Positions 1 through 64,000 of a stretch of 64,000 nt of DNA are shown here, in pieces (positions within the stretch are counted from its first letter, which is position 1; the number at the start of each line of letters is the position of its first letter). This DNA comes from Actinomycetes bacterium (GTDB lineage: Bacteria; Armatimonadota; SYMT01). Under the pieces are notes generated by a model. The model saw only the letters and a list, made by a program, of their open reading frames with translations, was not told where the DNA came from and did not search any database. Location of the stretch: positions 1,851 through 65,850 of the forward strand of contig JANPLG010000124.1 of NCBI GenBank assembly GCA_031426395.1, written 5' to 3'. Made by a program: the position numbers and the translations under genes.

Positions 1-552
1 TGGAAAGAGCAATGCCAGCGCCGGCTCGAAGTACGCCTGAAGGGCGTCCTTCCAGGGGCTGTCGTATTCATCGGGCAGGGTTGGATCGCGAGGACTGGGT
101 GGCATGGCGTGATAGCCATGACCTTCGCAAACGCTTGCTTGAAGTCCTTTCAGTCCGGGTGCGACCGCGTTTTGCATGTAGCTCGGCAACCTGGGAGAGG
201 CCTCTCACAGCGAGGTATTCGTCCTCGTCTCCGTGACCGTTACCCTCGACGGCGTTCGCCCGGGGACCCGCCTCTTTCGGGGGGCCAGCTGAACCCGAGG
301 TTGGACGTGGCGCATTTGCGCTGGAGTTGGCCTCCGTCGCTGGGGTCGATACCCCGGTGCGTGGCGGGCGTGGCTGGATCCCCGCATGAGACGGGCCGCT
401 TCGCAGTGGGGATGCCTGGCGAGGATGACGAGGTGATTCTGGTGCAGATGGGATACACTCCTCAACCCCGACGGATCCACCTACTTTCGGCGGTCGCAAC
501 CATTTAGTCCCTGAGGATTGACGCTGCCAGAGCATCCCTCACAGGACAGAAT

Positions 553-2601
553 TCAGCGGCGGCGGTGACGCCTGCGCCGATGGCGGCGACCGGCGGTGGC
601 AGGGTCGTAGTCGCCGTGGCCGGGCCACGATTTGAGGCCGTCCTTGAGGTAAACCTGCAGCTCTTCCATCGTGAGGCGCTTGGCCGTCTGTTCTTTGGGA
701 CCGTTGGCTCCCGGGACCGGGCCGTTCCCTGGAGCGTTGACTGAGGGAGCATTCGATGCCGGGGTATCGGCCGCCGGAGCATTGGCCAAAGGCGCGTTGA
801 CTGCCGCAGGCGCGTTGCCAAGGTCCGGCCCGGCATCCTGGCTGCCACCATTCACCGGAGCGGCGCCAGCGTCAGGGCTTACCTGAGCGTCCGGGGCGAC
901 CGCCAGCAGCTTCAGGTCATCTAGTCCCCACTCAATCACCGGGCGCTCTGACTTGGTTTCGGGGTCATAGGGGTAGAGGAGCAGTGCGTGGGGGACGGGG
1001 CGGGCGGGGATGTCTTTCCGCATCAGCCCGGTGACCAGCACCTGCTGACCCACGGTGAGGCTGGTGCTGAAACCGCTGTCCAGCAGCACGCACTCCCGCA
1101 CGCCGATCTTCTCCAGCGTCTGCGCGAGGCGGTCCGACTGGTTCCCCGTCGAAGATGCTCCCAGGAACGGCCGCCCCTGGCTATCGATCCCCATGAAGGC
1201 GCGGGGGCGGAAGTCGAAGATGTTGCTCAGGCGGAAGCTCTCCATCTCCGCATGGGTGAGCGCCCGGCCTTGATGGACCAGCCATGCGCCACCCACGAAG
1301 CAGTCCGTGGCACCTGGGATGAGCCGCTCCACGCCTGCCGGATCGAAGGCGAGCTCTGGGCGGAAGGGAAGGAAGGCCATCTTCTCCCGAGAGATCACCA
1401 CCAGCGGCCGACCGGCGATCCGCTCCCGGTCTCCCGGCAGTCCCGGCGCGAAGGGCGGACCGAATCGGTTGAGGATGGGACCGACCACGCCGGCGCCGGC
1501 GCTGTTCACCCGCGCGTCCGAGAAGAAGGTGCCGTTGAGTCCGGCCGCTGCCTTCGCCGCCTTGATGATGGTGGGGACGTCCTGGCGGCCGATGAGGCGG
1601 AGGCCCGCCATCCGTCCGCCGCAGATCCAACGAACCATGCAGGCCTCGTCGTCCAGACTGCCCATCTCGAGGTCGGAGGGGACGATGTCGAGGACCTGGC
1701 TCTGCGCGACGAAGGTGGGGGCGGTCGCTTCCAAGCCGGCGACCACGTCGCGAAGCCGGTGGAAGCCAAAGCGTGGAACGAAGAAGGCGTCCGCAGGAGA
1801 CCCGGCCCAGCCGGGACCCATGGTGAAGGCGAGCTCGTAGCCAGCGTCATGGGCCACCTTCGCCACGCGGCTGTCCGCGTTGCCGACCGGATACGCGAGG
1901 AAGCGGATCTTCCGGCCCAGCTTCTCCTCCAGGACCTTCTTGCTCTCATTCAGCTCCCGGTCAAGCTGGGTGTCGCTCACCTTCCGGAGGTCGTCCGGGT
2001 GGGTGACGGTGTGGCATTCCACGCTCACCAGCCCCTCCTTCTCCAGGGTCTGGAGCTGCTCCCACGTCATGTGGTCCTTGCTGGTCTTGACCCCCACCAC
2101 GCCGGTGTGAACGAAGTAAGTGGCCGGATAGCCGAACTTCTTCAGCAGGGGATAGGCGTTCTCCCACTGCCCCAGGTAGCCATCGTCGAAGGTGAGGACG
2201 ACCGCCTTCTCCGGGAGCTCCTTGCCGGTGCGGAGATGATCGTAGAGGTCCGCGAGCGGGATGACGTTGGCGCCCACCTTCTTGAGCTGCTGGAGCTGCT
2301 GCTTCAACTCCGCGCGGGTGACGTCGAAGGACACGTCCTTCCCGGACTTCACCACGTCGTGGTACATCAGCACCGCGGCGGGGCGACTGCCCTCGAATAG
2401 GCCGGCGGGAGCGAGGGCGAGTTCCACGGGCGCTGTTGGCGGGCTGAAGGAAGGAAACGTTCCTGAACCGCCGCTCTGCCGAAGCGGGCTGGAAGGCGAG
2501 ACCAGGAAGGCGGCGGCTCCGGCCGCAACCCCGCCCAGAACCACGGTCAACGCAATGAGGAGGGGCAGGCGGTAGGGCTTCGGGGCGGAGGGTTGGCTCA
2601 T
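553..2601 (-). CDS. Membrane-anchored polysaccharide deacetylase (NodB domain) fused to a phosphodiester-glycosidase-like (NAGPA/DUF2233-like) C-domain, with a low-complexity NAP/AP-rich tail
   Basis: Translation has N-terminal TM anchor, then a NodB-type block (YHDV..., TFDDGY, HTVTHP) and a ...DSQGRPFLGASSTGNQSDRLAQTLEKIGVRECVLLDSGFSTSL... block typical of the phosphodiester glycosidase fold. The tail is proline/alanine repeats. Confidence 0.6.
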   Translation of the reverse strand: MSQPSAPKPYRLPLLIALTVVLGGVAAGAAAFLVSPSSPLRQSGGSGTFPSFSPPTAPVELALAPAGLFEGSRPAAVLMYHDVVKSGKDVSFDVTRAELKQQLQQLKKVGANVIPLADLYDHLRTGKELPEKAVVLTFDDGYLGQWENAYPLLKKFGYPATYFVHTGVVGVKTSKDHMTWEQLQTLEKEGLVSVECHTVTHPDDLRKVSDTQLDRELNESKKVLEEKLGRKIRFLAYPVGNADSRVAKVAHDAGYELAFTMGPGWAGSPADAFFVPRFGFHRLRDVVAGLEATAPTFVAQSQVLDIVPSDLEMGSLDDEACMVRWICGGRMAGLRLIGRQDVPTIIKAAKAAAGLNGTFFSDARVNSAGAGVVGPILNRFGPPFAPGLPGDRERIAGRPLVVISREKMAFLPFRPELAFDPAGVERLIPGATDCFVGGAWLVHQGRALTHAEMESFRLSNIFDFRPRAFMGIDSQGRPFLGASSTGNQSDRLAQTLEKIGVRECVLLDSGFSTSLTVGQQVLVTGLMRKDIPARPVPHALLLYPYDPETKSERPVIEWGLDDLKLLAVAPDAQVSPDAGAAPVNGGSQDAGPDLGNAPAAVNAPLANAPAADTPASNAPSVNAPGNGPVPGANGPKEQTAKRLTMEELQVYLKDGLKSWPGHGDYDPATAGRRHRRRRHRRR

Positions 2602-2713
2602 CGGTTACCGCTGGGCGTGGAATCAGGGCGTGGAGGCAAGTCCCGCAGAGGGTCGTGAGCTGCCGCTGTTATGGTAGTCGGCTTGGAGCGCGCCGCAGTT
2701 CGACGGATGGACC

Positions 2714-2752
2714 GCCAAAGAGAAACCTGGAGCCTCGTCAGAGAGGCTCCAG
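2714..2752 (-). terminator. Rho-independent terminator downstream of thrS
   Basis: Perfect 11-bp stem CCTGGAGCCTC-gtcaga-GAGGCTCCAGG immediately 3' of the thrS stop, followed on the minus strand by TTTCTCTTT. Confidence 0.55.
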
Positions 2753-2790
2753 GTCATGATTGCCTAGTATCAGCTCTTATCCGGGTTGAA

Positions 2791-4530
2791 TTAGCTCTTC
2801 AGTTCCGCCTCTACCTGTTCCAGGAACTGCGTGATCGGCGTGGCACCGAGGTCGCCCTTGTCGCGGGAGCGGACGGAGACGGCTTCCGCCGCCGCTTCCT
2901 TGTCGCCCACCACGAGCATGTAGGGCACCTTCTGGAGCTGGGCGTCACGGATCTTTGCCTGCATCCGCTCTCCACGGGTATCGATCTCCACGCGCATGCC
3001 GGCGTCCGTGAGCCGCTGCTTCACGGTCTGGCAGTACTCGGCGTGCCGGTCCGCAATCGGGATGATCTTGGCCTGAACCGGCGCCAGCCAGAGCGGGAAG
3101 GCCCCGGCGAAGTGCTCGATCAGCACGCCGACGAACCGCTCCAGAGAACCGAATGGGGCGCGGTGGATCATCACGGGACGGTGCGGCTGGCCGTCCTCGC
3201 CGGTGTATTCCAGGCCGAAGCGCTCCGGCAGGACGTAGTCCACCTGCACCGTGCCAAGCTGCCACTCCCGCCCGATGGCGTCCTTCACCATGAAGTCGAG
3301 CTTGGGGCCGTAGATGGCGGCCTCGCCCTCAACCACTTCGTGTGGCATCTCCAACTGCTCGACCGCTTCCAGGATGGCCGCCTGGCTCTGCTCCCAGACT
3401 TCATCGCTGCCCACGTACTTCTCCGGCTTGGCCGGGTCCCGGAGGCCGACCCTCGCCCGGAACTCCAGCTTGAGCTTGCTGAAGACGAGCATGATCAGGT
3501 CGACGACGCCGTGGAACTCCTGGACCAACTGGTCCGGGCGGCAGAAGATGTGGCTATCGTCCTGGGTGAAGCCGCGCACGCGGGTCAGGCCGGCAAGCTC
3601 GCCGCTCTGCTCGTACCGATAGACGGTGCCGAACTCCGCGTAGCGCACCGGCAGATCCCGGTAGCTGCGCCGCTCGTTGGCGTAGATCTGGATGTGGAAC
3701 GGGCAGTTGACCGGCTTGAGGACAAATTCGGCCCCCTCGTCGTCATGCATGCTGGGGAAGAGGCCGTCCTTGTAAGCCTCCCAGTGCCCGGAGACCTCGA
3801 AGAGCTCCCGCTTGGTGAGGTGCGGCGTGATGACCGGCTGGTAGCCGCGCACCCGCTGCTGATCCCGCATGAACTCGGTGAGCGTCTCCCGCAGCACGGC
3901 GCCTTTGGGCAGCCAGAGCGGCAGACCCCCGCCGACCAGCGGGCTGATCATGAAGATGCCGAGTTCCCGGCCGAGGCGGCGGTGGTCGCGCTTGCGGGCT
4001 TCCTCCAGGCGGTGGAGGAACTCGTCCAGCTCAGCCTGGGTGAAAAAGGCGGTGCCGTAGATGCGCTGAAGCTGCGGGTTCTTCTCGTTGCCGCGCCAGT
4101 AGGCTCCGGCCACGTTGAGCAGCTTGAACGCGCCGATATGGCCCGTGCTCTCCGCGTGCGGACCGCGGCAGAGGTCGGTGAAGTCGCCGTTGGTGTAGAG
4201 CGTGATCCGCTCGTCGTCAGGAAACTCGCGAATGAGTTCCGACTTGTAGGGGTTCTCGCTGAACATGGTGAGGGCTTCGTCACGCGAGATCTCGCGGACG
4301 GAGAAGCTCTCATCCCGGGCCACACCCTTCGCCATCTCCGCTTCCAGGGCCTGGAGGTCTTCCAGGGTGAAGGGCGTGGGACGGTCGAAGTCGTAGTAGA
4401 AGCCTTCCTCGGTCGGCGGACCGATGGTCATCTTGGCTTCGGGGAAGAGGTGGGAGACCGCCTGGGCCAGCACGTGGGCGGCGCTGTGGCGGAGGCGGTA
4501 GAGGTCATCGACCTCTGGAGCACGTCGCAT
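2791..4530 (-). CDS. thrS: Threonine--tRNA ligase, short form lacking the N-terminal TGS domain
   Basis: HSAAHVLAQAV editing-domain motif near the N-terminus, class II catalytic core and anticodon-binding region. 579 aa, about 60 aa shorter than E. coli ThrRS at the N-terminus. Confidence 0.9.
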   Translation of the reverse strand: MRRAPEVDDLYRLRHSAAHVLAQAVSHLFPEAKMTIGPPTEEGFYYDFDRPTPFTLEDLQALEAEMAKGVARDESFSVREISRDEALTMFSENPYKSELIREFPDDERITLYTNGDFTDLCRGPHAESTGHIGAFKLLNVAGAYWRGNEKNPQLQRIYGTAFFTQAELDEFLHRLEEARKRDHRRLGRELGIFMISPLVGGGLPLWLPKGAVLRETLTEFMRDQQRVRGYQPVITPHLTKRELFEVSGHWEAYKDGLFPSMHDDEGAEFVLKPVNCPFHIQIYANERRSYRDLPVRYAEFGTVYRYEQSGELAGLTRVRGFTQDDSHIFCRPDQLVQEFHGVVDLIMLVFSKLKLEFRARVGLRDPAKPEKYVGSDEVWEQSQAAILEAVEQLEMPHEVVEGEAAIYGPKLDFMVKDAIGREWQLGTVQVDYVLPERFGLEYTGEDGQPHRPVMIHRAPFGSLERFVGVLIEHFAGAFPLWLAPVQAKIIPIADRHAEYCQTVKQRLTDAGMRVEIDTRGERMQAKIRDAQLQKVPYMLVVGDKEAAAEAVSVRSRDKGDLGATPITQFLEQVEAELKS

Positions 4531-4985
4531 CGGGGATTCCTCCGTCGTTCACCCGCATGACCGGTTACAGTTCCGGCGGCGGGAACGACGGCAGTCTACC
4601 AGACCCTCCTCCGCTGCAGGCCAATTTGCAGTTTTCAATTGTCAGTTTCCGACTGGCGCAGGGGTGTGATCCGAGATGGTTGCAGAGAGCTTCAGCCCTC
4701 GGTTGACAGAAATGCATGGTAGCTAGGGTTCATTGTTTTTAGGGGGGGGACTACACCACCACCGAGAGTAATTCAGAATGCAGAATTCAGAATGCAAGGG
4801 ATCGCACTCCGGGTGGCTGTTGGCGGGACGGATTCCAGCGTGCATGGCTGGGGTTAGGGTTTAGTCTTGGGCACAGTAGGATGATGGAGTTGGCTGCTTG
4901 GGCGGTCTGCATCTGCTTAGCGCGTCATCCCAGGGTTCTGTCTGCAAGTGTGGGGCGCTGTGAATCGAGGGTGGCGGCGCTGCAT

Positions 4986-5032
4986 GAAGAAGGGGAAGTC
5001 CGACGATGCGGACTCCCCCTCTTCTTTTTCCC
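4986..5032. terminator. Bidirectional hairpin terminator (A-tract / stem / T-tract) 3' of the giant secretin gene
   Basis: gaagaaggggaagtccg-acgatg-cggactccccctcttc followed by tttttccc on the plus strand and preceded by an A-rich run. Confidence 0.45.
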
Positions 5033-5048
5033 AAGCGATTTCCGACGC

Positions 5049-8000
5049 CTATTGAGCGAGGTGAAGCTTCTTCAGCAGCCCGTTGAGTGTCTCCCTTGCG
5101 GTGGGGCGGTCGCCGACGCGGAGGTATGCCGGCGGCTTGAACCCGAGTTCGGTGCGCTGGGGCACGTCCACGAGGAGGTCGACGATCTCCGAGACGGTGG
5201 GATAGATGGCCGTCTGGCCGAGGATGACGCTCTCCTGGATCAGGCCTCCCTTGGCTGCCTGCCGGGTGAAGTAACCGATGAGCGGGATGTCCTTCAGGAT
5301 GGGCAGGTTGCGGACGATCGGAACGCCGCCGGTGCGCTTCTCCGGAAGCCCCAACTGCGCGTTCACGCCGAAGCGGGAGACCTCGCGCACCTCCAGGTTG
5401 CTGACCTGCACCTCGGTGTTGACCGTGTGGCGGTCGACGCGCGGGATGGAGGGGTTCACCGTCCCATTCGGCTCCCGGACGTTCACTACGGCGGCGTAGT
5501 CGAACTTGAAGCGGAGAGCCTGGCCGGAGGGATCGAAGATGGGCGTCAGCTTGAAGGTGTTGCCACTGGTGAGGGCATAGACCTCACCCGGCGGCTCCTC
5601 CTTCTGTTCGTCCAGGAGGCTAAGTAGAGCCCCGATTCCCCCAAACAGCCCCAGCGAGGCACCACTGGCCCCCAGGGCACTCGCCGCTCCCGCCGCCGTC
5701 ATCCCGTTCTTGGCGGCATTGCTGCTCCGCTTGGGGGCGAAGAAGGAGTTGTTGACCGACTGGGCGATCTGCGCCAACTGCTGCGCCTGCTCCAGGAAGT
5801 CCTCGGGACCTTTGAGCGTCACATCTCCGCTGGCGTTGGGAGAGACGCGCGCCACCAGCCGGTTGGTGGCGAGGATGGAGGTCCGCTCAATCAGGCCGAA
5901 GTTGACCCGAGGCTTGGTCCCTCCTACCAGGCCCGCCAGCTTGTCCCCAATGCGTTCGCCTGTACTGGGCTTGTCATGGATCACGTCCTGGAGCGCCTTC
6001 AGCGCGGGAGAGACGAAGTAATGGTCAACGTCATCCTCGACAATGACCATGAGGCGCTTGACCATGTCGTCCGCCGCAGCAACGCGGGCGGTAGATTGCG
6101 TCAGGGAGTTCCGCTGCCCCTCCAGTGCCGCAATGGTCCAAGCCATCTGGTCTGCTGCCACAGGTTGCTTGAAGTTCATTTTGACGGCTTGCATTCCGAG
6201 GGCGCGATACGGCTGCGGCACATAGCATGCCCCGGCCTTTGCCTGATCATCCAGGTCCCGGAAGTCAGTGGGCGAGTCCACCAGGGACCGGGAGAGCCAT
6301 CCGAGGAGCGGCAGATACTGCTCACGCAACTGCCATACCAGGGGCGATCCCGGCTGGACTTGATCACCCGAGAGGCCCTGCGTGCGTTGGATCTGCCGCA
6401 GGATGCTTCTCACCTCCAGGCCGCAGGAGTGCCTCCCCTTTGCCTGGAGCGCCATGAGGACCTCCAGTTGGTTGGCGGTCATCTCGTCATCGTTGAGGTT
6501 TGACTCTCGCTTGTGGAGCGCACCGAATAAGGTTCTCGGTAGCGCTGGAAAGGTTGGGGATCCCGCTTGCTTGTTCGACGATGCATTCCCATTCGCCGCG
6601 CCAAGCAAAGAAACGGTGTCCTCTCCTGAAATCAGGACCCGGGCGACCGCGAGAGAATCGTGCAGGAATTGGTCGTAGCGTTCTCCTCGCCGCTTGGCAA
6701 GCTCTTGATCCCTGCCGTTCGAGTATTTGCCGGCGGCGGCATTCGCTTGGCGGCTCAGAGCGATGAGTTCCGTTGAAAAGTCCCGCAAGACCCGCAGCCG
6801 ACAGGATCTCCGGAGGAGGGAGGAGATGAACAGCGTCTGGCCGAGGGTGGTGGAGTTCGCGGGGTCAGGAATGGTCCAGCGGGTCACGGTTTCAAGGTCC
6901 AGTAGCTGAATTGCTAACTTCGACTTGTCGACTTCTTGCTTTTTGCGCTGCCTATAGACCTTTTCGAGCTTGTTGAGCCGGGACCCGAGGGCTGACGTGT
7001 CGCACACGCAATCAGGATCAATGCCCTTCGCGATCGAGTGCAGAATCCTCTGAAGTTCCTGCACGGACTCTTCACCCTTGCGAACCGCTGGCAGGACCGT
7101 ATCACCATAGAAATTGTCTAGCGTGTCCTTTTCTTTCGGGGGCGGGTCTCCGGGAACTAACTGCTTGAAACTGCGCTTCACCAATTTTCTAAGATTGTCT
7201 ACCAAAGTGGCCTTGTCTTGCTTGATGGCGAGCATCTCTGCCATTTCTTCTGCGAGCTTAGCCAAGGTCTTCAGTTCGCAGAGCGCGTCAGCCTTCCGCA
7301 ATTTCAGCGCCTGCCAGGTGAAGCCACCCGCGTCTTCGACATAGCACTTCTGAAGACCCTTCACGCGATCCATCCGGTGCGTGACTCGTCCCAGCGAAGC
7401 CTGAACTTCTCTAACCGCAGCTATCCCAAACTCCCCAACAAGGTTAAGCTCCTCAGCCAATCTATTGGATGGTCTAGGGTCGAGTCCTTGCTTCTTTCGA
7501 AGCGCCCTAAGCTCCATGAATCGTTCCACATAGCCCCGGAGCGCCTTCAAGTCAGCGGAAAGGCGAAGCGTCTGCGCCGCAGTGGAGTGCCACTCGGAGT
7601 AGGGGAGCTGAAGGCCCAGCCGTTCCCGTACCTCGCGGGGATAGGCCATGTAGCGACAGAGGCGCTGGTCCATATCCAGCGGCGTACCCTGGATGAGGCT
7701 CTTGAACCCAATGGCGACGGAATTCACCTCCTGGTTGACGGAGTTGCGCAGCACGTCCTGGATGCCGATGATGTTGGCGCGCAGGTAGCGCATCTCTTCA
7801 TTGATCAGGCGCACGCTGCCGTTCAGTTGGGCGGGGTCGCGGCCATTCAGTTGCAGGGTCCAGAGGGTGACCCGCGCCTGCGGCGCGGGACGGTCGAACC
7901 CGGCGACCACGTCCAGCGCGGTTTCCACGTCGGCGGGATTGCCCCGGAGGAAGAGCGTCTTGCTGTCTCCGTAGGCGAAGAACATGACCCGGCCCAGCGG

Positions 8001-10229
8001 GTCGTTGCTGCCGGCGCGGGCCGGGGCGAAGTAGATGGGCAGGTTGTCCGAGGCTTCCCCGAAGGCCTCCGCTTCTGCCCGCGCCTGGAGGACCAGTTGC
8101 TGGCGCAGCTCGAAGACGGCTTGCTGCGCTTGCCGGAGCTGGGGCATGGCACCGAGCGCCTCCGCCTCAGTGTTGTTCAGTTGCCGGTTGACCTCATCCC
8201 GCCGGGTCTGCGCGGAACGCATCTTCTCCTCGGCGCGGCCTACGGCGGCGCGTTGGTCGTCGGTGAGCGACTTGGCGAAAGCCGCATCAGCGGTTGCCGG
8301 CGGGACCGCGTTCTGGAGCGCCATGAGCTCGCCCTTGAGCTTCTCGACCTTCGCCGTCTTCTCATCGATGACGGGCTGGGGCATCATCGCCGCGATCGCA
8401 TCCGCCAACTCCTTCTCGGCGGCGGTGAGTTCCTGCTGCTTGACGGTTACGGCGTTGTCCGACTTCGCCTTGTTGAGGTCCGCCAGGGCCTGCTTCGATA
8501 CCAGGTCGCTGAGGATCTTGTTGGCGTCCGTTACCGCCTGCTGCTCGGCGGCGAGCTTCTTGTCCGCGACCTCGAGTTCGGTCTGGAGGATGATGACCTG
8601 CCGCTTCAGGTCGGCGACAGCTCCGTCCCTGGCGAACGCCTCCTGCTCCTTCTTCAGCAATTCAGACTGGAGCGTCCGGGCGCGGTCGACGAAGGCACGG
8701 CCCTCCGGATTGAGGATCGTCACCTCGTTGCGCCGCAGGGACTGAAGGAGGCGGGGCACGTTGGTGAAGTAGAAGAGGCGCACCTGCTCGTTCACAAACC
8801 CCTCGGCGTCTCCCGTGTAGGTCTCGTCCAGGCCAACGAGAGCGGCGGAGAGGATGTCGCGCCCCACGCGGGCTCCGACCACGCTCTCCCCGGCGGCCTT
8901 CATCGCGGCGTCGTTCACTTCGCGGAGCTGCGCCGCGAGGGTGGGCCAAGCGGTGTCGGCCTGATTGATCAGGGTGACCAGCCCCCGGCCCAGGGTCATG
9001 CGGGTCTCATCGGGGACGGGGAGGGCCCGGTCATCATCACCTTCCCGCGCCCTGGCAAGTCCCTCCCGGAGTGCCCGCGTGTACTTGAGCAGCTCGCCGG
9101 TCTCGACGTCGCAGGCGGTCCGGACCGCGTCATACAGCCCACGGAAACCTTCGATGCAGCGCTGGGTCTTCTGGCCATGCTCCCGCACTCCGGCGCAAAG
9201 CTTGTCATCCCGCTTCGCGCCGTGCATCTCCGTTGCCTCGACGTAGTCCGGCGGCTCGAGTCCCTCGACTAGCAGGCCTGACCCAGGCTCATCCAGCTTG
9301 TCCGACTGACGGATGGGCGCCAGGGCTTTCACCAGTGATCGGTTGAGGATCTCCGCGCGACCAAAGGCAACGAGTTGGCCAGCCAGCGCATCGGCGGCTG
9401 CCAGCCCCGTAGGCTTGCCGCTGGTCAGCTTGGGGAACTGGGTGGCATCAAGTTGGGAACCGAGACCGGAGGAGAGCTTGTTGCCATAGCCCGTGAACGC
9501 CTTGACCGCCTTGAAGAGCAGGCCCTTCTCCCCCTCCGTGCCGCGCAGTTTCTTCGCGTCCTCGATGCCTGCCTTGAGCTCGGTCAGTAGCGCCTGCGCC
9601 TCGTCAATGGGATCCTGCTTCTTCTTGAGAGCGGCCGCAGCATCCGACTTCGCCTTATCCGCAGCAGCAGCGGCGGCAGTGGCGGTATCGAGCGCCTTCT
9701 GCGCTTCGTCGATCTCGGCCTGTGGTGCCATCTTCTCTTTGAGCTGCTTCAGCTTCTCCTGCGCCGCCAGCAGCTCTTTCTTCTTGGTTTCCTGCGCCGT
9801 GGTCTTGTCCGCGAGGTCCTTGCGCAACTGCACGATCTCGGTGGAGGTGTCAGCCGCCTTGAGCGCTTCATCAAGGCACTTGGAATCGGTCTCGGCCTTC
9901 GGCTCTGTCAATGGCTTGAGCTTGGAATCAAGGCCACCGTTTCCGCCAATGGGGTGCGCCTTCCAGAGCTTGGCCCCCTCCGCGAGGCGAGCGATGCTGG
10001 TGCTGGAAAGCTCCGGGTCGGCGGGAAGCCCCAGCGCCGGCAGTAGCTTCTTCGCGTTCGCCAGCGGGGTTCTTGTCTCGCCGAGAAGCTTCTTCGCGTC
10101 GGTGACGGCTGCCGGGAGGTCCGTACAGGGCTTGTCAGCAGCCATGCCGCCAGTCACATAGGAGAGGGAGAGGAGACTGGTAACCAAGATGAACAGGGAG
10201 CAGAAGGCTCTTCGACTAGGGTGCCACAT
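5049..10229 (-). CDS. Giant (1726 aa) secreted protein with a Secretin_N-like module, extensive coiled coils and a C-terminal secretin pore domain
   Basis: N-terminal signal peptide (MWHPSRRAFCSLFILVTSLLSLSYVTGGMAA). Mid-protein block ...RVMFFAYGDSKTLFLRGNPADVETALDVVAGFDRPAPQARVTLWTLQLN... resembles Secretin_N ring modules. C-terminal ~250 aa (...FKLTPIFDPSG..., VDRHTVNTEVQVSNLE..., GGVPIVRNLPILKDIPLIGYFTRQ..., ESVILGQTAIYPTV) follows the secretin (GspD/PilQ/pIV) domain pattern, including the VPLLGDIPLLGxLF signature. Most of the remainder is heptad-like, K/E/A/Q-rich helix. Confidence 0.75.
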   Translation of the reverse strand: MWHPSRRAFCSLFILVTSLLSLSYVTGGMAADKPCTDLPAAVTDAKKLLGETRTPLANAKKLLPALGLPADPELSSTSIARLAEGAKLWKAHPIGGNGGLDSKLKPLTEPKAETDSKCLDEALKAADTSTEIVQLRKDLADKTTAQETKKKELLAAQEKLKQLKEKMAPQAEIDEAQKALDTATAAAAAADKAKSDAAAALKKKQDPIDEAQALLTELKAGIEDAKKLRGTEGEKGLLFKAVKAFTGYGNKLSSGLGSQLDATQFPKLTSGKPTGLAAADALAGQLVAFGRAEILNRSLVKALAPIRQSDKLDEPGSGLLVEGLEPPDYVEATEMHGAKRDDKLCAGVREHGQKTQRCIEGFRGLYDAVRTACDVETGELLKYTRALREGLARAREGDDDRALPVPDETRMTLGRGLVTLINQADTAWPTLAAQLREVNDAAMKAAGESVVGARVGRDILSAALVGLDETYTGDAEGFVNEQVRLFYFTNVPRLLQSLRRNEVTILNPEGRAFVDRARTLQSELLKKEQEAFARDGAVADLKRQVIILQTELEVADKKLAAEQQAVTDANKILSDLVSKQALADLNKAKSDNAVTVKQQELTAAEKELADAIAAMMPQPVIDEKTAKVEKLKGELMALQNAVPPATADAAFAKSLTDDQRAAVGRAEEKMRSAQTRRDEVNRQLNNTEAEALGAMPQLRQAQQAVFELRQQLVLQARAEAEAFGEASDNLPIYFAPARAGSNDPLGRVMFFAYGDSKTLFLRGNPADVETALDVVAGFDRPAPQARVTLWTLQLNGRDPAQLNGSVRLINEEMRYLRANIIGIQDVLRNSVNQEVNSVAIGFKSLIQGTPLDMDQRLCRYMAYPREVRERLGLQLPYSEWHSTAAQTLRLSADLKALRGYVERFMELRALRKKQGLDPRPSNRLAEELNLVGEFGIAAVREVQASLGRVTHRMDRVKGLQKCYVEDAGGFTWQALKLRKADALCELKTLAKLAEEMAEMLAIKQDKATLVDNLRKLVKRSFKQLVPGDPPPKEKDTLDNFYGDTVLPAVRKGEESVQELQRILHSIAKGIDPDCVCDTSALGSRLNKLEKVYRQRKKQEVDKSKLAIQLLDLETVTRWTIPDPANSTTLGQTLFISSLLRRSCRLRVLRDFSTELIALSRQANAAAGKYSNGRDQELAKRRGERYDQFLHDSLAVARVLISGEDTVSLLGAANGNASSNKQAGSPTFPALPRTLFGALHKRESNLNDDEMTANQLEVLMALQAKGRHSCGLEVRSILRQIQRTQGLSGDQVQPGSPLVWQLREQYLPLLGWLSRSLVDSPTDFRDLDDQAKAGACYVPQPYRALGMQAVKMNFKQPVAADQMAWTIAALEGQRNSLTQSTARVAAADDMVKRLMVIVEDDVDHYFVSPALKALQDVIHDKPSTGERIGDKLAGLVGGTKPRVNFGLIERTSILATNRLVARVSPNASGDVTLKGPEDFLEQAQQLAQIAQSVNNSFFAPKRSSNAAKNGMTAAGAASALGASGASLGLFGGIGALLSLLDEQKEEPPGEVYALTSGNTFKLTPIFDPSGQALRFKFDYAAVVNVREPNGTVNPSIPRVDRHTVNTEVQVSNLEVREVSRFGVNAQLGLPEKRTGGVPIVRNLPILKDIPLIGYFTRQAAKGGLIQESVILGQTAIYPTVSEIVDLLVDVPQRTELGFKPPAYLRVGDRPTARETLNGLLKKLHLAQ

Positions 10230-10609
10230 TCTATGGACCTCGATCTTCAGGTGCGACCAATCCGAGCGGTGCTAACAAGTCGCAAATCACTCGCGAGCAG
10301 CTTCTCCGGTATTGTTCTCCGTGCTTCAGTGCGTCTCCTGCCTAGGAGGGCGAGCAACCTTGGCCTCTCTTGAACGCAGGACGAGGGCGTGATCCGGCGG
10401 TCGCAGCCGAAAGGGGCAGCGGCGCGGGTGGGGCAGTGGAGCGCAGGGGAGTTCGTCACGTCGGCCGCCGCGCCGATGCAGGAGATCCGCGTCACCCCGG
10501 TGCAGTGGGACCTTCCCCGAAACCAGGAGCATCGCCGTCCGTGGATGCAGGGAGTGCTCTTGAACGGGTGGACGGATTCTAGACAGCCGAGGCGTGGCGG
10601 ATTCCCGAC

Positions 10610-10725
10610 AGTTTTCGACGTTCTCTGTCGAATGTGTCGAGAACCGGGCATGAACCCGGAAGTCGTGAACGGCCCCTCCGGATTCCGTCAGTTTCGACAG
10701 AGGCTCTGTCGAGAATCGTCAGGCA
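10610..10725. promoter_or_regulatory. Two copies of a TCGACAGAG-n-CTCTGTCGA palindrome in the divergent secretin/recF intergenic region
   Basis: gttttcgacgttctctgtcgaatgtgtcgag (10610-10645) and gtttcgacagaggctctgtcgagaatcgtc (10688-10720). The second is a perfect 19-bp palindrome. Both lie 260-370 bp upstream of recF. Confidence 0.4.
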
Positions 10726-10981
10726 CGCGTCCAGGAATCCACGGAGAGGCGATAGGGGTTATCGACATCCTGACAGCACTACGGAGTCTACTGAATAGAT
10801 ATATGACTCTGAGTCTTTCAGAGGTCTCATGTGCAAAAGGGAGATCGGGGCCGGGGAGCTGGAAGATCGATTTGGGGAAGGTTGGACCGGAAGGGCCTTC
10901 CGGGGGATGGGGCTTGGATAGAGTAAAGCCAGTCGCCTCCTGATCCCTGACTTCCAGCCTTGATCTGTTTCCCTGGCCTTT

Positions 10982-12139
10982 ATGCTTCTTCGCCATCTGA
11001 CCTTGCGGCATTACCGGAACTACGTGGAGCTTCGCCAGGAGTTCTCACCCAGCCTAAACGTGGTGGTGGGTCCCAACGCCCAGGGCAAGACGAACCTGCT
11101 GGAGTCGGTCTACCTGCTGGCTACCAGCAAGTCGATGAAGGGCAGCAAGGACGCGGACCTGATTGAGTGGGACACGCCGGCCGCGCTGGTTTCCGCGGAC
11201 GTGCTGCGGGAGAAGGCGAACGACATCGAGCTGGAAGTCTCCCTCTCTCGGACGGAGAAGAAGACGCTGGTGGTGAACACGGTCCATGTGCCTCGTGCCA
11301 TGGAGTTCATCGGGCAGCTCAAGGCGGTGGCCTTCAGCGTCAGCGACCTGGAGGTGGTGCGGGGCGAGCCGCTGCGCCGCCGCCGGTTCCTCGACCTGGA
11401 GGTCTCCCAGCTTAGCCCCAGCTACGTCCATACGCTGGCGTGCTACCGCAAGGTGGTGGAGCAGCGGAGCAAGCTCCTGAAGCAGGCGCGCGACCGCAGC
11501 ATGCGTCCGATCATCGAGGAGACGCTGGGGGTCTGGACCGACCAGATGATTGTCTATGGCAGCAAGCTGATGGACAGGCGGCGGCAGTTCCTGGAGAAGC
11601 TGGAGGCGTTCGCCCAGCCAATCCACTCCCTGATGACGGATGCCCAGGAGCGGCTCACGGTCTCCTACCATCCCAGCTTCCGGGCACCGGAGAACCCGGA
11701 GAAGGTGCCGGACGCCTATCGCGAGGCGCTCTCCCATGTGCGGGAAGAGGAGTTCCGCCGGCAGGTCTGCCTGGTGGGTCCCCACCGGGACGACGTGACC
11801 TTCCTGATCAATGGCCGGGACGCGCGCACCTACGGCAGCCAGGGCCAGCAGCGTACGGCAGCCCTGAGCGTGAAGCTGGCCGAGGTGGAGCTGATGCGGG
11901 ATCTCACGGGAGAAGCCCCGGTCTGCCTTCTGGACGATGTCTTCAGCGAGCTGGACAGCCGCCGCCGTGGCCACATCTTCGACGTGACCCTGGGCGCGTG
12001 CCAGACCTTCCTCTCCACCACGGATGTGGAACTCCTCCCGCTGGAGGTGCGGAAGCAGGCGACGCTCTTCCATGCGCGGCAGGGAAGCCTGAGGAGAGAG
12101 GGAGAGAGGGAGAGAGGGAGAGAGGGGGCGACGCGGTGA
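10982..12139 (+). CDS. recF: DNA replication and repair protein RecF, with a C-terminal simple-repeat-encoded tail
   Basis: MLLRHLTLRHYRNY start, Walker A GPNAQGKTNLLE, C-terminal LLDDVFSELD signature. The last ~20 codons (RREGEREREGATR) are encoded by a (GAGAGGGA)n array. Confidence 0.9.
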   Translation: MLLRHLTLRHYRNYVELRQEFSPSLNVVVGPNAQGKTNLLESVYLLATSKSMKGSKDADLIEWDTPAALVSADVLREKANDIELEVSLSRTEKKTLVVNTVHVPRAMEFIGQLKAVAFSVSDLEVVRGEPLRRRRFLDLEVSQLSPSYVHTLACYRKVVEQRSKLLKQARDRSMRPIIEETLGVWTDQMIVYGSKLMDRRRQFLEKLEAFAQPIHSLMTDAQERLTVSYHPSFRAPENPEKVPDAYREALSHVREEEFRRQVCLVGPHRDDVTFLINGRDARTYGSQGQQRTAALSVKLAEVELMRDLTGEAPVCLLDDVFSELDSRRRGHIFDVTLGACQTFLSTTDVELLPLEVRKQATLFHARQGSLRREGERERGREGATR

Positions 12140-12623
12140 ACCGTTTCCGCTGCGTTTGTCGGGTTGTAGCCTCCATCCAAAGCTTCGTGCGCTCGACACC
12201 TTACAATCGATTGGCGAACGGTGTATGAGCCATCCGCCGCAATTGACTGCGGCGCGAGGTCGCTGGCTCTGTGTTTGGGGATGTTTGGGGGCGGAAGCTA
12301 ACCGGAGGGCATAGCCAGCAGCCTTGCGCTGCGTTCGATCACGGTAGCCGCATCGGGTACCTCATGCCCCCTTGGGCTGGGTGTTCTGCCAGGCGGCTTC
12401 CGCAACCGAAAGTCGCGGTGTCCGTGGGGGTGTGCGGGACACCAAGCCACCACCGTGATCGAATGCGGCGCGAGGCCGCTGATCTCCGGCCGGAGCGGTG
12501 ATGCGGGTCGGCTTTGCTTTGCAAAGTGATTGAACTTCGCAAAGACGAGATGCAACCAACCTGAACGGTGCTCCGCGCATTCCAGATTGCTGGAACCCCT
12601 GCATTACGGAGACCCGCGAAAGG

Positions 12624-13598
12624 ATGAGCCGTGAGATGGAAACTCCCTCCCCCCAGCCCGCGCTTGGTGAGTTCGCCCTTGATCCGTCCCCGAACGGGGG
12701 CATGCGTGAACCCGTAGCCGCAGCGGTAGCCGTACCAGCCCCGTCGCCAGCCACAACGATCTCGCCGCGTTCGCATCACTCCGGCTATACCGCGTCGGCA
12801 CTCTTGTCGCCTTCCGTCAACCCTCTCGGCGGAACAGCGCCCCGCGCGTCTCACGCGATCCGCCCGGAGGAAGACGAAGACGTGGATCCGCCCACGGAGC
12901 GGGGACGCGGATTCCTTGGGCGGCTCTCTATCGCGGAGTGGCTGCTGAAATACCGCGGCTACCTGCTCCGGCAGATCGAGAGTGGGCGGGAGCTGGAGGT
13001 CATCCTGATCGACCTCCTCATCGTGGCCGCCCTGCCGACCGCTTTCTACGGCCTGGTGACGGGAATGGCGACCGGCTCCTGGGCGCGGATGCTGACCAAT
13101 CCGTTCAAGCTGCCGGTGCTGCTGGTTCTCACCACGGTCCTCTGCCTGCCCACCCTCTACATCTTCCTCTCCTACCTGGGCAGCCGGCGGTCGTTCCCAC
13201 AGATCACCGCCCTGGCGTTCACCGGCATCGCCATTGTGGGCATCATCCTCGCCGCCTTCGCGCCAATCACATGGTTCCTTACCTTCACGGCACCCGGAGC
13301 GTATGCGCTGCACGTCGTCGTAAACGTTGCCGTGCTCGCGCTGGCGGGGTGCATGGGTGTCCGCTTCCTCTTCCACGGAGTCCGCCGAGTCCTCGGCAAC
13401 CAGCCCGGGGCTGGGAAGCAGATGACCTTCATGACGGCGTGGATGGCGATGTACGGACTGGTCGGCGCGCAGATGGGATGGATGCTGCGCCCCTTCTTCA
13501 GCCCCACCACCGAACTCTTCCGCGCCCCGGAATCCGGCGGTGAGACCGTCTTCGCCGCCATCGCCTCCCTGGTGTGGCAGCTCGTGGGCGGACGCTGA
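12624..13598 (+). CDS. Polytopic membrane protein of unknown family (paralog 1) with a disordered Pro/Ala-rich N-terminus
   Basis: About 5 predicted TM helices. C-terminal half aligns with the next ORF (GAQMGWMLRPFF / AAQQMAWIFRPHF; APESGGETVFAAIASLV / HPLASGGTALQRLWDLI). Confidence 0.5.
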   Translation: MSREMETPSPQPALGEFALDPSPNGGMREPVAAAVAVPAPSPATTISPRSHHSGYTASALLSPSVNPLGGTAPRASHAIRPEEDEDVDPPTERGRGFLGRLSIAEWLLKYRGYLLRQIESGRELEVILIDLLIVAALPTAFYGLVTGMATGSWARMLTNPFKLPVLLVLTTVLCLPTLYIFLSYLGSRRSFPQITALAFTGIAIVGIILAAFAPITWFLTFTAPGAYALHVVVNVAVLALAGCMGVRFLFHGVRRVLGNQPGAGKQMTFMTAWMAMYGLVGAQMGWMLRPFFSPTTELFRAPESGGETVFAAIASLVWQLVGGR

Positions 13599-13657
13599 TT
13601 GAGCACCCTGCCACCCCACCTGAACCCGAAACAGGAAACAGGGAACTGGAGACCCGA

Positions 13658-14311
13658 ATGCTCCCCATCAACGTCTTCCACCACCGTGAAGAGCTGCTGA
13701 AGGCGCTTCGTGGTGGAGTGGGCCTGCGCTCGCTCATCCGGCGGATGGGCGTCGGCTCGTTCCTCTGCGCCACGGGCTATGGGCTGGTGCTGGGCGCGCA
13801 GGTGGGCGGCTGGCAGGTGCTCTCCAGTCCCGTGAAGCTCTGCCTGGTGCTGCTCGGGACCACCGGCCTCTGCGTCGCGGCCCTCTACGTCATGCTGGCC
13901 CTCGCTGGGCAGCGGCTGGGGTGGGGGCAGGTGGTGGGGCTGGCGCTCTGCTCCGTCTCTGCCAGCGCGCTCTGCATGGCGGCTCTGCTCCCGATCACCG
14001 CCTTCTGGGCCCTGGCCAATTCCAGCCCGGACCGCGCCCCATTGGTGCTCGCGCACGCCACCGCCTTCGGCATCGCGGGGTGGGTCGGCACCCGCTTCGG
14101 GATGGAGATGGCGCGCGCGCTCTTTCCCGTTCCACGAGCCATCCATGTCTTCACCCTCTGGCTCTGGCTCTTCGGCCTGGCGGCGCAGCAGATGGCGTGG
14201 ATCTTCCGTCCCCACTTCCACGCCACCACCACCTTCATGCATCCCCTGGCCTCCGGCGGCACCGCCCTGCAGCGCCTCTGGGACCTCATCACCGGCACGC
14301 TCTTCCGCTGA
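13658..14311 (+). CDS. Polytopic membrane protein of unknown family (paralog 2)
   Basis: Tandem paralog of 12624-13598. Start chosen at MLPINVF with a GGAG RBS about 8 nt upstream; the ORF track gives 13574 as the earliest start. Confidence 0.5.
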   Translation: MLPINVFHHREELLKALRGGVGLRSLIRRMGVGSFLCATGYGLVLGAQVGGWQVLSSPVKLCLVLLGTTGLCVAALYVMLALAGQRLGWGQVVGLALCSVSASALCMAALLPITAFWALANSSPDRAPLVLAHATAFGIAGWVGTRFGMEMARALFPVPRAIHVFTLWLWLFGLAAQQMAWIFRPHFHATTTFMHPLASGGTALQRLWDLITGTLFR

Positions 14312-14406
14312 GGTACGGCGGGACATCGCCGATCGGCGGTAGGAGGTCGCTCGTTTATTGTGGAACCCAGTAAGCCTCAGACCGCTGAAAGACAGGGACC
14401 GCAAAC

Positions 14407-15135
14407 ATGGGCAAACCGTTTACGGATGAAGACTGGAACACGTTACTTGGACACATAGGGTATGGCAACCCGAGGGGCGCTCTCTGGTTCCTGGGGATGG
14501 AGGAAGCTCTTGGAGGTGATCGAGACGCCAACCTACGATGGCGTCTCGATCACTTCGCGCATCCAGTTGATACGCTCACCAACCACATGAAGGCACCTTG
14601 GATAGGCGGTACGGTTCCGCGAACGCCCACCTGGCGCATCATGGCAAAAATTGCGCGACTACTTGAGGGAGCGAATGATTGGGCTGCTCCCGAAGCGGCA
14701 GCCACCTATGTCCGGCGCAAGCCGGGTACAGCAACGGGATCGACATTCCTCATGGAGATGCTGCCCTTGCCGAACAAGAGCCTCAAAGACTGGTCACACC
14801 ATGATCGCTTTCCCGGCGGGCGACTCCATTACGAACGCGACCACCTGACCCAACGGATCGAACAGCTTCGCGAGTTCGTGAATGAGTACCAGCCCCGTTG
14901 CATCATCTGCTACGGGAAGGGATTCTGGCCGAGGTACCATCAGGTTATGCCCTTGACTGATGTGCGGAGCATCCAGTTGCCGGAGACAACGGTAACCATC
15001 GGGAGGTGGAACACGACCACTGTGCTGCACACCCCGTTCTTCGTACCGTACGCGTTTCCAGAGCGTGCGATTGCCGCAATCCCTGGCCTACTTCGTGAGT
15101 ACGCGTGCGACGATACGAAGAGCGCGACCCGGTGA
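14407..15135 (+). CDS. Hypothetical protein in a low-GC islet, with weak resemblance to the uracil-DNA glycosylase superfamily
   Basis: GC drops visibly (~55%) versus flanks. N-terminal GYGNPRGALWFLGMEEALGGD loosely resembles the family-4 UDG GEGNP...FVGEAPG..ED motif, and a VLHTPFF block resembles the C-terminal HPSP motif. No confident family. Confidence 0.35.
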   Translation: MGKPFTDEDWNTLLGHIGYGNPRGALWFLGMEEALGGDRDANLRWRLDHFAHPVDTLTNHMKAPWIGGTVPRTPTWRIMAKIARLLEGANDWAAPEAAATYVRRKPGTATGSTFLMEMLPLPNKSLKDWSHHDRFPGGRLHYERDHLTQRIEQLREFVNEYQPRCIICYGKGFWPRYHQVMPLTDVRSIQLPETTVTIGRWNTTTVLHTPFFVPYAFPERAIAAIPGLLREYACDDTKSATR

Positions 15136-15240
15136 GTGACTTGGAACAACCCGACGTTCCGGTTCAATTGGCCGTGCCTACGCCCTCCGCCTACGATCCA
15201 GCGTGGCGCTTGTGTACCACCGTTCCCCTCCAGCACTCGT

Positions 15241-15267
15241 GTAGGGCACGCTCGCCGCAGCGTGCCG
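15241..15267. repeat. REP-like palindromic element GTAGGGCACGCTCGCCGCAGCGTGCCG (single copy)
   Basis: Same 27-mer as in the 24299-24630 cluster. Stem GGCACGCT/AGCGTGCC with a 6-nt loop. Confidence 0.7.
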
Positions 15268-15544
15268 TCGTTCTCGTCACGCGTGAATCCCCCGCTTGGC
15301 CGATGTCTCCATCGCGGACGGATCGGAAGTGTGGAATCCGACGGCTCGACGGGCATGACACGCTTCCTAACGGTCGCGGTTCCGGTCTGCGGCTCTATGA
15401 CGGGAGGGCGGCAGTATGATTCAGTGGCAGGCCGTCAATGTAGATTTGGAACACAGCGTCCGTGAATCTGTTCGCTCGGCCAGGGTCCAGAGCCGTCCCC
15501 GCCGGCCGACTGCCCAATGCCCAATGCCTAAGACCCGAGGTTGA

Positions 15545-15590
15545 AGAGTAGGATTAGGATTAGGATTAGGATTAGGATTAGGAGCAGGCT
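15545..15590. repeat. (AGGATT)6 tandem hexamer array
   Basis: gtaggattaggattaggattaggattaggattaggagc. Same unit as the TAGGAT hairpin elements at 17516, 18297 and 48344. Confidence 0.85.
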
Positions 15591-15627
15591 GGATGGCTTC
15601 GGCCGTCGTTAGGAAGCTCCCCACGCG

Positions 15628-16407
15628 TTGGCAACCTCCCCCACTGAACTGAGCGGAACCACCTTGCGGCCGATGTCGCGGCCCGCCCCACGGGCCAGCC
15701 TCCCGGCGGAGGCGCGGGCGGTGCTGGTCAAGGACCTCCGCTCCGAGGTCCGCACCCGCGCGGCCCTCGCTACCATCCTGCTCTTCGCGGTGGTCACCCT
15801 CATCACGGTCGCCTTCACCGTGCCAACCAGGGTCCCCGGCCTTGTGGAACGGGGCGCGGACACCATCAACCGCTCCTACGTCCTCTCCGCGCTGCTCTGG
15901 ATCATCCTCTTCTTCAGCGCCATGGCGGGCCTGCCGCGCACCTTCGTCAAGGAAGAGGAGATGCGCACTGCGCCCGCGCTGCGGCTGGCCGCCCGGCCAC
16001 TGGCGGTCTTCTGGGGCAAGCTGCTCTTTAACGCCCTGCTGGTGACTGCGGTCGCTGTGGTGGTTCTCCCCCTCTTCCTCATCCTGCTGACGCCGCGCGT
16101 GGAGAGCTGGCCCGCCTTCCTCGCCTACCTCCTGTTCGGCTCACTCGGCATGGCGGGCGGCGCGACCATCCTCGGGGCCATCGTGGCCCGGGCGGGCGGC
16201 AAGGCCTACCTGATGGTGCCGCTCGCCTTCCCCATCCTGCTGCCGCTGCTGGTGATGACCATCAACGGCACCGCCATCGCGCTCAACGGAAGCACCACAC
16301 ATCCGGTGGCGAATCCCGGCGACCAGCTCCTCCCGCTCGTGTCCTACCTGGTAGCGCTGGTCACCGTCTCCGTCCTGCTCTTCGACTACGTATGGCGGGA
16401 CACCTGA
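15628..16407 (+). CDS. ccmB: Heme exporter permease CcmB
   Basis: Six-TM ABC permease with CcmB-like sequence (LVKDLRSEVRTR...LLFAVVTLITVAF...). TTG start at 15628; an alternative ATG is at 15673. Confidence 0.75.
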   Translation: MATSPTELSGTTLRPMSRPAPRASLPAEARAVLVKDLRSEVRTRAALATILLFAVVTLITVAFTVPTRVPGLVERGADTINRSYVLSALLWIILFFSAMAGLPRTFVKEEEMRTAPALRLAARPLAVFWGKLLFNALLVTAVAVVVLPLFLILLTPRVESWPAFLAYLLFGSLGMAGGATILGAIVARAGGKAYLMVPLAFPILLPLLVMTINGTAIALNGSTTHPVANPGDQLLPLVSYLVALVTVSVLLFDYVWRDT

Positions 16408-16555
16408 TGGCCGGGTGCCCAACCTGGGGCGGCATTCAGGGCGTCTCACAAGGCGAGGGTGATCCGAACCACGGAGACCGGGGCCAGACCGACCGTTATA
16501 ATAGGGACGGACACGGACAGAGGGCCAAGGGCGGCCCAGGAGCAAGGGACGCGGG

Positions 16556-17398
16556 ATGCAGCAGGTGAACCGAACGGCACGACGCAGCGCGGGACCGATG
16601 GGCGTGGCGCTCTGGAAATGGGCGCTGCTGCCGCTCATCATGGGCGTCATCTGCATGGCCTACCTCTGGGCGGGCAACCTGCAGAACTTCATGTCGCCTG
16701 AGACGGCGCGGATCATCTTCTGGCACGTGCCGATGGCGATGGTCTCCCTGGTCTGGTTCGCGGCCTCCGCCTGGTACTCCGTCCGCTATCTGCGGCGGGG
16801 CCAGCCGTTCGATGACGACCGCGCCGCCATCGCCGCCGAGATCGGCCTGATGACCACGGTCCTGGCCACCCTGACGGGGGCGATCTTCTCCAAGATGCAG
16901 TGGGCGGGCGGCCTTAACAGCAAGTGGTACGAAGGCTACTGGCAATGGGACCCCAAGCAGACCGCCATCCTGGTGGTGATCCTCATCTTCGGCGCCTACT
17001 TCGGCCTGCGGATGTCGGTGGAGGACACGGAGCGGCGGGCGCGGCTCTCCGCAGTCTACTCCGTGCTGGGCGCGCTGACCGTCCCGCTGCTCTACTGGGT
17101 GCTGCCCCACCTGCCGATCTTCGCCAGCCTCCACCCCACGGACACCATCAAGCAGGGGATGGACACGCCCTACCGGGTCACCTTCTGGACCTCCACCCTG
17201 TTCTTCACCGGCATCACGCTCTGGGCTTACCAGCTCAAGCTGCGCGTGGCGGAACTGAGCCTCCGCCGGATGCTCAGTGGCGCGGCAACTGGAGCGGGCT
17301 CCGCGCCCACCGTGGCGGTGAGGCGGCCACGACCGGAAGTTGCCACTCACCGGGCGGCTGTCAAAGAGCAAGCCGCCATTCAGCAAGGAGAACGGTAA
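16556..17398 (+). CDS. ccmC: Heme exporter protein CcmC
   Basis: WWD-domain motif KWYEGYWQWDPKQTAILVV and conserved His-containing TM helices. The start could instead be MGVALWKW at 16598. Confidence 0.85.
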   Translation: MQQVNRTARRSAGPMGVALWKWALLPLIMGVICMAYLWAGNLQNFMSPETARIIFWHVPMAMVSLVWFAASAWYSVRYLRRGQPFDDDRAAIAAEIGLMTTVLATLTGAIFSKMQWAGGLNSKWYEGYWQWDPKQTAILVVILIFGAYFGLRMSVEDTERRARLSAVYSVLGALTVPLLYWVLPHLPIFASLHPTDTIKQGMDTPYRVTFWTSTLFFTGITLWAYQLKLRVAELSLRRMLSGAATGAGSAPTVAVRRPRPEVATHRAAVKEQAAIQQGER

Positions 17399-17399
17399 G

Positions 17400-17513
17400 A
17401 TGGAGTTGTACGTGGTGCTGGCAACCAGCGTGCTGGTGTGGAGTGGGCTCTTCTTCTACATGCTCAGCCTCGATAGGAAGCTGACGCGGCTCGAAGAGCG
17501 GGACCGGCAGTAA
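17400..17513 (+). CDS. ccmD: CcmD-like small membrane protein (37 aa)
   Basis: Not in the ORF track because it is under 60 aa. MELYVVLATSVLVWSGLFFYMLSLDRKLTRLEERDRQ, a single TM plus basic tail. AAGGAG RBS, and the start overlaps the ccmC stop region. Confidence 0.65.
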   Translation: MELYVVLATSVLVWSGLFFYMLSLDRKLTRLEERDRQ

Positions 17514-17515
17514 TA

Positions 17516-17647
17516 CCAAGTTCCTAATCTTACTCTTAATCCTAATCCTACTCCCAAGCCTCTCGAACCGTTCCCGCCTACCGACAAGCGGAACGAGCTT
17601 CCAGGGCTTCTTGGAGTAGGATTAAGAGTAAGAGTAGGATTAGGATC
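17516..17647. repeat. MITE-like hairpin element of the AAGTTCCTAATC...(TAGGAT/TAAGAG)n family, copy A
   Basis: Arms built of cctaatc/ttactc hexamers in inverted arrangement around a conserved core ctcccaagcc.ctcg...cccgcctaccg.caag.gga.c.agcttccagg.cttct. AT-rich relative to the genome. Confidence 0.8.
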
Positions 17648-17830
17648 CGATGGCGGTCCGCCATCGGAACTCAACACACCAGCTGCCAACTCCAGGCACG
17701 GGCCAGACCCACTCATCAGAGACGAGGGCGGAACGCAGCCCGGCTGGAAACCGTCTGAGTAATGAGCGCGAAGTTCGCGCAGGGTGCGGGCCGCAGGCGT
17801 CAGAGGCTCACCCGGATAAGGGAAGTGAAG

Positions 17831-18292
17831 ATGAAGGCGAAGAACTTACTTTTAGGCGGCGGTCTGGTGCTGGGCTGCGCCGTGGTCGGTGCCGCTTCCT
17901 TCCGGGGCTCCGAGGTCAACTCCATCGAGTTCGACCAGTTGGCGCGCGTGGGCACCAAGCAGGTGATCCAGGTCTACGGCAAGCTGGACGCGCAGACCAT
18001 TAAGCCGATCAAGGGCAGCCCCAACCACGTGGAGTTCAAGCTCCTGGACGAGAAGACCCACAAGCCTCTCCAGGTGGTGTACGACAACGTTCAGGTTCCA
18101 CTGCCGGCAAACTTCCCGGCCGCCAGCCACGCCAAGGCCACCGGCACCTACGACACTGCCACCAACGTCTTCACGGCCAACTCCGTCCTGACCAAGTGCC
18201 CCTCCAAGTACGAGTACGATACCCTGCCGATTGACCAGAAGCAGGCCGTGGACAAGTTCCAGAAGTCGACCGGTCTGGCCGCAGCCAAGTAA
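17831..18292 (+). CDS. ccmE: CcmE-type heme chaperone, CXXXY variant
   Basis: N-terminal TM, OB-fold core. The position normally holding the heme-binding His (H-x3-Y) reads LTKCPSKYEYD, i.e. C-x3-Y. Start at MKAKNLL with RBS gggaag; the ORF track gives 17762. Confidence 0.7.
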   Translation: MKAKNLLLGGGLVLGCAVVGAASFRGSEVNSIEFDQLARVGTKQVIQVYGKLDAQTIKPIKGSPNHVEFKLLDEKTHKPLQVVYDNVQVPLPANFPAASHAKATGTYDTATNVFTANSVLTKCPSKYEYDTLPIDQKQAVDKFQKSTGLAAAK

Positions 18293-18296
18293 TGTT

Positions 18297-18426
18297 AAGT
18301 TCCTAATCTTAATCCTACTCCTAATCTTACTCCCAAGCCCTTCGTGGCGATCCCGCCTACCGGCAAGTGGATCAAGCTTCCAGGACTTCTCTGAGTAAGA
18401 TTAGGAGTAAGAGCAGGATTAGGAAT
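18297..18426. repeat. MITE-like hairpin element of the AAGTTCCTAATC...(TAGGAT/TAAGAG)n family, copy B
   Basis: Begins 5 nt after the ccmE stop. Same core and arm architecture as 17516-17647. Confidence 0.8.
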
Positions 18427-18580
18427 TCGAACCCCACGAGGCTCGTTGTGACCGGACACCCCTGCGCTTCCGCAGGCCGGGCATGGCGGGCCTTTCCCAT
18501 AGATTTGATCGCCGCGTGCGCACTCTTCCCTTTCCCGGGTAGAGCACCGATAGAGCAGCACCCTGGCGAGGAGCGAATGA

Positions 18581-21415
18581 ATGCCGGAACCGAACATCTC
18601 CGATGCCGTCCACAAGTCGGGACTGCTGGGTATCGCCGTTACGTTCGGCAACCTGGCGGTCTGGATCGGCCTCTTCTTCACCGTCCTCGCGGTGATCTTC
18701 TTCTGGCGCGCGATGCTGCGCACCATGCGCCTTCATCCTGAGGGGTCTGGCGCGGCGGGGGCCGGCACGGCAGGTTCCGTGTCTGCGCTGGCCGCCAACG
18801 GGGGCGGCAAGAACGGTGACGGCAAGCAGGCCAACGGAAAGAACGGGAACGGCAACGGGAAACACGCCCGGCCGGCCGCTCACTCCAGTTCGGCGGCCAG
18901 TAAAGCGGCCAGTACGGCGACCAGTTCGTCCCTTTCGGAGGCGGAGCAGAAGACGGAGGTCGTCTTCCACTGGGCCAAGCAGTTCTGGATCGTCTCCTGC
19001 TCCATGATGTTCCTGGCGGCGCTCTGCCTCTGGACCCTGCTCCTCACCCAGCAGTACAACATCAGTTACGTGCTGAAGAACACCAACCCGGAGATCCCCA
19101 TCTTCTACCGGTTCGCCGCGTTCTGGGCCAACCAGGAGGGGACGTTCATCCTCTGGGGGATGTACAACGCGGTCATCGCCGGCTTCCTCTTCTGGCGCGC
19201 CAAGCAGGACGTGCGCTGGGTGATGCCGTTCTTCGCGCTGATCAACGTCTCGCTCTTCACGCTGCTCTTCTTCATGAACCCGTTCTGGTTCCCGGCAGCG
19301 GAAGAAGTGCGCAAGGGGCTCACCGCAGCCGGCCTACCGCCGGACAAGCTGGCCTGGCTGCCTAACACCTGGTCGCAGCACCTCGCGTACTACTTCGGGT
19401 GGGGCACCTACATCCGGCCCAACCTGCTGCAGCCCCGGGGACTGAACGAGAGCCTGCAGAACTTCTGGTTCGTGATCCACCCGCCCACCCTCTTCGTCGG
19501 GTACAGCACCATGATGGTGCCGGGCATCTTCGCCCTCGGGGCCCTGATGCGCCGGGACTACGACCAGTGGATCAACCGCGCCGCCTCGTGGCTGATGTTC
19601 TCCTGGACCGTCCTGGCCTTCGGAGTCTTCCTCGGCGCCTACTGGGCCTACGAGACCCTGGGCTGGGGTGGCTACTGGAGTTGGGACCCCGTCGAGAACT
19701 CCTCGCTCATCCCGTGGCTGGTCGGCACCACGCTGCTCCACGGCTTGCTGGCGCAGCGCAACCGGGGCAACTTCAAGCACGTCAACCTCTTCCTGGGGAT
19801 GCTGGCGCTCAACTCCGTCTGGATCGCCTCCTTCCTGGTGCGGAGCGGCGTCCTCTCGGAGGTCTCCGTCCACTCCTTCGCCACGCCGGACAAGGCGGTC
19901 TTCTTCACGCTGCTGGTTGGCATGATCGCGATGGCGGCCCTGAGTCTCGGGATCTGGCTCTGGCGCTTCAAAGACATCCAGAGCGAGATCGCTTATGAGC
20001 ATGTCTGGGAGCGCCACTTCGGCTTCTTTCTCGGCCTGATCACGCTCTCCGCCATCTCCGTGGTGGTCACCTTCGGCGTCACCATGCCGATCTGGAAGCC
20101 GTGGATCAGCGGCGGGCAGAAGTCGACGCTCGACCACCTCTTCTACAACAAGGCGACGCTGCCCATCGTCTACGTGACGGTGCTCCTGATGGCGCTGACC
20201 CCGCTGATGCCGTGGCGTCACGCGCGTGAGCAGGCGCGGCCACCGAAGCTGTTCACCAAGGTGGCGCTGGCGCTGGCCGGGATCATCTCCGCCTACTTCA
20301 TGGTCGGCGCGATCATGGCGTGGCAGAACGGCTTCCGCTCTTTCAACGACACGCCGCCCTCCTTCGGGAACGACCACGCGTACATCGCCTTCGCGCTGCT
20401 GCTGGGGCTGTCGCTGATCACCAACTTCTCCGTGCTCATTCGCGCCTTCAAGGGCGGCATCTTGAACACGGGGGCGTGGTGGGCGCACATCGGGTTCATC
20501 CTGATGCTGGCCGGCGTGATGATGAGCACCCGCCTCAAGACGGTCCAGAACATCACGGAGTTGCCGCTCAACAGCGCGGTGAAGCTGTATGGCCGGGACT
20601 GGACCTTCAAGGGTGAGCGTCCCTCCTCTGGGGATGGCGACCGGCCACGGATGCTGGTCCAGATGCGGGAGCCGGGTGGCCACGTCCGCGATTTCGATCC
20701 CAAGGTCTTCATCAACACCCAGGGCGAGAAGCCGACCGCCATGGCGTGGCCGCAGATGGAGAGCCAGTGGTTCGGCGGGGCCTGGGGAGACCTCTACCTG
20801 GAGCCCTCCAGCATGGTCTCCTACAAGCCGCTCGGCTCGGTGGAGAAGCTGAAGAAGGACTCCCCGCCGCAGACCTTCCTGGTCCAGCACCCCAGTTCGC
20901 AGAAGGAAGACACCATCACGGTGCAGTTCCTTTCGCTGGACACTTCGGAACTGCAAAAGGCGGTGCAGGCCGGCGCCCGCGGCCCGATGCTGGCCTACGC
21001 CGACCTTACGGTCACCGTCAACGGCGAGCAGCGCTCCCTCCGCGCCCCGATGGAGCTGCAGTTCGGTGGCCCGGAAGGACCGAAGACGGACGCACGCCCG
21101 ATTGTGCTGGAAGGGCCCAACGCGGAGATCACCTACACTCTCTTCTGCCAGACCAACATGACGCCCGGAAACCTGGTTGCCAGCGTGGTGGTGGCGGTGC
21201 CGGTGGCCAACTTCCAGGTGATGCACATTCCCGGCATTCAGGTGCTCTGGTTCGGGGTGTACATCATGGTCGGAGGTGGGATCATCGCCTTCTTGCGGCG
21301 GCGCCAGCTCGCGAACAAGATCGTCCCCGCCTTCAAGGGTCCCCGCCGCACCGACGAGCCGGAACCGACGGAGAAGGCTCCGCTTCCGGAGCGGGAGCTG
21401 GTCGGCGCGGAGTAG
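18581..21415 (+). CDS. ccmF: Cytochrome c-type biogenesis protein CcmF (heme lyase subunit), 944 aa with N- and C-terminal extensions
   Basis: WWD motif GWGGYWSWDPVENSSLIPWL, conserved His-containing TM helices and about 15 TM segments. N-terminal ~150 aa include an extra TM and a G/N/K low-complexity linker. Confidence 0.85.
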   Translation: MPEPNISDAVHKSGLLGIAVTFGNLAVWIGLFFTVLAVIFFWRAMLRTMRLHPEGSGAAGAGTAGSVSALAANGGGKNGDGKQANGKNGNGNGKHARPAAHSSSAASKAASTATSSSLSEAEQKTEVVFHWAKQFWIVSCSMMFLAALCLWTLLLTQQYNISYVLKNTNPEIPIFYRFAAFWANQEGTFILWGMYNAVIAGFLFWRAKQDVRWVMPFFALINVSLFTLLFFMNPFWFPAAEEVRKGLTAAGLPPDKLAWLPNTWSQHLAYYFGWGTYIRPNLLQPRGLNESLQNFWFVIHPPTLFVGYSTMMVPGIFALGALMRRDYDQWINRAASWLMFSWTVLAFGVFLGAYWAYETLGWGGYWSWDPVENSSLIPWLVGTTLLHGLLAQRNRGNFKHVNLFLGMLALNSVWIASFLVRSGVLSEVSVHSFATPDKAVFFTLLVGMIAMAALSLGIWLWRFKDIQSEIAYEHVWERHFGFFLGLITLSAISVVVTFGVTMPIWKPWISGGQKSTLDHLFYNKATLPIVYVTVLLMALTPLMPWRHAREQARPPKLFTKVALALAGIISAYFMVGAIMAWQNGFRSFNDTPPSFGNDHAYIAFALLLGLSLITNFSVLIRAFKGGILNTGAWWAHIGFILMLAGVMMSTRLKTVQNITELPLNSAVKLYGRDWTFKGERPSSGDGDRPRMLVQMREPGGHVRDFDPKVFINTQGEKPTAMAWPQMESQWFGGAWGDLYLEPSSMVSYKPLGSVEKLKKDSPPQTFLVQHPSSQKEDTITVQFLSLDTSELQKAVQAGARGPMLAYADLTVTVNGEQRSLRAPMELQFGGPEGPKTDARPIVLEGPNAEITYTLFCQTNMTPGNLVASVVVAVPVANFQVMHIPGIQVLWFGVYIMVGGGIIAFLRRRQLANKIVPAFKGPRRTDEPEPTEKAPLPERELVGAE

Positions 21416-21540
21416 CGCTGCCGCTTGGGGCAGATGACGCAAATAGCCCGCCGCACGGAGTTGAACCTCCGTGCGGCGGGCTTCTTGCGGTCTGAAACTG
21501 ATCCCTGTCCCCCTACGAACCCAAACCCAAGCCTTCCGCC

Positions 21541-22812
21541 TCAGACTGAACCCCTGAACCCCGAACCCCGAACCCTCCCGAGGTGATGGCTGCCTTCCGT
21601 CAGCGCCGCACCGGCGGCGGCGAGGAGTCGATGCAGTTCCGGTTCGCTGTCCGCGCGCAGCGTCAGGTGGCCCAGCTTGCGGCCCGGTGCTGCGCTCTTG
21701 CCGTACAGGTGCAGGTGCGCCCCCGGCAGCGAGAGGAGCGGCGCGGCATCGGGATGCTCGCCCAGCAGGTTGACCATGGCGCTGAAGCCGCGCGGCGCGG
21801 TGCTCCCCAGGGGCAGGCCGGCCACCGCCCGGAGGTGGTTCTCGAACTGGCTGGTCTCCGCCCCTTCGATCGACCAGTGGCCGCTGTTGTGGACCCGTGG
21901 CGCCATCTCGTTGGCGATGAGCTGGCCATCCGCCGTCAGGAAGAGCTCGATCGCGAGGACGCCCACGTAGTCGAGCCGTTCCAGCGCCACCCGGGCATAG
22001 CTCTCCGCGAGGTGCTGGACCTCCGGCTCAAGCGAAGGCGCGGGCGCGAGGGTGAGCGCGAGGATCCCCTCTGGGTGGTGGTTCTCCACCAGCGGATAGA
22101 AGGCGACTTCGCCGGCCCGGCCCCGCACGCCCAGGATGCTAACCTCCCGCTGAAACGGAACCCAGCCCTCCAGGATCAGCGGAACCCCTCCCAGCGCCTC
22201 CCACGCCCCCGCGACATCGCGCTCCTCCCGCAGGACGCGTTGCCCCTTGCCGTCGTAGCCGCAGCGGCGCGTCTTGAGGACCGCGGGCAGGCCGAGATCG
22301 GCGACCGCCGTGTGGAGGTCGGCCTCCGTTTCCACGGGCGCATAGGCGGGCGTGGGGATTCCGAGAGACTGGAAGAATTGCTTCTCCGTGAGCCGGTCCT
22401 GGCAGGTCTCGAGGGCCCCTGCCGGCGGGAAGACCGGCACGCTGCGCTGGAGGAGCGCCGCTGTCCGCGCTGGGACGTTCTCGAACTCATAGGTGACCAC
22501 GTCCGCGCCTGCTGCAAGCTGCTCCAGCGCCGCTTCGTCGTCGAAGTCGCCCAGCACCAGCTCCGCCAGGTGGCCGGCGGGCGCTTCCGGGCTAGGGTCG
22601 AGCACGCGGAAGCGCATTCCGAGCGGGTAACCGGCCAGTGCCAGCATCCGCCCAAGCTGGCCGCCGCCCAGAATCCCGACTAGGGCACAGGGCGCAGGGC
22701 CTAGGGCATTGGGAGCCGCTGCCGGAAGGTGCGGCGAGGTCTCTCTATCTCCGCGTCTCTCCATCTCTCCATCCCCATTCGACCCGTCGCTGATCGGTGT
22801 CCGCTCGCTCAT
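21541..22812 (-). CDS. purK: N5-carboxyaminoimidazole ribonucleotide synthase PurK, with an N-terminal repeat-encoded extension
   Basis: [17 protein letters not shown]-grasp start motif. The ATG overlaps the purE stop (ATGA), which supports the upstream start. Residues 1-40 ([10 protein letters not shown]...) are encoded by a ctctc/tctcc simple-repeat array. Confidence 0.85.
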
Positions 22813-23366
22813 GGCGCGGTCACTTCGCCGGGGATCGGGTTCTCGAGAACGGCCTGGGTGCGGGCGTCCCGGTACCGGCGGAGGACTTCCCGGATCTCCG
22901 GGTGCTTGATCCCCAGGATGGCGGCCGCCGTGAGCGCCGCGTTCACCGCTCCCGCAGTCCCGATGGCCATGGTCGCCACCGGCACTCCGCCGGGCATCTG
23001 GACGATGGAGAGGAGGCTGTCGAGTCCGCTCAGCGCCTTGCTCTGCACCGGCACCCCGATCACCGGCAGGACCGTCTTCGCGGCGGCCATTCCCGGCAGG
23101 TGCGCGGCACCCCCGGCCCCGGCAATCAGCACCTCCAGGCCGCGCGCCTCCGCCGCACCCGCGTAGTCGAAGAGGAGGTCCGGCGTGCGGTGGGCGGAAA
23201 TGATTCGCGCTTCGAAGGGGATGCCAAGCTCTTCAAGCAGCGCGGCGGTCTGCTGCATGGTAGCCCAGTCGCTTTGGGAGCCCATGATCAGGCCGACCAG
23301 GGGGTGAGGTGAAGTAGTGGATTCAGAAGTCATTGTGCGGGATTCAGCGTGCGGCCAGTGCGACAT
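22809..23366 (-). CDS. purE: N5-CAIR mutase PurE
   Basis: [13 protein letters not shown] ... GAAHLPGM ... PVIGVPV motifs. Confidence 0.9.
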
Positions 23367-23449
23367 ACGCCATTCCCGATAGTCCTATCACCACGGACGG
23401 ACGGGGCGAGTAACTAGACCTCCCACCGTCCACCGAGAGTGATCGGGGA

Positions 23450-23545
23450 CCCAGCCACCTATCGTCATCCTCGCCTGGCAGCCTTTCTGCGAAGCGGCCC
23501 GTGCCGTGCGGGGATCCAGCCACGCCCGTCTCGCACCGGGGTGCG
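23450..23545 (-). ncRNA. Conserved ~95-nt element in the purE 5' leader; second copy at 340-450. Possible structured RNA or repeat, function unknown
   Basis: ccccggtgcg.g.cgggcgtggctggatccccgca.g..acgggccgcttcgcag....g..gcc.ggcgaggatgacga is shared by the two loci, in the same orientation relative to transcription of purE. Confidence 0.3.
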
Positions 23546-23662
23546 GACCTCCTGCGACCGAACGCAACCCGCGTGGACGAGCGGCCACCACCCCCACACA
23601 AACGAAAGGCCCGCCCCGGAATGGGACGGGCCTCTCGATGAGCTTGGTGCGAAGCAGCGAGC

Positions 23663-24022
23663 TTACTGGCCGCCGGTGGTGCCGCCGGTGCTACCGCCCA
23701 TGTCGCCGCCGGTTGAAGGCGTGGCCGGCTCAGCAGGGGCACCCGGAGCGCCAGGGGCACCCGGAGCGCCAGGAGCGCCCGCCGGACCCGCCGGACCCGG
23801 AGCGCCGGGCATCGGCACCGGAATCACGCTCGGCGAGGGCGAGGGGTTGCTCGGCTGGATCACGTTCACGTTGGGAGCGGGGGCGGAGCCGGCCTCAACG
23901 GTGCGCGGCTGCCACCAGACGAAGTAGCCAAGCATCAGGGCGAAGACCGCCACTACCAGCACAATCGCCATCGTTCCCCACGCCGCGCTACTCTCGGTGT
24001 CGCGATAAACCACAGGGCTCAT
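23663..24022 (-). CDS. Small membrane-anchored protein with a collagen-like (GAPGAPG)n tract
   Basis: N-terminal TM (MAIVLVVAVFALMLGYFVWW) followed by P/S/G-rich and GAPGAPGAPG repeats. The coding status of the repeat is uncertain. Confidence 0.35.
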   Translation of the reverse strand: MSPVVYRDTESSAAWGTMAIVLVVAVFALMLGYFVWWQPRTVEAGSAPAPNVNVIQPSNPSPSPSVIPVPMPGAPGPAGPAGAPGAPGAPGAPGAPAEPATPSTGGDMGGSTGGTTGGQ

Positions 24023-24298
24023 GTTTCTTCCTCCGGGAGGTTCGGTCCCGTATCGTTTCTCTTACGAGTGAAAGCTCTAGGTTGGTTGACTGCCGTCAAT
24101 GCGGCGTCAGCACTTGGTACCCGAGGACTCACTTGCTGAAACAGAGCGTTGAAGAAACCGCCCGTGGGGTCACGGCTTGGAGGACGACCGATTGTCGGAA
24201 GCGGGCCTTAGGAATCGCGGGGCGATTGCCAAGAGCAGGTAGTAGGGCTTGGGTAGCATACCGCCACGAGGCCGAAGCGGTTCATCCGCCGTACCTTG

Positions 24299-24630
24299 GT
24301 AGGGCACGCTCGCCGCAGCGTGCCGCTGTTCCCGCCGACCGTCACATTCTTCGCGAAGCGGACGCCGCGTTCGTGGCCGACGGGCCGGAGCGGCGTCCGG
24401 CCCCTACTCGCACGCTCGCGGTATCGGCCGTACCCCTGTAGGGCACGCTCGCCGCAGCGTGCCGCCGTCCCCGCCAACCGTCACATTCTTCGCGAAGCGG
24501 ACGCCGCCTTCGTTGAGGACGGGCCGGAACGGCGTCGACGCGGGACCGTCAGCGACAGAAGCGGCACCGGCTTCGCGGGGACGGCATCGGGTGGCGGGAG
24601 CGGCGGAACGCTGCAGCGAGCGTGCCCTAC
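24299..24630. repeat. Cluster of REP-like palindromic elements: two direct ~140-bp units, each starting with GTAGGGCACGCTCGCCGCAGCGTGCC, plus one inverted copy
   Basis: Copies at 24299-24325 and 24438-24463, and an inverted copy at 24606-24630. Each direct unit also contains ccgtcacattcttcgcgaagcggacgccgc. Confidence 0.8.
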
Positions 24631-24739
24631 ACAAGTGCTCAATGGGTGCGGCGGTGCGAGAAGTCGCTCACTGCCGCCCGTCGGTGGCGATGAAGCCGGA
24701 TTGGGAAACGTCTAGAGTGAGTGCGGTTGCCCGCAGAGG

Positions 24740-25942
24740 TTACTCCTTGATGACACGAGGGGCGATGTTCGCGCCCATCTCGTACAGGGTGCGGTCCCGG
24801 TCCCGGGCGCGGGCCCGGACGAGGTAGTCGTCGTTGCCGATCTTCTGGTAGCTCTCGATCACGAGACCGGAGAAGGCGTCCAGCGTGGCCACCCGCATCG
24901 GCTCGTCCATCCGCAGCTCCTCCAGCGTGACCGGATTGACGAACGCCGGCCGCTCCTCGCTGCCGAACCCTTCCAGGGCGGTGCGGATGTTGGTGAACGC
25001 CTTGAGAGCCGCCGCGCGCCGGGCCGCGCTGGTGGCGTTGAAGCTCCAGCCGCCGGGCGCCAGCCCGATGAGCTGCATGACTGGATCGAGCGCGCCGTTG
25101 ATCCCGTACTCCAGTTGGGTCAGCAGGTCCGGGGGCCGCTGGAAGCGGTCGACCGCCTGCACCTGGGCCCCGATCCGCGTCCGGGCGGCGGGCGCCAGCG
25201 GATTCACGCCGCTCACCTGATAGCCGGTCGCGGCGCTCATCTGGCCCACGGTCGCCTGCGTCTCGGCGGCGGCGGTGCGGAACCGGACCTGGCCCTCCAC
25301 CACGGCGAGGTAGGTCTGTCGGCGCTGCGGGTCGTACATCACGCGGAAGGCGGTTCCCCGCACCGCCGCCACGGCGGTGGGTGTGCAGACGGTCCCCTGG
25401 GATCCCGCCGCCACCCCGAAGTAGCGGCTGAAGCGGGCGACCACCGCCCCCGAGCGGACCATGAACGACCGGTCCCGGCGTCCGCCCCGCGCAAAGTCGA
25501 GGAGCCGCACCTCGAAGGTGGTGTTCGGCTCAAGCTGCACGGCGCTGCCGTCCGGAAAGACGAGGGTGGCCGTGCTGCCGGCGGCAGTGATGAGGACATC
25601 CTTATTCCCCAGCGTCTCACCGGGCCGCGGCGCGATCGGGCCGGCGGTCCCTCCCCGCCGCAGGCTGACGGTGCCGCTCACCAACTCCAGGCGGGCGGAC
25701 ATCTCGCCGCCCTCGCGCCGGATTCCGTCCGCGATGAGCGCCACCAGTGCGACCGCGAGCACCACCAGAACCGCCTTCACCCAGCCTGGCGCGCCACGGA
25801 GCCAGCCGGTCCAGCGCTCCCATTTCTTGTCAGAGCGCCGCCGCTTCAGTTTCTTCTGGTGGACCTGCTCCTGTTCCCGGAGCGCGTCCAGCAGCACCTG
25901 GGCGCTGTCCTGCGACGACGTAGGCTTCTTACCTCGGGCCAT
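24740..25942 (-). CDS. FecR-domain membrane protein
   Basis: TLVFPDGSAVQLEPNTTFEV FecR-type beta-sandwich signature and one TM. Start chosen at MARGKKP, 14-nt overlap with the upstream cyclase stop; the ORF track extends to 26065. Confidence 0.65.
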   Translation of the reverse strand: MARGKKPTSSQDSAQVLLDALREQEQVHQKKLKRRRSDKKWERWTGWLRGAPGWVKAVLVVLAVALVALIADGIRREGGEMSARLELVSGTVSLRRGGTAGPIAPRPGETLGNKDVLITAAGSTATLVFPDGSAVQLEPNTTFEVRLLDFARGGRRDRSFMVRSGAVVARFSRYFGVAAGSQGTVCTPTAVAAVRGTAFRVMYDPQRRQTYLAVVEGQVRFRTAAAETQATVGQMSAATGYQVSGVNPLAPAARTRIGAQVQAVDRFQRPPDLLTQLEYGINGALDPVMQLIGLAPGGWSFNATSAARRAAALKAFTNIRTALEGFGSEERPAFVNPVTLEELRMDEPMRVATLDAFSGLVIESYQKIGNDDYLVRARARDRDRTLYEMGANIAPRVIKE

Positions 25943-27908
25943 CAGGCTGCTCCTTTCGGGTCGAGGCGCGGCGGACCTCGTAGACGCGGACCGGCTGCTC
26001 TTTGCCACGCACGGCAATCTCGCCACGGTCGATGAACTCCGCGAGCGCGGACAACTGCGGGGCACCTTCCTGGAACACCGCCTCGCTCACCAGGAAGACG
26101 GCCGACAGCTCCTTGGTGGCCGACTGGAGACGGGAGCCGAGGTTGACCGTATCACCCAGGGCGGTGAACTGCTCCCGCCGCGCCGTGCCGATGTTGCCGA
26201 CAATCGCCTCGCCCACGTGCGCGCCGATTCCGACCTTGAACGGCGGCAACCCCTCGGCCATCCACAGCTTGTTGAGCTGCTCCAGGCGGTCCTGCATGTT
26301 GAGGCCGCACGCCACCGCCAGCGCCGAGTGATTAGCATCCTCCGGGAGGAACGGTCCGAAGAGCGCCATCACCTCGTCGCCGATGAACTTGTCCAGCACC
26401 CCGCGGAACTGGTCGACGCTGCCGGACATCTCGTCCAGATACTGGCGCATCTGCCGCACGACAACCTCCGGCGGCTGTTGCTCCGAGTACGAGGTGAAGC
26501 CCCGGATGTCCGAGAAGAGCACGGCCACGCGACAGCGCGTCCCCTCCTGGCGCGCCAACTCCGGCTCATCCACAATCTGATCCACCAGCGCCGGCGGGAC
26601 GTACCGTGAGAAGCTCTCCCGAAGCCGCCGCTTCTGCGCCTCCTCTTCGGCAAGCCGCTGGAGGCCCATGGTGACCGTGGCCGCAAGGAAGGCGGTGAGC
26701 ACCGTGGCCCATCCCGGCACCAGCCGTGCGGTCCAGAAGAGAAGTTCCATCGCACCGAGCAGCAGCACAAGCACCGCCGCCGCGCTGAAACTGGCCCGAC
26801 CGGGCGGAAACCGGGAGTAGAGCAGCAGCGGCGCGCCGGCGGCCACCAGCACCAGCGCCCACTGCGCTCCCGCCCCCAGCGGCGCGACCGGCGTCACCGC
26901 CAGCAGGTTCGCCACGATCTCCGCATTGAACTCGACCCCCCGGAGGCCGCTGTCGAGGGGCGTGGGGCGGACATCCGTGGTGCCGGCCGCCGTCTCGCCC
27001 ACCAGCACGATCTTGTCTCGGAACGCTTCCGGGTCGGCCCGGAGCGCCTGATGGAAGCTCATGGTAGGGACGGGTGCGCCTTCGCCCTGGGCGTAGCGGC
27101 TGCCGGAGCGGGCTGACGGCTGCAGGAGCAGGACACCGTCCGGCGCGGGCACCTTGCGTCCGCCCAAACTTAACGCGTCCGGCGCTCCGGCGAGCGCCTC
27201 CTTGAGCGACACTCCCTCGGCGGCACAGGCGGTCATCAGCGCCAGATGCGGCAGCACCTTGCCGCTCTGCGTCATGCGGACCAGCGCCACCCGGCGGTGG
27301 ACACCATCCCCATCCGCCTCCACGTCCACGGAGCCAAGCGCCAGCGCGGCCTTCAGCAGTGCCGCGAATGGGGGCTGGAGCGCCGCATCGTTGACGGGTG
27401 GAAGCGCGCTCCAGAGGGAGGGATCCGGTGCTGAGTCCAGTCGCTGCTGGAAGTCCTGGATATGCCCCAGTTCGGCGCTCCCGAGCGGGCGAAGGTCCTT
27501 CCACTGGTTGAATCCGAGGACCACCCGCCCGTGCTCGCGGATTGCCAGCGAGAAGGCGGCGTCATCCTCTGGATAACGGGTATCCGGCTCCGCGAAGACA
27601 AGGTCGAGCGCCACGGCGTCCGCGTGGCGCAGGGTGCCCAGAAGCCGCGCGTAAAGGGTGCGTCGCCAGTTGGAGAGGCGTCCCAGCTCCTGAACGGAAG
27701 CATCGTCCACGGCCACCACGAGAATGCGTTGGGGGAAGGGCGCGGCGGTTGCGCGTGCCTTCCAGCGCCAATGCTGGTCCGTGAGCCAGCGGTCCAGACC
27801 CGTGGTCAACCCCACCGCCGACGCGACAACGAGCGTTGCCAGCGTCACGCCGAGCGCCCGAAGCCAGAGGGGAGGCGTCATGGGGGAGCGTCGATGGGGG
27901 AGCGTCAA
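25929..27908 (-). CDS. CHASE2-domain class III adenylate/guanylate cyclase
   Basis: N-terminal TM plus CHASE2 (VVAVDDASV..., LDLVFAEPD), TM bundle, C-terminal cyclase domain (VLFSDIRGFTSYSE ... KFIGDEVMALFG). Confidence 0.8.
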   Translation of the reverse strand: MTLPHRRSPMTPPLWLRALGVTLATLVVASAVGLTTGLDRWLTDQHWRWKARATAAPFPQRILVVAVDDASVQELGRLSNWRRTLYARLLGTLRHADAVALDLVFAEPDTRYPEDDAAFSLAIREHGRVVLGFNQWKDLRPLGSAELGHIQDFQQRLDSAPDPSLWSALPPVNDAALQPPFAALLKAALALGSVDVEADGDGVHRRVALVRMTQSGKVLPHLALMTACAAEGVSLKEALAGAPDALSLGGRKVPAPDGVLLLQPSARSGSRYAQGEGAPVPTMSFHQALRADPEAFRDKIVLVGETAAGTTDVRPTPLDSGLRGVEFNAEIVANLLAVTPVAPLGAGAQWALVLVAAGAPLLLYSRFPPGRASFSAAAVLVLLLGAMELLFWTARLVPGWATVLTAFLAATVTMGLQRLAEEEAQKRRLRESFSRYVPPALVDQIVDEPELARQEGTRCRVAVLFSDIRGFTSYSEQQPPEVVVRQMRQYLDEMSGSVDQFRGVLDKFIGDEVMALFGPFLPEDANHSALAVACGLNMQDRLEQLNKLWMAEGLPPFKVGIGAHVGEAIVGNIGTARREQFTALGDTVNLGSRLQSATKELSAVFLVSEAVFQEGAPQLSALAEFIDRGEIAVRGKEQPVRVYEVRRASTRKEQPDGPR

Positions 27909-28077
27909 TGGGGGATGACAGACAGAAGCAGCGTTGTTTCTGCGGAAGTCAGAGGTTTCTGACTGTTCCCATCGGCGGATTGCGCTTCCTTCTCCAGGGA
28001 GGGATCACCCCATCGGCCAACCTTGCGTCCGACTCATCGCATCCCGCTCATCCCATTTCTCACCCGCTAAGCACGAA

Positions 28078-28106
28078 GGCCCTGGTCCCACAGGGAGACC
28101 AGGGCC
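28078..28106 (-). terminator. Hairpin terminator downstream of the RRM protein gene
   Basis: Perfect 10-bp stem GGCCCTGGTC-ccacaggga-GACCAGGGCC located 45 bp past the stop. Confidence 0.45.
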
Positions 28107-28152
28107 TTCGGCCATCATTCGGTTACCAACGGGTTACCGATGGGTAGGGGGC

Positions 28153-28479
28153 TTACCAGCCGCCGCGGCTTCCGCCGCCGCCGCCGCCGCCGCCGTAGCC
28201 ACCGCTGCGGCCACCGCCACCACCGCTGCCGCCGCGATCTTCGCGGGGGCGGGCTTCGTTGACGTTGAGGGTGCGACCGTCCATGGTCTTGCCATTCATG
28301 GCGGCAATTGCGGCTGCGGCCTGATCATCGGCCACGTCCACGAAGCCGAAGCCCTTGGAGCGTCCATCGTGGTCGGAAGGAAGGACCGCTCCGCTGCCGC
28401 CGAACGGCTCGAACGCCTGGTTCAGTTCGTTCTCGGTCGTGTTGAAGGAGAGGTTCCCTACGTATAGTCTCTTGCTCAT
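28153..28479 (-). CDS. Glycine-rich RNA-binding protein (single RRM)
   Basis: RNP2 LYVGNLS and RNP1 KGFGFVDV motifs, plus a C-terminal GGGGRSGGYGGGGGG tail. Confidence 0.9.
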   Translation of the reverse strand: MSKRLYVGNLSFNTTENELNQAFEPFGGSGAVLPSDHDGRSKGFGFVDVADDQAAAAIAAMNGKTMDGRTLNVNEARPREDRGGSGGGGGRSGGYGGGGGGGGSRGGW

Positions 28480-28776
28480 GGTTTCCCTTCCAGGTTGCCG
28501 TCTGGCACACCAGGATCAGAGCGGCTCATCGCGAGCCGCGTGGGTCGATACAGACCGGTCAGGGAGCAAACGCCTGGAGCAAAAAACTCAAAAGCCGTCC
28601 CCGGTGTCGATAGAACACTGGCGGGACGGCTGGCTTTCCGAACAGTAATGCGCTACGAACTCAATCTGAACTTGACGAGCAGAGCTTACCGCACTGCGCC
28701 TGGAGACGCAAGTTCTTTTGAAAAGGGTTGCTCCATTCACGCCTTTCGCTGCGCTGCCCAATGCCCCCTCGGGGAG

Positions 28777-30213
28777 TTAGAGCGACTTCAATAGCAGCTC
28801 CGCCAACTCGGCCGCTTGCTGACGCAACTCCGGGACGGCTGTCGACTCCAGCCGCTCTCCGACCAGAAGGTTGCCCATCGCGAAGATGGCGGGGGCACCG
28901 CTAAGCTGATAAGCCCCGTCCGTGGCCACGCCGACGCTGGATGGATGCGGCAGGGCCAACCCGCTCTCCAAGAGGGAGCGGAGCGGAGGGCGCGACGGCA
29001 ATGCCCGCCCCGGCCCGCGGCAATCGAAGACCAGGCTAGCATACAGGGTGTCGCCGCCCAAAGCGATGCGGACTCCGTCCGCCGTCTTCGTGATGCCATC
29101 GCAGCTCGCGGCAAGGACGCGGAGCTGACCGCTCGCTTGCATCGCCTTAATGCGTGCGGCTACCTCAGCGGGCATCCGGTGGCGGTGGACGTTCCACAGG
29201 CTCTCGTAGCGCCGCAGTAGCCGCCGCTGGTCCACTGTCGGCAGCCTGCGCCAGAGGGCGACCGTATGGGGCCGAAGACCGTCCATCACCGCCTGCCATG
29301 CCACTCCCTCTGCTGCGGCTGCCCGCACCTCCCGCCGCAGGTGCCGCAGAACTCCGGAGAGGCGCGGCGCCTCCCCGAACGCCTCGAGCGACAGCTTCCA
29401 GGGCGGGGCCGGGGCCGCGTGGGGGCGTGGGAACAGCCCGCGCCGTGAGATGGCGACCACCGGCTGCCGCCACCCGGCGCGCTCCAGGCTGAGCAGCGTA
29501 TCGACGGCGGTCAATCCCGTGCCGAGGATAACCACGGGGATTTCGGATTTCGGATCTCGAATTTCGGATTTGGATGCGGGTTGACTGGAGGCAGAAGGCA
29601 CTCCGGTCTCTCCCTCGCCCCCTCGCCCCCTCGCTCCCTCGCTCCCTCGCTCAAAGTCGAACTGCCACGGCTGATGGATCACCCGTGACGACGGCTTGGC
29701 TGCCGCGAAGTGGTTGCCCAGCGCCAGCACCAGCCGATTCGAGAGCAGGCTCTCCCCTTGCGCGAAGTCGACTCGTAGACCCTCAGGCGCTTCGGCGATG
29801 CTCACCGCTTCCTGCGCGATGATGTCCAGCCGGATACCGCCAGCCTCCGCGAGGTACTGCGTCTCGGACCAGCGCTGCCGGAGGTAGTCGCCGTAGAGGC
29901 GGCGCGGCAGGAAGTCGCTTGCTGGCGGCGGCGTGATGAGCCCGGCCTGCCCCAGGCTTTCTGCGGCCGCTTCAGAGGTGAGCCAACGATGGAAGCCGTC
30001 CACCTGCTCCGGTGCGGCGCCCATGACCCCGGCACGCACGTTCAGCAGATGCTCCGGTCGCGCGGTGGCGTAGGCGGCACCGGTGGCGAGGAACGGTCCC
30101 CGGTCGATCAGGGCGATGCTCAGTGGACGGTCGGCTCCTTCCACCAACCGCCGGACAAGCTGACATCCCGCGAAGCCGCCCCCGATGATCGCGATGTGGT
30201 AATGCGGCCTCAT
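28777..30213 (-). CDS. FAD/NAD(P)-binding oxidoreductase family protein carrying an in-frame repeat-element insertion
   Basis: N-terminal IAIIGGGFAGC Rossmann motif and a second VVILGTGLTAVD motif. The linker ...SEGARGRGGEGETGVPSASSQPASKSEIRDPKSEIP... is encoded by (CTCCCTCGC)n at 29607-29652 plus (CGGATTT)n at 29538-29578. Confidence 0.65.
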   Translation of the reverse strand: MRPHYHIAIIGGGFAGCQLVRRLVEGADRPLSIALIDRGPFLATGAAYATARPEHLLNVRAGVMGAAPEQVDGFHRWLTSEAAAESLGQAGLITPPPASDFLPRRLYGDYLRQRWSETQYLAEAGGIRLDIIAQEAVSIAEAPEGLRVDFAQGESLLSNRLVLALGNHFAAAKPSSRVIHQPWQFDFERGSEGARGRGGEGETGVPSASSQPASKSEIRDPKSEIPVVILGTGLTAVDTLLSLERAGWRQPVVAISRRGLFPRPHAAPAPPWKLSLEAFGEAPRLSGVLRHLRREVRAAAAEGVAWQAVMDGLRPHTVALWRRLPTVDQRRLLRRYESLWNVHRHRMPAEVAARIKAMQASGQLRVLAASCDGITKTADGVRIALGGDTLYASLVFDCRGPGRALPSRPPLRSLLESGLALPHPSSVGVATDGAYQLSGAPAIFAMGNLLVGERLESTAVPELRQQAAELAELLLKSL

Positions 30214-30399
30214 CGGCTTTCCGCCATCCTGCTCGGCATTCGGGCGCGGGAGTCAGCTACTTGGCGGCGGGTGTCGTGGCGCATTAAGGGGAGGAGCTGC
30301 ATACGAATAGTCTAGCCCCGCGCAGGAGCGGGTGCCCCGAAGTTCACGTGAGAGGGCAATTCAAATCTGACACCAGGACGACATCGTGTCAAATTTGAT

Positions 30400-30915
30400 A
30401 TGGCATCAAGCGATCTTCCATCCGCAGTTGCGATGCCGTTCCGTGGAGATCCGCCCATGCCCAAAAAGTACGCCGTGCTCCTCACTGAGGGGATGCGCGA
30501 GGAGCTGAACGAGCTGGTCGCCCAGGCGACGGCATCGCCGCGCGAACTGGGGCACGCCCGGATCCTCCTTCAGGCCGACCAGGCACCGGGAGGACCGGCC
30601 ACCCTGCACGGCCAGATCGCGGAGGCGGTGGCCGTCAGTGAGATGACCGTCACCCGCGTCTGTCGGCGCTTTGCGGAGGGCGGGCTGAAGTCGGCGCTCC
30701 ACCGGAAGGTGCAGCAGAACCGCAAGGCCCCCACCCTGAACCGTGCCCAGGAGGCGCTGCTGATAGCCCTGTTCCAGGGCGCCCCGCCGGAAGGGCACAC
30801 CCGCTGGTCACTGCGGCTGCTGGCGGACCAGATGGTGAAGCTGGAGCACGCCAATCGTGTCTCCCACGAGACGGTGCGCCAGGTGCTTAAGAGAGCCGGG
30901 ATGAGCCTCAGTTAG
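30400..30915 (+). mobile_element. IS630-family transposase N-terminal (HTH) fragment, a remnant with no DDE domain following
   Basis: MPKKYAVLLTEGMREELNELV...EMTVTRVCRRFAEGGLKSALHRK...GHTRWSLRLLADQMV matches the IS630 OrfA HTH_32 layout. Likely start MPKKY at 30457. No DDE catalytic region downstream; followed by a heptamer repeat and a low-GC stretch. Confidence 0.6.
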
Positions 30916-31074
30916 ATTTCGAGTTGCGGATTTCGGATTTCGGGTTGCGTGCGGTGACGATCTCTTCTGGCCCAAGGTCAAGCAAGCACGATAATTCTCA
31001 CCTGCTCCTACGGGAGGATGATGAACGGCCGAACCGAAGGTGTCAGCCGTGTCAGCCTCAAGCTCCCAGTACTG

Positions 31075-31200
31075 AACCGAAGAAAGCCGAGGGGTCGCCG
31101 GACAACTCCGTAAACCGTCATTCTGGGCACGTGACCCTTCCGGCGCGCGGACTCACTGCCCTCCCAGAATCCACCCGCACCCGTACTCTGCGTCGGAGCG
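31075..31200. repeat. ~120-bp conserved element, copy 1 (copy 2 inverted at 47545-47665)
   Basis: gacaactccg.aaaccgtca.tctgggcacg..accct.ccggcgcg.ggactcactgccctcccaga.tccacccg.acccg...t.cgcgtcggagcg shared between loci. Confidence 0.6.
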
Positions 31201-31828
31201 TTAGTGGGCCGCTCCTGACGGTCAGGGTTCGGCATCGCTTCGTAACCAGCCGAGTTCCCCTATCCCTCCATCGCGCCGACAGGGCTGCAAACGTTGGCCG
31301 GAGCAGGCGATACTTCCCTGCCCGCACAACCTTGAGAGGATTGCGGATTGCCAGCGGGGTTAGGATCGCGGTCGTCCAGGAGGCATAGTGTCGTGGGTTT
31401 CGCAAGTAGCTCCAGATCATCGAAGTCGATGCGGCATCTAGCGGTCTTTTCGACGCTGCTGATGGTCATCATCTTGGCTGCGTTCTTCGGGTCCGTAGCC
31501 AGTCGAGTGCCGATTTGGGGACTTGATGTCAATCTTGCGGGCATTCGCTTCGAGGCATTGTCTTTTGAAGCGTCCGGGGACCCGCTGCCGCTGCTCAGTC
31601 GAGGGAGTGTCCAGACGCCTGGAAGCGGCAGCTATTGGATGGTGTCGATGATGGGGCGGGTCAATCTTATGGTGGTTTCGCACCCGCAGGGGAGCGCTTC
31701 GGAGGGATGGGCCCCGTTGACCTTTGATCGACCCTCAAAGCGCAGCCGCAGTGCCGTTGAACCCTGATCCCAAGCCAACCCGCATCCCAATCCGAAATCC
31801 GAGATCCGAAATTGAGAAGGTGGACTTG

Positions 31829-33787
31829 ATGATCGATGAGCACGCAATCGAGGCGCTGTTGGATGAGTCGCGCCTCTTCCCGCCGACGCCGGAGTTCGCG
31901 GCGCGCGCCACCCTGAACGACCCGGAGATCTACGCGCGGGCGGAAGCCGACCCCACCGCCTTCTGGGGCGAGGTGGCGCAGGAGCTCACCTGGTCCCGCC
32001 CGTGGGACACCACGCTGACCTGGGAGCCGCCCTTCGCCCGCTGGTTCGAGGGCGGGAGGCTGAACGCCAGCGTCAACTGCCTGGACCGGCACCTCGGCAC
32101 GGCGACGCAGAACAAGGTCGCCATCCACTGGGAGGGGGAGCCGGGCGATGAGCGGACGCTGACCTACCGGCAGCTCTGGCGCGAGGTGTGCAAGTTCGCC
32201 AACGTGCTGAAGGGCCTGGGCGTCCAGAAAGGCGACCGCGTCACGGTTTACATGCCGCTGGTCCCGGAGCTGGTCATCACCTGCCTGGCGTGCGCCCGCA
32301 TCGGTGCCGCGCACTCGGTCGTCTTCGGCGGGTTCAGCGCGGATGCCCTGGCGGACCGGCTGCAGGATTCGCAGTCGAAGGTGGTGGTCACGGCGGATGG
32401 CGGCCACCGGCGCGGCGGCGTGGTGCCGCTGAAGCGAGCGGTCGACAGCGCCCTTGAGCGCAGCCCTTCCGTGGAGAAGGTGGTGGTGCTTGAGCGCGTG
32501 GGCCACCAGCTTGCCCCGGCGCACATGCAGGCCGGGCGGGATGCCTGGTGGCACGACCTGATGGACGGGGCCTCCGCGGAGTGCCCGGCGGAAGAGATGG
32601 ACGCGGAGGACCTGCTCTTCATCCTCTACACCAGCGGCTCCACCGGCAAGCCGAAGGGGATCGCCCACAGCACGGCCGGCTACCTCCTGGGGTGCTACGC
32701 CACCACCAAGTGGGTGTTCGACCTCAAGCCGGAGGATGTCTACTGGTGCACCGCGGATGTCGGCTGGATCACCGGCCATAGCTACGTGATCTACGGGCCG
32801 CTCTCCAACGGGGCCACGCAGGTGATCTACGAAGGGGCACCCGACTACCCCGCGAAGGACCGCTTCTGGGCGCTCATTGAGAAGTACGGCGTGAGCATCT
32901 TCTACACGGCGACGACCGCCATCCGTGCCTTCATGAAGTGGGGCGAGGAGTATCCCCGCGCGCACGATCTCACCACCCTCCGCCTCCTCGGCAGCGTGGG
33001 CGAGCCGATCAACCCCGAGGCCTGGATGTGGTACCGCGAGATCATCGGCGGGGACCGGTGCCCCATCGTGGATACCTGGTGGCAGACCGAGACGGGGCAC
33101 ATCATGATCAGTCCGCTCCCCGGACTGGTCGCCGCGAAGCCGGGCTCCGCCACCCGTCCTCTGCCGGGAATCCTGGCGGACGTGGTCGATGCCAATGGCG
33201 TGAGCGTTCCGCCGGGCGGCGGGGGCTACCTGGTGCTCACGCACCCGTGGCCCGGAATGCTTCGGACGCTCTACGGGGACCCGGAGCGGTTCAAGGAGAC
33301 CTACTGGAGCCGCTTCCCCGGCATCTACTTCACCGGTGACGGAGCGAAGCGGGACAAGGACGGCTACCTCTGGATCCTCGGCCGCGTGGACGACGTGATG
33401 AACGTCTCCGGCCACCGGCTCTCAACCATGGAAGTGGAGAGCGCCCTGGTCGACCATCCTGCGGTGGCTGAAGCCGCCGTGATTGGGAAGAAGCACGACC
33501 TGAAGGGCGAGGTGCCCGTGGCCTTCGTGACGGTGAAGCAGGGGGTGACGGCGGACAACAACCTGGCGGACAAGCTGAAGGAGCATGTGGTCAAGAAGAT
33601 CGGCGCCATTGCGCGGCCTGACAGCATCGTCTTCACCGCGGAGCTGCCCAAGACCCGCAGCGGCAAGATCATGCGCCGCCTATTGCGTGACGTGGCGGAA
33701 AGCCGCACCCTCGGCGACACCACCACCCTCGCTGATCCGGCGGTCGTGGCCTCGCTCCGGGAGAAGCACGAGGCCAACGAAGGTTAG
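31829..33787 (+). CDS. acs: Acetyl-coenzyme A synthetase
   Basis: Full-length AMP-forming Acs: [19 protein letters not shown]-terminal [11 protein letters not shown]. Start MIDEHAIE with RBS gagaaggtgg; the ORF track gives 31724. Confidence 0.9.
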
Positions 33788-33888
33788 GGCTCAATTGCGG
33801 ATTTCGGATTGGCAGACGGGACGGGTTCTGCTTTGCCAGCAAGTTCAGTGTCCCCACGGTGCGCCCGCGCTCCGTGGGGTTCTCCCTC

Positions 33889-35184
33889 TCAGCTTGGGAT
33901 GAACCAGCCGGCGGTGCGGGTCTCCGGCCGCAGATAGGCGCTGGCCACGCGAATCAGGTCGTCACGGGTCACGGCGCGGAGCCGGTCGAGATGGCGGTTG
34001 ACGTCCGACCAGTGCCCGTGAAGCTGGAAGTTGAGCAGGGCATAAGCCTGGCTGGTGACGCCGTCACGGCCGTAGGCGAACTGGGCTTCGGCCTGGCGAA
34101 GCGCCCGCGCCATCTCCTCGGCAGAGGGCGGGTCCGCCGCGATGCCTTCCAGCACCGCTTCCAGAGCGGCCTCGGCCGCCGTCGGCTCCTGCCCCGGACG
34201 GAGCGTGAGGCTGGCACTGAAGGCAGCGGGGTCGACCGCCGCACGGTACCCGGTGCCAGCGTTGATCGCCATGCGGCTCTCTACGAGGGCGAGATAGACC
34301 CGGCTGCTTCGGCCCATGAAGCCGCCGCCGGACCAGCTCACCGACTTGCCGCCGCTCAGGATGGCATCCAGAAACGCCAGCGGGTAGACGTCCGCATGGC
34401 CCCAGGCGGGTGCCCGGTACGCCAGCGAGAGGTAGGCCGAAGGTCCGGGGTCACGCACCTCCACCCGCCGTTCTTCCCTCTGCTCCGGCTCAGGGGGCGG
34501 GCCATGAGGCACCGGGCCACCGGGCACGATCCCCTCGAACCAGTGGCGCACCTGGGCCAGCAGGGACTCCGTCTGGAACGCGCCGACCACCACCAGCACC
34601 GCATTGCCCGGCGTGTAGTACGTTCGGTAGTGTCCCAGGAGATCTGTGTGGGTCATCCGCTCCAGGTCGGCGCGCGTGCCGAGCACCGGCCAGCGGTAGG
34701 GATGCTGGTGGAAGACCGCCTCGCCCATCCGCTCGCCCAAGTGGTAGTGCGGGTGGTTCTCGGCACCGTCGCGCTCTGCCAGGATCACCGTCCGCTCGCG
34801 CTCCGTCTCCTCCGCCTCGAAGAGGGCGAAGGCCATCCGCTGGCTCTCGATCTCCAGCGCGACCTCCAGGTGCTCGGAGGGCAGCGTCTCGTAGTAGATG
34901 GTGAAGTCGTCCGAGGTGAAGCCGTTGTTGGTGCCGCCGTAGCGGGAGACCCGGCGAAACAGCTCCCCTTTGGGCAGGCGCTCGGTTCCCTTGAACGTCA
35001 TGTGCTCCACCCAGTGGCTGGCACCGGTGATCCCCGGGCGCTCATTGCGCACCCCGACGCGGTAGCCGACCCAGCAGGTGGCAACCGGCGCGGCGTGGTT
35101 CTCCGCCAGGAGGACGGTCAGGCCGTTGGAGAAGGTGACTTCAGTGACGGGAAGCAAGTGGGGGGTGTCCGGCGGCTCGCGCAC
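33889..35184 (-). CDS. Peptidase M16 (insulinase/pitrilysin family) zinc protease
   Basis: HWVEHMTFKG inverted HxxEH zinc motif and a downstream E...E block. Confidence 0.8.
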   Translation of the reverse strand: MREPPDTPHLLPVTEVTFSNGLTVLLAENHAAPVATCWVGYRVGVRNERPGITGASHWVEHMTFKGTERLPKGELFRRVSRYGGTNNGFTSDDFTIYYETLPSEHLEVALEIESQRMAFALFEAEETERERTVILAERDGAENHPHYHLGERMGEAVFHQHPYRWPVLGTRADLERMTHTDLLGHYRTYYTPGNAVLVVVGAFQTESLLAQVRHWFEGIVPGGPVPHGPPPEPEQREERRVEVRDPGPSAYLSLAYRAPAWGHADVYPLAFLDAILSGGKSVSWSGGGFMGRSSRVYLALVESRMAINAGTGYRAAVDPAAFSASLTLRPGQEPTAAEAALEAVLEGIAADPPSAEEMARALRQAEAQFAYGRDGVTSQAYALLNFQLHGHWSDVNRHLDRLRAVTRDDLIRVASAYLRPETRTAGWFIPS

Positions 35185-35360
35185 GCCCAGAATGCCGTGG
35201 CGTGCTAGGGGCGGTGCGGAGGACTATACCGGCATTCCCCGCCACGCGTCAGGGAAGCGAACGGTCTGCCCGCCCTGCCCAGGCATCCGTCCCGGACAAT
35301 TCTTGGTAGGCCTTTTTCAACGGGGCATAGTAAGGGTATGAGGAGTGCGGAGGCAGAACC

Positions 35361-35648
35361 ATGACGGAAGGCAGCTACACGCAGATTGAGAAGGGAATGC
35401 GCGTCATCGCGCCGGACGGGCACACGCTGGGCAGCGTGACCGAGGTCCTGTACGACGAAGGCAGCGACATCTTTGTCGGCCTGGTGATCCAGCACGACTC
35501 CTTCCGCCAGCCGTGCCTGGTGCATGGCCAGCACATCGAGGGGCTCCGGGACCGCGTGGTCCACCTCAGCGTGGACGAGAGCGCGATGGAACCCTACGTC
35601 TCCGCGGAAGAGCGGTACCGGGAAGTGGCCGCCCGCAACGCCAGCTGA
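35361..35648 (+). CDS. Small PRC-barrel/DUF2171-like protein
   Basis: MRVIAPDGHTLGSVTEVLYDEGSDIFVGLVIQ pattern typical of DUF2171. Confidence 0.45.
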   Translation: MTEGSYTQIEKGMRVIAPDGHTLGSVTEVLYDEGSDIFVGLVIQHDSFRQPCLVHGQHIEGLRDRVVHLSVDESAMEPYVSAEERYREVAARNAS

Positions 35649-35927
35649 GAGCGCCAGGACCACGGCACAGTCAATACGAGAGGTCGAAGGGAAGTCGCTC
35701 CAGGCTTCCGCGGCCTCTCGATTTGCCGTGAGATCAACGGCGCGCCTTCCCTTTCCAAGGGCCTATGGATCGCCATCCCGGCGCCGCTCCCCGGCGAGTC
35801 GCTTCACGCGCCGTATCTCGGTGGGGAACGGTATGTTAAACTCACGGTGCTTTCCCGCAAGCAGGATGCTCGGGGGCTTCTTTGTTTGCCGAATACCCCG
35901 AGCCATGCTGTTCGCTCTTTCGACCGG

Positions 35928-36659
35928 ATGAAACGTCACCTCCTGAACTGGCTCTGGATCCTGCCTCTCCTGGTGATGCTGCCCACCTGGGCCCGTCCCG
36001 ACCCCTCCATGTCCGGCACCGCGCTTGGGTTGCTCACGGACGGCGCCGGCCTTTGGCTGGTGTTCACCGGGGTGGTGATCCGCATCTGCGCGCGCGGCTG
36101 GAAGCATGAGAACTCCGATGGCCGGCTGGTGATCACCGGCCTCTACTGGTACGTCCGGCACCCGCTCTACGTCGGCAGCTTTCTGATGGGGCTGGGGCTG
36201 ACGCTTATCCTCGGGCACGCCTGGTTCATCGTACTGTACGCGGTGCTCTTCGCCGCCAGCCACTCCATCTCGATCCGGAGCGAGGAAGCTTACCTCTCCA
36301 GGCAGTGGCCGCGGAATTTCGGCAAGTACCGGCAGCGGGTCAGGGCCTTCATTCCGAAGCTGAGGCGCCTCCGGCAGCGCAAGCGGGTGGTGCCTCACCG
36401 CCTTTGGGAAGCGATCTGCCGCGAAGCGGATGCGGTCTGCCTCTGGCCCATGGCAGCCGTGCTCTTGCGCCGGTGGGAAGTTCAATCGCTCCCCGGATCG
36501 GACAGCCAGCGGCTGGGGCTTGAGCTGACCGGACTCTGCCTGGTGATTGGCTGGGTGGCACTGCGGTTGACTTTCCGCCAGATGCAAAGCAACGCGACTG
36601 CCGATGGCACCGCGTCGAAGCAGGAAGCCTTTGCGTCGCAGGGGCCACCCAAGCGATGA
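35928..36659 (+). CDS. Isoprenylcysteine carboxyl methyltransferase (ICMT/PEMT) family membrane protein
   Basis: GLYWYVRHPLYVGSFLMGLG...SIRSEEAYLSRQWPRNFGKYRQRV C-terminal signature and multiple TM helices. The ORF track gives 35847 as the earliest start. Confidence 0.75.
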   Translation: MKRHLLNWLWILPLLVMLPTWARPDPSMSGTALGLLTDGAGLWLVFTGVVIRICARGWKHENSDGRLVITGLYWYVRHPLYVGSFLMGLGLTLILGHAWFIVLYAVLFAASHSISIRSEEAYLSRQWPRNFGKYRQRVRAFIPKLRRLRQRKRVVPHRLWEAICREADAVCLWPMAAVLLRRWEVQSLPGSDSQRLGLELTGLCLVIGWVALRLTFRQMQSNATADGTASKQEAFASQGPPKR

Positions 36660-36731
36660 TCTCCGTGCGGGGCTTCCTACGTTCACGCCACCGAGGGGCA
36701 TGATGCGGATTAAACGGGATCGAGAGAAGCG

Positions 36732-37145
36732 ATGATCGAGATCATCCAGAAGCGGACGCGCCGGGTGCTGCACACGGTGGAGGCCGAGACGCTTGCCGGT
36801 GCCGACCTGAGCAAGCTCGACCTCACCGGCGCGCTGCTGGTTGGGGCGGATCTCTCCGGCACCCTCCTCCCAGGGGCCAACCTGGCGGGCGCGAACCTTT
36901 CGGGAGCCAACCTCGGCGGCGCCAATCTCACCGGCGCGGTGCTGGTGGACGCCAGCCTCTACGACGCCAGCCTAGCAGGCGCAATCCTTCGCGGTGCCAA
37001 CCTAGCCAACGCAGGCCTCTCCGGCGCGGACCTTCGCGGCGCTCAGCTTCAAGACGCGGATCTCTCCGGCGCGGTGTATGACCTGGGCACCCAATGGCCG
37101 GCTGGCTTCCGCCCGCATGCGCGGGGAGCCGTCCGCCTGGCTTGA
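36732..37145 (+). CDS. Pentapeptide-repeat protein
   Basis: More than 15 consecutive A(D/N)LSG-type pentapeptides. Confidence 0.85.
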   Translation: MIEIIQKRTRRVLHTVEAETLAGADLSKLDLTGALLVGADLSGTLLPGANLAGANLSGANLGGANLTGAVLVDASLYDASLAGAILRGANLANAGLSGADLRGAQLQDADLSGAVYDLGTQWPAGFRPHARGAVRLA

Positions 37146-37504
37146 ACGCGTTCGTGGAATACCTGGGCTAACGCGAGCTTCTAACGTAGTGTTGGGAGTC
37201 CCGTTTGCAGCGGAAACGGGTCTGCTCTCTTTTCTCGGCACTGCTGAGTGCTCGGCACTGGGTGCAGGGCGCAGGATTTCGCCGACACCTGAGCCGCTGC
37301 CGAATCTCCAAACCGCTATATCGAAGCTCGGGACTGGAATAGATGGCGCAATTTGCGGGTTGATTAAACCCCGGATGCGGGTATGTGTGAGCGATCTCAT
37401 ACCACTGGCCGCTTGGTTGCCCTACCAAAGTAGTGTAGAAGAAAGTCGAGTCCCCCGCTGATCATCACGATAATGGGGATGGACCGTCGCACCGTGGCGA
37501 TGCC

Positions 37505-38134
37505 GTGCCTCAGATGAAGCCGTCCAATCCTCAAGAGTCAATGCCAGCCTTCCCCTGTCGAGAATGCAGCGCTTCCGTAGATGTAGGCGCAGAACGATGC
37601 CCCGGCTGCGAGACCAGGACGCCCTTCGGGTGCGCGGTCTGCTCGCGGCCCCTGGGTGCGGTGAGCCTGAGTTCCCGGCGCTCCCACAAGAACCCGCTCG
37701 GACCCTTCTCGGAGGCGGGTGAGCCGCTCTGTCCGGACCATCGCCTCACCCGCTGCTACCAGTGCGAGCAGTTCCATCCGCTGGGCGAGATGACCCGGCA
37801 GGTGGTGGGCAAGCGCGAGGACACCAACCTCCGGAAGGGCATGCGGCCCCGCATTGAAGAGGTCTTCGGCCACTTCTGCGCGGAGTGCAAGACGGTGGAA
37901 GGGAAGGGGAGCGGCCGGGGCACGCGGCGGTCGGAAGAGCATTCCGGCAAGTCCGGGCATCGCCATCGTTCATCCGGCTCCTCCCGTAGCGGCGGTGAGC
38001 GATCCGGATCCTCGGACTCCGGTTCCGTGCGCTCCGGCTCTGTGCGCACGGGTCCGCCGGTCACGCTCATCGTGCTCCTGGCGGTCTGCCTCATCATTCC
38101 CCTGGTGATCTTCATCCTTGCCCGCCCCGGGTAA
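37505..38134 (+). CDS. Tail-anchored zinc-ribbon protein (Cys-rich N-terminus, Ser/Arg-rich linker, C-terminal TM)
   Basis: Three CxxC...CxxC clusters, an SGSSRSGGERSGSSDSGS linker and a C-terminal hydrophobic helix LIVLLAVCLIIPLVIFIL. Confidence 0.4.
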   Translation: MPQMKPSNPQESMPAFPCRECSASVDVGAERCPGCETRTPFGCAVCSRPLGAVSLSSRRSHKNPLGPFSEAGEPLCPDHRLTRCYQCEQFHPLGEMTRQVVGKREDTNLRKGMRPRIEEVFGHFCAECKTVEGKGSGRGTRRSEEHSGKSGHRHRSSGSSRSGGERSGSSDSGSVRSGSVRTGPPVTLIVLLAVCLIIPLVIFILARPG

Positions 38135-38281
38135 TGGTCCGCCGGGCCCATTCCGAGTAGTGCAAACGGGGAAGTAAGGCGGTTGGCCGTCCGGTGGCCG
38201 AGGAGCGCATTTGGCTCACGCGCCACGGTTGAACCGGTCCCGTTCAGTGCGAGGGGACCTAGGATTGCCTTGGATGCTGAG

Positions 38282-40090
38282 TTAGCGGCCGGTGATCTTA
38301 ACCGTGGCCGTGGCGGTCTTGCTAGGGTCCGCAGCGAGGGTGGCGGTGACCTGGACCGTCTGGGGCATGACCCCTTCCGGGGCGTGGTAGGTCCCGTCCG
38401 GGGTGATCTCGCCCACCTGGGGCGAGAGGCGCCAGGTCACCTCGGAGGGGGTGCCTTTGCCGCCGGGGATGGAGACCTTCAGCCGCACCAGTCGCCCTGC
38501 CCGCACCTCAGCGCGCTCCGGGGAAAGCTCCAGGCCTAGCGCGGGGACTGCCACCCGCAGCGTCAGGGACTTGCTGGGATCCGCCACGCTGGTGGCCTTG
38601 ACCAGGACGGTGGCGGGAGTGGTGAGGGAGTTGGGGGGCCGGTAGAGGCCTTCGGCGGAGACGGTGCCGAAGCGCTCTCCACCCTCCACCAACCAGGTCA
38701 GCTTCCGGTTCTCGGAGTTCTCCACCACGGCGGCCAACTGCACCGCGCTGCCCAGCGGGCAGAGGTAGTCGGTGCGCTGCGCTTGGACCAGCACGGGCGG
38801 GATGTTGATGGTCTGGACCACCGCCTTGGTGGGGTCCGCCAGGCTGGTCGCCCTGATTTGGACCACCTGGGGCGTGGCGAGCTTCTCAGGGATGCGGTAG
38901 ATGCCGTCGCCGGAGATCTCCCCGATCGGGTTGCCGACGATCTCCCAGTTCACGCGGTCATCCGTGGTGTTGAGGACCGTGGCATCGAAGGCGACCGTTC
39001 CGCCCAGCGGGGCGTACTGCTTGCCCGACTTCCCCCGGAAGGTGGGACCCTTGACGAACATATCGCCTGGCTCGAACGGGATAATCAGGCGGACCACGGA
39101 GGGAACGGTCGTCCGGTAAGCCTCATTGGCGATGCGGCCCACCACGCCCGGCCTCCGGTTCCCGCGTCGCTTCTCTCCGCGAGCCGCCGCCACCCCGATG
39201 TTGACCTGGATCGGCTCCACGCGCAGCCGGAGCGTGGCCATCTTGGTGGGGTCAGCCGCCGCACGGACAATCACCAGCACGTCCGCGGGAGTGGCCATGC
39301 TCTCCGGGGTCTTGTAAAGGCCGTTCGGTGAGATGCGGCCCTGACTTCCCTCCTGGAGGCTCCATTCCACGGCAGCATTAGGAGCGCCCTTCACCTCCGC
39401 AACGAGGCGCTGCCCGATTCCATGCTTCACCGGAACGACCTTCGTATCGGCGCGCAGCTCCACGGGCCGGACGCGAAGGGTGGCGGTGGAGGACTTGGTG
39501 GGGTCTGCCTTGGATGTGGCGCGGACCATGATGGTGCCGGGGGTGGTGAACCGCGCCGGTGCGGTGAAGAAGCCGCTTTCCGAAACCGCTCCGTTCGCAG
39601 CGCCGCCGTCCACGGACCACGCCACCCTCAGATCGCCCGCGCCCTCGACCTTCGCGCGGAACTGGGCGCTCTCTCCAACCGGCAGTTCCGCTTCCTCCGG
39701 CGTGACGGCCAGCATCACCGGCAAGAGCTGGACCACACCCTCGGCGCGCCCGCCTGCGTCCCCCGCGTCCAGGGAGGCGATCACCCGAAGGGAGGCGGGC
39801 GTGCTGCCGCTCGGCGGGGCCTGGTAGTAGCCGGAACTGGTGATGGTGCCGTTTCCCGCGCCCTCCACCCTCCAGGTCACGGTGGCGTCCCGGCTGCCGA
39901 GCCGGGCGCGGAACTGGAACCCGTCCCCCAGGCGGCAGCGCGCCGTCGGAGGCTCGATCCGGAGCGGAACGGGAGCGGTGACGGCCGGTCGCTGCGCCAG
40001 AAGGGCGGCACCTGCGACCAGGAAGAGGAGTGGGAATGGGGAGTAGGTTCGGTTCACGTGAAGAGGTTCCGAAACCAAGACGCGCGGCAC
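38282..40090 (-). CDS. Secreted protein with 6-7 tandem bacterial Ig-like (Big_2-like) domains
   Basis: Signal peptide. ~85-aa repeats of the form VxWxVxGxxNGxIxxxGxYxAPxxxxTPxxVxVxATSxADPTK. Confidence 0.8.
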   Translation of the reverse strand: MPRVLVSEPLHVNRTYSPFPLLFLVAGAALLAQRPAVTAPVPLRIEPPTARCRLGDGFQFRARLGSRDATVTWRVEGAGNGTITSSGYYQAPPSGSTPASLRVIASLDAGDAGGRAEGVVQLLPVMLAVTPEEAELPVGESAQFRAKVEGAGDLRVAWSVDGGAANGAVSESGFFTAPARFTTPGTIMVRATSKADPTKSSTATLRVRPVELRADTKVVPVKHGIGQRLVAEVKGAPNAAVEWSLQEGSQGRISPNGLYKTPESMATPADVLVIVRAAADPTKMATLRLRVEPIQVNIGVAAARGEKRRGNRRPGVVGRIANEAYRTTVPSVVRLIIPFEPGDMFVKGPTFRGKSGKQYAPLGGTVAFDATVLNTTDDRVNWEIVGNPIGEISGDGIYRIPEKLATPQVVQIRATSLADPTKAVVQTINIPPVLVQAQRTDYLCPLGSAVQLAAVVENSENRKLTWLVEGGERFGTVSAEGLYRPPNSLTTPATVLVKATSVADPSKSLTLRVAVPALGLELSPERAEVRAGRLVRLKVSIPGGKGTPSEVTWRLSPQVGEITPDGTYHAPEGVMPQTVQVTATLAADPSKTATATVKITGR

Positions 40091-40149
40091 CTCCCCCGGT
40101 CAATTGCGATACGCCCGCAGAAAGGTTGCTTTTCTAACGTGGGAGCCGG

Positions 40150-40195
40150 AATGGAACGCGGATGACGCGGATTTAGCGGATGAGCGCGGATCAGA
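40150..40195. repeat. (GCGGATN)n heptamer array
   Basis: aacgcggatgacgcggatttagcggatgagcgcggatcag. Confidence 0.6.
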
Positions 40196-40379
40196 GGGGA
40201 AGGCGATCAAGGGAACCGGTTTGCGCAGATGCCACCGTGATTCAACGTGGCAGTTGTCTCCGGGAGAAGGGGATCTGGGCCGAGGTTCATAGGACAGTCG
40301 TGAGCGCATTCACACTGCCCTGAAACCGCCTGTCAGCCTGCTCCCCGCCGAAGATAGACTACGCAAGACCGAGCGGCCA

Positions 40380-41789
40380 TTGAGCTGGCGGTTCCATCGG
40401 AAAGCTGTATCCCTGATGTCTCGCCCCCTCTTCTTCCTGACGCGCCTCTTTCGCCCGGCACCTTCGGTGCTTGTCCCGGCCCTCTGCCTGAGCGGCGGCA
40501 TGACGGTCCTCGCAGCGGCGAGTGCGCCGCAGCCGCAGCCCAACCCGAGCGGAACGGCGCTGACCAAGCTGACGGGGAACCGGATCAAACGGAGCAACCC
40601 CTTTTTCGCCAAGCTGGGGATCAATGACCGCACCTGCGAGAGCTGCCACCGCGAGGCGGCGGGCTGGTCTATCACCCCGGCGCAGGTGCGGTCGCTCTTC
40701 GACAGCACGGAGGGCCTCGACCCGCTCTTCCGGACCAACGACGGCACCACCTCTCCGCAGGCGGATGTCTCCACGCTGGAGGCGCGACAGGCGGCGTACG
40801 CACCGCTACTGGAGCGGGGCCTGATCCGGGTTGGCCTGCCCATCCCCGCCGGCGCGGAGTTCGCGCTGGACGCAGTGGACGATCCCCACGGATTCGCGAG
40901 CGTGGCCGAACTCTCCCTTTTCCGGCGACCGCTTCCGGCCACCAATCTCCGCTTCGAAACGACGGTGATGTGGGATGGGCGGAAGTCGACGCCGGGCCAG
41001 ACCCACGCGAGGAACCTGGCCGACCAGGCGCTCGACGCCACCAGGGGCCACGCGCAGGCGGCGGTGGCTCCGACCCCGGCTCAGCTTCAGAGCATCGTCC
41101 GCTTCGAGAGCTCCCTGCACCACGCGCAGATCCGGGACGCGGCAGCGGGCCTGCTGACGGCGGAAGGCGGCAAGGGCGGTCCGGCGGCGCTCCGCCAGCA
41201 GGAGTTCACGGCGGGTCTGAACAATCCGTTCAGCCGGAGGTTCAACCCGATCACCTTCACGCTCTTTTCCAAGTGGGCGAAGGCACGTGGCGGCGGGAAT
41301 ACGGCGATCGCGGCGGCACGGAAGTCGGTGGCGCGCGGAGAGGTGAGCTTCAACCGGAAGCGGTTCACTCTGACTGGCGTGGCCGGCTTCAATGACCGCG
41401 TTGGCCAGCCCGCCGTGACCGTCACTTGCTCAAGCTGCCACCACACGCCCAACGTCGGCAGCAGCTCCATCGGGTTGCTCACCGATATCGGGGTGAGCGC
41501 GCCCACCCGACGGCTGCCACATCAGCCGCTTTACACGCTGCGCAACCTCGGCACGAATGCGGTTCGGCAGACGACGGACCCGGGTCGGGCGCTGATCACC
41601 GGCAAGTGGGCGGACCTCGACCGCTTCAAGACGCCGGGCCTGCGCGGGCTGGCGTCGCGGGCACCGTACTTCCACGACGGCTCTGCGGCCACCCTGGGCG
41701 ACGTGATCGACTTCTACGACACCCGCTTCGACATCCGCTACAGCGCTCAGGAACGGGCGGACCTGGAAGCGTTCATGCGCGCGCTCTGA
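40380..41789 (+). CDS. Di-heme cytochrome c oxidoreductase / peroxidase-like protein (DHOR/CCP superfamily)
   Basis: Signal peptide and two CxxCH motifs (CESCH, CSSCHH) about 260 aa apart. Confidence 0.65.
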
Positions 41790-41981
41790 CGACGGTACGG
41801 AGCGCGGCGCGAGTGAACAATCCCACTCTTTTGATCGATACTCACGGAAGGGACCGGTCGCTCCTCTGGAGAACCAAGGCTCGTTCCCACTCAGTGCTGG
41901 CGTTGGCCTGACACGAATGGAACCGAGCCAGCCCGCCCCGTGCCGTATGGGTGCCGGCCGGCTCAGATACGGAGAAACCAG

Positions 41982-42530
41982 ATGAACAAATCCGGATGGA
42001 TCGTAGCCGCAAGCGCGGTTCTGCTTGTAGCCGGTATTGGCCACCAGGCCAACAGCGCCCCGGGCGACCTGCCCAAGAGCGAGGTCCAACGTGGCCTGGC
42101 CATCTCGCCCGTGAACCTCAAGCTGCGGGGCCTGAACCGTGACCTGGTGGGTCGCGGCTCCTACATCATCAACGCGCAGGGCGGCTGCAACGACTGCCAC
42201 ACTTTCCCTTCCTACGCCCCGGGCGGCAACCCGTTTGCGGGCGAGCCGGAGCAAATCAACAAGGACCACTACCTCTCCGGCGGGATGCCGTTCGGGCCAC
42301 CGCCGAGTTCACCCGTCAGCCGCAACCTCACCCCGGATGCCACGGGCAAGCCGGCGGGTATGACCTTCCAGGAATTCAAGCGCACGCTGCGCACCGGCCG
42401 GGACCTCAACGGAAACACGCTCCGCATCATGCCGTGGCCGGTCTACGGCAAGATGACCGACCAGGACATCCGCGCGGTCTACGAGTTCCTCCGCGCCATC
42501 CCGCGCGCGGAACCCGGCACCGGCCCCTAG
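41982..42530 (+). CDS. Mono-heme c-type cytochrome
   Basis: Signal peptide and a single CNDCH heme-binding motif. Start MNKSGW with RBS ggagaaacc; the ORF track gives 41940. Confidence 0.7.
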   Translation: MNKSGWIVAASAVLLVAGIGHQANSAPGDLPKSEVQRGLAISPVNLKLRGLNRDLVGRGSYIINAQGGCNDCHTFPSYAPGGNPFAGEPEQINKDHYLSGGMPFGPPPSSPVSRNLTPDATGKPAGMTFQEFKRTLRTGRDLNGNTLRIMPWPVYGKMTDQDIRAVYEFLRAIPRAEPGTGP

Positions 42531-42646
42531 GCAATTCGGGTTTGGCGGATCGCTTTCGGGAGAGGGATTGACTCAGGATGGCTGTTATGGCCTGTTAGGT
42601 CGATCTCTCTCCCGTTTTGTTTGCCACCCGGAAGCGATGGTCGGTG

Positions 42647-44179
42647 CTAGGCGAGTAGTTCCCGGACCACGCGGCCGAAGACATCGGTGAGGCGGAAGTC
42701 GCGGCCAGCGTAGCGGTAGGTCAGGCGGGTGTGGTCGAAGCCCAGTAGGTGGAGCAGGGTGGCGTGCAGGTCATGGACGTGGACGGGGTCCTGCACGGCG
42801 CGGTAGCCGAACTCATCCGTGGCGCCGTAGGCCTGCCCGCCCTTGACGCCCGCGCCGGCCATCCAGACGCTGAAGCCCCAGTGGTTGTGATCCCGGCCAT
42901 TGGCCGGCTTGCCGCCGGAAAGCTCCACCGCCGGCGTCCGGCCGAACTCGCCGCCGCAGAGGATCACGGTGTCGTCGAAGAGGCCGCGCTGCTTCAGGTC
43001 GGTGAGGAGAGCGGCGATGGGGCCGTCGCACTGGGCCGCGAGGTTCTTGTGCTCAGCGGCGATGTTGGCGTGGCTGTCCCACGGCTGGACATCGCCATGG
43101 AAGCACTGGACGAAGCGGACCCCCCGCTCGATCAGCCGCCGCGCGATGAGGAGCTGCCGGCCATGCACGCCGTCGCCGTACGCCTTGCGGATGTACTCCG
43201 GCTCCTTGCTGATATCGAAGGCGTCCGTGGCGGCGGACTGCATGCGGTAGGCCAGCTCAAAGCTCTGGATGCGCGCTTCCAGGTCCGGGTCGTCGGTCCT
43301 CGCCGCCTGGTGGCTGCGGTTGAGCGCGGTGAGGAGCGCCATCTGCCGCTGCTGGTCCTCCGGCGCGACGAACTTGCTGCGGATGTTCTCGATCAGCTCC
43401 TCCACCTTCAGACCACCCGCATGCATTTTGCGGGTGTCGATGTGCGTGCCCTGGTAGATGCCGGGCAGGAATGCGGAGCGCCAGTTTGAGACATCCGCCA
43501 CGGGCAGGCCGGGGCACATCGCCACGTAGCCGGGGAGGTCGCGGTTCTCCGTGCCGAGGCCGTAGGTGACCCAGGCACCCATGCTGGGGCGGGAGAGCCG
43601 CTCATCGCCGCAGTTCATGAGGCGCATCGACTGCTCATGGTTGGGCGTGTTGGCGTGCATGGAGCGGACGATGCAGAGGTCGTCCGCGTGCTGGGCGGTC
43701 TTGTCGAAGATCTCGCTGATCTCCAGCCCGCTCTGGCCGTACTTCTTGAACGTGAAGGGCGATGGCAGCGCGTAGCCGGTCTTCCGCTCCGTGGAGAGGT
43801 TGCCGGTTGGAAGCTGCTGCCCCTCGTACTTCTTCAGGAGCGGCTTGGGGTCGAAGGTATCGACCTGGGAGGGGCCCCCGTTCAGGTAGATATGGATAAG
43901 GTGCTTCGCCCGGGGCTGATAATGCGGAGGCCGGGGCGCAAGAGGATCTTCCGATTGCGGATTGCGGATTGCGGATTGCGGATTGGGAGACGGCTTTGAA
44001 CTGGCGGCGTGTGCGGGGCGCTCGTCGGCCAGGAGGGCGGCAAGGCCCAGGAGCGGGAGGCCGGTGCCGAGCTTGGCCAGCGCCTCCCGGCGGCTGATTA
44101 GGAACTGCTCCGGCGATAGTCCCGTTTCTTGGGAGATCGCCTGCCGTAGTTCGGAATGCATAGCGTCTAGTGGTGTCAT
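42647..44179 (-). CDS. DUF1501 family protein (Tat-secreted, sulfatase-like fold) with a repeat-encoded N-terminal insert
   Basis: Tat motif SRREALAKLGTG. DUF1501 conserved blocks (HANTPNHEQS..., FGRTP). Residues ~55-70 (NPQSAIRNPQSED) are encoded by (CGGATTG)5 at 43951-43992. Confidence 0.75.
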   Translation of the reverse strand: MTPLDAMHSELRQAISQETGLSPEQFLISRREALAKLGTGLPLLGLAALLADERPAHAASSKPSPNPQSAIRNPQSEDPLAPRPPHYQPRAKHLIHIYLNGGPSQVDTFDPKPLLKKYEGQQLPTGNLSTERKTGYALPSPFTFKKYGQSGLEISEIFDKTAQHADDLCIVRSMHANTPNHEQSMRLMNCGDERLSRPSMGAWVTYGLGTENRDLPGYVAMCPGLPVADVSNWRSAFLPGIYQGTHIDTRKMHAGGLKVEELIENIRSKFVAPEDQQRQMALLTALNRSHQAARTDDPDLEARIQSFELAYRMQSAATDAFDISKEPEYIRKAYGDGVHGRQLLIARRLIERGVRFVQCFHGDVQPWDSHANIAAEHKNLAAQCDGPIAALLTDLKQRGLFDDTVILCGGEFGRTPAVELSGGKPANGRDHNHWGFSVWMAGAGVKGGQAYGATDEFGYRAVQDPVHVHDLHATLLHLLGFDHTRLTYRYAGRDFRLTDVFGRVVRELLA

Positions 44180-44322
44180 CTAGGGTTGGAAGCTGAAGTT
44201 GAAGGCGTGAACGACTCTGTTCCCCTTCGATGCCGCGTTGGCTGGGATTTTCGCTCGGACGCGCAAGGGTGGCTATCTCTGTCCGGGGGACAATTCGAAA
44301 TCCGCAATCCGCAATTGACCTG

Positions 44323-47300
44323 TCAGTCGACGAACATCATCTCGTTGGTGAGGAACAGCACTTGCGCGAGCTGCTCCCATGCGTTGAGCGGAGATTTGGA
44401 ACCAGCCGTGGCTCCAACGAACGCGAGTGCCGCACGGGTCTCCTCTGAAGTGGCGGGGCGCTGGAATAGGGCGCGGTAGAGGCCGGCGACCCGCGCCTCA
44501 TCCGTCTCCGCGCCCTTGACTTGCGCCGCAAGCGCCCGCGCCTGCTCCACCACAAAGGGCGAGTTCAATCCGAAGAGGGCCTGCTGCGGGACGATGGTCC
44601 GGGGCCGCCGCTCCACGGAGTTGTCCGGCTGCGCGAAGTTGAAGGCGCGGAACGCCTCCGGCAGGCTCTGACGGTCGACCAGGGCGTAGACGGTGCGGCG
44701 CCGGTTCCCTGGATCGAAGGCGTCCCGCAGGGCTCGTCCGAACTGCGCGCGGTCCAGCCGTCCGGAGGCCGCCACCAGCGTGTCGCGCATCTCCTCGAAG
44801 TCGAGGCGGCGGCGGCGGAAGCGCCAGAGGAGCCGGTTCTCGGGATCCTTCAATTGCGGAATGCGGAATGCGGAATGCGGAATTGGGGAGCGGGTTGGCT
44901 GGTGGCGGGAACTGTGCTTCTCGACCCCAGGTTGATGCGGGCGGGACGCCCGCGCTCCGGGGGGCGGAATGAGGGCGGATGACTGGCGGTAGGTGGCGCT
45001 GTTGACCATGAGGCGGTGGAGCTTCTTGAGCGACCACGCTAGGCCATCCGATGTCGCTCCCTCTCCCCCTCGCTCCCTCGCTCCCTCGCCAAGGGGGGCG
45101 GAGAAGCGCGCGGCGAGGTAATCCAGCAACTCCGGGTGCGTGGGCGGCGCGCTGCGGCTGCCGAAGTCGCTGGGTGTGGCGACCAGCGGCTCGCCGAAGT
45201 GGTGCATCCAGACGCGATTGACCATCACGCGGGCCGTGAGCGGGTTGCGCGGGTCGGTGATGGAGCGGGCCATCTCCAGCCGCCCACTTCCAAGGTTGAA
45301 GGAGGGCTGGCGGGTGCCGGTGAGCACCGCCAGGAACCGCCGCGGCACGGTTTCACCAGGAGTTGACGGATTGCCCCGCGTGAAGACGCGCGGTGGGTGC
45401 AACTCCTGGCTGTCGTTGAGCACCATGGCGCGGGGCGGGGCACCGGCCTGCTGTACCGCTAGAACATCGAGGTTCTGCTGCATCCCGCCGTACGCGTCCT
45501 TCTCGCCACGGGACATGTAGTAGTAAGTGTGGTTTCGCGGGAACCAGGCGGGACTCTCGGTGGAGGTCACCAGCTCGAGGAGCTGCCGCTGCTCCGGCGT
45601 CATGGCGGGGGCGCTGGGGGCCTTTCCGGCCTGGTATGTCTGCTTAAGCAGATCCGCATAGACCCTGGCTACGGCCTTCCGGTCGTCCAGCTTGGCGGCG
45701 GTGAGGGCTTGCAGGACGACCCTGTTCACCTGCCCCGTAGCGGTTCCGGCAGGGCGCATAACCAGGCGTGCCAAAACTGCCGCCGAAGCCTCGATAAAGC
45801 CCTTCTCCGGGAGGTCCGCCAGCGCCCGGTAGGGGCTGAAGAGCGGGTCATCCGGGGTGGCGCGTCGCTGGATGAGCCGCCGCCACCGGGCCACAATCTG
45901 CGGGCGGAGGTCGCCGGGGTCGAGGGAGAGGAAGAAGATCGCCGTCTCCAGCGGGTCCGGGTCCGTGGTGGCGGCGTGGAAGAAGTAGTCGCCGGCGCGC
46001 TCCCTCGCCGTCTCGCTCAGCAGCGTGAACTGCTTGCTCTCGAAGGCCGCCAGCTCTTGCTTCTTCGGCTCGTACTGCTTCGCGTAATCCGCGTAGCCAG
46101 GCACCTGCTCCGGCTGCGCGATGAGCGGCAGGTCGAGCGGCGCCTCGCTGGCGGCGAAGACGCCGTAGAGGGAGTAGTAATCCTTGATCGGGATGGCGTC
46201 GTACTTATGGTCGTGGCAGCGGGCGCAGCTCACCGTGAGGCCCAGGAGACCACGGCTCACGGTGTCGATCTTGTCGTCGATTTGATCGTGGACGTTGTTG
46301 TCGTACTGCCGCCCAAGGGTGAGGAACCCCATGGCGGCGAGGCGCCATGCCTCGCCCTTAAGGTCGAGCTGGTCCGCGGCGAGCTGCTCCTGGACGAAGC
46401 GGTCATAGGGGGTGTCCGCGTTCAGGGCGCGGATGACGTAGTCCCGGTAGGTGTAGGCGTAGGGACGGATCCGCGCATCGCCGTACTGGAGCACGCCGTC
46501 CTTGGTGTCCGCGTACCGGGCGACATCCAGCCAGTGCCGTCCCCACCGCTCTCCGTAAGAGGGAGAGGCGAGGAGGCGGTCGACCACCTTCTCGTAGGCG
46601 TCATGGGAGCGGTCGGCCAGGAAGGCATCCGCTTCCTCAGCCGTGGGCGGGAGGCCGGTGAGGTCATAGGTCACCCGTCGCAGCAGTGTGCGGCGGTCCG
46701 CAGGCGGCGAGGGGGCGAGGCCCGCCTTTTGCAGCCGCGCCAGGACGAAGGCGTCGATGGGATTCCGGGCCGGGAGCTTGGAGTTTGCCACCGCAGGCAC
46801 GGCCGGCTTTCGGAGCGGCTGGTAGGCCCAGTGGTTCCTTGCCTCACGGACGATGCGCACCTGGTCGCCCAGCACCATACCGCTCCGGGTCTTGCTCTCC
46901 GGCCATGGTGCCCCGAGGCGGATCCACTCCTCCAGCGCCTCGATCTTGGCCTTCGCGAGGCGCTTGCCGGGCGGCATCACCACATCTTCATGGTGGACGG
47001 CGCGGACGAGCCAGCTTGAGAGAGGGTCGCCCGGCACCAGGCCGGGGCCGCGAGCGCCGCCCTTGAGGGTCGCCTCGCGGGTGTCGAGACGCAGCCCGCC
47101 CTGCTGAAGCTTGGGGCCGTGGCAGGACTGGCATTCCTGGAGCAGCATCGGCCGCACCTGCTTCTCGAAGATCTCCAGGCCCGCTGCGGAGGGACCTATG
47201 GAGGGACCCTGTGGGGCAGCCACGCGGTTGGTTGGCGCGGCCACAGAAGCCGTGGTCGCCACGACTCCGCCGTAAAGACTGATGGCAATCCATCCCACTA

Positions 47301-47346
47301 ACCGCCCGGATTGTCCTATCCGCCTGATCTGCCCTGTTCGCACCAC
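44323..47346 (-). CDS. PSCyt1/DUF1549/DUF1553 (planctomycete-cytochrome-c-type) protein with two in-frame repeat insertions
   Basis: N-terminal CQSCHGPK...LRLDT (PSCyt1), central DUF1549 blocks and a C-terminal DUF1553. (CGGAATG)4 at 44851-44894 and (CTCCCTCGC)n at 45061-45092 lie inside the reading frame. Confidence 0.75.
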   Translation of the reverse strand: MVRTGQIRRIGQSGRLVGWIAISLYGGVVATTASVAAPTNRVAAPQGPSIGPSAAGLEIFEKQVRPMLLQECQSCHGPKLQQGGLRLDTREATLKGGARGPGLVPGDPLSSWLVRAVHHEDVVMPPGKRLAKAKIEALEEWIRLGAPWPESKTRSGMVLGDQVRIVREARNHWAYQPLRKPAVPAVANSKLPARNPIDAFVLARLQKAGLAPSPPADRRTLLRRVTYDLTGLPPTAEEADAFLADRSHDAYEKVVDRLLASPSYGERWGRHWLDVARYADTKDGVLQYGDARIRPYAYTYRDYVIRALNADTPYDRFVQEQLAADQLDLKGEAWRLAAMGFLTLGRQYDNNVHDQIDDKIDTVSRGLLGLTVSCARCHDHKYDAIPIKDYYSLYGVFAASEAPLDLPLIAQPEQVPGYADYAKQYEPKKQELAAFESKQFTLLSETARERAGDYFFHAATTDPDPLETAIFFLSLDPGDLRPQIVARWRRLIQRRATPDDPLFSPYRALADLPEKGFIEASAAVLARLVMRPAGTATGQVNRVVLQALTAAKLDDRKAVARVYADLLKQTYQAGKAPSAPAMTPEQRQLLELVTSTESPAWFPRNHTYYYMSRGEKDAYGGMQQNLDVLAVQQAGAPPRAMVLNDSQELHPPRVFTRGNPSTPGETVPRRFLAVLTGTRQPSFNLGSGRLEMARSITDPRNPLTARVMVNRVWMHHFGEPLVATPSDFGSRSAPPTHPELLDYLAARFSAPLGEGARERGGEGATSDGLAWSLKKLHRLMVNSATYRQSSALIPPPGARASRPHQPGVEKHSSRHQPTRSPIPHSAFRIPQLKDPENRLLWRFRRRRLDFEEMRDTLVAASGRLDRAQFGRALRDAFDPGNRRRTVYALVDRQSLPEAFRAFNFAQPDNSVERRPRTIVPQQALFGLNSPFVVEQARALAAQVKGAETDEARVAGLYRALFQRPATSEETRAALAFVGATAGSKSPLNAWEQLAQVLFLTNEMMFVD

Positions 47347-47544
47347 GCCCGCCTCCCCAACCTAGCCGCCCGCTCCACGATAACCGGAGCCTGAAGGAGT
47401 GGGACACCGTGACGGCCTGGCTGTTGCGATCCTCTTCGTGAGGACGCCCTCCTTCCGTACGCCAAGAAGCCTCCTGGGGTGACGGAGCGCGGCTCGCGCC
47501 CGTAGACAGCCCGTTACAGGGTTGTAACGGGTGGCAGAAATCGG

Positions 47545-47665
47545 CTGACCGGCCAACAAAGGGAGCGCTCCGACGCGCAACGCGGGTCCGGGTGGAATCT
47601 GGGAGGGCAGTGAGTCCACGCGCCGGTAGGGTGTCGTGCCCAGATTGACGGTCTCCGGAGTTGTC
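47545..47665. repeat. ~120-bp conserved element, copy 2 (inverted relative to 31075-31200)
   Basis: Reverse complement matches the 31075-31200 copy at about 85% identity. Lies in a 480-bp non-coding gap. Confidence 0.6.
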
Positions 47666-47830
47666 CACTGACCGGTCATTCGCCCCACGAGCCATAGACA
47701 GCGGCCATGTGCCGCGTTCGATCACGGTGGAGGCTCAGTGGCCCCGCAAAGCCCCACGGATACAGTGACTTACGGTTACGGAAGCCGCCTGTATGGTTCT
47801 GGGGGCGAAGGACCGGTCGAGATTGCGTGG

Positions 47831-48319
47831 TCACGGATCCGCTCCGGCCGCAGCTTGGAGCGCCTCGCCGCTCAGCCGGCAGATGCGCCAGTCTTCCAAG
47901 ATTGTCGCGCCGAACTTCCGGTAGGCGTTCTGCGCCATCTCGTTCCAGTCTAGGACGGTCCACTCCATCCGGCCGCAGCCCCGGCTCACCGCCTCTCGCG
48001 CCAGGTGCCGCAGCACCGCGGTGCCGACCCCCTTCCGACGCGCCTCCGGAACGACGAAGAGATCTTCCAGATGGAGCGTGGGCCGCGCCAGGAAGCTGGA
48101 GTAGGTCTCGAAGACCAGCGCAACGGCCACGGGGCGCTGGTCCACTTCGGCGATCCAGGTCTCGAACTTGGGGCAGGGGCCGAAGGTGTGCTCCACCAGC
48201 CGCTCCTGGGCCTCCGCGTCCGGCGGCGAAAGCTTCTCATACTCCGCCAGCGCGCAGACCAGGGAGAGCATCACTCCCGCGTCCGCCCGCTCCGCCCGCC
48301 GCACGTTGATCTCTGACAT
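47831..48319 (-). CDS. GNAT family N-acetyltransferase
   Basis: RRKGVGTAVLRHL acetyl-CoA binding motif. Start MSEINVRR; the ORF track extends to 48346. Confidence 0.8.
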   Translation of the reverse strand: MSEINVRRAERADAGVMLSLVCALAEYEKLSPPDAEAQERLVEHTFGPCPKFETWIAEVDQRPVAVALVFETYSSFLARPTLHLEDLFVVPEARRKGVGTAVLRHLAREAVSRGCGRMEWTVLDWNEMAQNAYRKFGATILEDWRICRLSGEALQAAAGADP

Positions 48320-48343
48320 GTTGCCTCCTGGCCAAGGGGGCCC

Positions 48344-48405
48344 CAACTTCCTAATCCTAATCTTAATCCTACTCCGTGCAACCGAGCGGGGTTGCAGGCA
48401 CGGAT
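48344..48405. repeat. Truncated member of the AAGTTCCTAATC...(TAGGAT)n element family, with a short hairpin
   Basis: aacttcctaatcctaatcttaatcctactcc followed by gtgcaaccgagcggggttgcaggcac. Confidence 0.65.
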
Positions 48406-48562
48406 GGTCGAGTTCCCTTCGGTGCGACGTTACCTGTGATCTACTCGGGATTCCAGCGGCCGCTGCGGGTTAGCGGCCTAGCTGGTGACGCCTGTCCGGG
48501 GAATGACGCGGGGTTTTCTTGGACCGGAAGGCAGCTGCTGGCTTCGGTCGCGAGGTGGACCT

Positions 48563-49870
48563 TCACGGGTAGATGCCACGGATGCGAGTGGCCTCGGCAA
48601 CGCGGCTCACGCCGACCGCATAGGCTCCCATGCGGAGGTCGGTGCTGTAGCTCTCCGTGGCGTCCCAGACCTGGTGGAAGGCGTGCGCCATGATCTGCTC
48701 CAGGCGGCGGTTCACCTCGTCCTCGCTCCAGAAGAACGACTGCAGATCCTGCACCCACTCAAAGTAGCTCACGACCACGCCGCCGGCGTTGGCCAGCACG
48801 TCCGGCACCACCAGGACGCCCTTCTCCTGCAGGATGCGGTCCGCTTCCGGAGTGGTCGGGCCGTTGGCACCCTCTACGATGAGCCGGGCGCGGATCTGGT
48901 CCGCGTTGGCCGCCGTGATCTGCTGCTCCATGGCGGCGGGCACCAGGATATCGACCGGCAGGGCCAGCAACTCGTCGTTCGTGACGGCGCTGCAGAGGCC
49001 GGAGGCGGTCAGCCCGCCCTGATCCTGGCGGTGGGCCTCCAGCGCGTCGAGGTCGAGACCGGCTTCGTTGTAGACGCCGCCGTTGACATCCGACACGGCC
49101 ACCACACGCGCGCCCTCGCGAGCGAGGAGCTTCGCAGCCACGGAGCCGACGTTCCCGAAGCCCTGAACGGCGACCTTCGCTCCCGCAAGGGGGCGCCCGA
49201 GCTTCTTGCAGGTGAGGCCCGTGATGATCGTAACGCCCCGGCCGGTCGCTTCCACGCGGCCCAGCGTCCCGCCCACGGACGGCGGCTTCCCGGTGACCAC
49301 TCCCGTTACGGTGTGGCCGCGGTGCATGGAGTAGGTGTCCATCATCCAAGCCATCATCTGCGCGTTGGTGCCCATGTCCGGCGCGGGGATGTCCGAGTCC
49401 GGACCGATGATGGTGCTGATCTCCGTAGTGAATCGCCGCGTGACTCCCTCCAACTCCCGCTGCGAGAGGAGCCGGGGATCGAGAGCGACGCCGCCCTTCG
49501 CACCGCCGTAGGGAAGCCCCACGATGGCGTTCTTCCAGGTCATCCACATCGCCAGGGCGCGCACTTCGTGGAGCGAGACATCCGCCGCGTACCGGATACC
49601 GCCCTTGGTCGGACCGAGGCTGGAGTTGTGCTGAACGCGGTGACCGGTGAACATGCGCAGGGTGCCATCATCCATCTGCACGGGGAAGTTGACGGTCAGT
49701 TCCCGCTTCGGCAACCGCAGCACTTCGTAGAGGCCGGTTTCCAGCCGCAGCAAGCCAGCCACAGCCTCAAGCTGGGACTGCGCCATCTCCCACGGGGTCT
49801 GCGAGAGGCCCAACGGGCGATCAGAGTCAATCGTGGGTCGGTGTGCGGGAACGGAAGTCGCCATTGACAT
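48563..49870 (-). CDS. Glutamate dehydrogenase (Glu/Leu/Phe/Val dehydrogenase family)
   Basis: KGGIRYAADVSLHEVRALAMWMTWKNAIVGLPYGGAKGG active-site block and a C-terminal NAD(P) Rossmann GFGNVG. Confidence 0.9.
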   Translation of the reverse strand: MSMATSVPAHRPTIDSDRPLGLSQTPWEMAQSQLEAVAGLLRLETGLYEVLRLPKRELTVNFPVQMDDGTLRMFTGHRVQHNSSLGPTKGGIRYAADVSLHEVRALAMWMTWKNAIVGLPYGGAKGGVALDPRLLSQRELEGVTRRFTTEISTIIGPDSDIPAPDMGTNAQMMAWMMDTYSMHRGHTVTGVVTGKPPSVGGTLGRVEATGRGVTIITGLTCKKLGRPLAGAKVAVQGFGNVGSVAAKLLAREGARVVAVSDVNGGVYNEAGLDLDALEAHRQDQGGLTASGLCSAVTNDELLALPVDILVPAAMEQQITAANADQIRARLIVEGANGPTTPEADRILQEKGVLVVPDVLANAGGVVVSYFEWVQDLQSFFWSEDEVNRRLEQIMAHAFHQVWDATESYSTDLRMGAYAVGVSRVAEATRIRGIYP

Positions 49871-49998
49871 TCAATCTCTCCGGCGTCCCTCCGGGAAGGC
49901 GCCCGGAAGCTGTGACACTCAGCTATAGTATTCCGCACGGTGCGAGGGTGTGAACGCGTGAGGGTGCTGCACGGTGCTGTCTTAAGGAACGGGATCCG

Positions 49999-50694
49999 TT
50001 GGACACGGTTGCCAGTAATTACAGAGCAGTTTCCGACCGAGTGGCGCGCGCAGCCGAGAGGTCGGGACGGCCCGCCGACTCAGTCCGGCTGGTGGTGGTC
50101 ACCAAAGGGCAGCCAGCGGAGCGGGTCCGCGCGGTAATCGCGGCCGGCGCCCGCGAGATCGGCGAGAGCTACATTCAGGAAGTGGAGGGGAAATGGCCGG
50201 AACTCGACCCGGAGCTTCCCGTGGCGCGCCACCTGATCGGTCATCTCCAGCGCAATAAGGCCGCCAGAGCGGCGGCGCTCTTCGACATGGTCCAATCGAT
50301 CGACAGCGCGGCGCTGGCGCAGGCGCTAGGGCGGCGCGCCGTCTCGCTGGGCCGTGAGCTGGAGGTCCTGGTGGAGGTTAACATCTCCGGCGAAGCGACC
50401 AAGCACGGGGCACCACCGGATGCGTCCCTCGAGCTCGTAGAGGAAGTGGCTCAGGTTCCGGGGGTGCGCCTCGTAGGATTCATGGGAATCGGGCCGGCAG
50501 ATGCCGACGATATCACCACGGCGAGGTCATTCGCACGCCTGGCAGCTCTTTTCGGGGAATTGCCGACGCAGCACCGGCAGGTGCTCTCCATGGGGATGAC
50601 GGCCGACTACGAGCTTGCCATCGCGGAAGGCGCGACGATGGTGCGGGTAGGGAGCGCCATCTTCGGGCCGAGGCCGCCCCGGCAATCCGGCTAA
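49999..50694 (+). CDS. YggS/YlmE family pyridoxal-phosphate homeostasis protein
   Basis: VVTKGQP...LIGHLQRNKA...VNISGE..K.G...VRLVGFMGIG...LSMGMTADYELAI pattern. Confidence 0.85.
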   Translation: MDTVASNYRAVSDRVARAAERSGRPADSVRLVVVTKGQPAERVRAVIAAGAREIGESYIQEVEGKWPELDPELPVARHLIGHLQRNKAARAAALFDMVQSIDSAALAQALGRRAVSLGRELEVLVEVNISGEATKHGAPPDASLELVEEVAQVPGVRLVGFMGIGPADADDITTARSFARLAALFGELPTQHRQVLSMGMTADYELAIAEGATMVRVGSAIFGPRPPRQSG

Positions 50695-50779
50695 GCGGCC
50701 GTCAGTACCGCACGGACGCCCAATAGCCACACGGTCGCCAGATTGTGAGACAGCCTTGAGGACGTTGGAGGATGAACGC

Positions 50780-51289
50780 ATGAGCAGACGGCTCAAGACG
50801 GACGATTACGAAGAGCAGGACGGCTGGATCACGCGGATCAAGGACCGTCTCTTCCGCGAAAGCGATGAGGAAGAGGAAGAAGAAGATGTCTTCTCCCCGG
50901 CTCCTCCCGTGACGCCCCAGGCTCCGCGCCAGCAGGGCGGCGGCGGTGGTGGTCGCAGCAAGACCGGCCCCAACGGGACGCTGCTGCAGGTCCACGCCCA
51001 CCGGGGCAGCCAGATCACTAAGCGGGCTCCCCGCTCCCTCAGCGACGCCCAGCGTGCAGCCGAGGACCTCAAGGAGCGCCGGCCGGTGATAGTGAACCTG
51101 GAGCGCGCGGACGACGAACTGGCGCGGCGGGTGATTGACTTCATCTCCGGCGTCACCTACGCGCTGAACGGGTTCTATGAGCGCGTCGGCGACAAGGTCT
51201 TCCTCTTCACGCCCGCCAACATCATCATCGCGGATGAAGACGAGGTGGAACCGGGCGGCAAGGGCCTCTACTCAGAGGACGGCCCCTAG
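50780..51289 (+). CDS. sepF: Cell division protein SepF
   Basis: C-terminal DUF552 core (RPVIVNLERADDELARRVIDFISGVTYALNGFYERVGDKVFLFTPANI) and a disordered N-terminal linker. RBS ggagga; the ORF track gives 50756. Confidence 0.8.
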   Translation: MSRRLKTDDYEEQDGWITRIKDRLFRESDEEEEEEDVFSPAPPVTPQAPRQQGGGGGGRSKTGPNGTLLQVHAHRGSQITKRAPRSLSDAQRAAEDLKERRPVIVNLERADDELARRVIDFISGVTYALNGFYERVGDKVFLFTPANIIIADEDEVEPGGKGLYSEDGP

Positions 51290-51318
51290 CGGTCATTGAA
51301 GCTACTTCTGACAGTTGC

Positions 51319-51578
51319 GAATGGGCGAGAGGGAGAATGGGCGAGAGGGAGAATGGGCGAGTGGGAGACGGCTACGAGGTGTCCGCTCTCGATCTCCCTT
51401 TCCCTCTCAACCGTTTCCCCATTTCGCCGGAATGACGCAGTTTCGTCTACGCGAGGTGTTGGGTGGCCCGTCACGTTGCTCTTGATGTAGTGATTCGTGC
51501 GTAGAGGAATAGGAGACGGCTGCGGCGCTGGCAGCCAACGATCGCCCACTCTCCCGCTCACCCATTCTCCCATTCGCT
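51319..51578. repeat. Inverted-repeat (MITE-like) element: (GAATGGGCGAGAGGGA)n arm, ~170-bp lower-GC core, complementary arm
   Basis: Left arm gaatgggcgagagggagaatgggcgagagggagaatgggcgagtgggagacgg. Right arm tcgcccactctcccgctcacccattctcccattcgc. Sits between sepF and proC. Confidence 0.7.
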
Positions 51579-51594
51579 CGAACACAGCAGTCTC

Positions 51595-52401
51595 ATGCGT
51601 ATCGCCTTTCTGGGGGGCGGAGTGATGGCGGAAGCCATCCTCCGCTCTCTCATCCATTCCGGCCTGGCCACCCCGCAAGAGCTGGTGGTGAGCGAGCCAG
51701 CCCCTGCCCGACGGGACCAGCTTGCCGCGCTGGGTCTCTCCACCACGGACTCCAATACGGAGGCGGTGCGTGGGGTGGAAGTGGTGGTCCTCGCGGTGAA
51801 GCCCTACGTGGTGCCCGCAGTTCTCGTAGAGATAGCCCCGGTTCTCGGACCCACGCATCTGGTGGTCTCCATTGCCGCAGGGCTGACGGTCGCGCAGCTT
51901 GAAGCTCCCCTGGCCGCAGGCGCTCCCGTCATCCGCGTGATGCCGAACACGCCGATACAGGTGGGCGCGGGCGCGACGGCGCTCTGTCGCGGCACCCACG
52001 CAACCGCCGAGCATGCGGCACAGGTCCAGCAGCTTTTCGAAGCGGGCGGTCGGTGCGTGGAGGTGACGGAGGCGCAGTTGGACGCCGTGACCGGACTGAG
52101 CGGAAGCGGACCCGCGTTCATCTGCGTCATCATCGAGGCGCTGGCGGACGGCGGCGTGAAGATGGGACTTCCGCGTAACCTGGCGCTGACCCTTGCGGCG
52201 CAGACCGTGCTGGGGACGGGAAAGCTGGTGCTGGAGACGGGCGAGCATCCAGCCGTTCTCAAGGACCGTGTCACGACCCCCGGTGGAACGACCATCGCGG
52301 GGCTCGCGGCACTGGAAGAGGCGGGGGTGCGGAGCGGCATCATCAAGGCAGTGGAGACCGCCGCTCGCCGCGCCACCGAAATGGCCCAACCGAAGGAATG
52401 A
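51595..52401 (+). CDS. proC: Pyrroline-5-carboxylate reductase
   Basis: MRIAFLGGGVMAEAI Rossmann start, VVLAVKP, SGSGPAF and TTPGGTT motifs. Confidence 0.9.
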   Translation: MRIAFLGGGVMAEAILRSLIHSGLATPQELVVSEPAPARRDQLAALGLSTTDSNTEAVRGVEVVVLAVKPYVVPAVLVEIAPVLGPTHLVVSIAAGLTVAQLEAPLAAGAPVIRVMPNTPIQVGAGATALCRGTHATAEHAAQVQQLFEAGGRCVEVTEAQLDAVTGLSGSGPAFICVIIEALADGGVKMGLPRNLALTLAAQTVLGTGKLVLETGEHPAVLKDRVTTPGGTTIAGLAALEEAGVRSGIIKAVETAARRATEMAQPKE

Positions 52402-52954
52402 TCCGACTCAACTGCGGTTTGCGGCTTGGCTGGATGCGATGTCCCATCCGGGCAACCGCTTGATCCTTTGAAGCTATTTTTCTCGACGGCGACCCGTTGC
52501 TCGGTTGGGTCGGGCGGGGAGCACGCGTGGGCCGGGTTCAAATGGATGGTATGAAGGTCTCGGGGTCGATGTGCCTGAATGTGGTGCCGCTTGCCTGGAC
52601 TGCTTCGCGCACGTTTGGCCCGCCCCCTGGCCCCCAATCCTGGGGGAAATGCCATCCCGGCCAGTTAGCCCGCGCGGCGAGGGTGGCTGCCTTCCCACTT
52701 TCATGCGTGGGCGGGTGACCCTAATGGTCATGGAAGTTCCCGTGAAACAAGGCGGTTCCTTTGGAGGAGGGTGAGTCACCACAGGTCAACGCAAGTGGTG
52801 TACTCACTGGATTGCCGGGCTGGATCGTCACTGCGCCCCGTGCGGAGGCCGCCGGCAATGACGGCTGACGGCAGGGGAGCGGCGCTACGACCCCGACCGT
52901 TTCACGGATGTGGGTGCCGCATAGGCATGGCAGATTCCGGCTCTCGGACGCCGC

Positions 52955-53026
52955 ACCACTCACCCACTCACCCACTCACCCACTCACCCACTCACCCACT
53001 CACCCACTCACCCACACACCCACTCA
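52955..53026. repeat. (CACTCACC)9 octamer microsatellite
   Basis: Eight perfect units plus one variant (cacacacc), immediately 3' of the antiporter stop. Confidence 0.9.
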
Positions 53027-54442
53027 GGCGGGGTCTGCGGCGCGTGACGGGGAGACCCGCCGGCGTTCCGCGCGGGTGAGGGCATCCAGAATCGGCGTGG
53101 TCATAAAGGTGGTCACTAGCGCCATGAGCACCAGCATGGCGAAGAGGGTCGGCGAGATCACGCCGAGGTCGAGGCCGATGTTGAGCACGATCAGTTCCAT
53201 CAGTCCCCTCGTGTTCATCAGGATCCCGAGCGCGGAGGCGTTGCGCCAGTCCATGCCAGTCAGCCGCGCCGCGAGGGTGGAGCCGCCCCACTTGCCGAGG
53301 CAGGCGATGACGATGATGAGGGCGCAGATCCCCCACTGGTCGCCCTGGATCAGGCCGATCTGCGTCCGCAAGCCGCTGAACGCGAAGAACGCCGGCAGGA
53401 ACATCACGATCACGAGGTCGTGGAGCCGGTTGCGCAGGACGCGGGCGACCGTGGAGTCGTGCGGAATGATCGCGCCGATGAGGAACGCGCCGAAGAGCGT
53501 GTGGATGCCGATGAACTCCGTAGCGAGGCTGGAGAGCAGCAGCACAATGCAGACCAGCGCCATCATCGGCTGGTCGATGGTCGCTTGCCCCTCGTACCTG
53601 GCGGTCCACCGCTTGACCAGGGGCCGCACGATCAGGAGCATCCCGGCGATGTAGAGCACCGTGAAGAGGGCGGTCCAACCGGCGGTCGCCAGCTTGGCTT
53701 GTGTGACGCCGACCACCACGGCCAGCAGGCACCAGGCGGTCACATCTCCCACTGCCGCGCACGTCATCGACATGGTGCCGAGACGGGTGCGCTCCATCCC
53801 CCGGTCTTGAAGGATGCGGGCCAGCACCGGGAAGGCGGTGACGGACATCGAGATGCCGAGGAAGAGCGCGAAAGCTACGAATGGCACGTCCTGCGTGGAG
53901 AGCAGCGGGTAGAGCCAGAGTGCCATCCCGCTGCCCAGCAAAAACGGCACCACGATGCTGGCATGCGCGATGGTGAGGGTGGCGTGCGCCTCGCGCTGGA
54001 AGAGGTCCGTCTCAAGCTCCAGGCCGACCACGAACATGAAGAGCAGCACGCCGATCTGGGCCAGCGTCCCGATCAGCGGCATCGTCGCGGTTGGGAAGAG
54101 GTAGGTCGCGAGTTCCGGGGAGAGCTTCCCGAGCAGCGATGGACCCAGGAGTATGCCGGCGAGCACCTCGCCAATCACGGCGGGCTGATGGAAGTAGTGG
54201 AAGAGAGCGCCCACCGCCCGTGACGCCACGATAATGGTGACCAGCGAGATGAGAAGCGGCAGCAGGCTGCTGGAGTGCGAGACTTCTCCCTGCCCGAACT
54301 TCGCGACTCCCGCAGGCGGCGGCGCAATGAGGCCGGCACCGGCAGAGCGGATGAGGAAGAACCCAGCCACGCCCAGCACCATCATGGCCAGGTAGCCCAG
54401 GATGATTCGTTGCCGCCGGTTGCCGGGATCGGATGCCTGCAC
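53024..54442 (-). CDS. Monovalent cation:proton antiporter (CPA1/CPA2 Na+/H+ exchanger family)
   Basis: About 12 TM helices with Na_H_Exchanger-like blocks (IGEVLAGILLGPS...). Confidence 0.8.
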   Translation of the reverse strand: MQASDPGNRRQRIILGYLAMMVLGVAGFFLIRSAGAGLIAPPPAGVAKFGQGEVSHSSSLLPLLISLVTIIVASRAVGALFHYFHQPAVIGEVLAGILLGPSLLGKLSPELATYLFPTATMPLIGTLAQIGVLLFMFVVGLELETDLFQREAHATLTIAHASIVVPFLLGSGMALWLYPLLSTQDVPFVAFALFLGISMSVTAFPVLARILQDRGMERTRLGTMSMTCAAVGDVTAWCLLAVVVGVTQAKLATAGWTALFTVLYIAGMLLIVRPLVKRWTARYEGQATIDQPMMALVCIVLLLSSLATEFIGIHTLFGAFLIGAIIPHDSTVARVLRNRLHDLVIVMFLPAFFAFSGLRTQIGLIQGDQWGICALIIVIACLGKWGGSTLAARLTGMDWRNASALGILMNTRGLMELIVLNIGLDLGVISPTLFAMLVLMALVTTFMTTPILDALTRAERRRVSPSRAADPA

Positions 54443-54495
54443 GGGAAAGCCTCGGAGCCTCGTGGCGTGTCAATCTGCTTCTGAAAGTGGCGGAA

Positions 54496-54590
54496 TGCGA
54501 GAGAGTGGGGGGATTGGGGGAAAGGGAGACATCGTGCCCGAAACCGTCTCCCATTCACCCTTTCTCCCACTCTCCCATTCGGCCGGAAAG
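54496..54590. repeat. ~40-bp-stem hairpin of the GGGAGA/TCTCCC repeat family
   Basis: ggcggaatgcgagagagtggggggattgggggaaagggagac - 15-nt loop - gtctcccattcaccctttctcccactctcccattcggcc. Lies between the halogenase stop and the antiporter start; plausible terminator. Confidence 0.7.
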
Positions 54591-54610
54591 CGGCATTCTG
54601 TCTTGACGAG

Positions 54611-56026
54611 CTACGCGGGCGCGCCAGCGAGTTGCTTGTCGGAGACGGCCTTCGCGTCGCCGGATGACTCGGCGGCTTCGCGGGCGGCGACTTCCGCCTG
54701 GAACTCGACAATCATCTCATCGAGCGGCTCGAAGACTTCCTCGATGCCCTCCAGCCAGAGGTTGCCGATAAGCAAATCGGTGAGGTGCCCCTTGAAGTGC
54801 GGGTACTGCTTGACGAAGCGACCGAAGCTGAAGCCCTCGTAGTAGGCGATGACCAGCTTGCGCATGTAGTCCATGCCGCGGTTGAAGTCCGGCCCCCACT
54901 TGCCCAACTGCGCTTCGGAGGTATCGCCGTTGCGGATGCCTTCCACCACTGCGTCCGCCGCCATTTCGCCGCTCTTGAGCGCCAGGAGAACGCCAGAGGA
55001 GTAGAGCGGGTCGAGGAAGCCGTGGGCATCGCCGACCAGCACCCAGCCGTCGCCGGCGCACTGGGTGGCCCGGTAGCTGTAGTCCTTCGTGGCGAAGAAC
55101 TTGTCGCACCGCTCGCCCTGCATCACGCGGCGCTTGACCTCTGGGCAGAGATCCAGCTCCTCGTTGTAGATCGTCTCGTGGTCCTTGTTGTCCTTGAACA
55201 GCTCGTCGAAGGCGCGGACGATGCCGACGCTGACGATGTCGTCATGGAGGGGTATGTACCAGAACCAGCCCTTCTTGCCCTGGGTCTGCAGCACGATGGT
55301 CGCGCCCGCGTCCCGGCCCTCGTCCCGGTAGGCGCCCTTCCAGTAGGTCCAGACGGCACCCTTCTTGAGTTCCGTGTCCTTGTCCAAGATCTTGAACTTG
55401 CTACCGATCAGGTGGCTTTGGCCGCTGGCGTCCACTACCACCTTTGCCCGCACCTCTTCCATGCGGCCGTCTTCATACTGCACCTTGACGCCGACGGCCC
55501 GCTCGCCTTCGAAGAGGATCTCGCGGATGCGGGCACCCTGGTTGACCTGCACGCCATGCTCCTCGGCGTTCTGGAGCATCATCAGGTCGAACTCGCTGCG
55601 GAGAACCTGCCAGGTTTCAGAGCACTCATGTGGGCGGTGCTCCGTGAAGTAGAACGGCTCTGAGAGCACGCCGCGCTGGCTGACGAACTGGACAGAGCAT
55701 TTCTTGACGAAATGGCTGTTCTTCAACTTGTCTAGCATCCCCAGCCGCTTCAGCGTCCAATAGGTCTGCGGGATGAGCGACTCGCCGATATGGAAGCGCG
55801 GGAAGTGGTCGCGCTCAAACAGCCGGACCTTCACCCCTTGCTGGGCGATCAAGGTGGAGACGGTGGCGCCGGCAGGCCCCCCGCCGATTACGACGACATC
55901 GGTCTCGCTAAAGGTCTCGGTGACGGTCTCGGTCTCTTGGGTGCTAGGGCTGGCGCTCATCTGAGAGTTCCTCTCTTGCAGAGTGGGATGTGGGTGGTGC
56001 GAGAATTGACAATTTTCAATTGACAA
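54611..56026 (-). CDS. Flavin-dependent halogenase-family (tryptophan-halogenase-like) FAD oxidoreductase
   Basis: VVIGGGPAGAT...ERDHFPRFHIGESL dinucleotide motif, WxWxIP motif (KGWFWYIPL) and a downstream GFLDPLYSSG block. Confidence 0.7.
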   Translation of the reverse strand: MSIENCQFSHHPHPTLQERNSQMSASPSTQETETVTETFSETDVVVIGGGPAGATVSTLIAQQGVKVRLFERDHFPRFHIGESLIPQTYWTLKRLGMLDKLKNSHFVKKCSVQFVSQRGVLSEPFYFTEHRPHECSETWQVLRSEFDLMMLQNAEEHGVQVNQGARIREILFEGERAVGVKVQYEDGRMEEVRAKVVVDASGQSHLIGSKFKILDKDTELKKGAVWTYWKGAYRDEGRDAGATIVLQTQGKKGWFWYIPLHDDIVSVGIVRAFDELFKDNKDHETIYNEELDLCPEVKRRVMQGERCDKFFATKDYSYRATQCAGDGWVLVGDAHGFLDPLYSSGVLLALKSGEMAADAVVEGIRNGDTSEAQLGKWGPDFNRGMDYMRKLVIAYYEGFSFGRFVKQYPHFKGHLTDLLIGNLWLEGIEEVFEPLDEMIVEFQAEVAAREAAESSGDAKAVSDKQLAGAPA

Positions 56027-56046
56027 TTGTCAATTGCAAATCGGGG
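56008..56046. promoter_or_regulatory. CAATTGACAATTGTCAATTG palindrome / TTGACA repeats at the halogenase start, candidate MarR operator
   Basis: ttgacaattttcaattgacaattgtcaattgcaaatcgg spans the 28-bp gap between the marR stop and the halogenase start codon, on the minus strand. Confidence 0.4.
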
Positions 56047-56054
56047 CGCGCCGG

Positions 56055-56576
56055 CTAACACCAGGCGCTTTCCGGTATTTCGTGCGGAGAGCGGGCGCGG
56101 CGGAGGAGGGCGACCAGTGTCTCCAGCTCTTCTCCGGTCAGGTGACCCAACTGGCGGAAATGGCAGTCTTGGACGGCGGTGTCGAGCTCTTGGAGCAGCG
56201 TGGCGCCTTCCGGCGTGAGGCCGACGGTGACGGTGCGCCGGTCTCCGGGCAGCCGGCCGCGATCCACCAGCCCCCGGTCTTCCAGGCGGTCGAGCATACG
56301 GGTGATATCCGGCGCACGGGAGATCAGCTTGCCCCCCAGAACGAGCGTGGGGAGGCGCTCCGGCTGGGCCGCGCGAAGGAGCCGCAGCACGTTGTACTGC
56401 TGCGCGGTCAGCTCATAGCGCGCGAAAAGCTCGTCCTCCAGGGCGCGGAGGCGGTCGTAGGTGCGCCAGAGGCTGAGGTAGGCCTCTTGCTCCAGGGAGT
56501 CGAAGCGCGCGGCGCGTGGGAGCTTCTCTTTGGACAGGGTGATCACGTGACGATTATTGCACGTTTGAACAAGCAT
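56055..56576 (-). CDS. MarR family transcriptional regulator
   Basis: Winged-helix block LTAQQYNVLRLL...ISRAPDITRMLDRLEDRGLVDRGRLPGDRRTV. Confidence 0.85.
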   Translation of the reverse strand: MLVQTCNNRHVITLSKEKLPRAARFDSLEQEAYLSLWRTYDRLRALEDELFARYELTAQQYNVLRLLRAAQPERLPTLVLGGKLISRAPDITRMLDRLEDRGLVDRGRLPGDRRTVTVGLTPEGATLLQELDTAVQDCHFRQLGHLTGEELETLVALLRRARSPHEIPESAWC

Positions 56577-56618
56577 TGTCCAAACGAGTTCCGAGCATCG
56601 GGCTCGGAGACGGTCTGT

Positions 56619-57452
56619 CTATCGGCTGGAGCGTGTAGAGATGGGTTGTCGCTTGAAGAGAAGCAACACATCTGACCGATTCAATCTGATTGCCACTTCC
56701 ATAGCAGACTCCCCTCCGGCAGGTCGTAGCCGTGGGTCGGCCCGGTGATCAAGGAGGAGCTTGATGTATCGAATGTCGACTTCGGGTCTTGCGGTCACCC
56801 GAGTCAGAGGGGTGTGAGCCTTGCTTACCCCATTTGGGTCGGCTCCGTGCGCCAGAAGCCACTTGGCAGCCTCCGGCTTGTCTCTCGTGCATGCTTCGGT
56901 GAGCGGGAAGCCAAAACGGCAAGGGCGGTTAACGTTTGCGCCACGTTGCAGAAGACCCTCGCACGCTTCCACGTTGCCGACGTGCGCAGCCAAGTAGAGT
57001 GCAGACCTTCCCCATCCGTCCCAGCAGTCCACCGGGATGCCTAGCCTCAACAATGAGTCCGTTTCCCTCCAATTCGCACCTGCCGCCACAAAGACAAACC
57101 GGCTGTTGAAGCCGGCGCGAATCCACTTGGACGACTCGATCCCGACGCCGACGAGGGTCAGAGCCACGAGTATCTTGATCCACTTGTTTATGCTGGCTCT
57201 CTTCGGAAGCATCGTGTCGCTACGATCGGTCCCTGGCCTGATGCTAACTAAAGTGACGCATTGCACCGCCGCAAGGTTTGCCTTGCCGGGGCGCGGACAC
57301 CAGGGACGGCGCCAATCTGAGGATAAGCCCTCGGATTGGGTAATATCTTCCGAATGTTCGTGAGCAGAGTGCTGTCGGCGACGCGGAGCGGAATCGAAGT
57401 TGCTGGCGTGACACGCCAATATGCGCTTGACGCTATTAGCGTAACGCGCCAA
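56619..57452 (-). CDS. Ankyrin-repeat protein (probably membrane-anchored or secreted) in a low-GC islet
   Basis: Three to four ANK repeats (GRSALYLAAHVGNVEACEGLLQRGANVN; LTEACTRDKPEAAKWLLAHGADPN; ...). GC is visibly lower than flanks. A likely shorter start is MLPKRASINKW (57212). Confidence 0.65.
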   Translation of the reverse strand: MARYANSVKRILACHASNFDSAPRRRQHSAHEHSEDITQSEGLSSDWRRPWCPRPGKANLAAVQCVTLVSIRPGTDRSDTMLPKRASINKWIKILVALTLVGVGIESSKWIRAGFNSRFVFVAAGANWRETDSLLRLGIPVDCWDGWGRSALYLAAHVGNVEACEGLLQRGANVNRPCRFGFPLTEACTRDKPEAAKWLLAHGADPNGVSKAHTPLTRVTARPEVDIRYIKLLLDHRADPRLRPAGGESAMEVAIRLNRSDVLLLFKRQPISTRSSR

Positions 57453-57640
57453 TCTTATGGCGTGATTGTCTCATTCGGAGACCGCGAGACGGAGAACCTG
57501 CCGTGCCTGTCCCCGTGAAGTTCAAGCTCGTGCCTTGGCCAAGCTGGAAAGTCTCCACGACGCAAGGTCCCTGCAGCAACTCCGCCGGCGAAACCGAGCA
57601 TCTTGAGTTAGCCAACCACATAAGGCCCTAGGAGCATCGA
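57336..57640 (+). pseudogene. Possible degraded higB (RelE/ParE-fold toxin) upstream of higA
   Basis: Frame-shifted fragments resembling HigB blocks (LAKLESLHDARSLQQL; ...SFGDRETENL...) spread over three frames. No intact ORF. Confidence 0.2.
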
Positions 57641-57641
57641 T

Positions 57642-58040
57642 ATGGCATACACGGACGACCTATCTCAGCCTGTTCCCACGCCCCCCCATCCGGGCGAGTA
57701 TCTCCGAGAAGAGTTCCTGAATGAACTCGGGATCACATCGTATCGCCTTGCAAAGGACATCGGCGTTGACCCAACCCGCGTTTCCCAGATCCTCGCCGGC
57801 AAGAGGGCCATCTCAGCCGATACATCTCTGCGTCTTGCACGCTACTTCGGAACGGACGATGGCTTTTGGGTGCGGCTGCAGGCGAATCACGACCTGCGGC
57901 TGGCTCGCCGCAGTTTAGGGGAGGAACTGGATCGCATCACACCCTTCCCGCGCCCTGATCTAGAGGAACGGTTCGACGATGGGACCGGAGAAACAGGGTT
58001 AGCAGAATCTCTGGAACCCGAACTCGTCGTCGCGGCCTAA
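57642..58040 (+). CDS. higA: HigA-family antitoxin (XRE-type HTH)
   Basis: PGEYLREEFLNELGITSYRLAKDIGVDPTRVSQILAGKRAISADTSLRLARYFGTDDGFWVRLQANHDL is a canonical HigA signature. Confidence 0.8.
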   Translation: MAYTDDLSQPVPTPPHPGEYLREEFLNELGITSYRLAKDIGVDPTRVSQILAGKRAISADTSLRLARYFGTDDGFWVRLQANHDLRLARRSLGEELDRITPFPRPDLEERFDDGTGETGLAESLEPELVVAA

Positions 58041-58218
58041 TGGGAGAGTGAAGCAGGACCACCCTAACGCGTTGATGCGTCGCTTAACCGAAGGGTCACC
58101 CATGCAGTAACCAGGTCGTGGGGATTCTGCCTGGCAAAGGACAAGCCGTCGTTTTGAGTGGTATCCTCCGCCGAGAAGGCAACCACTCCCCACCCACGCA
58201 GAGAAGGCAGGCTCCACG

Positions 58219-59118
58219 ATGAACCCCGATGGCCCAGGCGTCCCACCCGAAGCAATCGACGCTTACAACCTGTACATCCACGGCAAGATCGACCGCCGGT
58301 CGTTCCTCGACCGCGTACGGACCGTGGCCGCCTCGACGATTGCCGCCTGTGCCATTGTCGACCAGCTCATGCCGAACTACGCGGCGGCACAGCAGGTGCC
58401 CACCAACGACCCGCGCCTGAAGACGGAGTACGTGACCATCCCCTCCCCGCAGGGGACCGGCAGCATCAAGGGCTACCTGGTGCGTCCAGCCAACGCCGGT
58501 ACCAAGAAGCTGCCGAGCATCCTGGTGGTCCATGAGAACCGGGGCCTCAACCCGCACATCGAGGACCTCGCGCGGCGGTTCGGCCTGGAGAACTTCATGG
58601 CGCTGGCGCCGGACGGCCTGACCTCCGTGGGCGGCTACCCGGGCAACGACGAGAAGGGCGGCGAGCTGTTCCGGCAGGTCGACCGCGCCAAGATGGCGGA
58701 GGACCTCCACGCCGCGGCCGTGTGGCTGAAGTCACGGCGGGAGGACAGCACGGGCAAGCTGGGCGTGACCGGTTTCTGCTTCGGCGGAGGCATCGCCAAC
58801 GGGCTGGCGGTTCGGATGGGCGCCGGTCTGGCAGCGGCCGTGCCGTTCTACGGCTCCGCGCCGCCGCTGGAAGAAGTGCCGAAGATCAAGGCGGCCGTGC
58901 TGGTCCATCATGGGGAGACGGACGCGCGCCTGGTGGCCGCGTGGCCAGCCTATGAGGCCGCGCTCAAGGCGGCGGGCGTCACCTACGAGGGCCACATCTA
59001 TCCCGGCGCCGGCCACGGCTTTAACAATGACGCCACCCCGGCGCGCTACAACAAGGCCGCGGCGGACCTGGCTTGGAAGCGCACCGTGGCCTGGTTCAAC
59101 AAGTACGTTCGGGGATAA
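58219..59118 (+). CDS. Dienelactone hydrolase family protein (Tat-signal)
   Basis: RRSFLDRVRTVAA Tat motif. DLH blocks ILVVHENRGLNPHIEDLARR and GVTGFCFGGG nucleophile elbow. Confidence 0.8.
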   Translation: MNPDGPGVPPEAIDAYNLYIHGKIDRRSFLDRVRTVAASTIAACAIVDQLMPNYAAAQQVPTNDPRLKTEYVTIPSPQGTGSIKGYLVRPANAGTKKLPSILVVHENRGLNPHIEDLARRFGLENFMALAPDGLTSVGGYPGNDEKGGELFRQVDRAKMAEDLHAAAVWLKSRREDSTGKLGVTGFCFGGGIANGLAVRMGAGLAAAVPFYGSAPPLEEVPKIKAAVLVHHGETDARLVAAWPAYEAALKAAGVTYEGHIYPGAGHGFNNDATPARYNKAAADLAWKRTVAWFNKYVRG

Positions 59119-59130
59119 CGACCGGTCAGT

Positions 59131-59175
59131 CAATTTCGAATTTCGGATTTCGAGTTTCGAATTGGCAGGCAGGTC
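59131..59175. repeat. CAATT-(TCGNATT)n-GGCAGG heptamer repeat element
   Basis: caatttcgaatttcggatttcgagtttcgaattggcaggcagg. Confidence 0.7.
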
Positions 59176-59411
59176 AGCTCTAGACGGGCGTTGGTCCCGT
59201 CTCTCCATCCCTCAATCTCGCCTTCTCTCAATCTCATCCTGACCGGTCACCCAAGTGCGGATTTCGGCTTCGGGGCACCTGGAAAGCCGGTGTCGTTGTC
59301 GGCATTCGGAAGGTGGGTGCGGGCGGGACGCCCGCGTTCCGTGGACCCTCACGCAGATTGGCGCTATCTCCCGTCTTTGAGCGGGGGATAGCGCCTGCTC
59401 GCTCACCTGGC

Positions 59412-59618
59412 TCAGAGGACGCCGAAGAGGCCGCGCTGCTGCAGGACCACCGCCCCGAGCGCCAGTAAGAGGAAGAGGACACCCATGGCGACCGCGCACC
59501 CAGGTGCCAATTGGGAGCCGAAGAAGAGCGACATGGCGTGGGACATCTCCGTCCGCTGCGCGATCAGGTAGACCCCGATCCCCACGAAGAGCAGCACCCC
59601 GATTGCGAAGAGGATCAT
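59412..59618 (-). CDS. Small two-TM membrane protein (hypothetical)
   Basis: MILFAIGVLLFVGIGVYLIAQ...AVAMGVLFLLLALGAVVLQ. No homology recognised. Confidence 0.3.
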   Translation of the reverse strand: MILFAIGVLLFVGIGVYLIAQRTEMSHAMSLFFGSQLAPGCAVAMGVLFLLLALGAVVLQQRGLFGVL

Positions 59619-60080
59619 CGGCCGTTTCTCATGTTGACTACAGCGCGCACGTCCGCTGGGCACCTGGTGCTGCGTAAGGCCCCTTCGTATCACCGTTGCG
59701 GCAAGTGGTTGTAAATCGCTGGGTCAACTGTAACCTGCTGAGTCAATCAGTGCCGGGCGCATCTCGATTTGACGCTCGGCCTCATGCTCGGGCCGCGCTG
59801 TGCCAGTGCTGGCGGCATCCGGCGGGTTTTCAGCCTCATCGAGCTATGCAGCATGGCGTCCATCGGTTGTCCAGGCACCGGCGCGGCTTGCTCGTCGATG
59901 ACCGCTCCTTCACCGGACGCGGGGCGGGTAGGTGGAGACGGAGAGCCGGATGAACGCCTCCAGCCAATCCGCAATTGATTGGCAGGAGACCGTGCGGGTG
60001 GCCGTCGAAGCGACCGTTGGTGCGCCGTGGCGATCTCGACTTTGGCGCACGTGAATTGCGAATCAGAGGCGGGGAGCGAT

Positions 60081-61883
60081 ATGTCAATGGATACCGCGAC
60101 GGATCCTGGGATCGGCGAGCCGTCTCGCCTCTTCGGCGTGGGGCGTGGTGGGTTCACCACGCGGCCAGTCATCGCCGGTCGCCGGGGCGTGGTGACCGCC
60201 GGCCACTACCTCGCCGCTGAGGCCGGGATGTCGATCCTTCGTGCGGGCGGTAACGCCATCGACGCGGGCGTGGCCACCGGCTTCTGCCTCGCCATCCTGG
60301 AGCCGCAAAGCAACGGCATCGGCGGCGAGAGTCCGATGCTGATCCACCACGCGCGTTCCGGACGGACGGTGTCGCTGAACGGCCAGGGCACTGCGCCGGC
60401 TGCCGCCACCCTGGAGGCGTTCCAGTCCCGCGGCATCTCCCTCATCCCCGGCGATGGCCTCCTCGCCGCCACCGTTCCCAGCCAGGTGAGCAACTGGATC
60501 CTCGCGCTGGAGGAGTTCGGCACGCTCTCGCTGGGCCAGGTGCTGGCCCCCGCCCTGGAGTTGGCCTGGGAGGGCTATCCCGCCTACCACCAGCTCCGGC
60601 GCTGCCTCCAGGCGAATGAGCAGCGCTTCCGCGAGGAGTGGCCCGGCTCCGCTGCCCTCTACCTGCCGGAGGGGCGGCTGCCGGAGTGGGGCGACCCGAT
60701 CCGCTACCCGGAGTGGGCGGCCACCTTTGAGAGCCTCGCCCGCGCCGAGCGGGACGCCCAACACCGGGGCCGATCCGCAGGGCTGGACGCGGCGCGCGAC
60801 CACTTCTACCGTGGCCCCGTCGCGGAACGGATTGCGGAGTTCTGCCGCTCGGAGCGCTTTAGGGACGCGTCCGGCCAGGAGAATGGCGGCCTCCTCGCCT
60901 TCGAGGACTTGGCCGGGTACCGCAGTCGCCTGGAGGAAGCGACGACCCTCGAGTACCACGGCCTCACCGTGCACAAGTGCGGCCCCTGGAGCCAGGGTCC
61001 CGTCTTCCTCCAGCAGCTCGCCCTTCTGGAAGGGTGGGACCTGAAGCCGCTGGGTCACAACTCCGCCGACTACATCCACCTGCTCACGGAGTGCGCCAAG
61101 CTCGCCTTCGCCGACCGCGAGTACTACTACGGGGACCCCGATTTCGTCTCCGTCCCGATGGACCGGCTGCTGAGCAAGGAGTACTCCGCGGAGCGTCAGG
61201 CGCTGGTCGACTCCGCGCGCGCCAGCCTCGCGCTGCGGCCCGGAGACGTGGCCCCCCGCCCCATGAAGCTGATCCTGGGTGACGAGCGCAGCTACAACGG
61301 CGACACCACCCACCTCGACGTCATCGACGCCGAGGGGAACATGATCGCCGCTACGCCCAGCGGCGGCTGGATTCAGAGCAGCCCCGTGATCCCCGGCCTC
61401 GGCTTCCCGCTTGGGACTCGAGCCCAGATGTTCAGCCTGGACCCCGCTCACCCCAACCGCGTCGCGCCTGGAAAGCGGCCCCGGACCACGCTCACCCCCA
61501 GCCTGGTGCTGAAGGAGAGAGCGCCGTGGATGGTCTTCGGCACCCCCGGCGGCGACCAGCAGGACCAGTGGACCCTGCAGTTCTTCCTCAACGTCGCGGA
61601 CTGGGGCATGGGCATCCAGGAAGCCCTGGACGCTCCGACCTTCCACAGTCAGCACTTCCCCAGCAGTTTCTACCCCCGCGCCCAGTATCCCGGCCGGCTG
61701 GAGGTCGAGGCTCGCATCCCGCTCGCGGTCCGCGCGGAGCTGGAGCGGCGCGGGCACGAGATTGTGGAGGTAGGCGATTGGGCCAATGGCCGCGTCCTGG
61801 CCATCCGCGCCGACCGGGAGCGGGGCCTAATCTTCGGCGGCGCCTCCCCGCGCGGCGAGACCGCTTACGCCATCGGCTGGTAA
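60081..61883 (+). CDS. ggt: Gamma-glutamyltranspeptidase
   Basis: GGNAIDAGVAT...GIGGE N-terminal block and autoproteolytic/nucleophile site GDTTHLDVID. Start MSMDTATD with RBS ggggag; the ORF track gives 59979. Confidence 0.85.
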   Translation: MSMDTATDPGIGEPSRLFGVGRGGFTTRPVIAGRRGVVTAGHYLAAEAGMSILRAGGNAIDAGVATGFCLAILEPQSNGIGGESPMLIHHARSGRTVSLNGQGTAPAAATLEAFQSRGISLIPGDGLLAATVPSQVSNWILALEEFGTLSLGQVLAPALELAWEGYPAYHQLRRCLQANEQRFREEWPGSAALYLPEGRLPEWGDPIRYPEWAATFESLARAERDAQHRGRSAGLDAARDHFYRGPVAERIAEFCRSERFRDASGQENGGLLAFEDLAGYRSRLEEATTLEYHGLTVHKCGPWSQGPVFLQQLALLEGWDLKPLGHNSADYIHLLTECAKLAFADREYYYGDPDFVSVPMDRLLSKEYSAERQALVDSARASLALRPGDVAPRPMKLILGDERSYNGDTTHLDVIDAEGNMIAATPSGGWIQSSPVIPGLGFPLGTRAQMFSLDPAHPNRVAPGKRPRTTLTPSLVLKERAPWMVFGTPGGDQQDQWTLQFFLNVADWGMGIQEALDAPTFHSQHFPSSFYPRAQYPGRLEVEARIPLAVRAELERRGHEIVEVGDWANGRVLAIRADRERGLIFGGASPRGETAYAIGW

Positions 61884-61904
61884 CTATCGGGATTGGGTCG
61901 AACT

Positions 61905-63044
61905 ATGGAAACCATCGGCATCGGCATCATCGGCAGCGGGTTCATCGCGGAGATCCACGCGGAGGCGCTCCGCACCGTGCCGGGCGCGCGCATCGCGGCG
62001 GTCGCTTCTCCCACCGAGGGGAAGGCTGCGGCGTTCGCGGCGAAGCATGGAGTCCCCCATGCCTACACGGACTACCGCGCGCTCCTGGATAGGCCGGATG
62101 TCCAGATCGTCAGCCTCTGTCTCCCGAACGACCGCCACTGCGAAGCCACGGAGGCCGCTGCTGCCGCCGGCAAGCACGTCATCTGCGAGAAGCCGCTCTG
62201 CGTCACCCCGGCGGAGGCCGACCGCATGATCGACGCCTGCCGCCGCGCCGGGGTGAAGCTGATGTATGCGGAGGAGCTCTGCTTCACGCCCAAGTACGTC
62301 CGCGCCAAGCAACTGGTCGACGACGGCGCGCTGGGTGAGATCTACCTGGTCAAGCAGAGCGAGAAGCACGACGGCCCCCACGCGCCCTGGTTCTGGGACG
62401 TGCAGCGCTCCGGTGGCGGGGTGGCGCTGGACATGGGGTGCCACGCCGTGGAGTTCTTCCGCTGGATGCTGGGCGCTCCCGGCGGCGGCCGGCGTCTCAT
62501 CACCAGCGTCTACGCCCAGATGGGCACCCACGTCCACCGGGACAAGACGGAAGGCGAGGACAACGCTCTCCTGATCCTGGAGTTCGAAGGGGGAGCGGTC
62601 GGCATGGCGGAGGAGAGCTGGAGCAAGCCGGGCGGCATGGACGACCGCGCCGAAGTGTACGGAAGCAAAGGCCAGACCTACGCCGACCTCCTCCACGGCA
62701 ACGCCCTGGAGACGTTCAGCCAGGTCGGCTACGGCTACGCGGTGGAGAAGGCGGGCAGCACCCAGGGCTGGAGCTTCACCATGTTCGAGGAACTCTGGAA
62801 CTACGGCTTCCCCCAGGAGCTGGCGCACTTCGTTGAGTGCGTCCGGCACGACCGCCAGCCCCTGGTCACCGGCGAGGACGGCAAGGCGGTGCTGGAGGCG
62901 CTCTGGGCCGCCTACGAGAGCGCCCGCACCGGCTGCAAGGTCGCGCTCCCCTTCACGCCCCCCGCCTGGGCTGAGAAGCCCATCCACCTTTGGAAACCCT
63001 GGCTGGCACCCGATTGTCCCGAGGAATTCAAGCACAACTGCTAA
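61905..63044 (+). CDS. Gfo/Idh/MocA family NAD(P)-dependent oxidoreductase
   Basis: IGIGIIGSGFIAEIHAEAL Rossmann start, EKPLC motif and a C-terminal alpha/beta domain. Confidence 0.85.
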   Translation: METIGIGIIGSGFIAEIHAEALRTVPGARIAAVASPTEGKAAAFAAKHGVPHAYTDYRALLDRPDVQIVSLCLPNDRHCEATEAAAAAGKHVICEKPLCVTPAEADRMIDACRRAGVKLMYAEELCFTPKYVRAKQLVDDGALGEIYLVKQSEKHDGPHAPWFWDVQRSGGGVALDMGCHAVEFFRWMLGAPGGGRRLITSVYAQMGTHVHRDKTEGEDNALLILEFEGGAVGMAEESWSKPGGMDDRAEVYGSKGQTYADLLHGNALETFSQVGYGYAVEKAGSTQGWSFTMFEELWNYGFPQELAHFVECVRHDRQPLVTGEDGKAVLEALWAAYESARTGCKVALPFTPPAWAEKPIHLWKPWLAPDCPEEFKHNC

Positions 63045-63156
63045 GGTTGGAGGTGCCGCCCCTTCACTGCACCGAAGTCCTTGCGTAGAAAACCACCCTT
63101 GACCCACGCAGAACTTGCGTAGTTTAGCGGGTATAATCTACGCACGGGGGTAGAGG

Positions 63157-64000
63157 CCGTGACGACCTACATCCATGAACAGGACGATTGGCCCGCTTTT
63201 CGTTGGGATTGGGCCGCCCTCCATGAGCCTCTGGCCGAGGCACGTCTTCGACAAGGAATCCTCATCGGAAAGATGGAGACCTTGGGGTTTGAGTTCCAGG
63301 AAGAAAGTCTGCTTGAGGCCTTAACTGAGGATGTCCAGAAGTCAAGCGAGATCGAAGGAGAACGGCTGGATCGGGAACTGGTGCGCTCTTCCGTCGCCCG
63401 ACGCCTGGGGATGGACACAGCGGCCGTGGCACCCGTGGATCGGAATGTGGACGGGATCGTCGAGATGGCCCTCGACGCCACCCAGCAGTACGGAAGCCCG
63501 TTGACTGCCGAACGGTTGTACGGTTGGCACGCCGCGCTCTTTCCCACAGGCTACAGCGGTATCCATCCCATCAAGGTGGGCGGGTGGCGCGACGACCGCG
63601 AGGGCCCCATGCAGGTCGTCTCGGAGCGGCGAATCGGTGCCTATCGCCGGGTGCACTTCCAGGCTCCCGCCGCATCCAGGCTGGACGAGGAGATGAAGGC
63701 GTTTATCGCCTGGTTCGAAGCTCCCGATGGCATGGATGCGGTCCTGAAGGCTTCCCTTGCCCACCTCTGGTTTGTCACCGTCCACCCCTTCGAAGATGGG
63801 AACGGCAGGATCGCACGCGCGCTAGCCGATATGGCTCTCGCACGCTCGGAGCGCTCGAGGATGCGCTTCTACAGCATGTCGGCGCAGATTCGGATCGAAC
63901 GGGACGACTACTATGACGTGCTGGAACAGACGCAGAAGGGGAGCCTGGACGTCACGGGGTGGATGGCGTGGTTCCTGGGCTGCCTGAAGCGCGCGATCGA
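63157..64000 (+). CDS. Fic/DOC family protein (partial, runs off the window end)
   Basis: HPFEDGNGRIARA Fic motif. GTG start preceded by ggggtagagg RBS and a tataat -10 box at 63131. Confidence 0.8.

What the first reader, a model, noticed from the sequence alone, without database searches (positions are those of the whole stretch)
43951..44894. Family of CAATTG-(CGGATTN)n-GG(G/C)AGACGG heptamer-array elements scattered through intergenic regions and coding sequences
Copies seen at 29538-29578, 30915-30950, 31786-31815, 33792-33819, 40150-40195, 43951-43992, 44291-44320, 44851-44894, 59131-59175 and 59963-59990. The core heptamer varies by copy (CGGATTT, CGGATTG, CGGAATG, TCGAATT), but the boundaries (CAATTG on one side, TTGG(C/G)AGACGG on the other) are conserved. 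That points to a single element family with internal repeat expansion, not independent microsatellites. GGGAGACGG also terminates the GGGAGA-family arms at 51350-51369 and 51516-51529, so the two families may be one composite system. More than ten copies in 64 kb is a very high density.
Basis: seen in the sequence. Interest (0 to 1): 0.65.

Follow-up and report, generated by a model that had tools for sequence, protein, structure and literature searches.

The report
Short heptamer-repeat modules at gene borders
The window holds about eight short blocks of the 7-base repeat CGGA(A/T)T(G/T), placed just after genes, just before genes and in-frame inside three proteins; they belong to a little-studied class of heptamer repeats found in many bacterial phyla, whose function is unknown.

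Summary
Eight of the ten listed copies are true arrays of the heptad CGGAWTK (3-6 units). One is a one-unit remnant and one (40150) is a different repeat with a 9-10 nt period. The TCAATTK outer boundary is significant. The inner TTGGSAGACGG boundary is looser.

Three arrays are in-frame insertions in protein loops or linkers (FAD/NAD-binding protein, DUF1553 protein, DUF1501 linker). The others lie directly after stop codons or directly before starts.

The same heptad arrays occur in many phyla and in viral contigs. There they are sharply limited to about 4-5 units and mostly sit as convergent inverted pairs, (CGGAWTK)n-loop-(MAWTCCG)n. One such hairpin is present or absent between related Oscillospiraceae genomes.

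The closest described relatives are the GGGAATC (Xanthomonas) and GGGGAYT (Nostoc) heptameric repeats. These share the NGGANTN template, size, pairing and placement, and their function is also unknown. The window's unit has no G-runs, so quadruplex formation cannot be the common feature.

Best reading: slippage-prone, indel-type repeat modules that persist where tolerated, with convergent pairs closing long RNA stems. No transposase, Rfam family or arm covariation was found.

Verdict: a new variant of a known kind, of moderate interest.

The parts
29538..29578 (+). Heptamer array (GGATTTC x5.6) lying in-frame inside the FAD/NAD(P)-binding protein gene (28777-30213, minus strand). Translated as ...ASKSEIRDPKSEI...
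   Evidence: TRF; translation. It is absent from the 70%-identical homologue P0361 and from 9 other homologues and from the relative's DNA L325.
29606..29652 (+). Companion octamer array (CTCCCTCG x5.4) in the same protein insertion, translated as EGARGRGGEGE. 94% identical over 36 nt to the octamer array at 45054-45089.
   Evidence: The relative's DNA has the seed GAGGGCGAGCGGGC at this spot, which suggests in-situ expansion.
30915..30950 (+). Heptamer array that starts at the stop codon of the HTH_32 gene (30400-30915, plus strand). The G-rich strand is the sense strand.
31786..31815 (-). Heptamer array with the C-rich strand in sense, ending about 10 nt upstream of the ribosome-binding site and ATG of the acetyl-CoA synthetase gene. 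93% complementary over 40 nt to 29547-29586.
33791..33819 (+). TCAATTG + CGGATTT + CGGATTG + GCAGACGG, 4 nt after the stop codon of the acetyl-CoA synthetase gene, between convergent genes.
43951..43992 (+). Perfect (CGGATTG)x4.7 array inside the DUF1501 gene (42647-44179, minus strand). It lies between the twin-arginine signal peptide and the start of the Pfam domain and is translated as PNPQSAIRNPQS.
   Evidence: Predicted to pair with 44291-44320 in the mRNA.
44291..44320 (-). Heptamer array in the 143-nt spacer between the DUF1553 gene stop and the DUF1501 gene start. The G-rich strand is in sense on the minus-strand transcript. AATT on both sides.
44850..44894 (+). TCAATTG + (CGGAATG)x4 lying in-frame inside the PSD1 (DUF1553) domain of the 1007-aa protein (44323-47346, minus strand). 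Translated as SPIPHSAFRIPQL and part of a roughly 34-aa insertion.
   Evidence: Pfam matches PSD1 in two stretches. Absent from 14 of 15 aligned homologues at that site.
45054..45089 (+). Octamer array (TCGCTCCC x4.5) lying in-frame at a second variable site of the same DUF1553 protein, translated as EGARERGGEGA.
59130..59175 (+). TCAATTT + (CGAATTT/CGGATTT)x4 + GGCAGGCAGG, 12 nt after the stop of the dienelactone hydrolase gene. It is followed by a small hairpin and by an octamer/16-mer array at 59200-59235.
59963..59990 (-). Remnant (CCAATCCGCAATTGATTGGCAGGAGAC) with one unit plus both boundary motifs, at the start of the gamma-glutamyltranspeptidase gene.
31337..31349 (+). Two-unit fragment (AGGATTGCGGATT) inside the 805-nt spacer that is bracketed by the arrays at 30915 and 31786.
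59258..59270 (+). Two-unit fragment (CGGATTTCGGCTT) in the spacer after the array at 59130.

Best explanation
What it is. The arrays are copies of a length-bounded repeat module: about 4-6 units of CGGAWTK, with the first unit usually TCAATTK. This is the planctomycete version of a cross-phylum class of NGGAWTN heptameric repeats.

How it most likely works. The modules arise and change at the DNA level, as small insertions/deletions and by slippage in a 7-nt register, and they have no dedicated gene of their own. They persist only where they do little harm:
- right after stop codons, with the G-rich strand in sense;
- right before or just inside the 5' end of the next gene, with the C-rich strand in sense;
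- in-frame in surface loops or linkers of proteins. All four unit types are free of stop codons in all six frames.

Because a G-rich array and a downstream C-rich array are complementary, a transcript that carries both can close a stem. In the window's DUF1501 mRNA the predicted stem is about 17 bp. Elsewhere the arms are 28-35 nt. The stem loops out the intergenic spacer or the translation-start region. Any effect on expression (processing, stability, start-site occlusion) follows from that stem.

Shown: the family, its enrichment, its placement, the in-frame insertions, the bounded size, the convergent polarity, one presence/absence polymorphism, and the cross-phylum spread.

Inferred: slippage as the source of unit turnover, neutrality or selfishness, and formation of the RNA stem in vivo.
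For: - Enrichment and boundary in the window.
- In-frame insertions relative to homologues: DUF1553 protein and FAD-binding protein. An orthologue at 62% identity carries (ATTCCGC)x4 at a different site of the same protein.
- In-frame arrays inside large ORFs that I read by eye, without a family search, as helicase-, PurL- and PSCyt2-like proteins of other phyla.
- All four unit types are stop-free in six frames.
- Bounded length: mode of 5 units. In viral contigs 118 loci have at least 4 units and 13 have at least 5, against 25 and 13 for a control heptamer.
- Convergent polarity: 49 '+ then -' pairs against 8 '- then +' in genome loci, and 34 against 8 in viral loci.
- The whole hairpin is an indel. 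It is present in L013 and L135 and absent, with spacers of only 5-19 nt, in relatives with 88-92% identical flanking protein.
- Orthologous hairpins differ in unit types (L089 vs L108).
- The two arms do not match in the order of unit variants beyond what their composition predicts (0.788 observed, 0.781 +/- 0.010 after shuffling). Loops are not conserved. Both points argue against strong selection on a precise structure.
- Predicted long-range stem in the DUF1501 mRNA.
- The same size, pairing, placement and strand rule are described for GGGAATC and GGGGAYT repeats, most of which are transcribed in Xanthomonas axonopodis pv. citri (PMC4692102).
Against: - Plain slippage does not explain why the same heptad template and the same CAATTG end recur from Planctomycetota to Betaproteobacteria.
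- It does not explain why arrays stop so sharply at about 5 units.
- It does not explain why the polarity of pairs is so biased.
- These three features fit a sequence-specific factor or a selected function better than neutral repeats.
- The mechanism of insertion is unknown. No target-site duplication or mobilising enzyme was identified.
- No transcript or strain-level data exist for this organism.
Confidence: 0.45

Rival explanations
1. Selected cis-acting RNA element. Convergent arrays are kept because the stem they form (28-35 nt arms) punctuates polycistronic transcripts. RNase III-type cleavage or the stem-loop itself would separate or stabilise cistrons, or control access to a start codon lying in the loop, as in the stems of 23S rRNA intervening sequences.
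For: - Arrays lie at cistron borders in runs of co-directional genes.
- By a crude ORF heuristic, 48 of 67 short-loop hairpins have a long ORF ending at the hairpin, and 14 of 67 have an ORF that starts in the loop.
- The DUF1553-to-DUF1501 junction carries such a pair both in the window and in a Gemmataceae genome.
- Arm length is narrow, 28-35 nt.
- The Coxiella 23S IVS has tandem heptamers at the RNase III cut site (PMC4990558).
- The Xanthomonas repeats are transcribed.
Against: - No matching of unit variants between arms.
- The variable positions change by transversion (K, W). Such changes never give G-U pairs, so their pattern is uninformative about selection for RNA pairing (sequence).
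- Many arrays are solitary or lie inside coding sequence.
- The hairpin is dispensable in close relatives.
- No Rfam family matches.
- Hairpin stability alone does not explain the polarity bias.
Confidence: 0.25
2. Contingency loci. The arrays are hypermutable heptanucleotide repeats. Gain or loss of one unit shifts the reading frame or changes promoter spacing, which switches genes on and off (phase variation).
For: - The unit length is not a multiple of 3.
- Arrays lie in or next to the 5' ends of genes.
- In Bordetella hinzii, (CAATCCG)x8-11 follows the ATG of three fimbrial subunit genes, so the unit number sets the frame of the signal peptide.
Against: - The window arrays are short (3-6 units) and sit in or beside housekeeping genes (acs, DUF1501/DUF1553, FAD protein, ggt), or after stop codons where the frame does not matter.
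- Most arrays elsewhere are intergenic convergent pairs.
- Two B. hinzii assemblies show the same copy number at one locus.
- Rehm et al. judged phase variation unlikely for the related repeats.
Confidence: 0.1
3. Cis-sites of a trans-acting machinery. The heptads are read by a conserved protein or ribonucleoprotein that either moves the DNA lying between convergent arrays (true MITE/REPIN-like mobility) or adds the repeats to DNA ends. The 4-5 unit size and the CAATTG end would then reflect that machinery.
For: - The same template, size limit, polarity and terminus recur across phyla.
- Indel behaviour of the whole hairpin.
- Some loops carry a gene: a four-helix-bundle / 23S-IVS-protein-like ORF in L022 and an AhpD-like ORF in L021 (my reading of the sequence; jackhmmer for the four-helix-bundle ORFs).
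- The dominant '+ then -' order is the order expected if G-rich repeats were added to both 3' ends of a break (inference).
Against: - No transposase, reverse transcriptase or four-helix-bundle gene is consistently nearby. There are 6 four-helix-bundle ORFs in 120 genome loci and none in 1.09 Mb of viral loci.
- Loops are not homologous between copies, unlike MITEs.
- No clear target-site duplication.
Confidence: 0.12
4. Low-complexity coincidence, or G-quadruplex-forming repeats as proposed for the Xanthomonas and Nostoc relatives.
For: The related GGGAATC and GGGGAYT repeats form quadruplexes in vitro.
Against: - Shuffle statistics in the window and control heptamers in viral contigs exclude chance.
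- CGGAWTK has no run of three G, so it cannot supply G-tracts for a quadruplex (sequence).
Confidence: 0.02

Closest known systems
GGGAATC (Xanthomonas) and GGGGA(C/T)T (Nostoc) heptameric repeats, Rehm et al. 2015, PLoS One (PMC4692102)
   Same: - Same heptad template. GGGANTN, and GGGGATT rotated to GGGATTG, compare with CGGAWTK. Positions 2-4 and 6 are fixed and positions 5 and 7 vary.
- Mostly about 4 units.
- Many convergent inverted pairs.
[quoted passage not shown]
- Length and sequence vary between related species.
- Function unknown.
   Different: - Position 1 is C, so there is no G-run and no quadruplex potential.
- Found here in many phyla and in viral contigs, not only in two lineages.
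- Documented here as in-frame insertions in proteins.
- A conserved TCAATTK/CAATTG terminal unit.
Cyanobacterial short tandemly repeated heptanucleotides (Calothrix PCC 7601) and the general excess of heptameric SSRs in bacteria. Both are cited in PMC4692102; the label 'STRR' and the attribution to Mrazek 2007 are from my own knowledge.
   Same: Tandem heptamers that are over-represented in non-coding DNA and have no known function.
   Different: Different units and different taxa. No bounded length, polarity or protein insertion is described in what I could read.
REP/BIME and REPIN elements of proteobacteria (REPIN: PMC3116915, listed; their properties are from my own knowledge)
   Same: Short extragenic repeats that lie after genes and between cistrons, often as inverted pairs forming hairpins. 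Present or absent between relatives.
   Different: REP arms are unique palindromes recognised by RAYT transposases, not tandem heptads. No RAYT-like gene was seen here. REPs are not known as in-frame protein insertions.
Rickettsia palindromic elements (own knowledge)
   Same: Small repeats inserted in-frame into protein-coding genes and translated as extra loops.
   Different: RPEs are 100-150 bp palindromic consensus sequences confined to one genus. These modules are 30-45 bp tandem heptads found in many phyla.
23S rRNA intervening sequence of Coxiella burnetii (PMC4990558)
   Same: Tandem heptameric repeats (GACAGAT x2-3, number varies between strains) at the base of a stem cut by RNase III. 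The loop carries an S23p (four-helix-bundle) ORF, as does one heptad hairpin found here (L022).
   Different: Different heptamer, located inside rRNA. The window has no such ORF and no rRNA context.
Phase-variable simple-sequence contingency loci (own knowledge)
   Same: A repeat unit that is not a multiple of three, sitting at the 5' end of genes. The Bordetella hinzii fimbrial genes found here have exactly this layout with the same heptamer.
   Different: The window arrays are short, mostly outside reading frames or in housekeeping genes, and often form inverted pairs.

Membership tests
NGGANTN heptameric repeats (Rehm et al. 2015) | Heptamer unit with positions 1-4 and 6 conserved (GGGA.T.) and positions 5 and 7 variable | tested here: inconclusive
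   Positions 2-4 and 6 (GGA, T) are fixed and positions 5 (W) and 7 (K) vary. Position 1 is C, not G.
NGGANTN heptameric repeats (Rehm et al. 2015) | Arrays mostly about 4 units long | tested here: met
   3.4-5.6 copies in the window. Mode of 5, with 4 next, in 466 arrays elsewhere. Sharp drop above 4 perfect units.
NGGANTN heptameric repeats (Rehm et al. 2015) | Frequent convergent inverted pairs | tested here: met
   49 '+-' against 8 '-+' in genome loci and 34 against 8 in viral loci. In the window the complementary pairs are long-range: 305-312 nt, 531 nt and about 2 kb, plus the bracketing pairs 30915/31786 and 59130/59963, about 0.8 kb apart.
NGGANTN heptameric repeats (Rehm et al. 2015) | [quoted passage not shown] | tested here: met
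   Window copies 30915, 33791, 59130 and 44291 lie downstream with the G-rich strand in sense. Copies 31786 and 59963 lie upstream with the C-rich strand in sense. In other genomes arrays are depleted from ORF interiors compared with random positions: 48% against 77% by a crude measure.
NGGANTN heptameric repeats (Rehm et al. 2015) | Runs of at least 3 G, giving G-quadruplex potential | tested here: not met
   No unit type contains GGG (sequence).
MITE / REPIN-type non-autonomous transposable element | Terminal inverted repeats | tested here: met
   Convergent arrays with a common outer end (CAATTG/ATTG). Many copies are solitary arrays, however.
MITE / REPIN-type non-autonomous transposable element | Target-site duplication | tested here: inconclusive
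   Comparison of filled and empty sites (L013/L135 vs L122-L134) allows TTA, TA or AATT, but these are part of the unit sequence and only one site was examined.
MITE / REPIN-type non-autonomous transposable element | Internal sequence shared between copies of a genome | tested here: not met
   Loops differ in length (5-611 nt) and sequence. Window copies share little beyond the array.
MITE / REPIN-type non-autonomous transposable element | Cognate transposase with matching ends | tested here: not met
   None in the window: only a solo HTH_32 ORF, with no DDE remnant next to it. None between distant array pairs. The rest of the genome could not be searched.
MITE / REPIN-type non-autonomous transposable element | Presence/absence polymorphism between relatives | tested here: met
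   An Oscillospiraceae hairpin is present in L013 and L135 and absent in L122-L134.
Phase-variable contingency locus | Repeat number differs between strains or cells | not testable with these tools
   No close relative of the window exists in the searched collections. The best protein hits are 63-70% identical. A flank-anchored metagenome scan found nothing. Two B. hinzii assemblies are identical at one locus.
Phase-variable contingency locus | Long array in the promoter or 5' coding region of a surface or contingency gene | tested here: not met
   The window arrays have 3-6 units and lie in or near housekeeping genes or after stop codons. The feature is met by the Bordetella hinzii fimbrial genes.
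23S rRNA IVS-like element | Inserted in an rRNA helix, stem cut by RNase III, often with an S23p ORF | tested here: not met
   No rRNA in the window. No four-helix-bundle ORF in the window. Cleavage is not testable.
Any Rfam RNA family | Match at the gathering score | tested here: not met
   Only two tRNAs matched, both in other loci. Nothing matched at the arrays.

The most novel reading that the evidence does not exclude
The heptad arrays are the cis-sites of a single, still unidentified machinery shared by many bacterial phyla. This would be a protein or ribonucleoprotein that reads about five NGGAWTN heptads in a fixed polarity and either moves or excises the DNA between convergent arrays, or builds the arrays on DNA ends.

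This reading would account for four features together:
- the same unit from Planctomycetota to Betaproteobacteria;
- the conserved CAATTG terminus;
- the sharp limit of 4-5 units;
- the 5:1 polarity bias.
Probability: 0.12. Interest if true: 0.9.

Novelty: new variant of a known kind. Interest (0 to 1): 0.55.

Why it matters
If one heptad template recurs with the same size, polarity and terminus across many phyla, then a common cause is still missing: a factor, a repair route or a selected RNA role. The one detailed study read here (Rehm et al. 2015, on two lineages) explained these repeats by G-quadruplexes. The C-first variant described here cannot form quadruplexes, which removes that explanation as the unifying one.

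Practical consequences:
- The modules add extra peptides to real proteins ([21 protein letters not shown]).
- They split Pfam domain matches.
- They generate spurious small ORFs that pipelines label as "fimbrin".
- They can set the reading frame of genes, as in the Bordetella hinzii fimbrial genes.
- They may shape operon transcripts through long stems.

Tried and rejected
- Rfam, gathering threshold, on the window and six array-rich loci: nothing at the arrays.
- Association with four-helix-bundle (23S IVS protein / Avd-like) genes: 6 ORFs in 120 genome loci, about 2-4 of them within a few hundred nt of an array, and none in 1.09 Mb of viral loci. Not a general link.
- Transposase between distant convergent arrays: only ordinary genes. 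DDE remnant next to the HTH_32 ORF: none.
- Arm-to-arm matching of unit variants, as a test of selection for pairing or of fold-back copying: no signal beyond composition.
- 'Unique flank' GCGGGTTGRCT as proof of copy-and-paste: probably a decayed unit, because it also ends arrays in two unrelated metagenome contigs.
- Strain-level copy-number variation of the window's DUF1501 array in metagenomes: no hit.
- Look-up of the window's own contig by protein: not on record.
- Peptide search with the translated array: returned mostly short spurious ORFs and gave little information on real in-CDS insertions.
- Literature searches for the heptamer strings and for Planctomycetes plus heptanucleotide: nothing relevant.
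- G-quadruplex idea: rejected from the sequence, since there is no GGG.
- Intrinsic terminator idea: by eye, no consistent T-run after the 3' arms.
- The ORF-span test for coding against non-coding placement is crude in high-GC DNA.

Full report
**Setting.** The window has about 65% G+C. It carries ordinary chromosomal genes: ThrRS, RecF, a ccmB/C/E/F cluster, PurE/PurK, glutamate dehydrogenase, SepF-ProC, a DUF1553/DUF1501 pair, acetyl-CoA synthetase and others. The best protein hits are planctomycetes (Isosphaeraceae, Gemmataceae and unnamed relatives) at only 63% identity. The exact DUF1553 protein is on record from one NCBI contig of 67,758 bp. No close relative was therefore available for this organism.

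**The observation.** Tandem Repeats Finder reports seven period-7 arrays of the CGGATTK/CGGAATG type. An eighth, at 33791-33819, has two units between clear boundaries. CGGATTNCGGATT with up to 2 mismatches occurs 30 times against 4.7 +/- 2.0 in shuffles.
- The copy listed at 40150 is a 9-10 nt period repeat with a CGGAT core.
- The copy at 59963 is a one-unit remnant.
- The outer boundary is real: TCAATTK followed by a unit occurs 5 times exactly against 0 expected.
- The inner boundary is looser.
- GGAGACGGCT follows one heptamer array and one octamer array, 4 occurrences against 0.37 expected.
- The window is also full of hexamer (TAGGAT) and octamer (GGGAG-type) arrays.

**Where the arrays lie.**
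- Three arrays start 0-12 nt after a stop codon, with the G-rich strand in sense (30915, 33791, 59130).
- One lies in the spacer after the DUF1553 gene (44291).
- Two lie just upstream of the next gene's start, with the C-rich strand in sense (31786, 59963).
- Three are inside genes.

**The three in-gene copies are in-frame insertions.**
- In the DUF1553 protein, Pfam matches PSD1 in two stretches. A 16-sequence alignment shows two insertions that most homologues lack: LGEGARERGGEGATSDG (octamer array) and a roughly 34-aa segment containing SPIPHSAFRIPQL (heptamer array).
- A 62%-identical orthologue carries SAIPHSAFRIP at the other variable site. Its DNA there is (ATTCCGC)x4.
- The FAD/NAD-binding protein has a 27-aa insertion relative to a 70%-identical homologue and nine others.
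- At the DNA level that relative has GAGGGCGAGCGGGC where the window has the octamer array, which suggests in-situ expansion of a seed. The heptamer part has no counterpart.
- In DUF1501 the array codes for PNPQSAIRNPQS, between the twin-arginine signal and the Pfam domain. Insertion status against homologues was not tested.
- All four unit types are free of stop codons in all six frames. Half of all heptamers share this property.

**Complementary pairs in the window.** G-rich and C-rich arrays are complementary.
- 43954-43985 pairs with 44291-44315 (92%), enclosing the DUF1501 5' UTR, start codon and signal peptide.
- 29547-29586 pairs with 31773-31812 (93% over 40 nt).
- 31772-31801 pairs with 33798-33827.
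- 44291-44318 pairs with 44850-44877 (all).
- An RNA fold of the DUF1501 5' region closes the predicted 17-bp stem between the two arrays.
- The spacers 30916-31785 and 59176-59962 are each bracketed by a G-rich array at their start and a C-rich array at their end.

**Beyond the window.** The hits come from Planctomycetota, Verrucomicrobiota, Acidobacteriota, Nitrospirota, Bacteroidota, Chloroflexota, Clostridia, Calditrichia, Gemmatimonadota, proteobacteria and others. In these loci:
- Arrays have mostly 4-5 units: 3:26, 4:67, 5:107, 6:20, 7 or more: 8.
- Neighbouring arrays are mostly convergent, (CGGAWTK)n-loop-(MAWTCCG)n: 49 against 8 for the opposite order.
- Loops are 5-611 nt (median 44) and unrelated to one another.

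Viral contigs give the same picture, 34 against 8. They also allow a control:

| Perfect units | Target CGGAWTK | Control GTCGAWK | Control GCATWGK |
|---|---|---|---|
| at least 4 | 118 | 25 | not scanned |
| at least 5 | 13 | 13 | not scanned |

 The excess therefore lies specifically in short, bounded arrays, unlike ordinary microsatellites.

**Placement elsewhere.** By a crude ORF heuristic, 48 of 67 short-loop hairpins have a long ORF ending at the hairpin. In 14 of 67 an ORF starts in the loop and reads through the 3' arm. A Gemmataceae genome has such a pair at the same DUF1553-to-DUF1501 junction, with the DUF1501 start codon in the loop.

In-frame arrays also occur in large ORFs of other phyla. 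I read these by eye, without a family search, as HrpA-like, PurL-like and PSCyt2-like proteins. Solitary in-gene arrays are mostly in the C-rich sense.

**Tests of mechanism.**
- The two arms of a hairpin share unit composition, but the order of unit variants is not matched: 0.788 observed against 0.781 +/- 0.010 after shuffling units within an arm.
- The variable positions change by transversion (K, W).
- No Rfam family matches.
- No transposase lies between distant pairs. The only transposase-like ORF in the window is a solo HTH_32 protein with no DDE remnant beside it.
- Four-helix-bundle (23S IVS protein-like) ORFs lie inside or next to some hairpins (L022, L112), but they are not a general partner.
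- A hairpin between a methyltransferase gene and ecfA in an Oscillospiraceae genome (256-nt spacer), and a diverged homologous copy in another genome (282 nt), are absent from relatives whose EcfA is 88-92% identical. In those relatives the spacer is 5-19 nt. The whole module is therefore an insertion or deletion at the DNA level.
- Orthologous hairpins in two related genomes keep their place but differ in unit types (L089 and L108).

**What is known.** Rehm et al. 2015 (PMC4692102) described GGGAATC repeats in Xanthomonas and GGGGA(C/T)T repeats in Nostoc.
- Xanthomonas has about 185 per genome, consensus GGGANTN, mostly four units, with 70-75 convergent pairs.
- In Xanthomonas axonopodis pv. 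citri most are transcribed. Length varies between the two Xanthomonas species compared.
- Function is unknown and G-quadruplexes were proposed.
- Rotated, GGGGATT is GGGATTG, one base away from CGGATTG.
- The window's family fits this template and these rules but has no G-run.
- The paper also cites the general excess of heptameric repeats in bacteria and the Calothrix heptanucleotides.
- The Coxiella 23S IVS has GACAGAT x2-3 at the RNase III cut site, upstream of an S23p ORF (PMC4990558).

**Bordetella hinzii.** (CAATCCG)x8-11 follows the ATG of three fimbrial subunit genes and ends in CCGCAATTGA, the same terminus as in the window. The unit number therefore sets the reading frame.

**Verdict.** The family is real and is one family. 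I read it as a new, C-first variant of the NGGANTN heptameric repeats. It is documented here across many phyla, with a bounded size, a fixed polarity, a conserved terminal unit and in-frame protein insertions.

My best explanation is indel-type, slippage-prone repeat modules that persist where tolerated and whose convergent pairs form long RNA stems. I give it 0.45, because the recurrence of the template, the size limit and the polarity are not explained by slippage alone. A selected RNA-processing role (0.25), a trans-acting machinery (0.12) and phase variation (0.10) remain open.

Noticed in passing
window 17520-17646 and 18298-18427 (also 15537-15588 and 48349-48375): Two elements of about 130 nt, each directly after a stop codon inside the ccm gene cluster (after the small CcmD-like ORF that follows the second ccm membrane-protein gene, and after the CcmE gene). 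The arms are hexamer arrays (TCCTAA/TAGGAT variants). The 58-60 nt loops are similar, and an inner hairpin changes on both sides (GTTCC/GGAAC vs GATCC/GGATC). The RNA folds are very stable (z = -8.4 and -8.3). The hexamer shares the GGATT core with the heptamer.
   Followed up: partly
window 51310-51592 and 54485-54590: Hairpins whose arms are octamer or 16-mer arrays (GAATGGGCGAGAGGGA x3 against CCCACTCT-type; GGGAG-type against CTCCC-type). They lie between the SepF and ProC genes and between the Na+/H+ exchanger and halogenase-like genes. Fold z-score is about -5.
   Followed up: partly
window 52956-53026: (CCACTCAC)x8.9, the longest simple array in the window. It overlaps the first bases (the stop-codon end) of the minus-strand Na+/H+ exchanger ORF (53024-54469).
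   Followed up: no
window 24299-24386, 24437-24525, 24543-24631 (inverted), 15237-15270: An 88-nt repeat with a core of GTAGGGCACGCTCGCCGCAGCGTGCC. Two direct copies and one inverted copy lie in one 1.35-kb spacer, and a partial copy lies at 15240. This is a separate REP-like family.
   Followed up: no
window 31100-31200 and 47566-47666: A 101-nt repeat, 86% identical and in inverted orientation. One copy lies inside the spacer bracketed by heptamer arrays; the other lies in the spacer upstream of the DUF1553 gene.
   Followed up: no
window 44937-44959 and 59319-59341 (partial copy at 33862-33879): The GC-rich motif GCGGGCGGGACGCCCGCGYTCCG occurs downstream of two heptamer arrays in the same orientation. 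One copy is translated as part of the DUF1553 insertion.
   Followed up: partly
window 56004-56036: (AATTGAC/AATTGTC)x4.7, a palindromic 14-mer array between the halogenase-like gene and a MarR-family regulator gene. It looks like an operator.
   Followed up: no
window 5049-10271 (minus strand): A 1740-aa ORF with a coding-like codon-position G+C pattern and no Pfam match at E <= 1e-5.
   Followed up: no
L321 2128-2210, L323 about 2084-2146, L324 about 2032-2100 (Bordetella hinzii): (CAATCCG)x8-11 directly after the ATG of three fimbrial subunit genes, so the unit number sets the frame of the signal peptide. This is a phase-variation layout. It also explains why JGI pipelines call array-only ORFs 'major type 1 subunit fimbrin'.
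   Followed up: partly
L013 2737-2973 and L135 about 2215-2475 vs L122-L134 about 2481-2501: A heptad hairpin element lies between a SAM-methyltransferase gene and ecfA in two Oscillospiraceae genomes and is absent from relatives at 88-92% protein identity. In the filled sites the upstream gene ends inside the first array and the downstream gene has a new AAGGAG ribosome-binding site.
   Followed up: yes
L022 3441-3893 and L112 6-379: Genes for four-helix-bundle proteins (23S rRNA IVS protein-like) lie between heptad arrays or run into them. This recalls the Coxiella IVS, where heptamers precede the S23p ORF.
   Followed up: partly
window 28153-28479 (minus strand): Small RRM_1 RNA-binding protein. 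Its glycine-rich tail is encoded by a (GCC)x25 array at 28159-28235.
   Followed up: no
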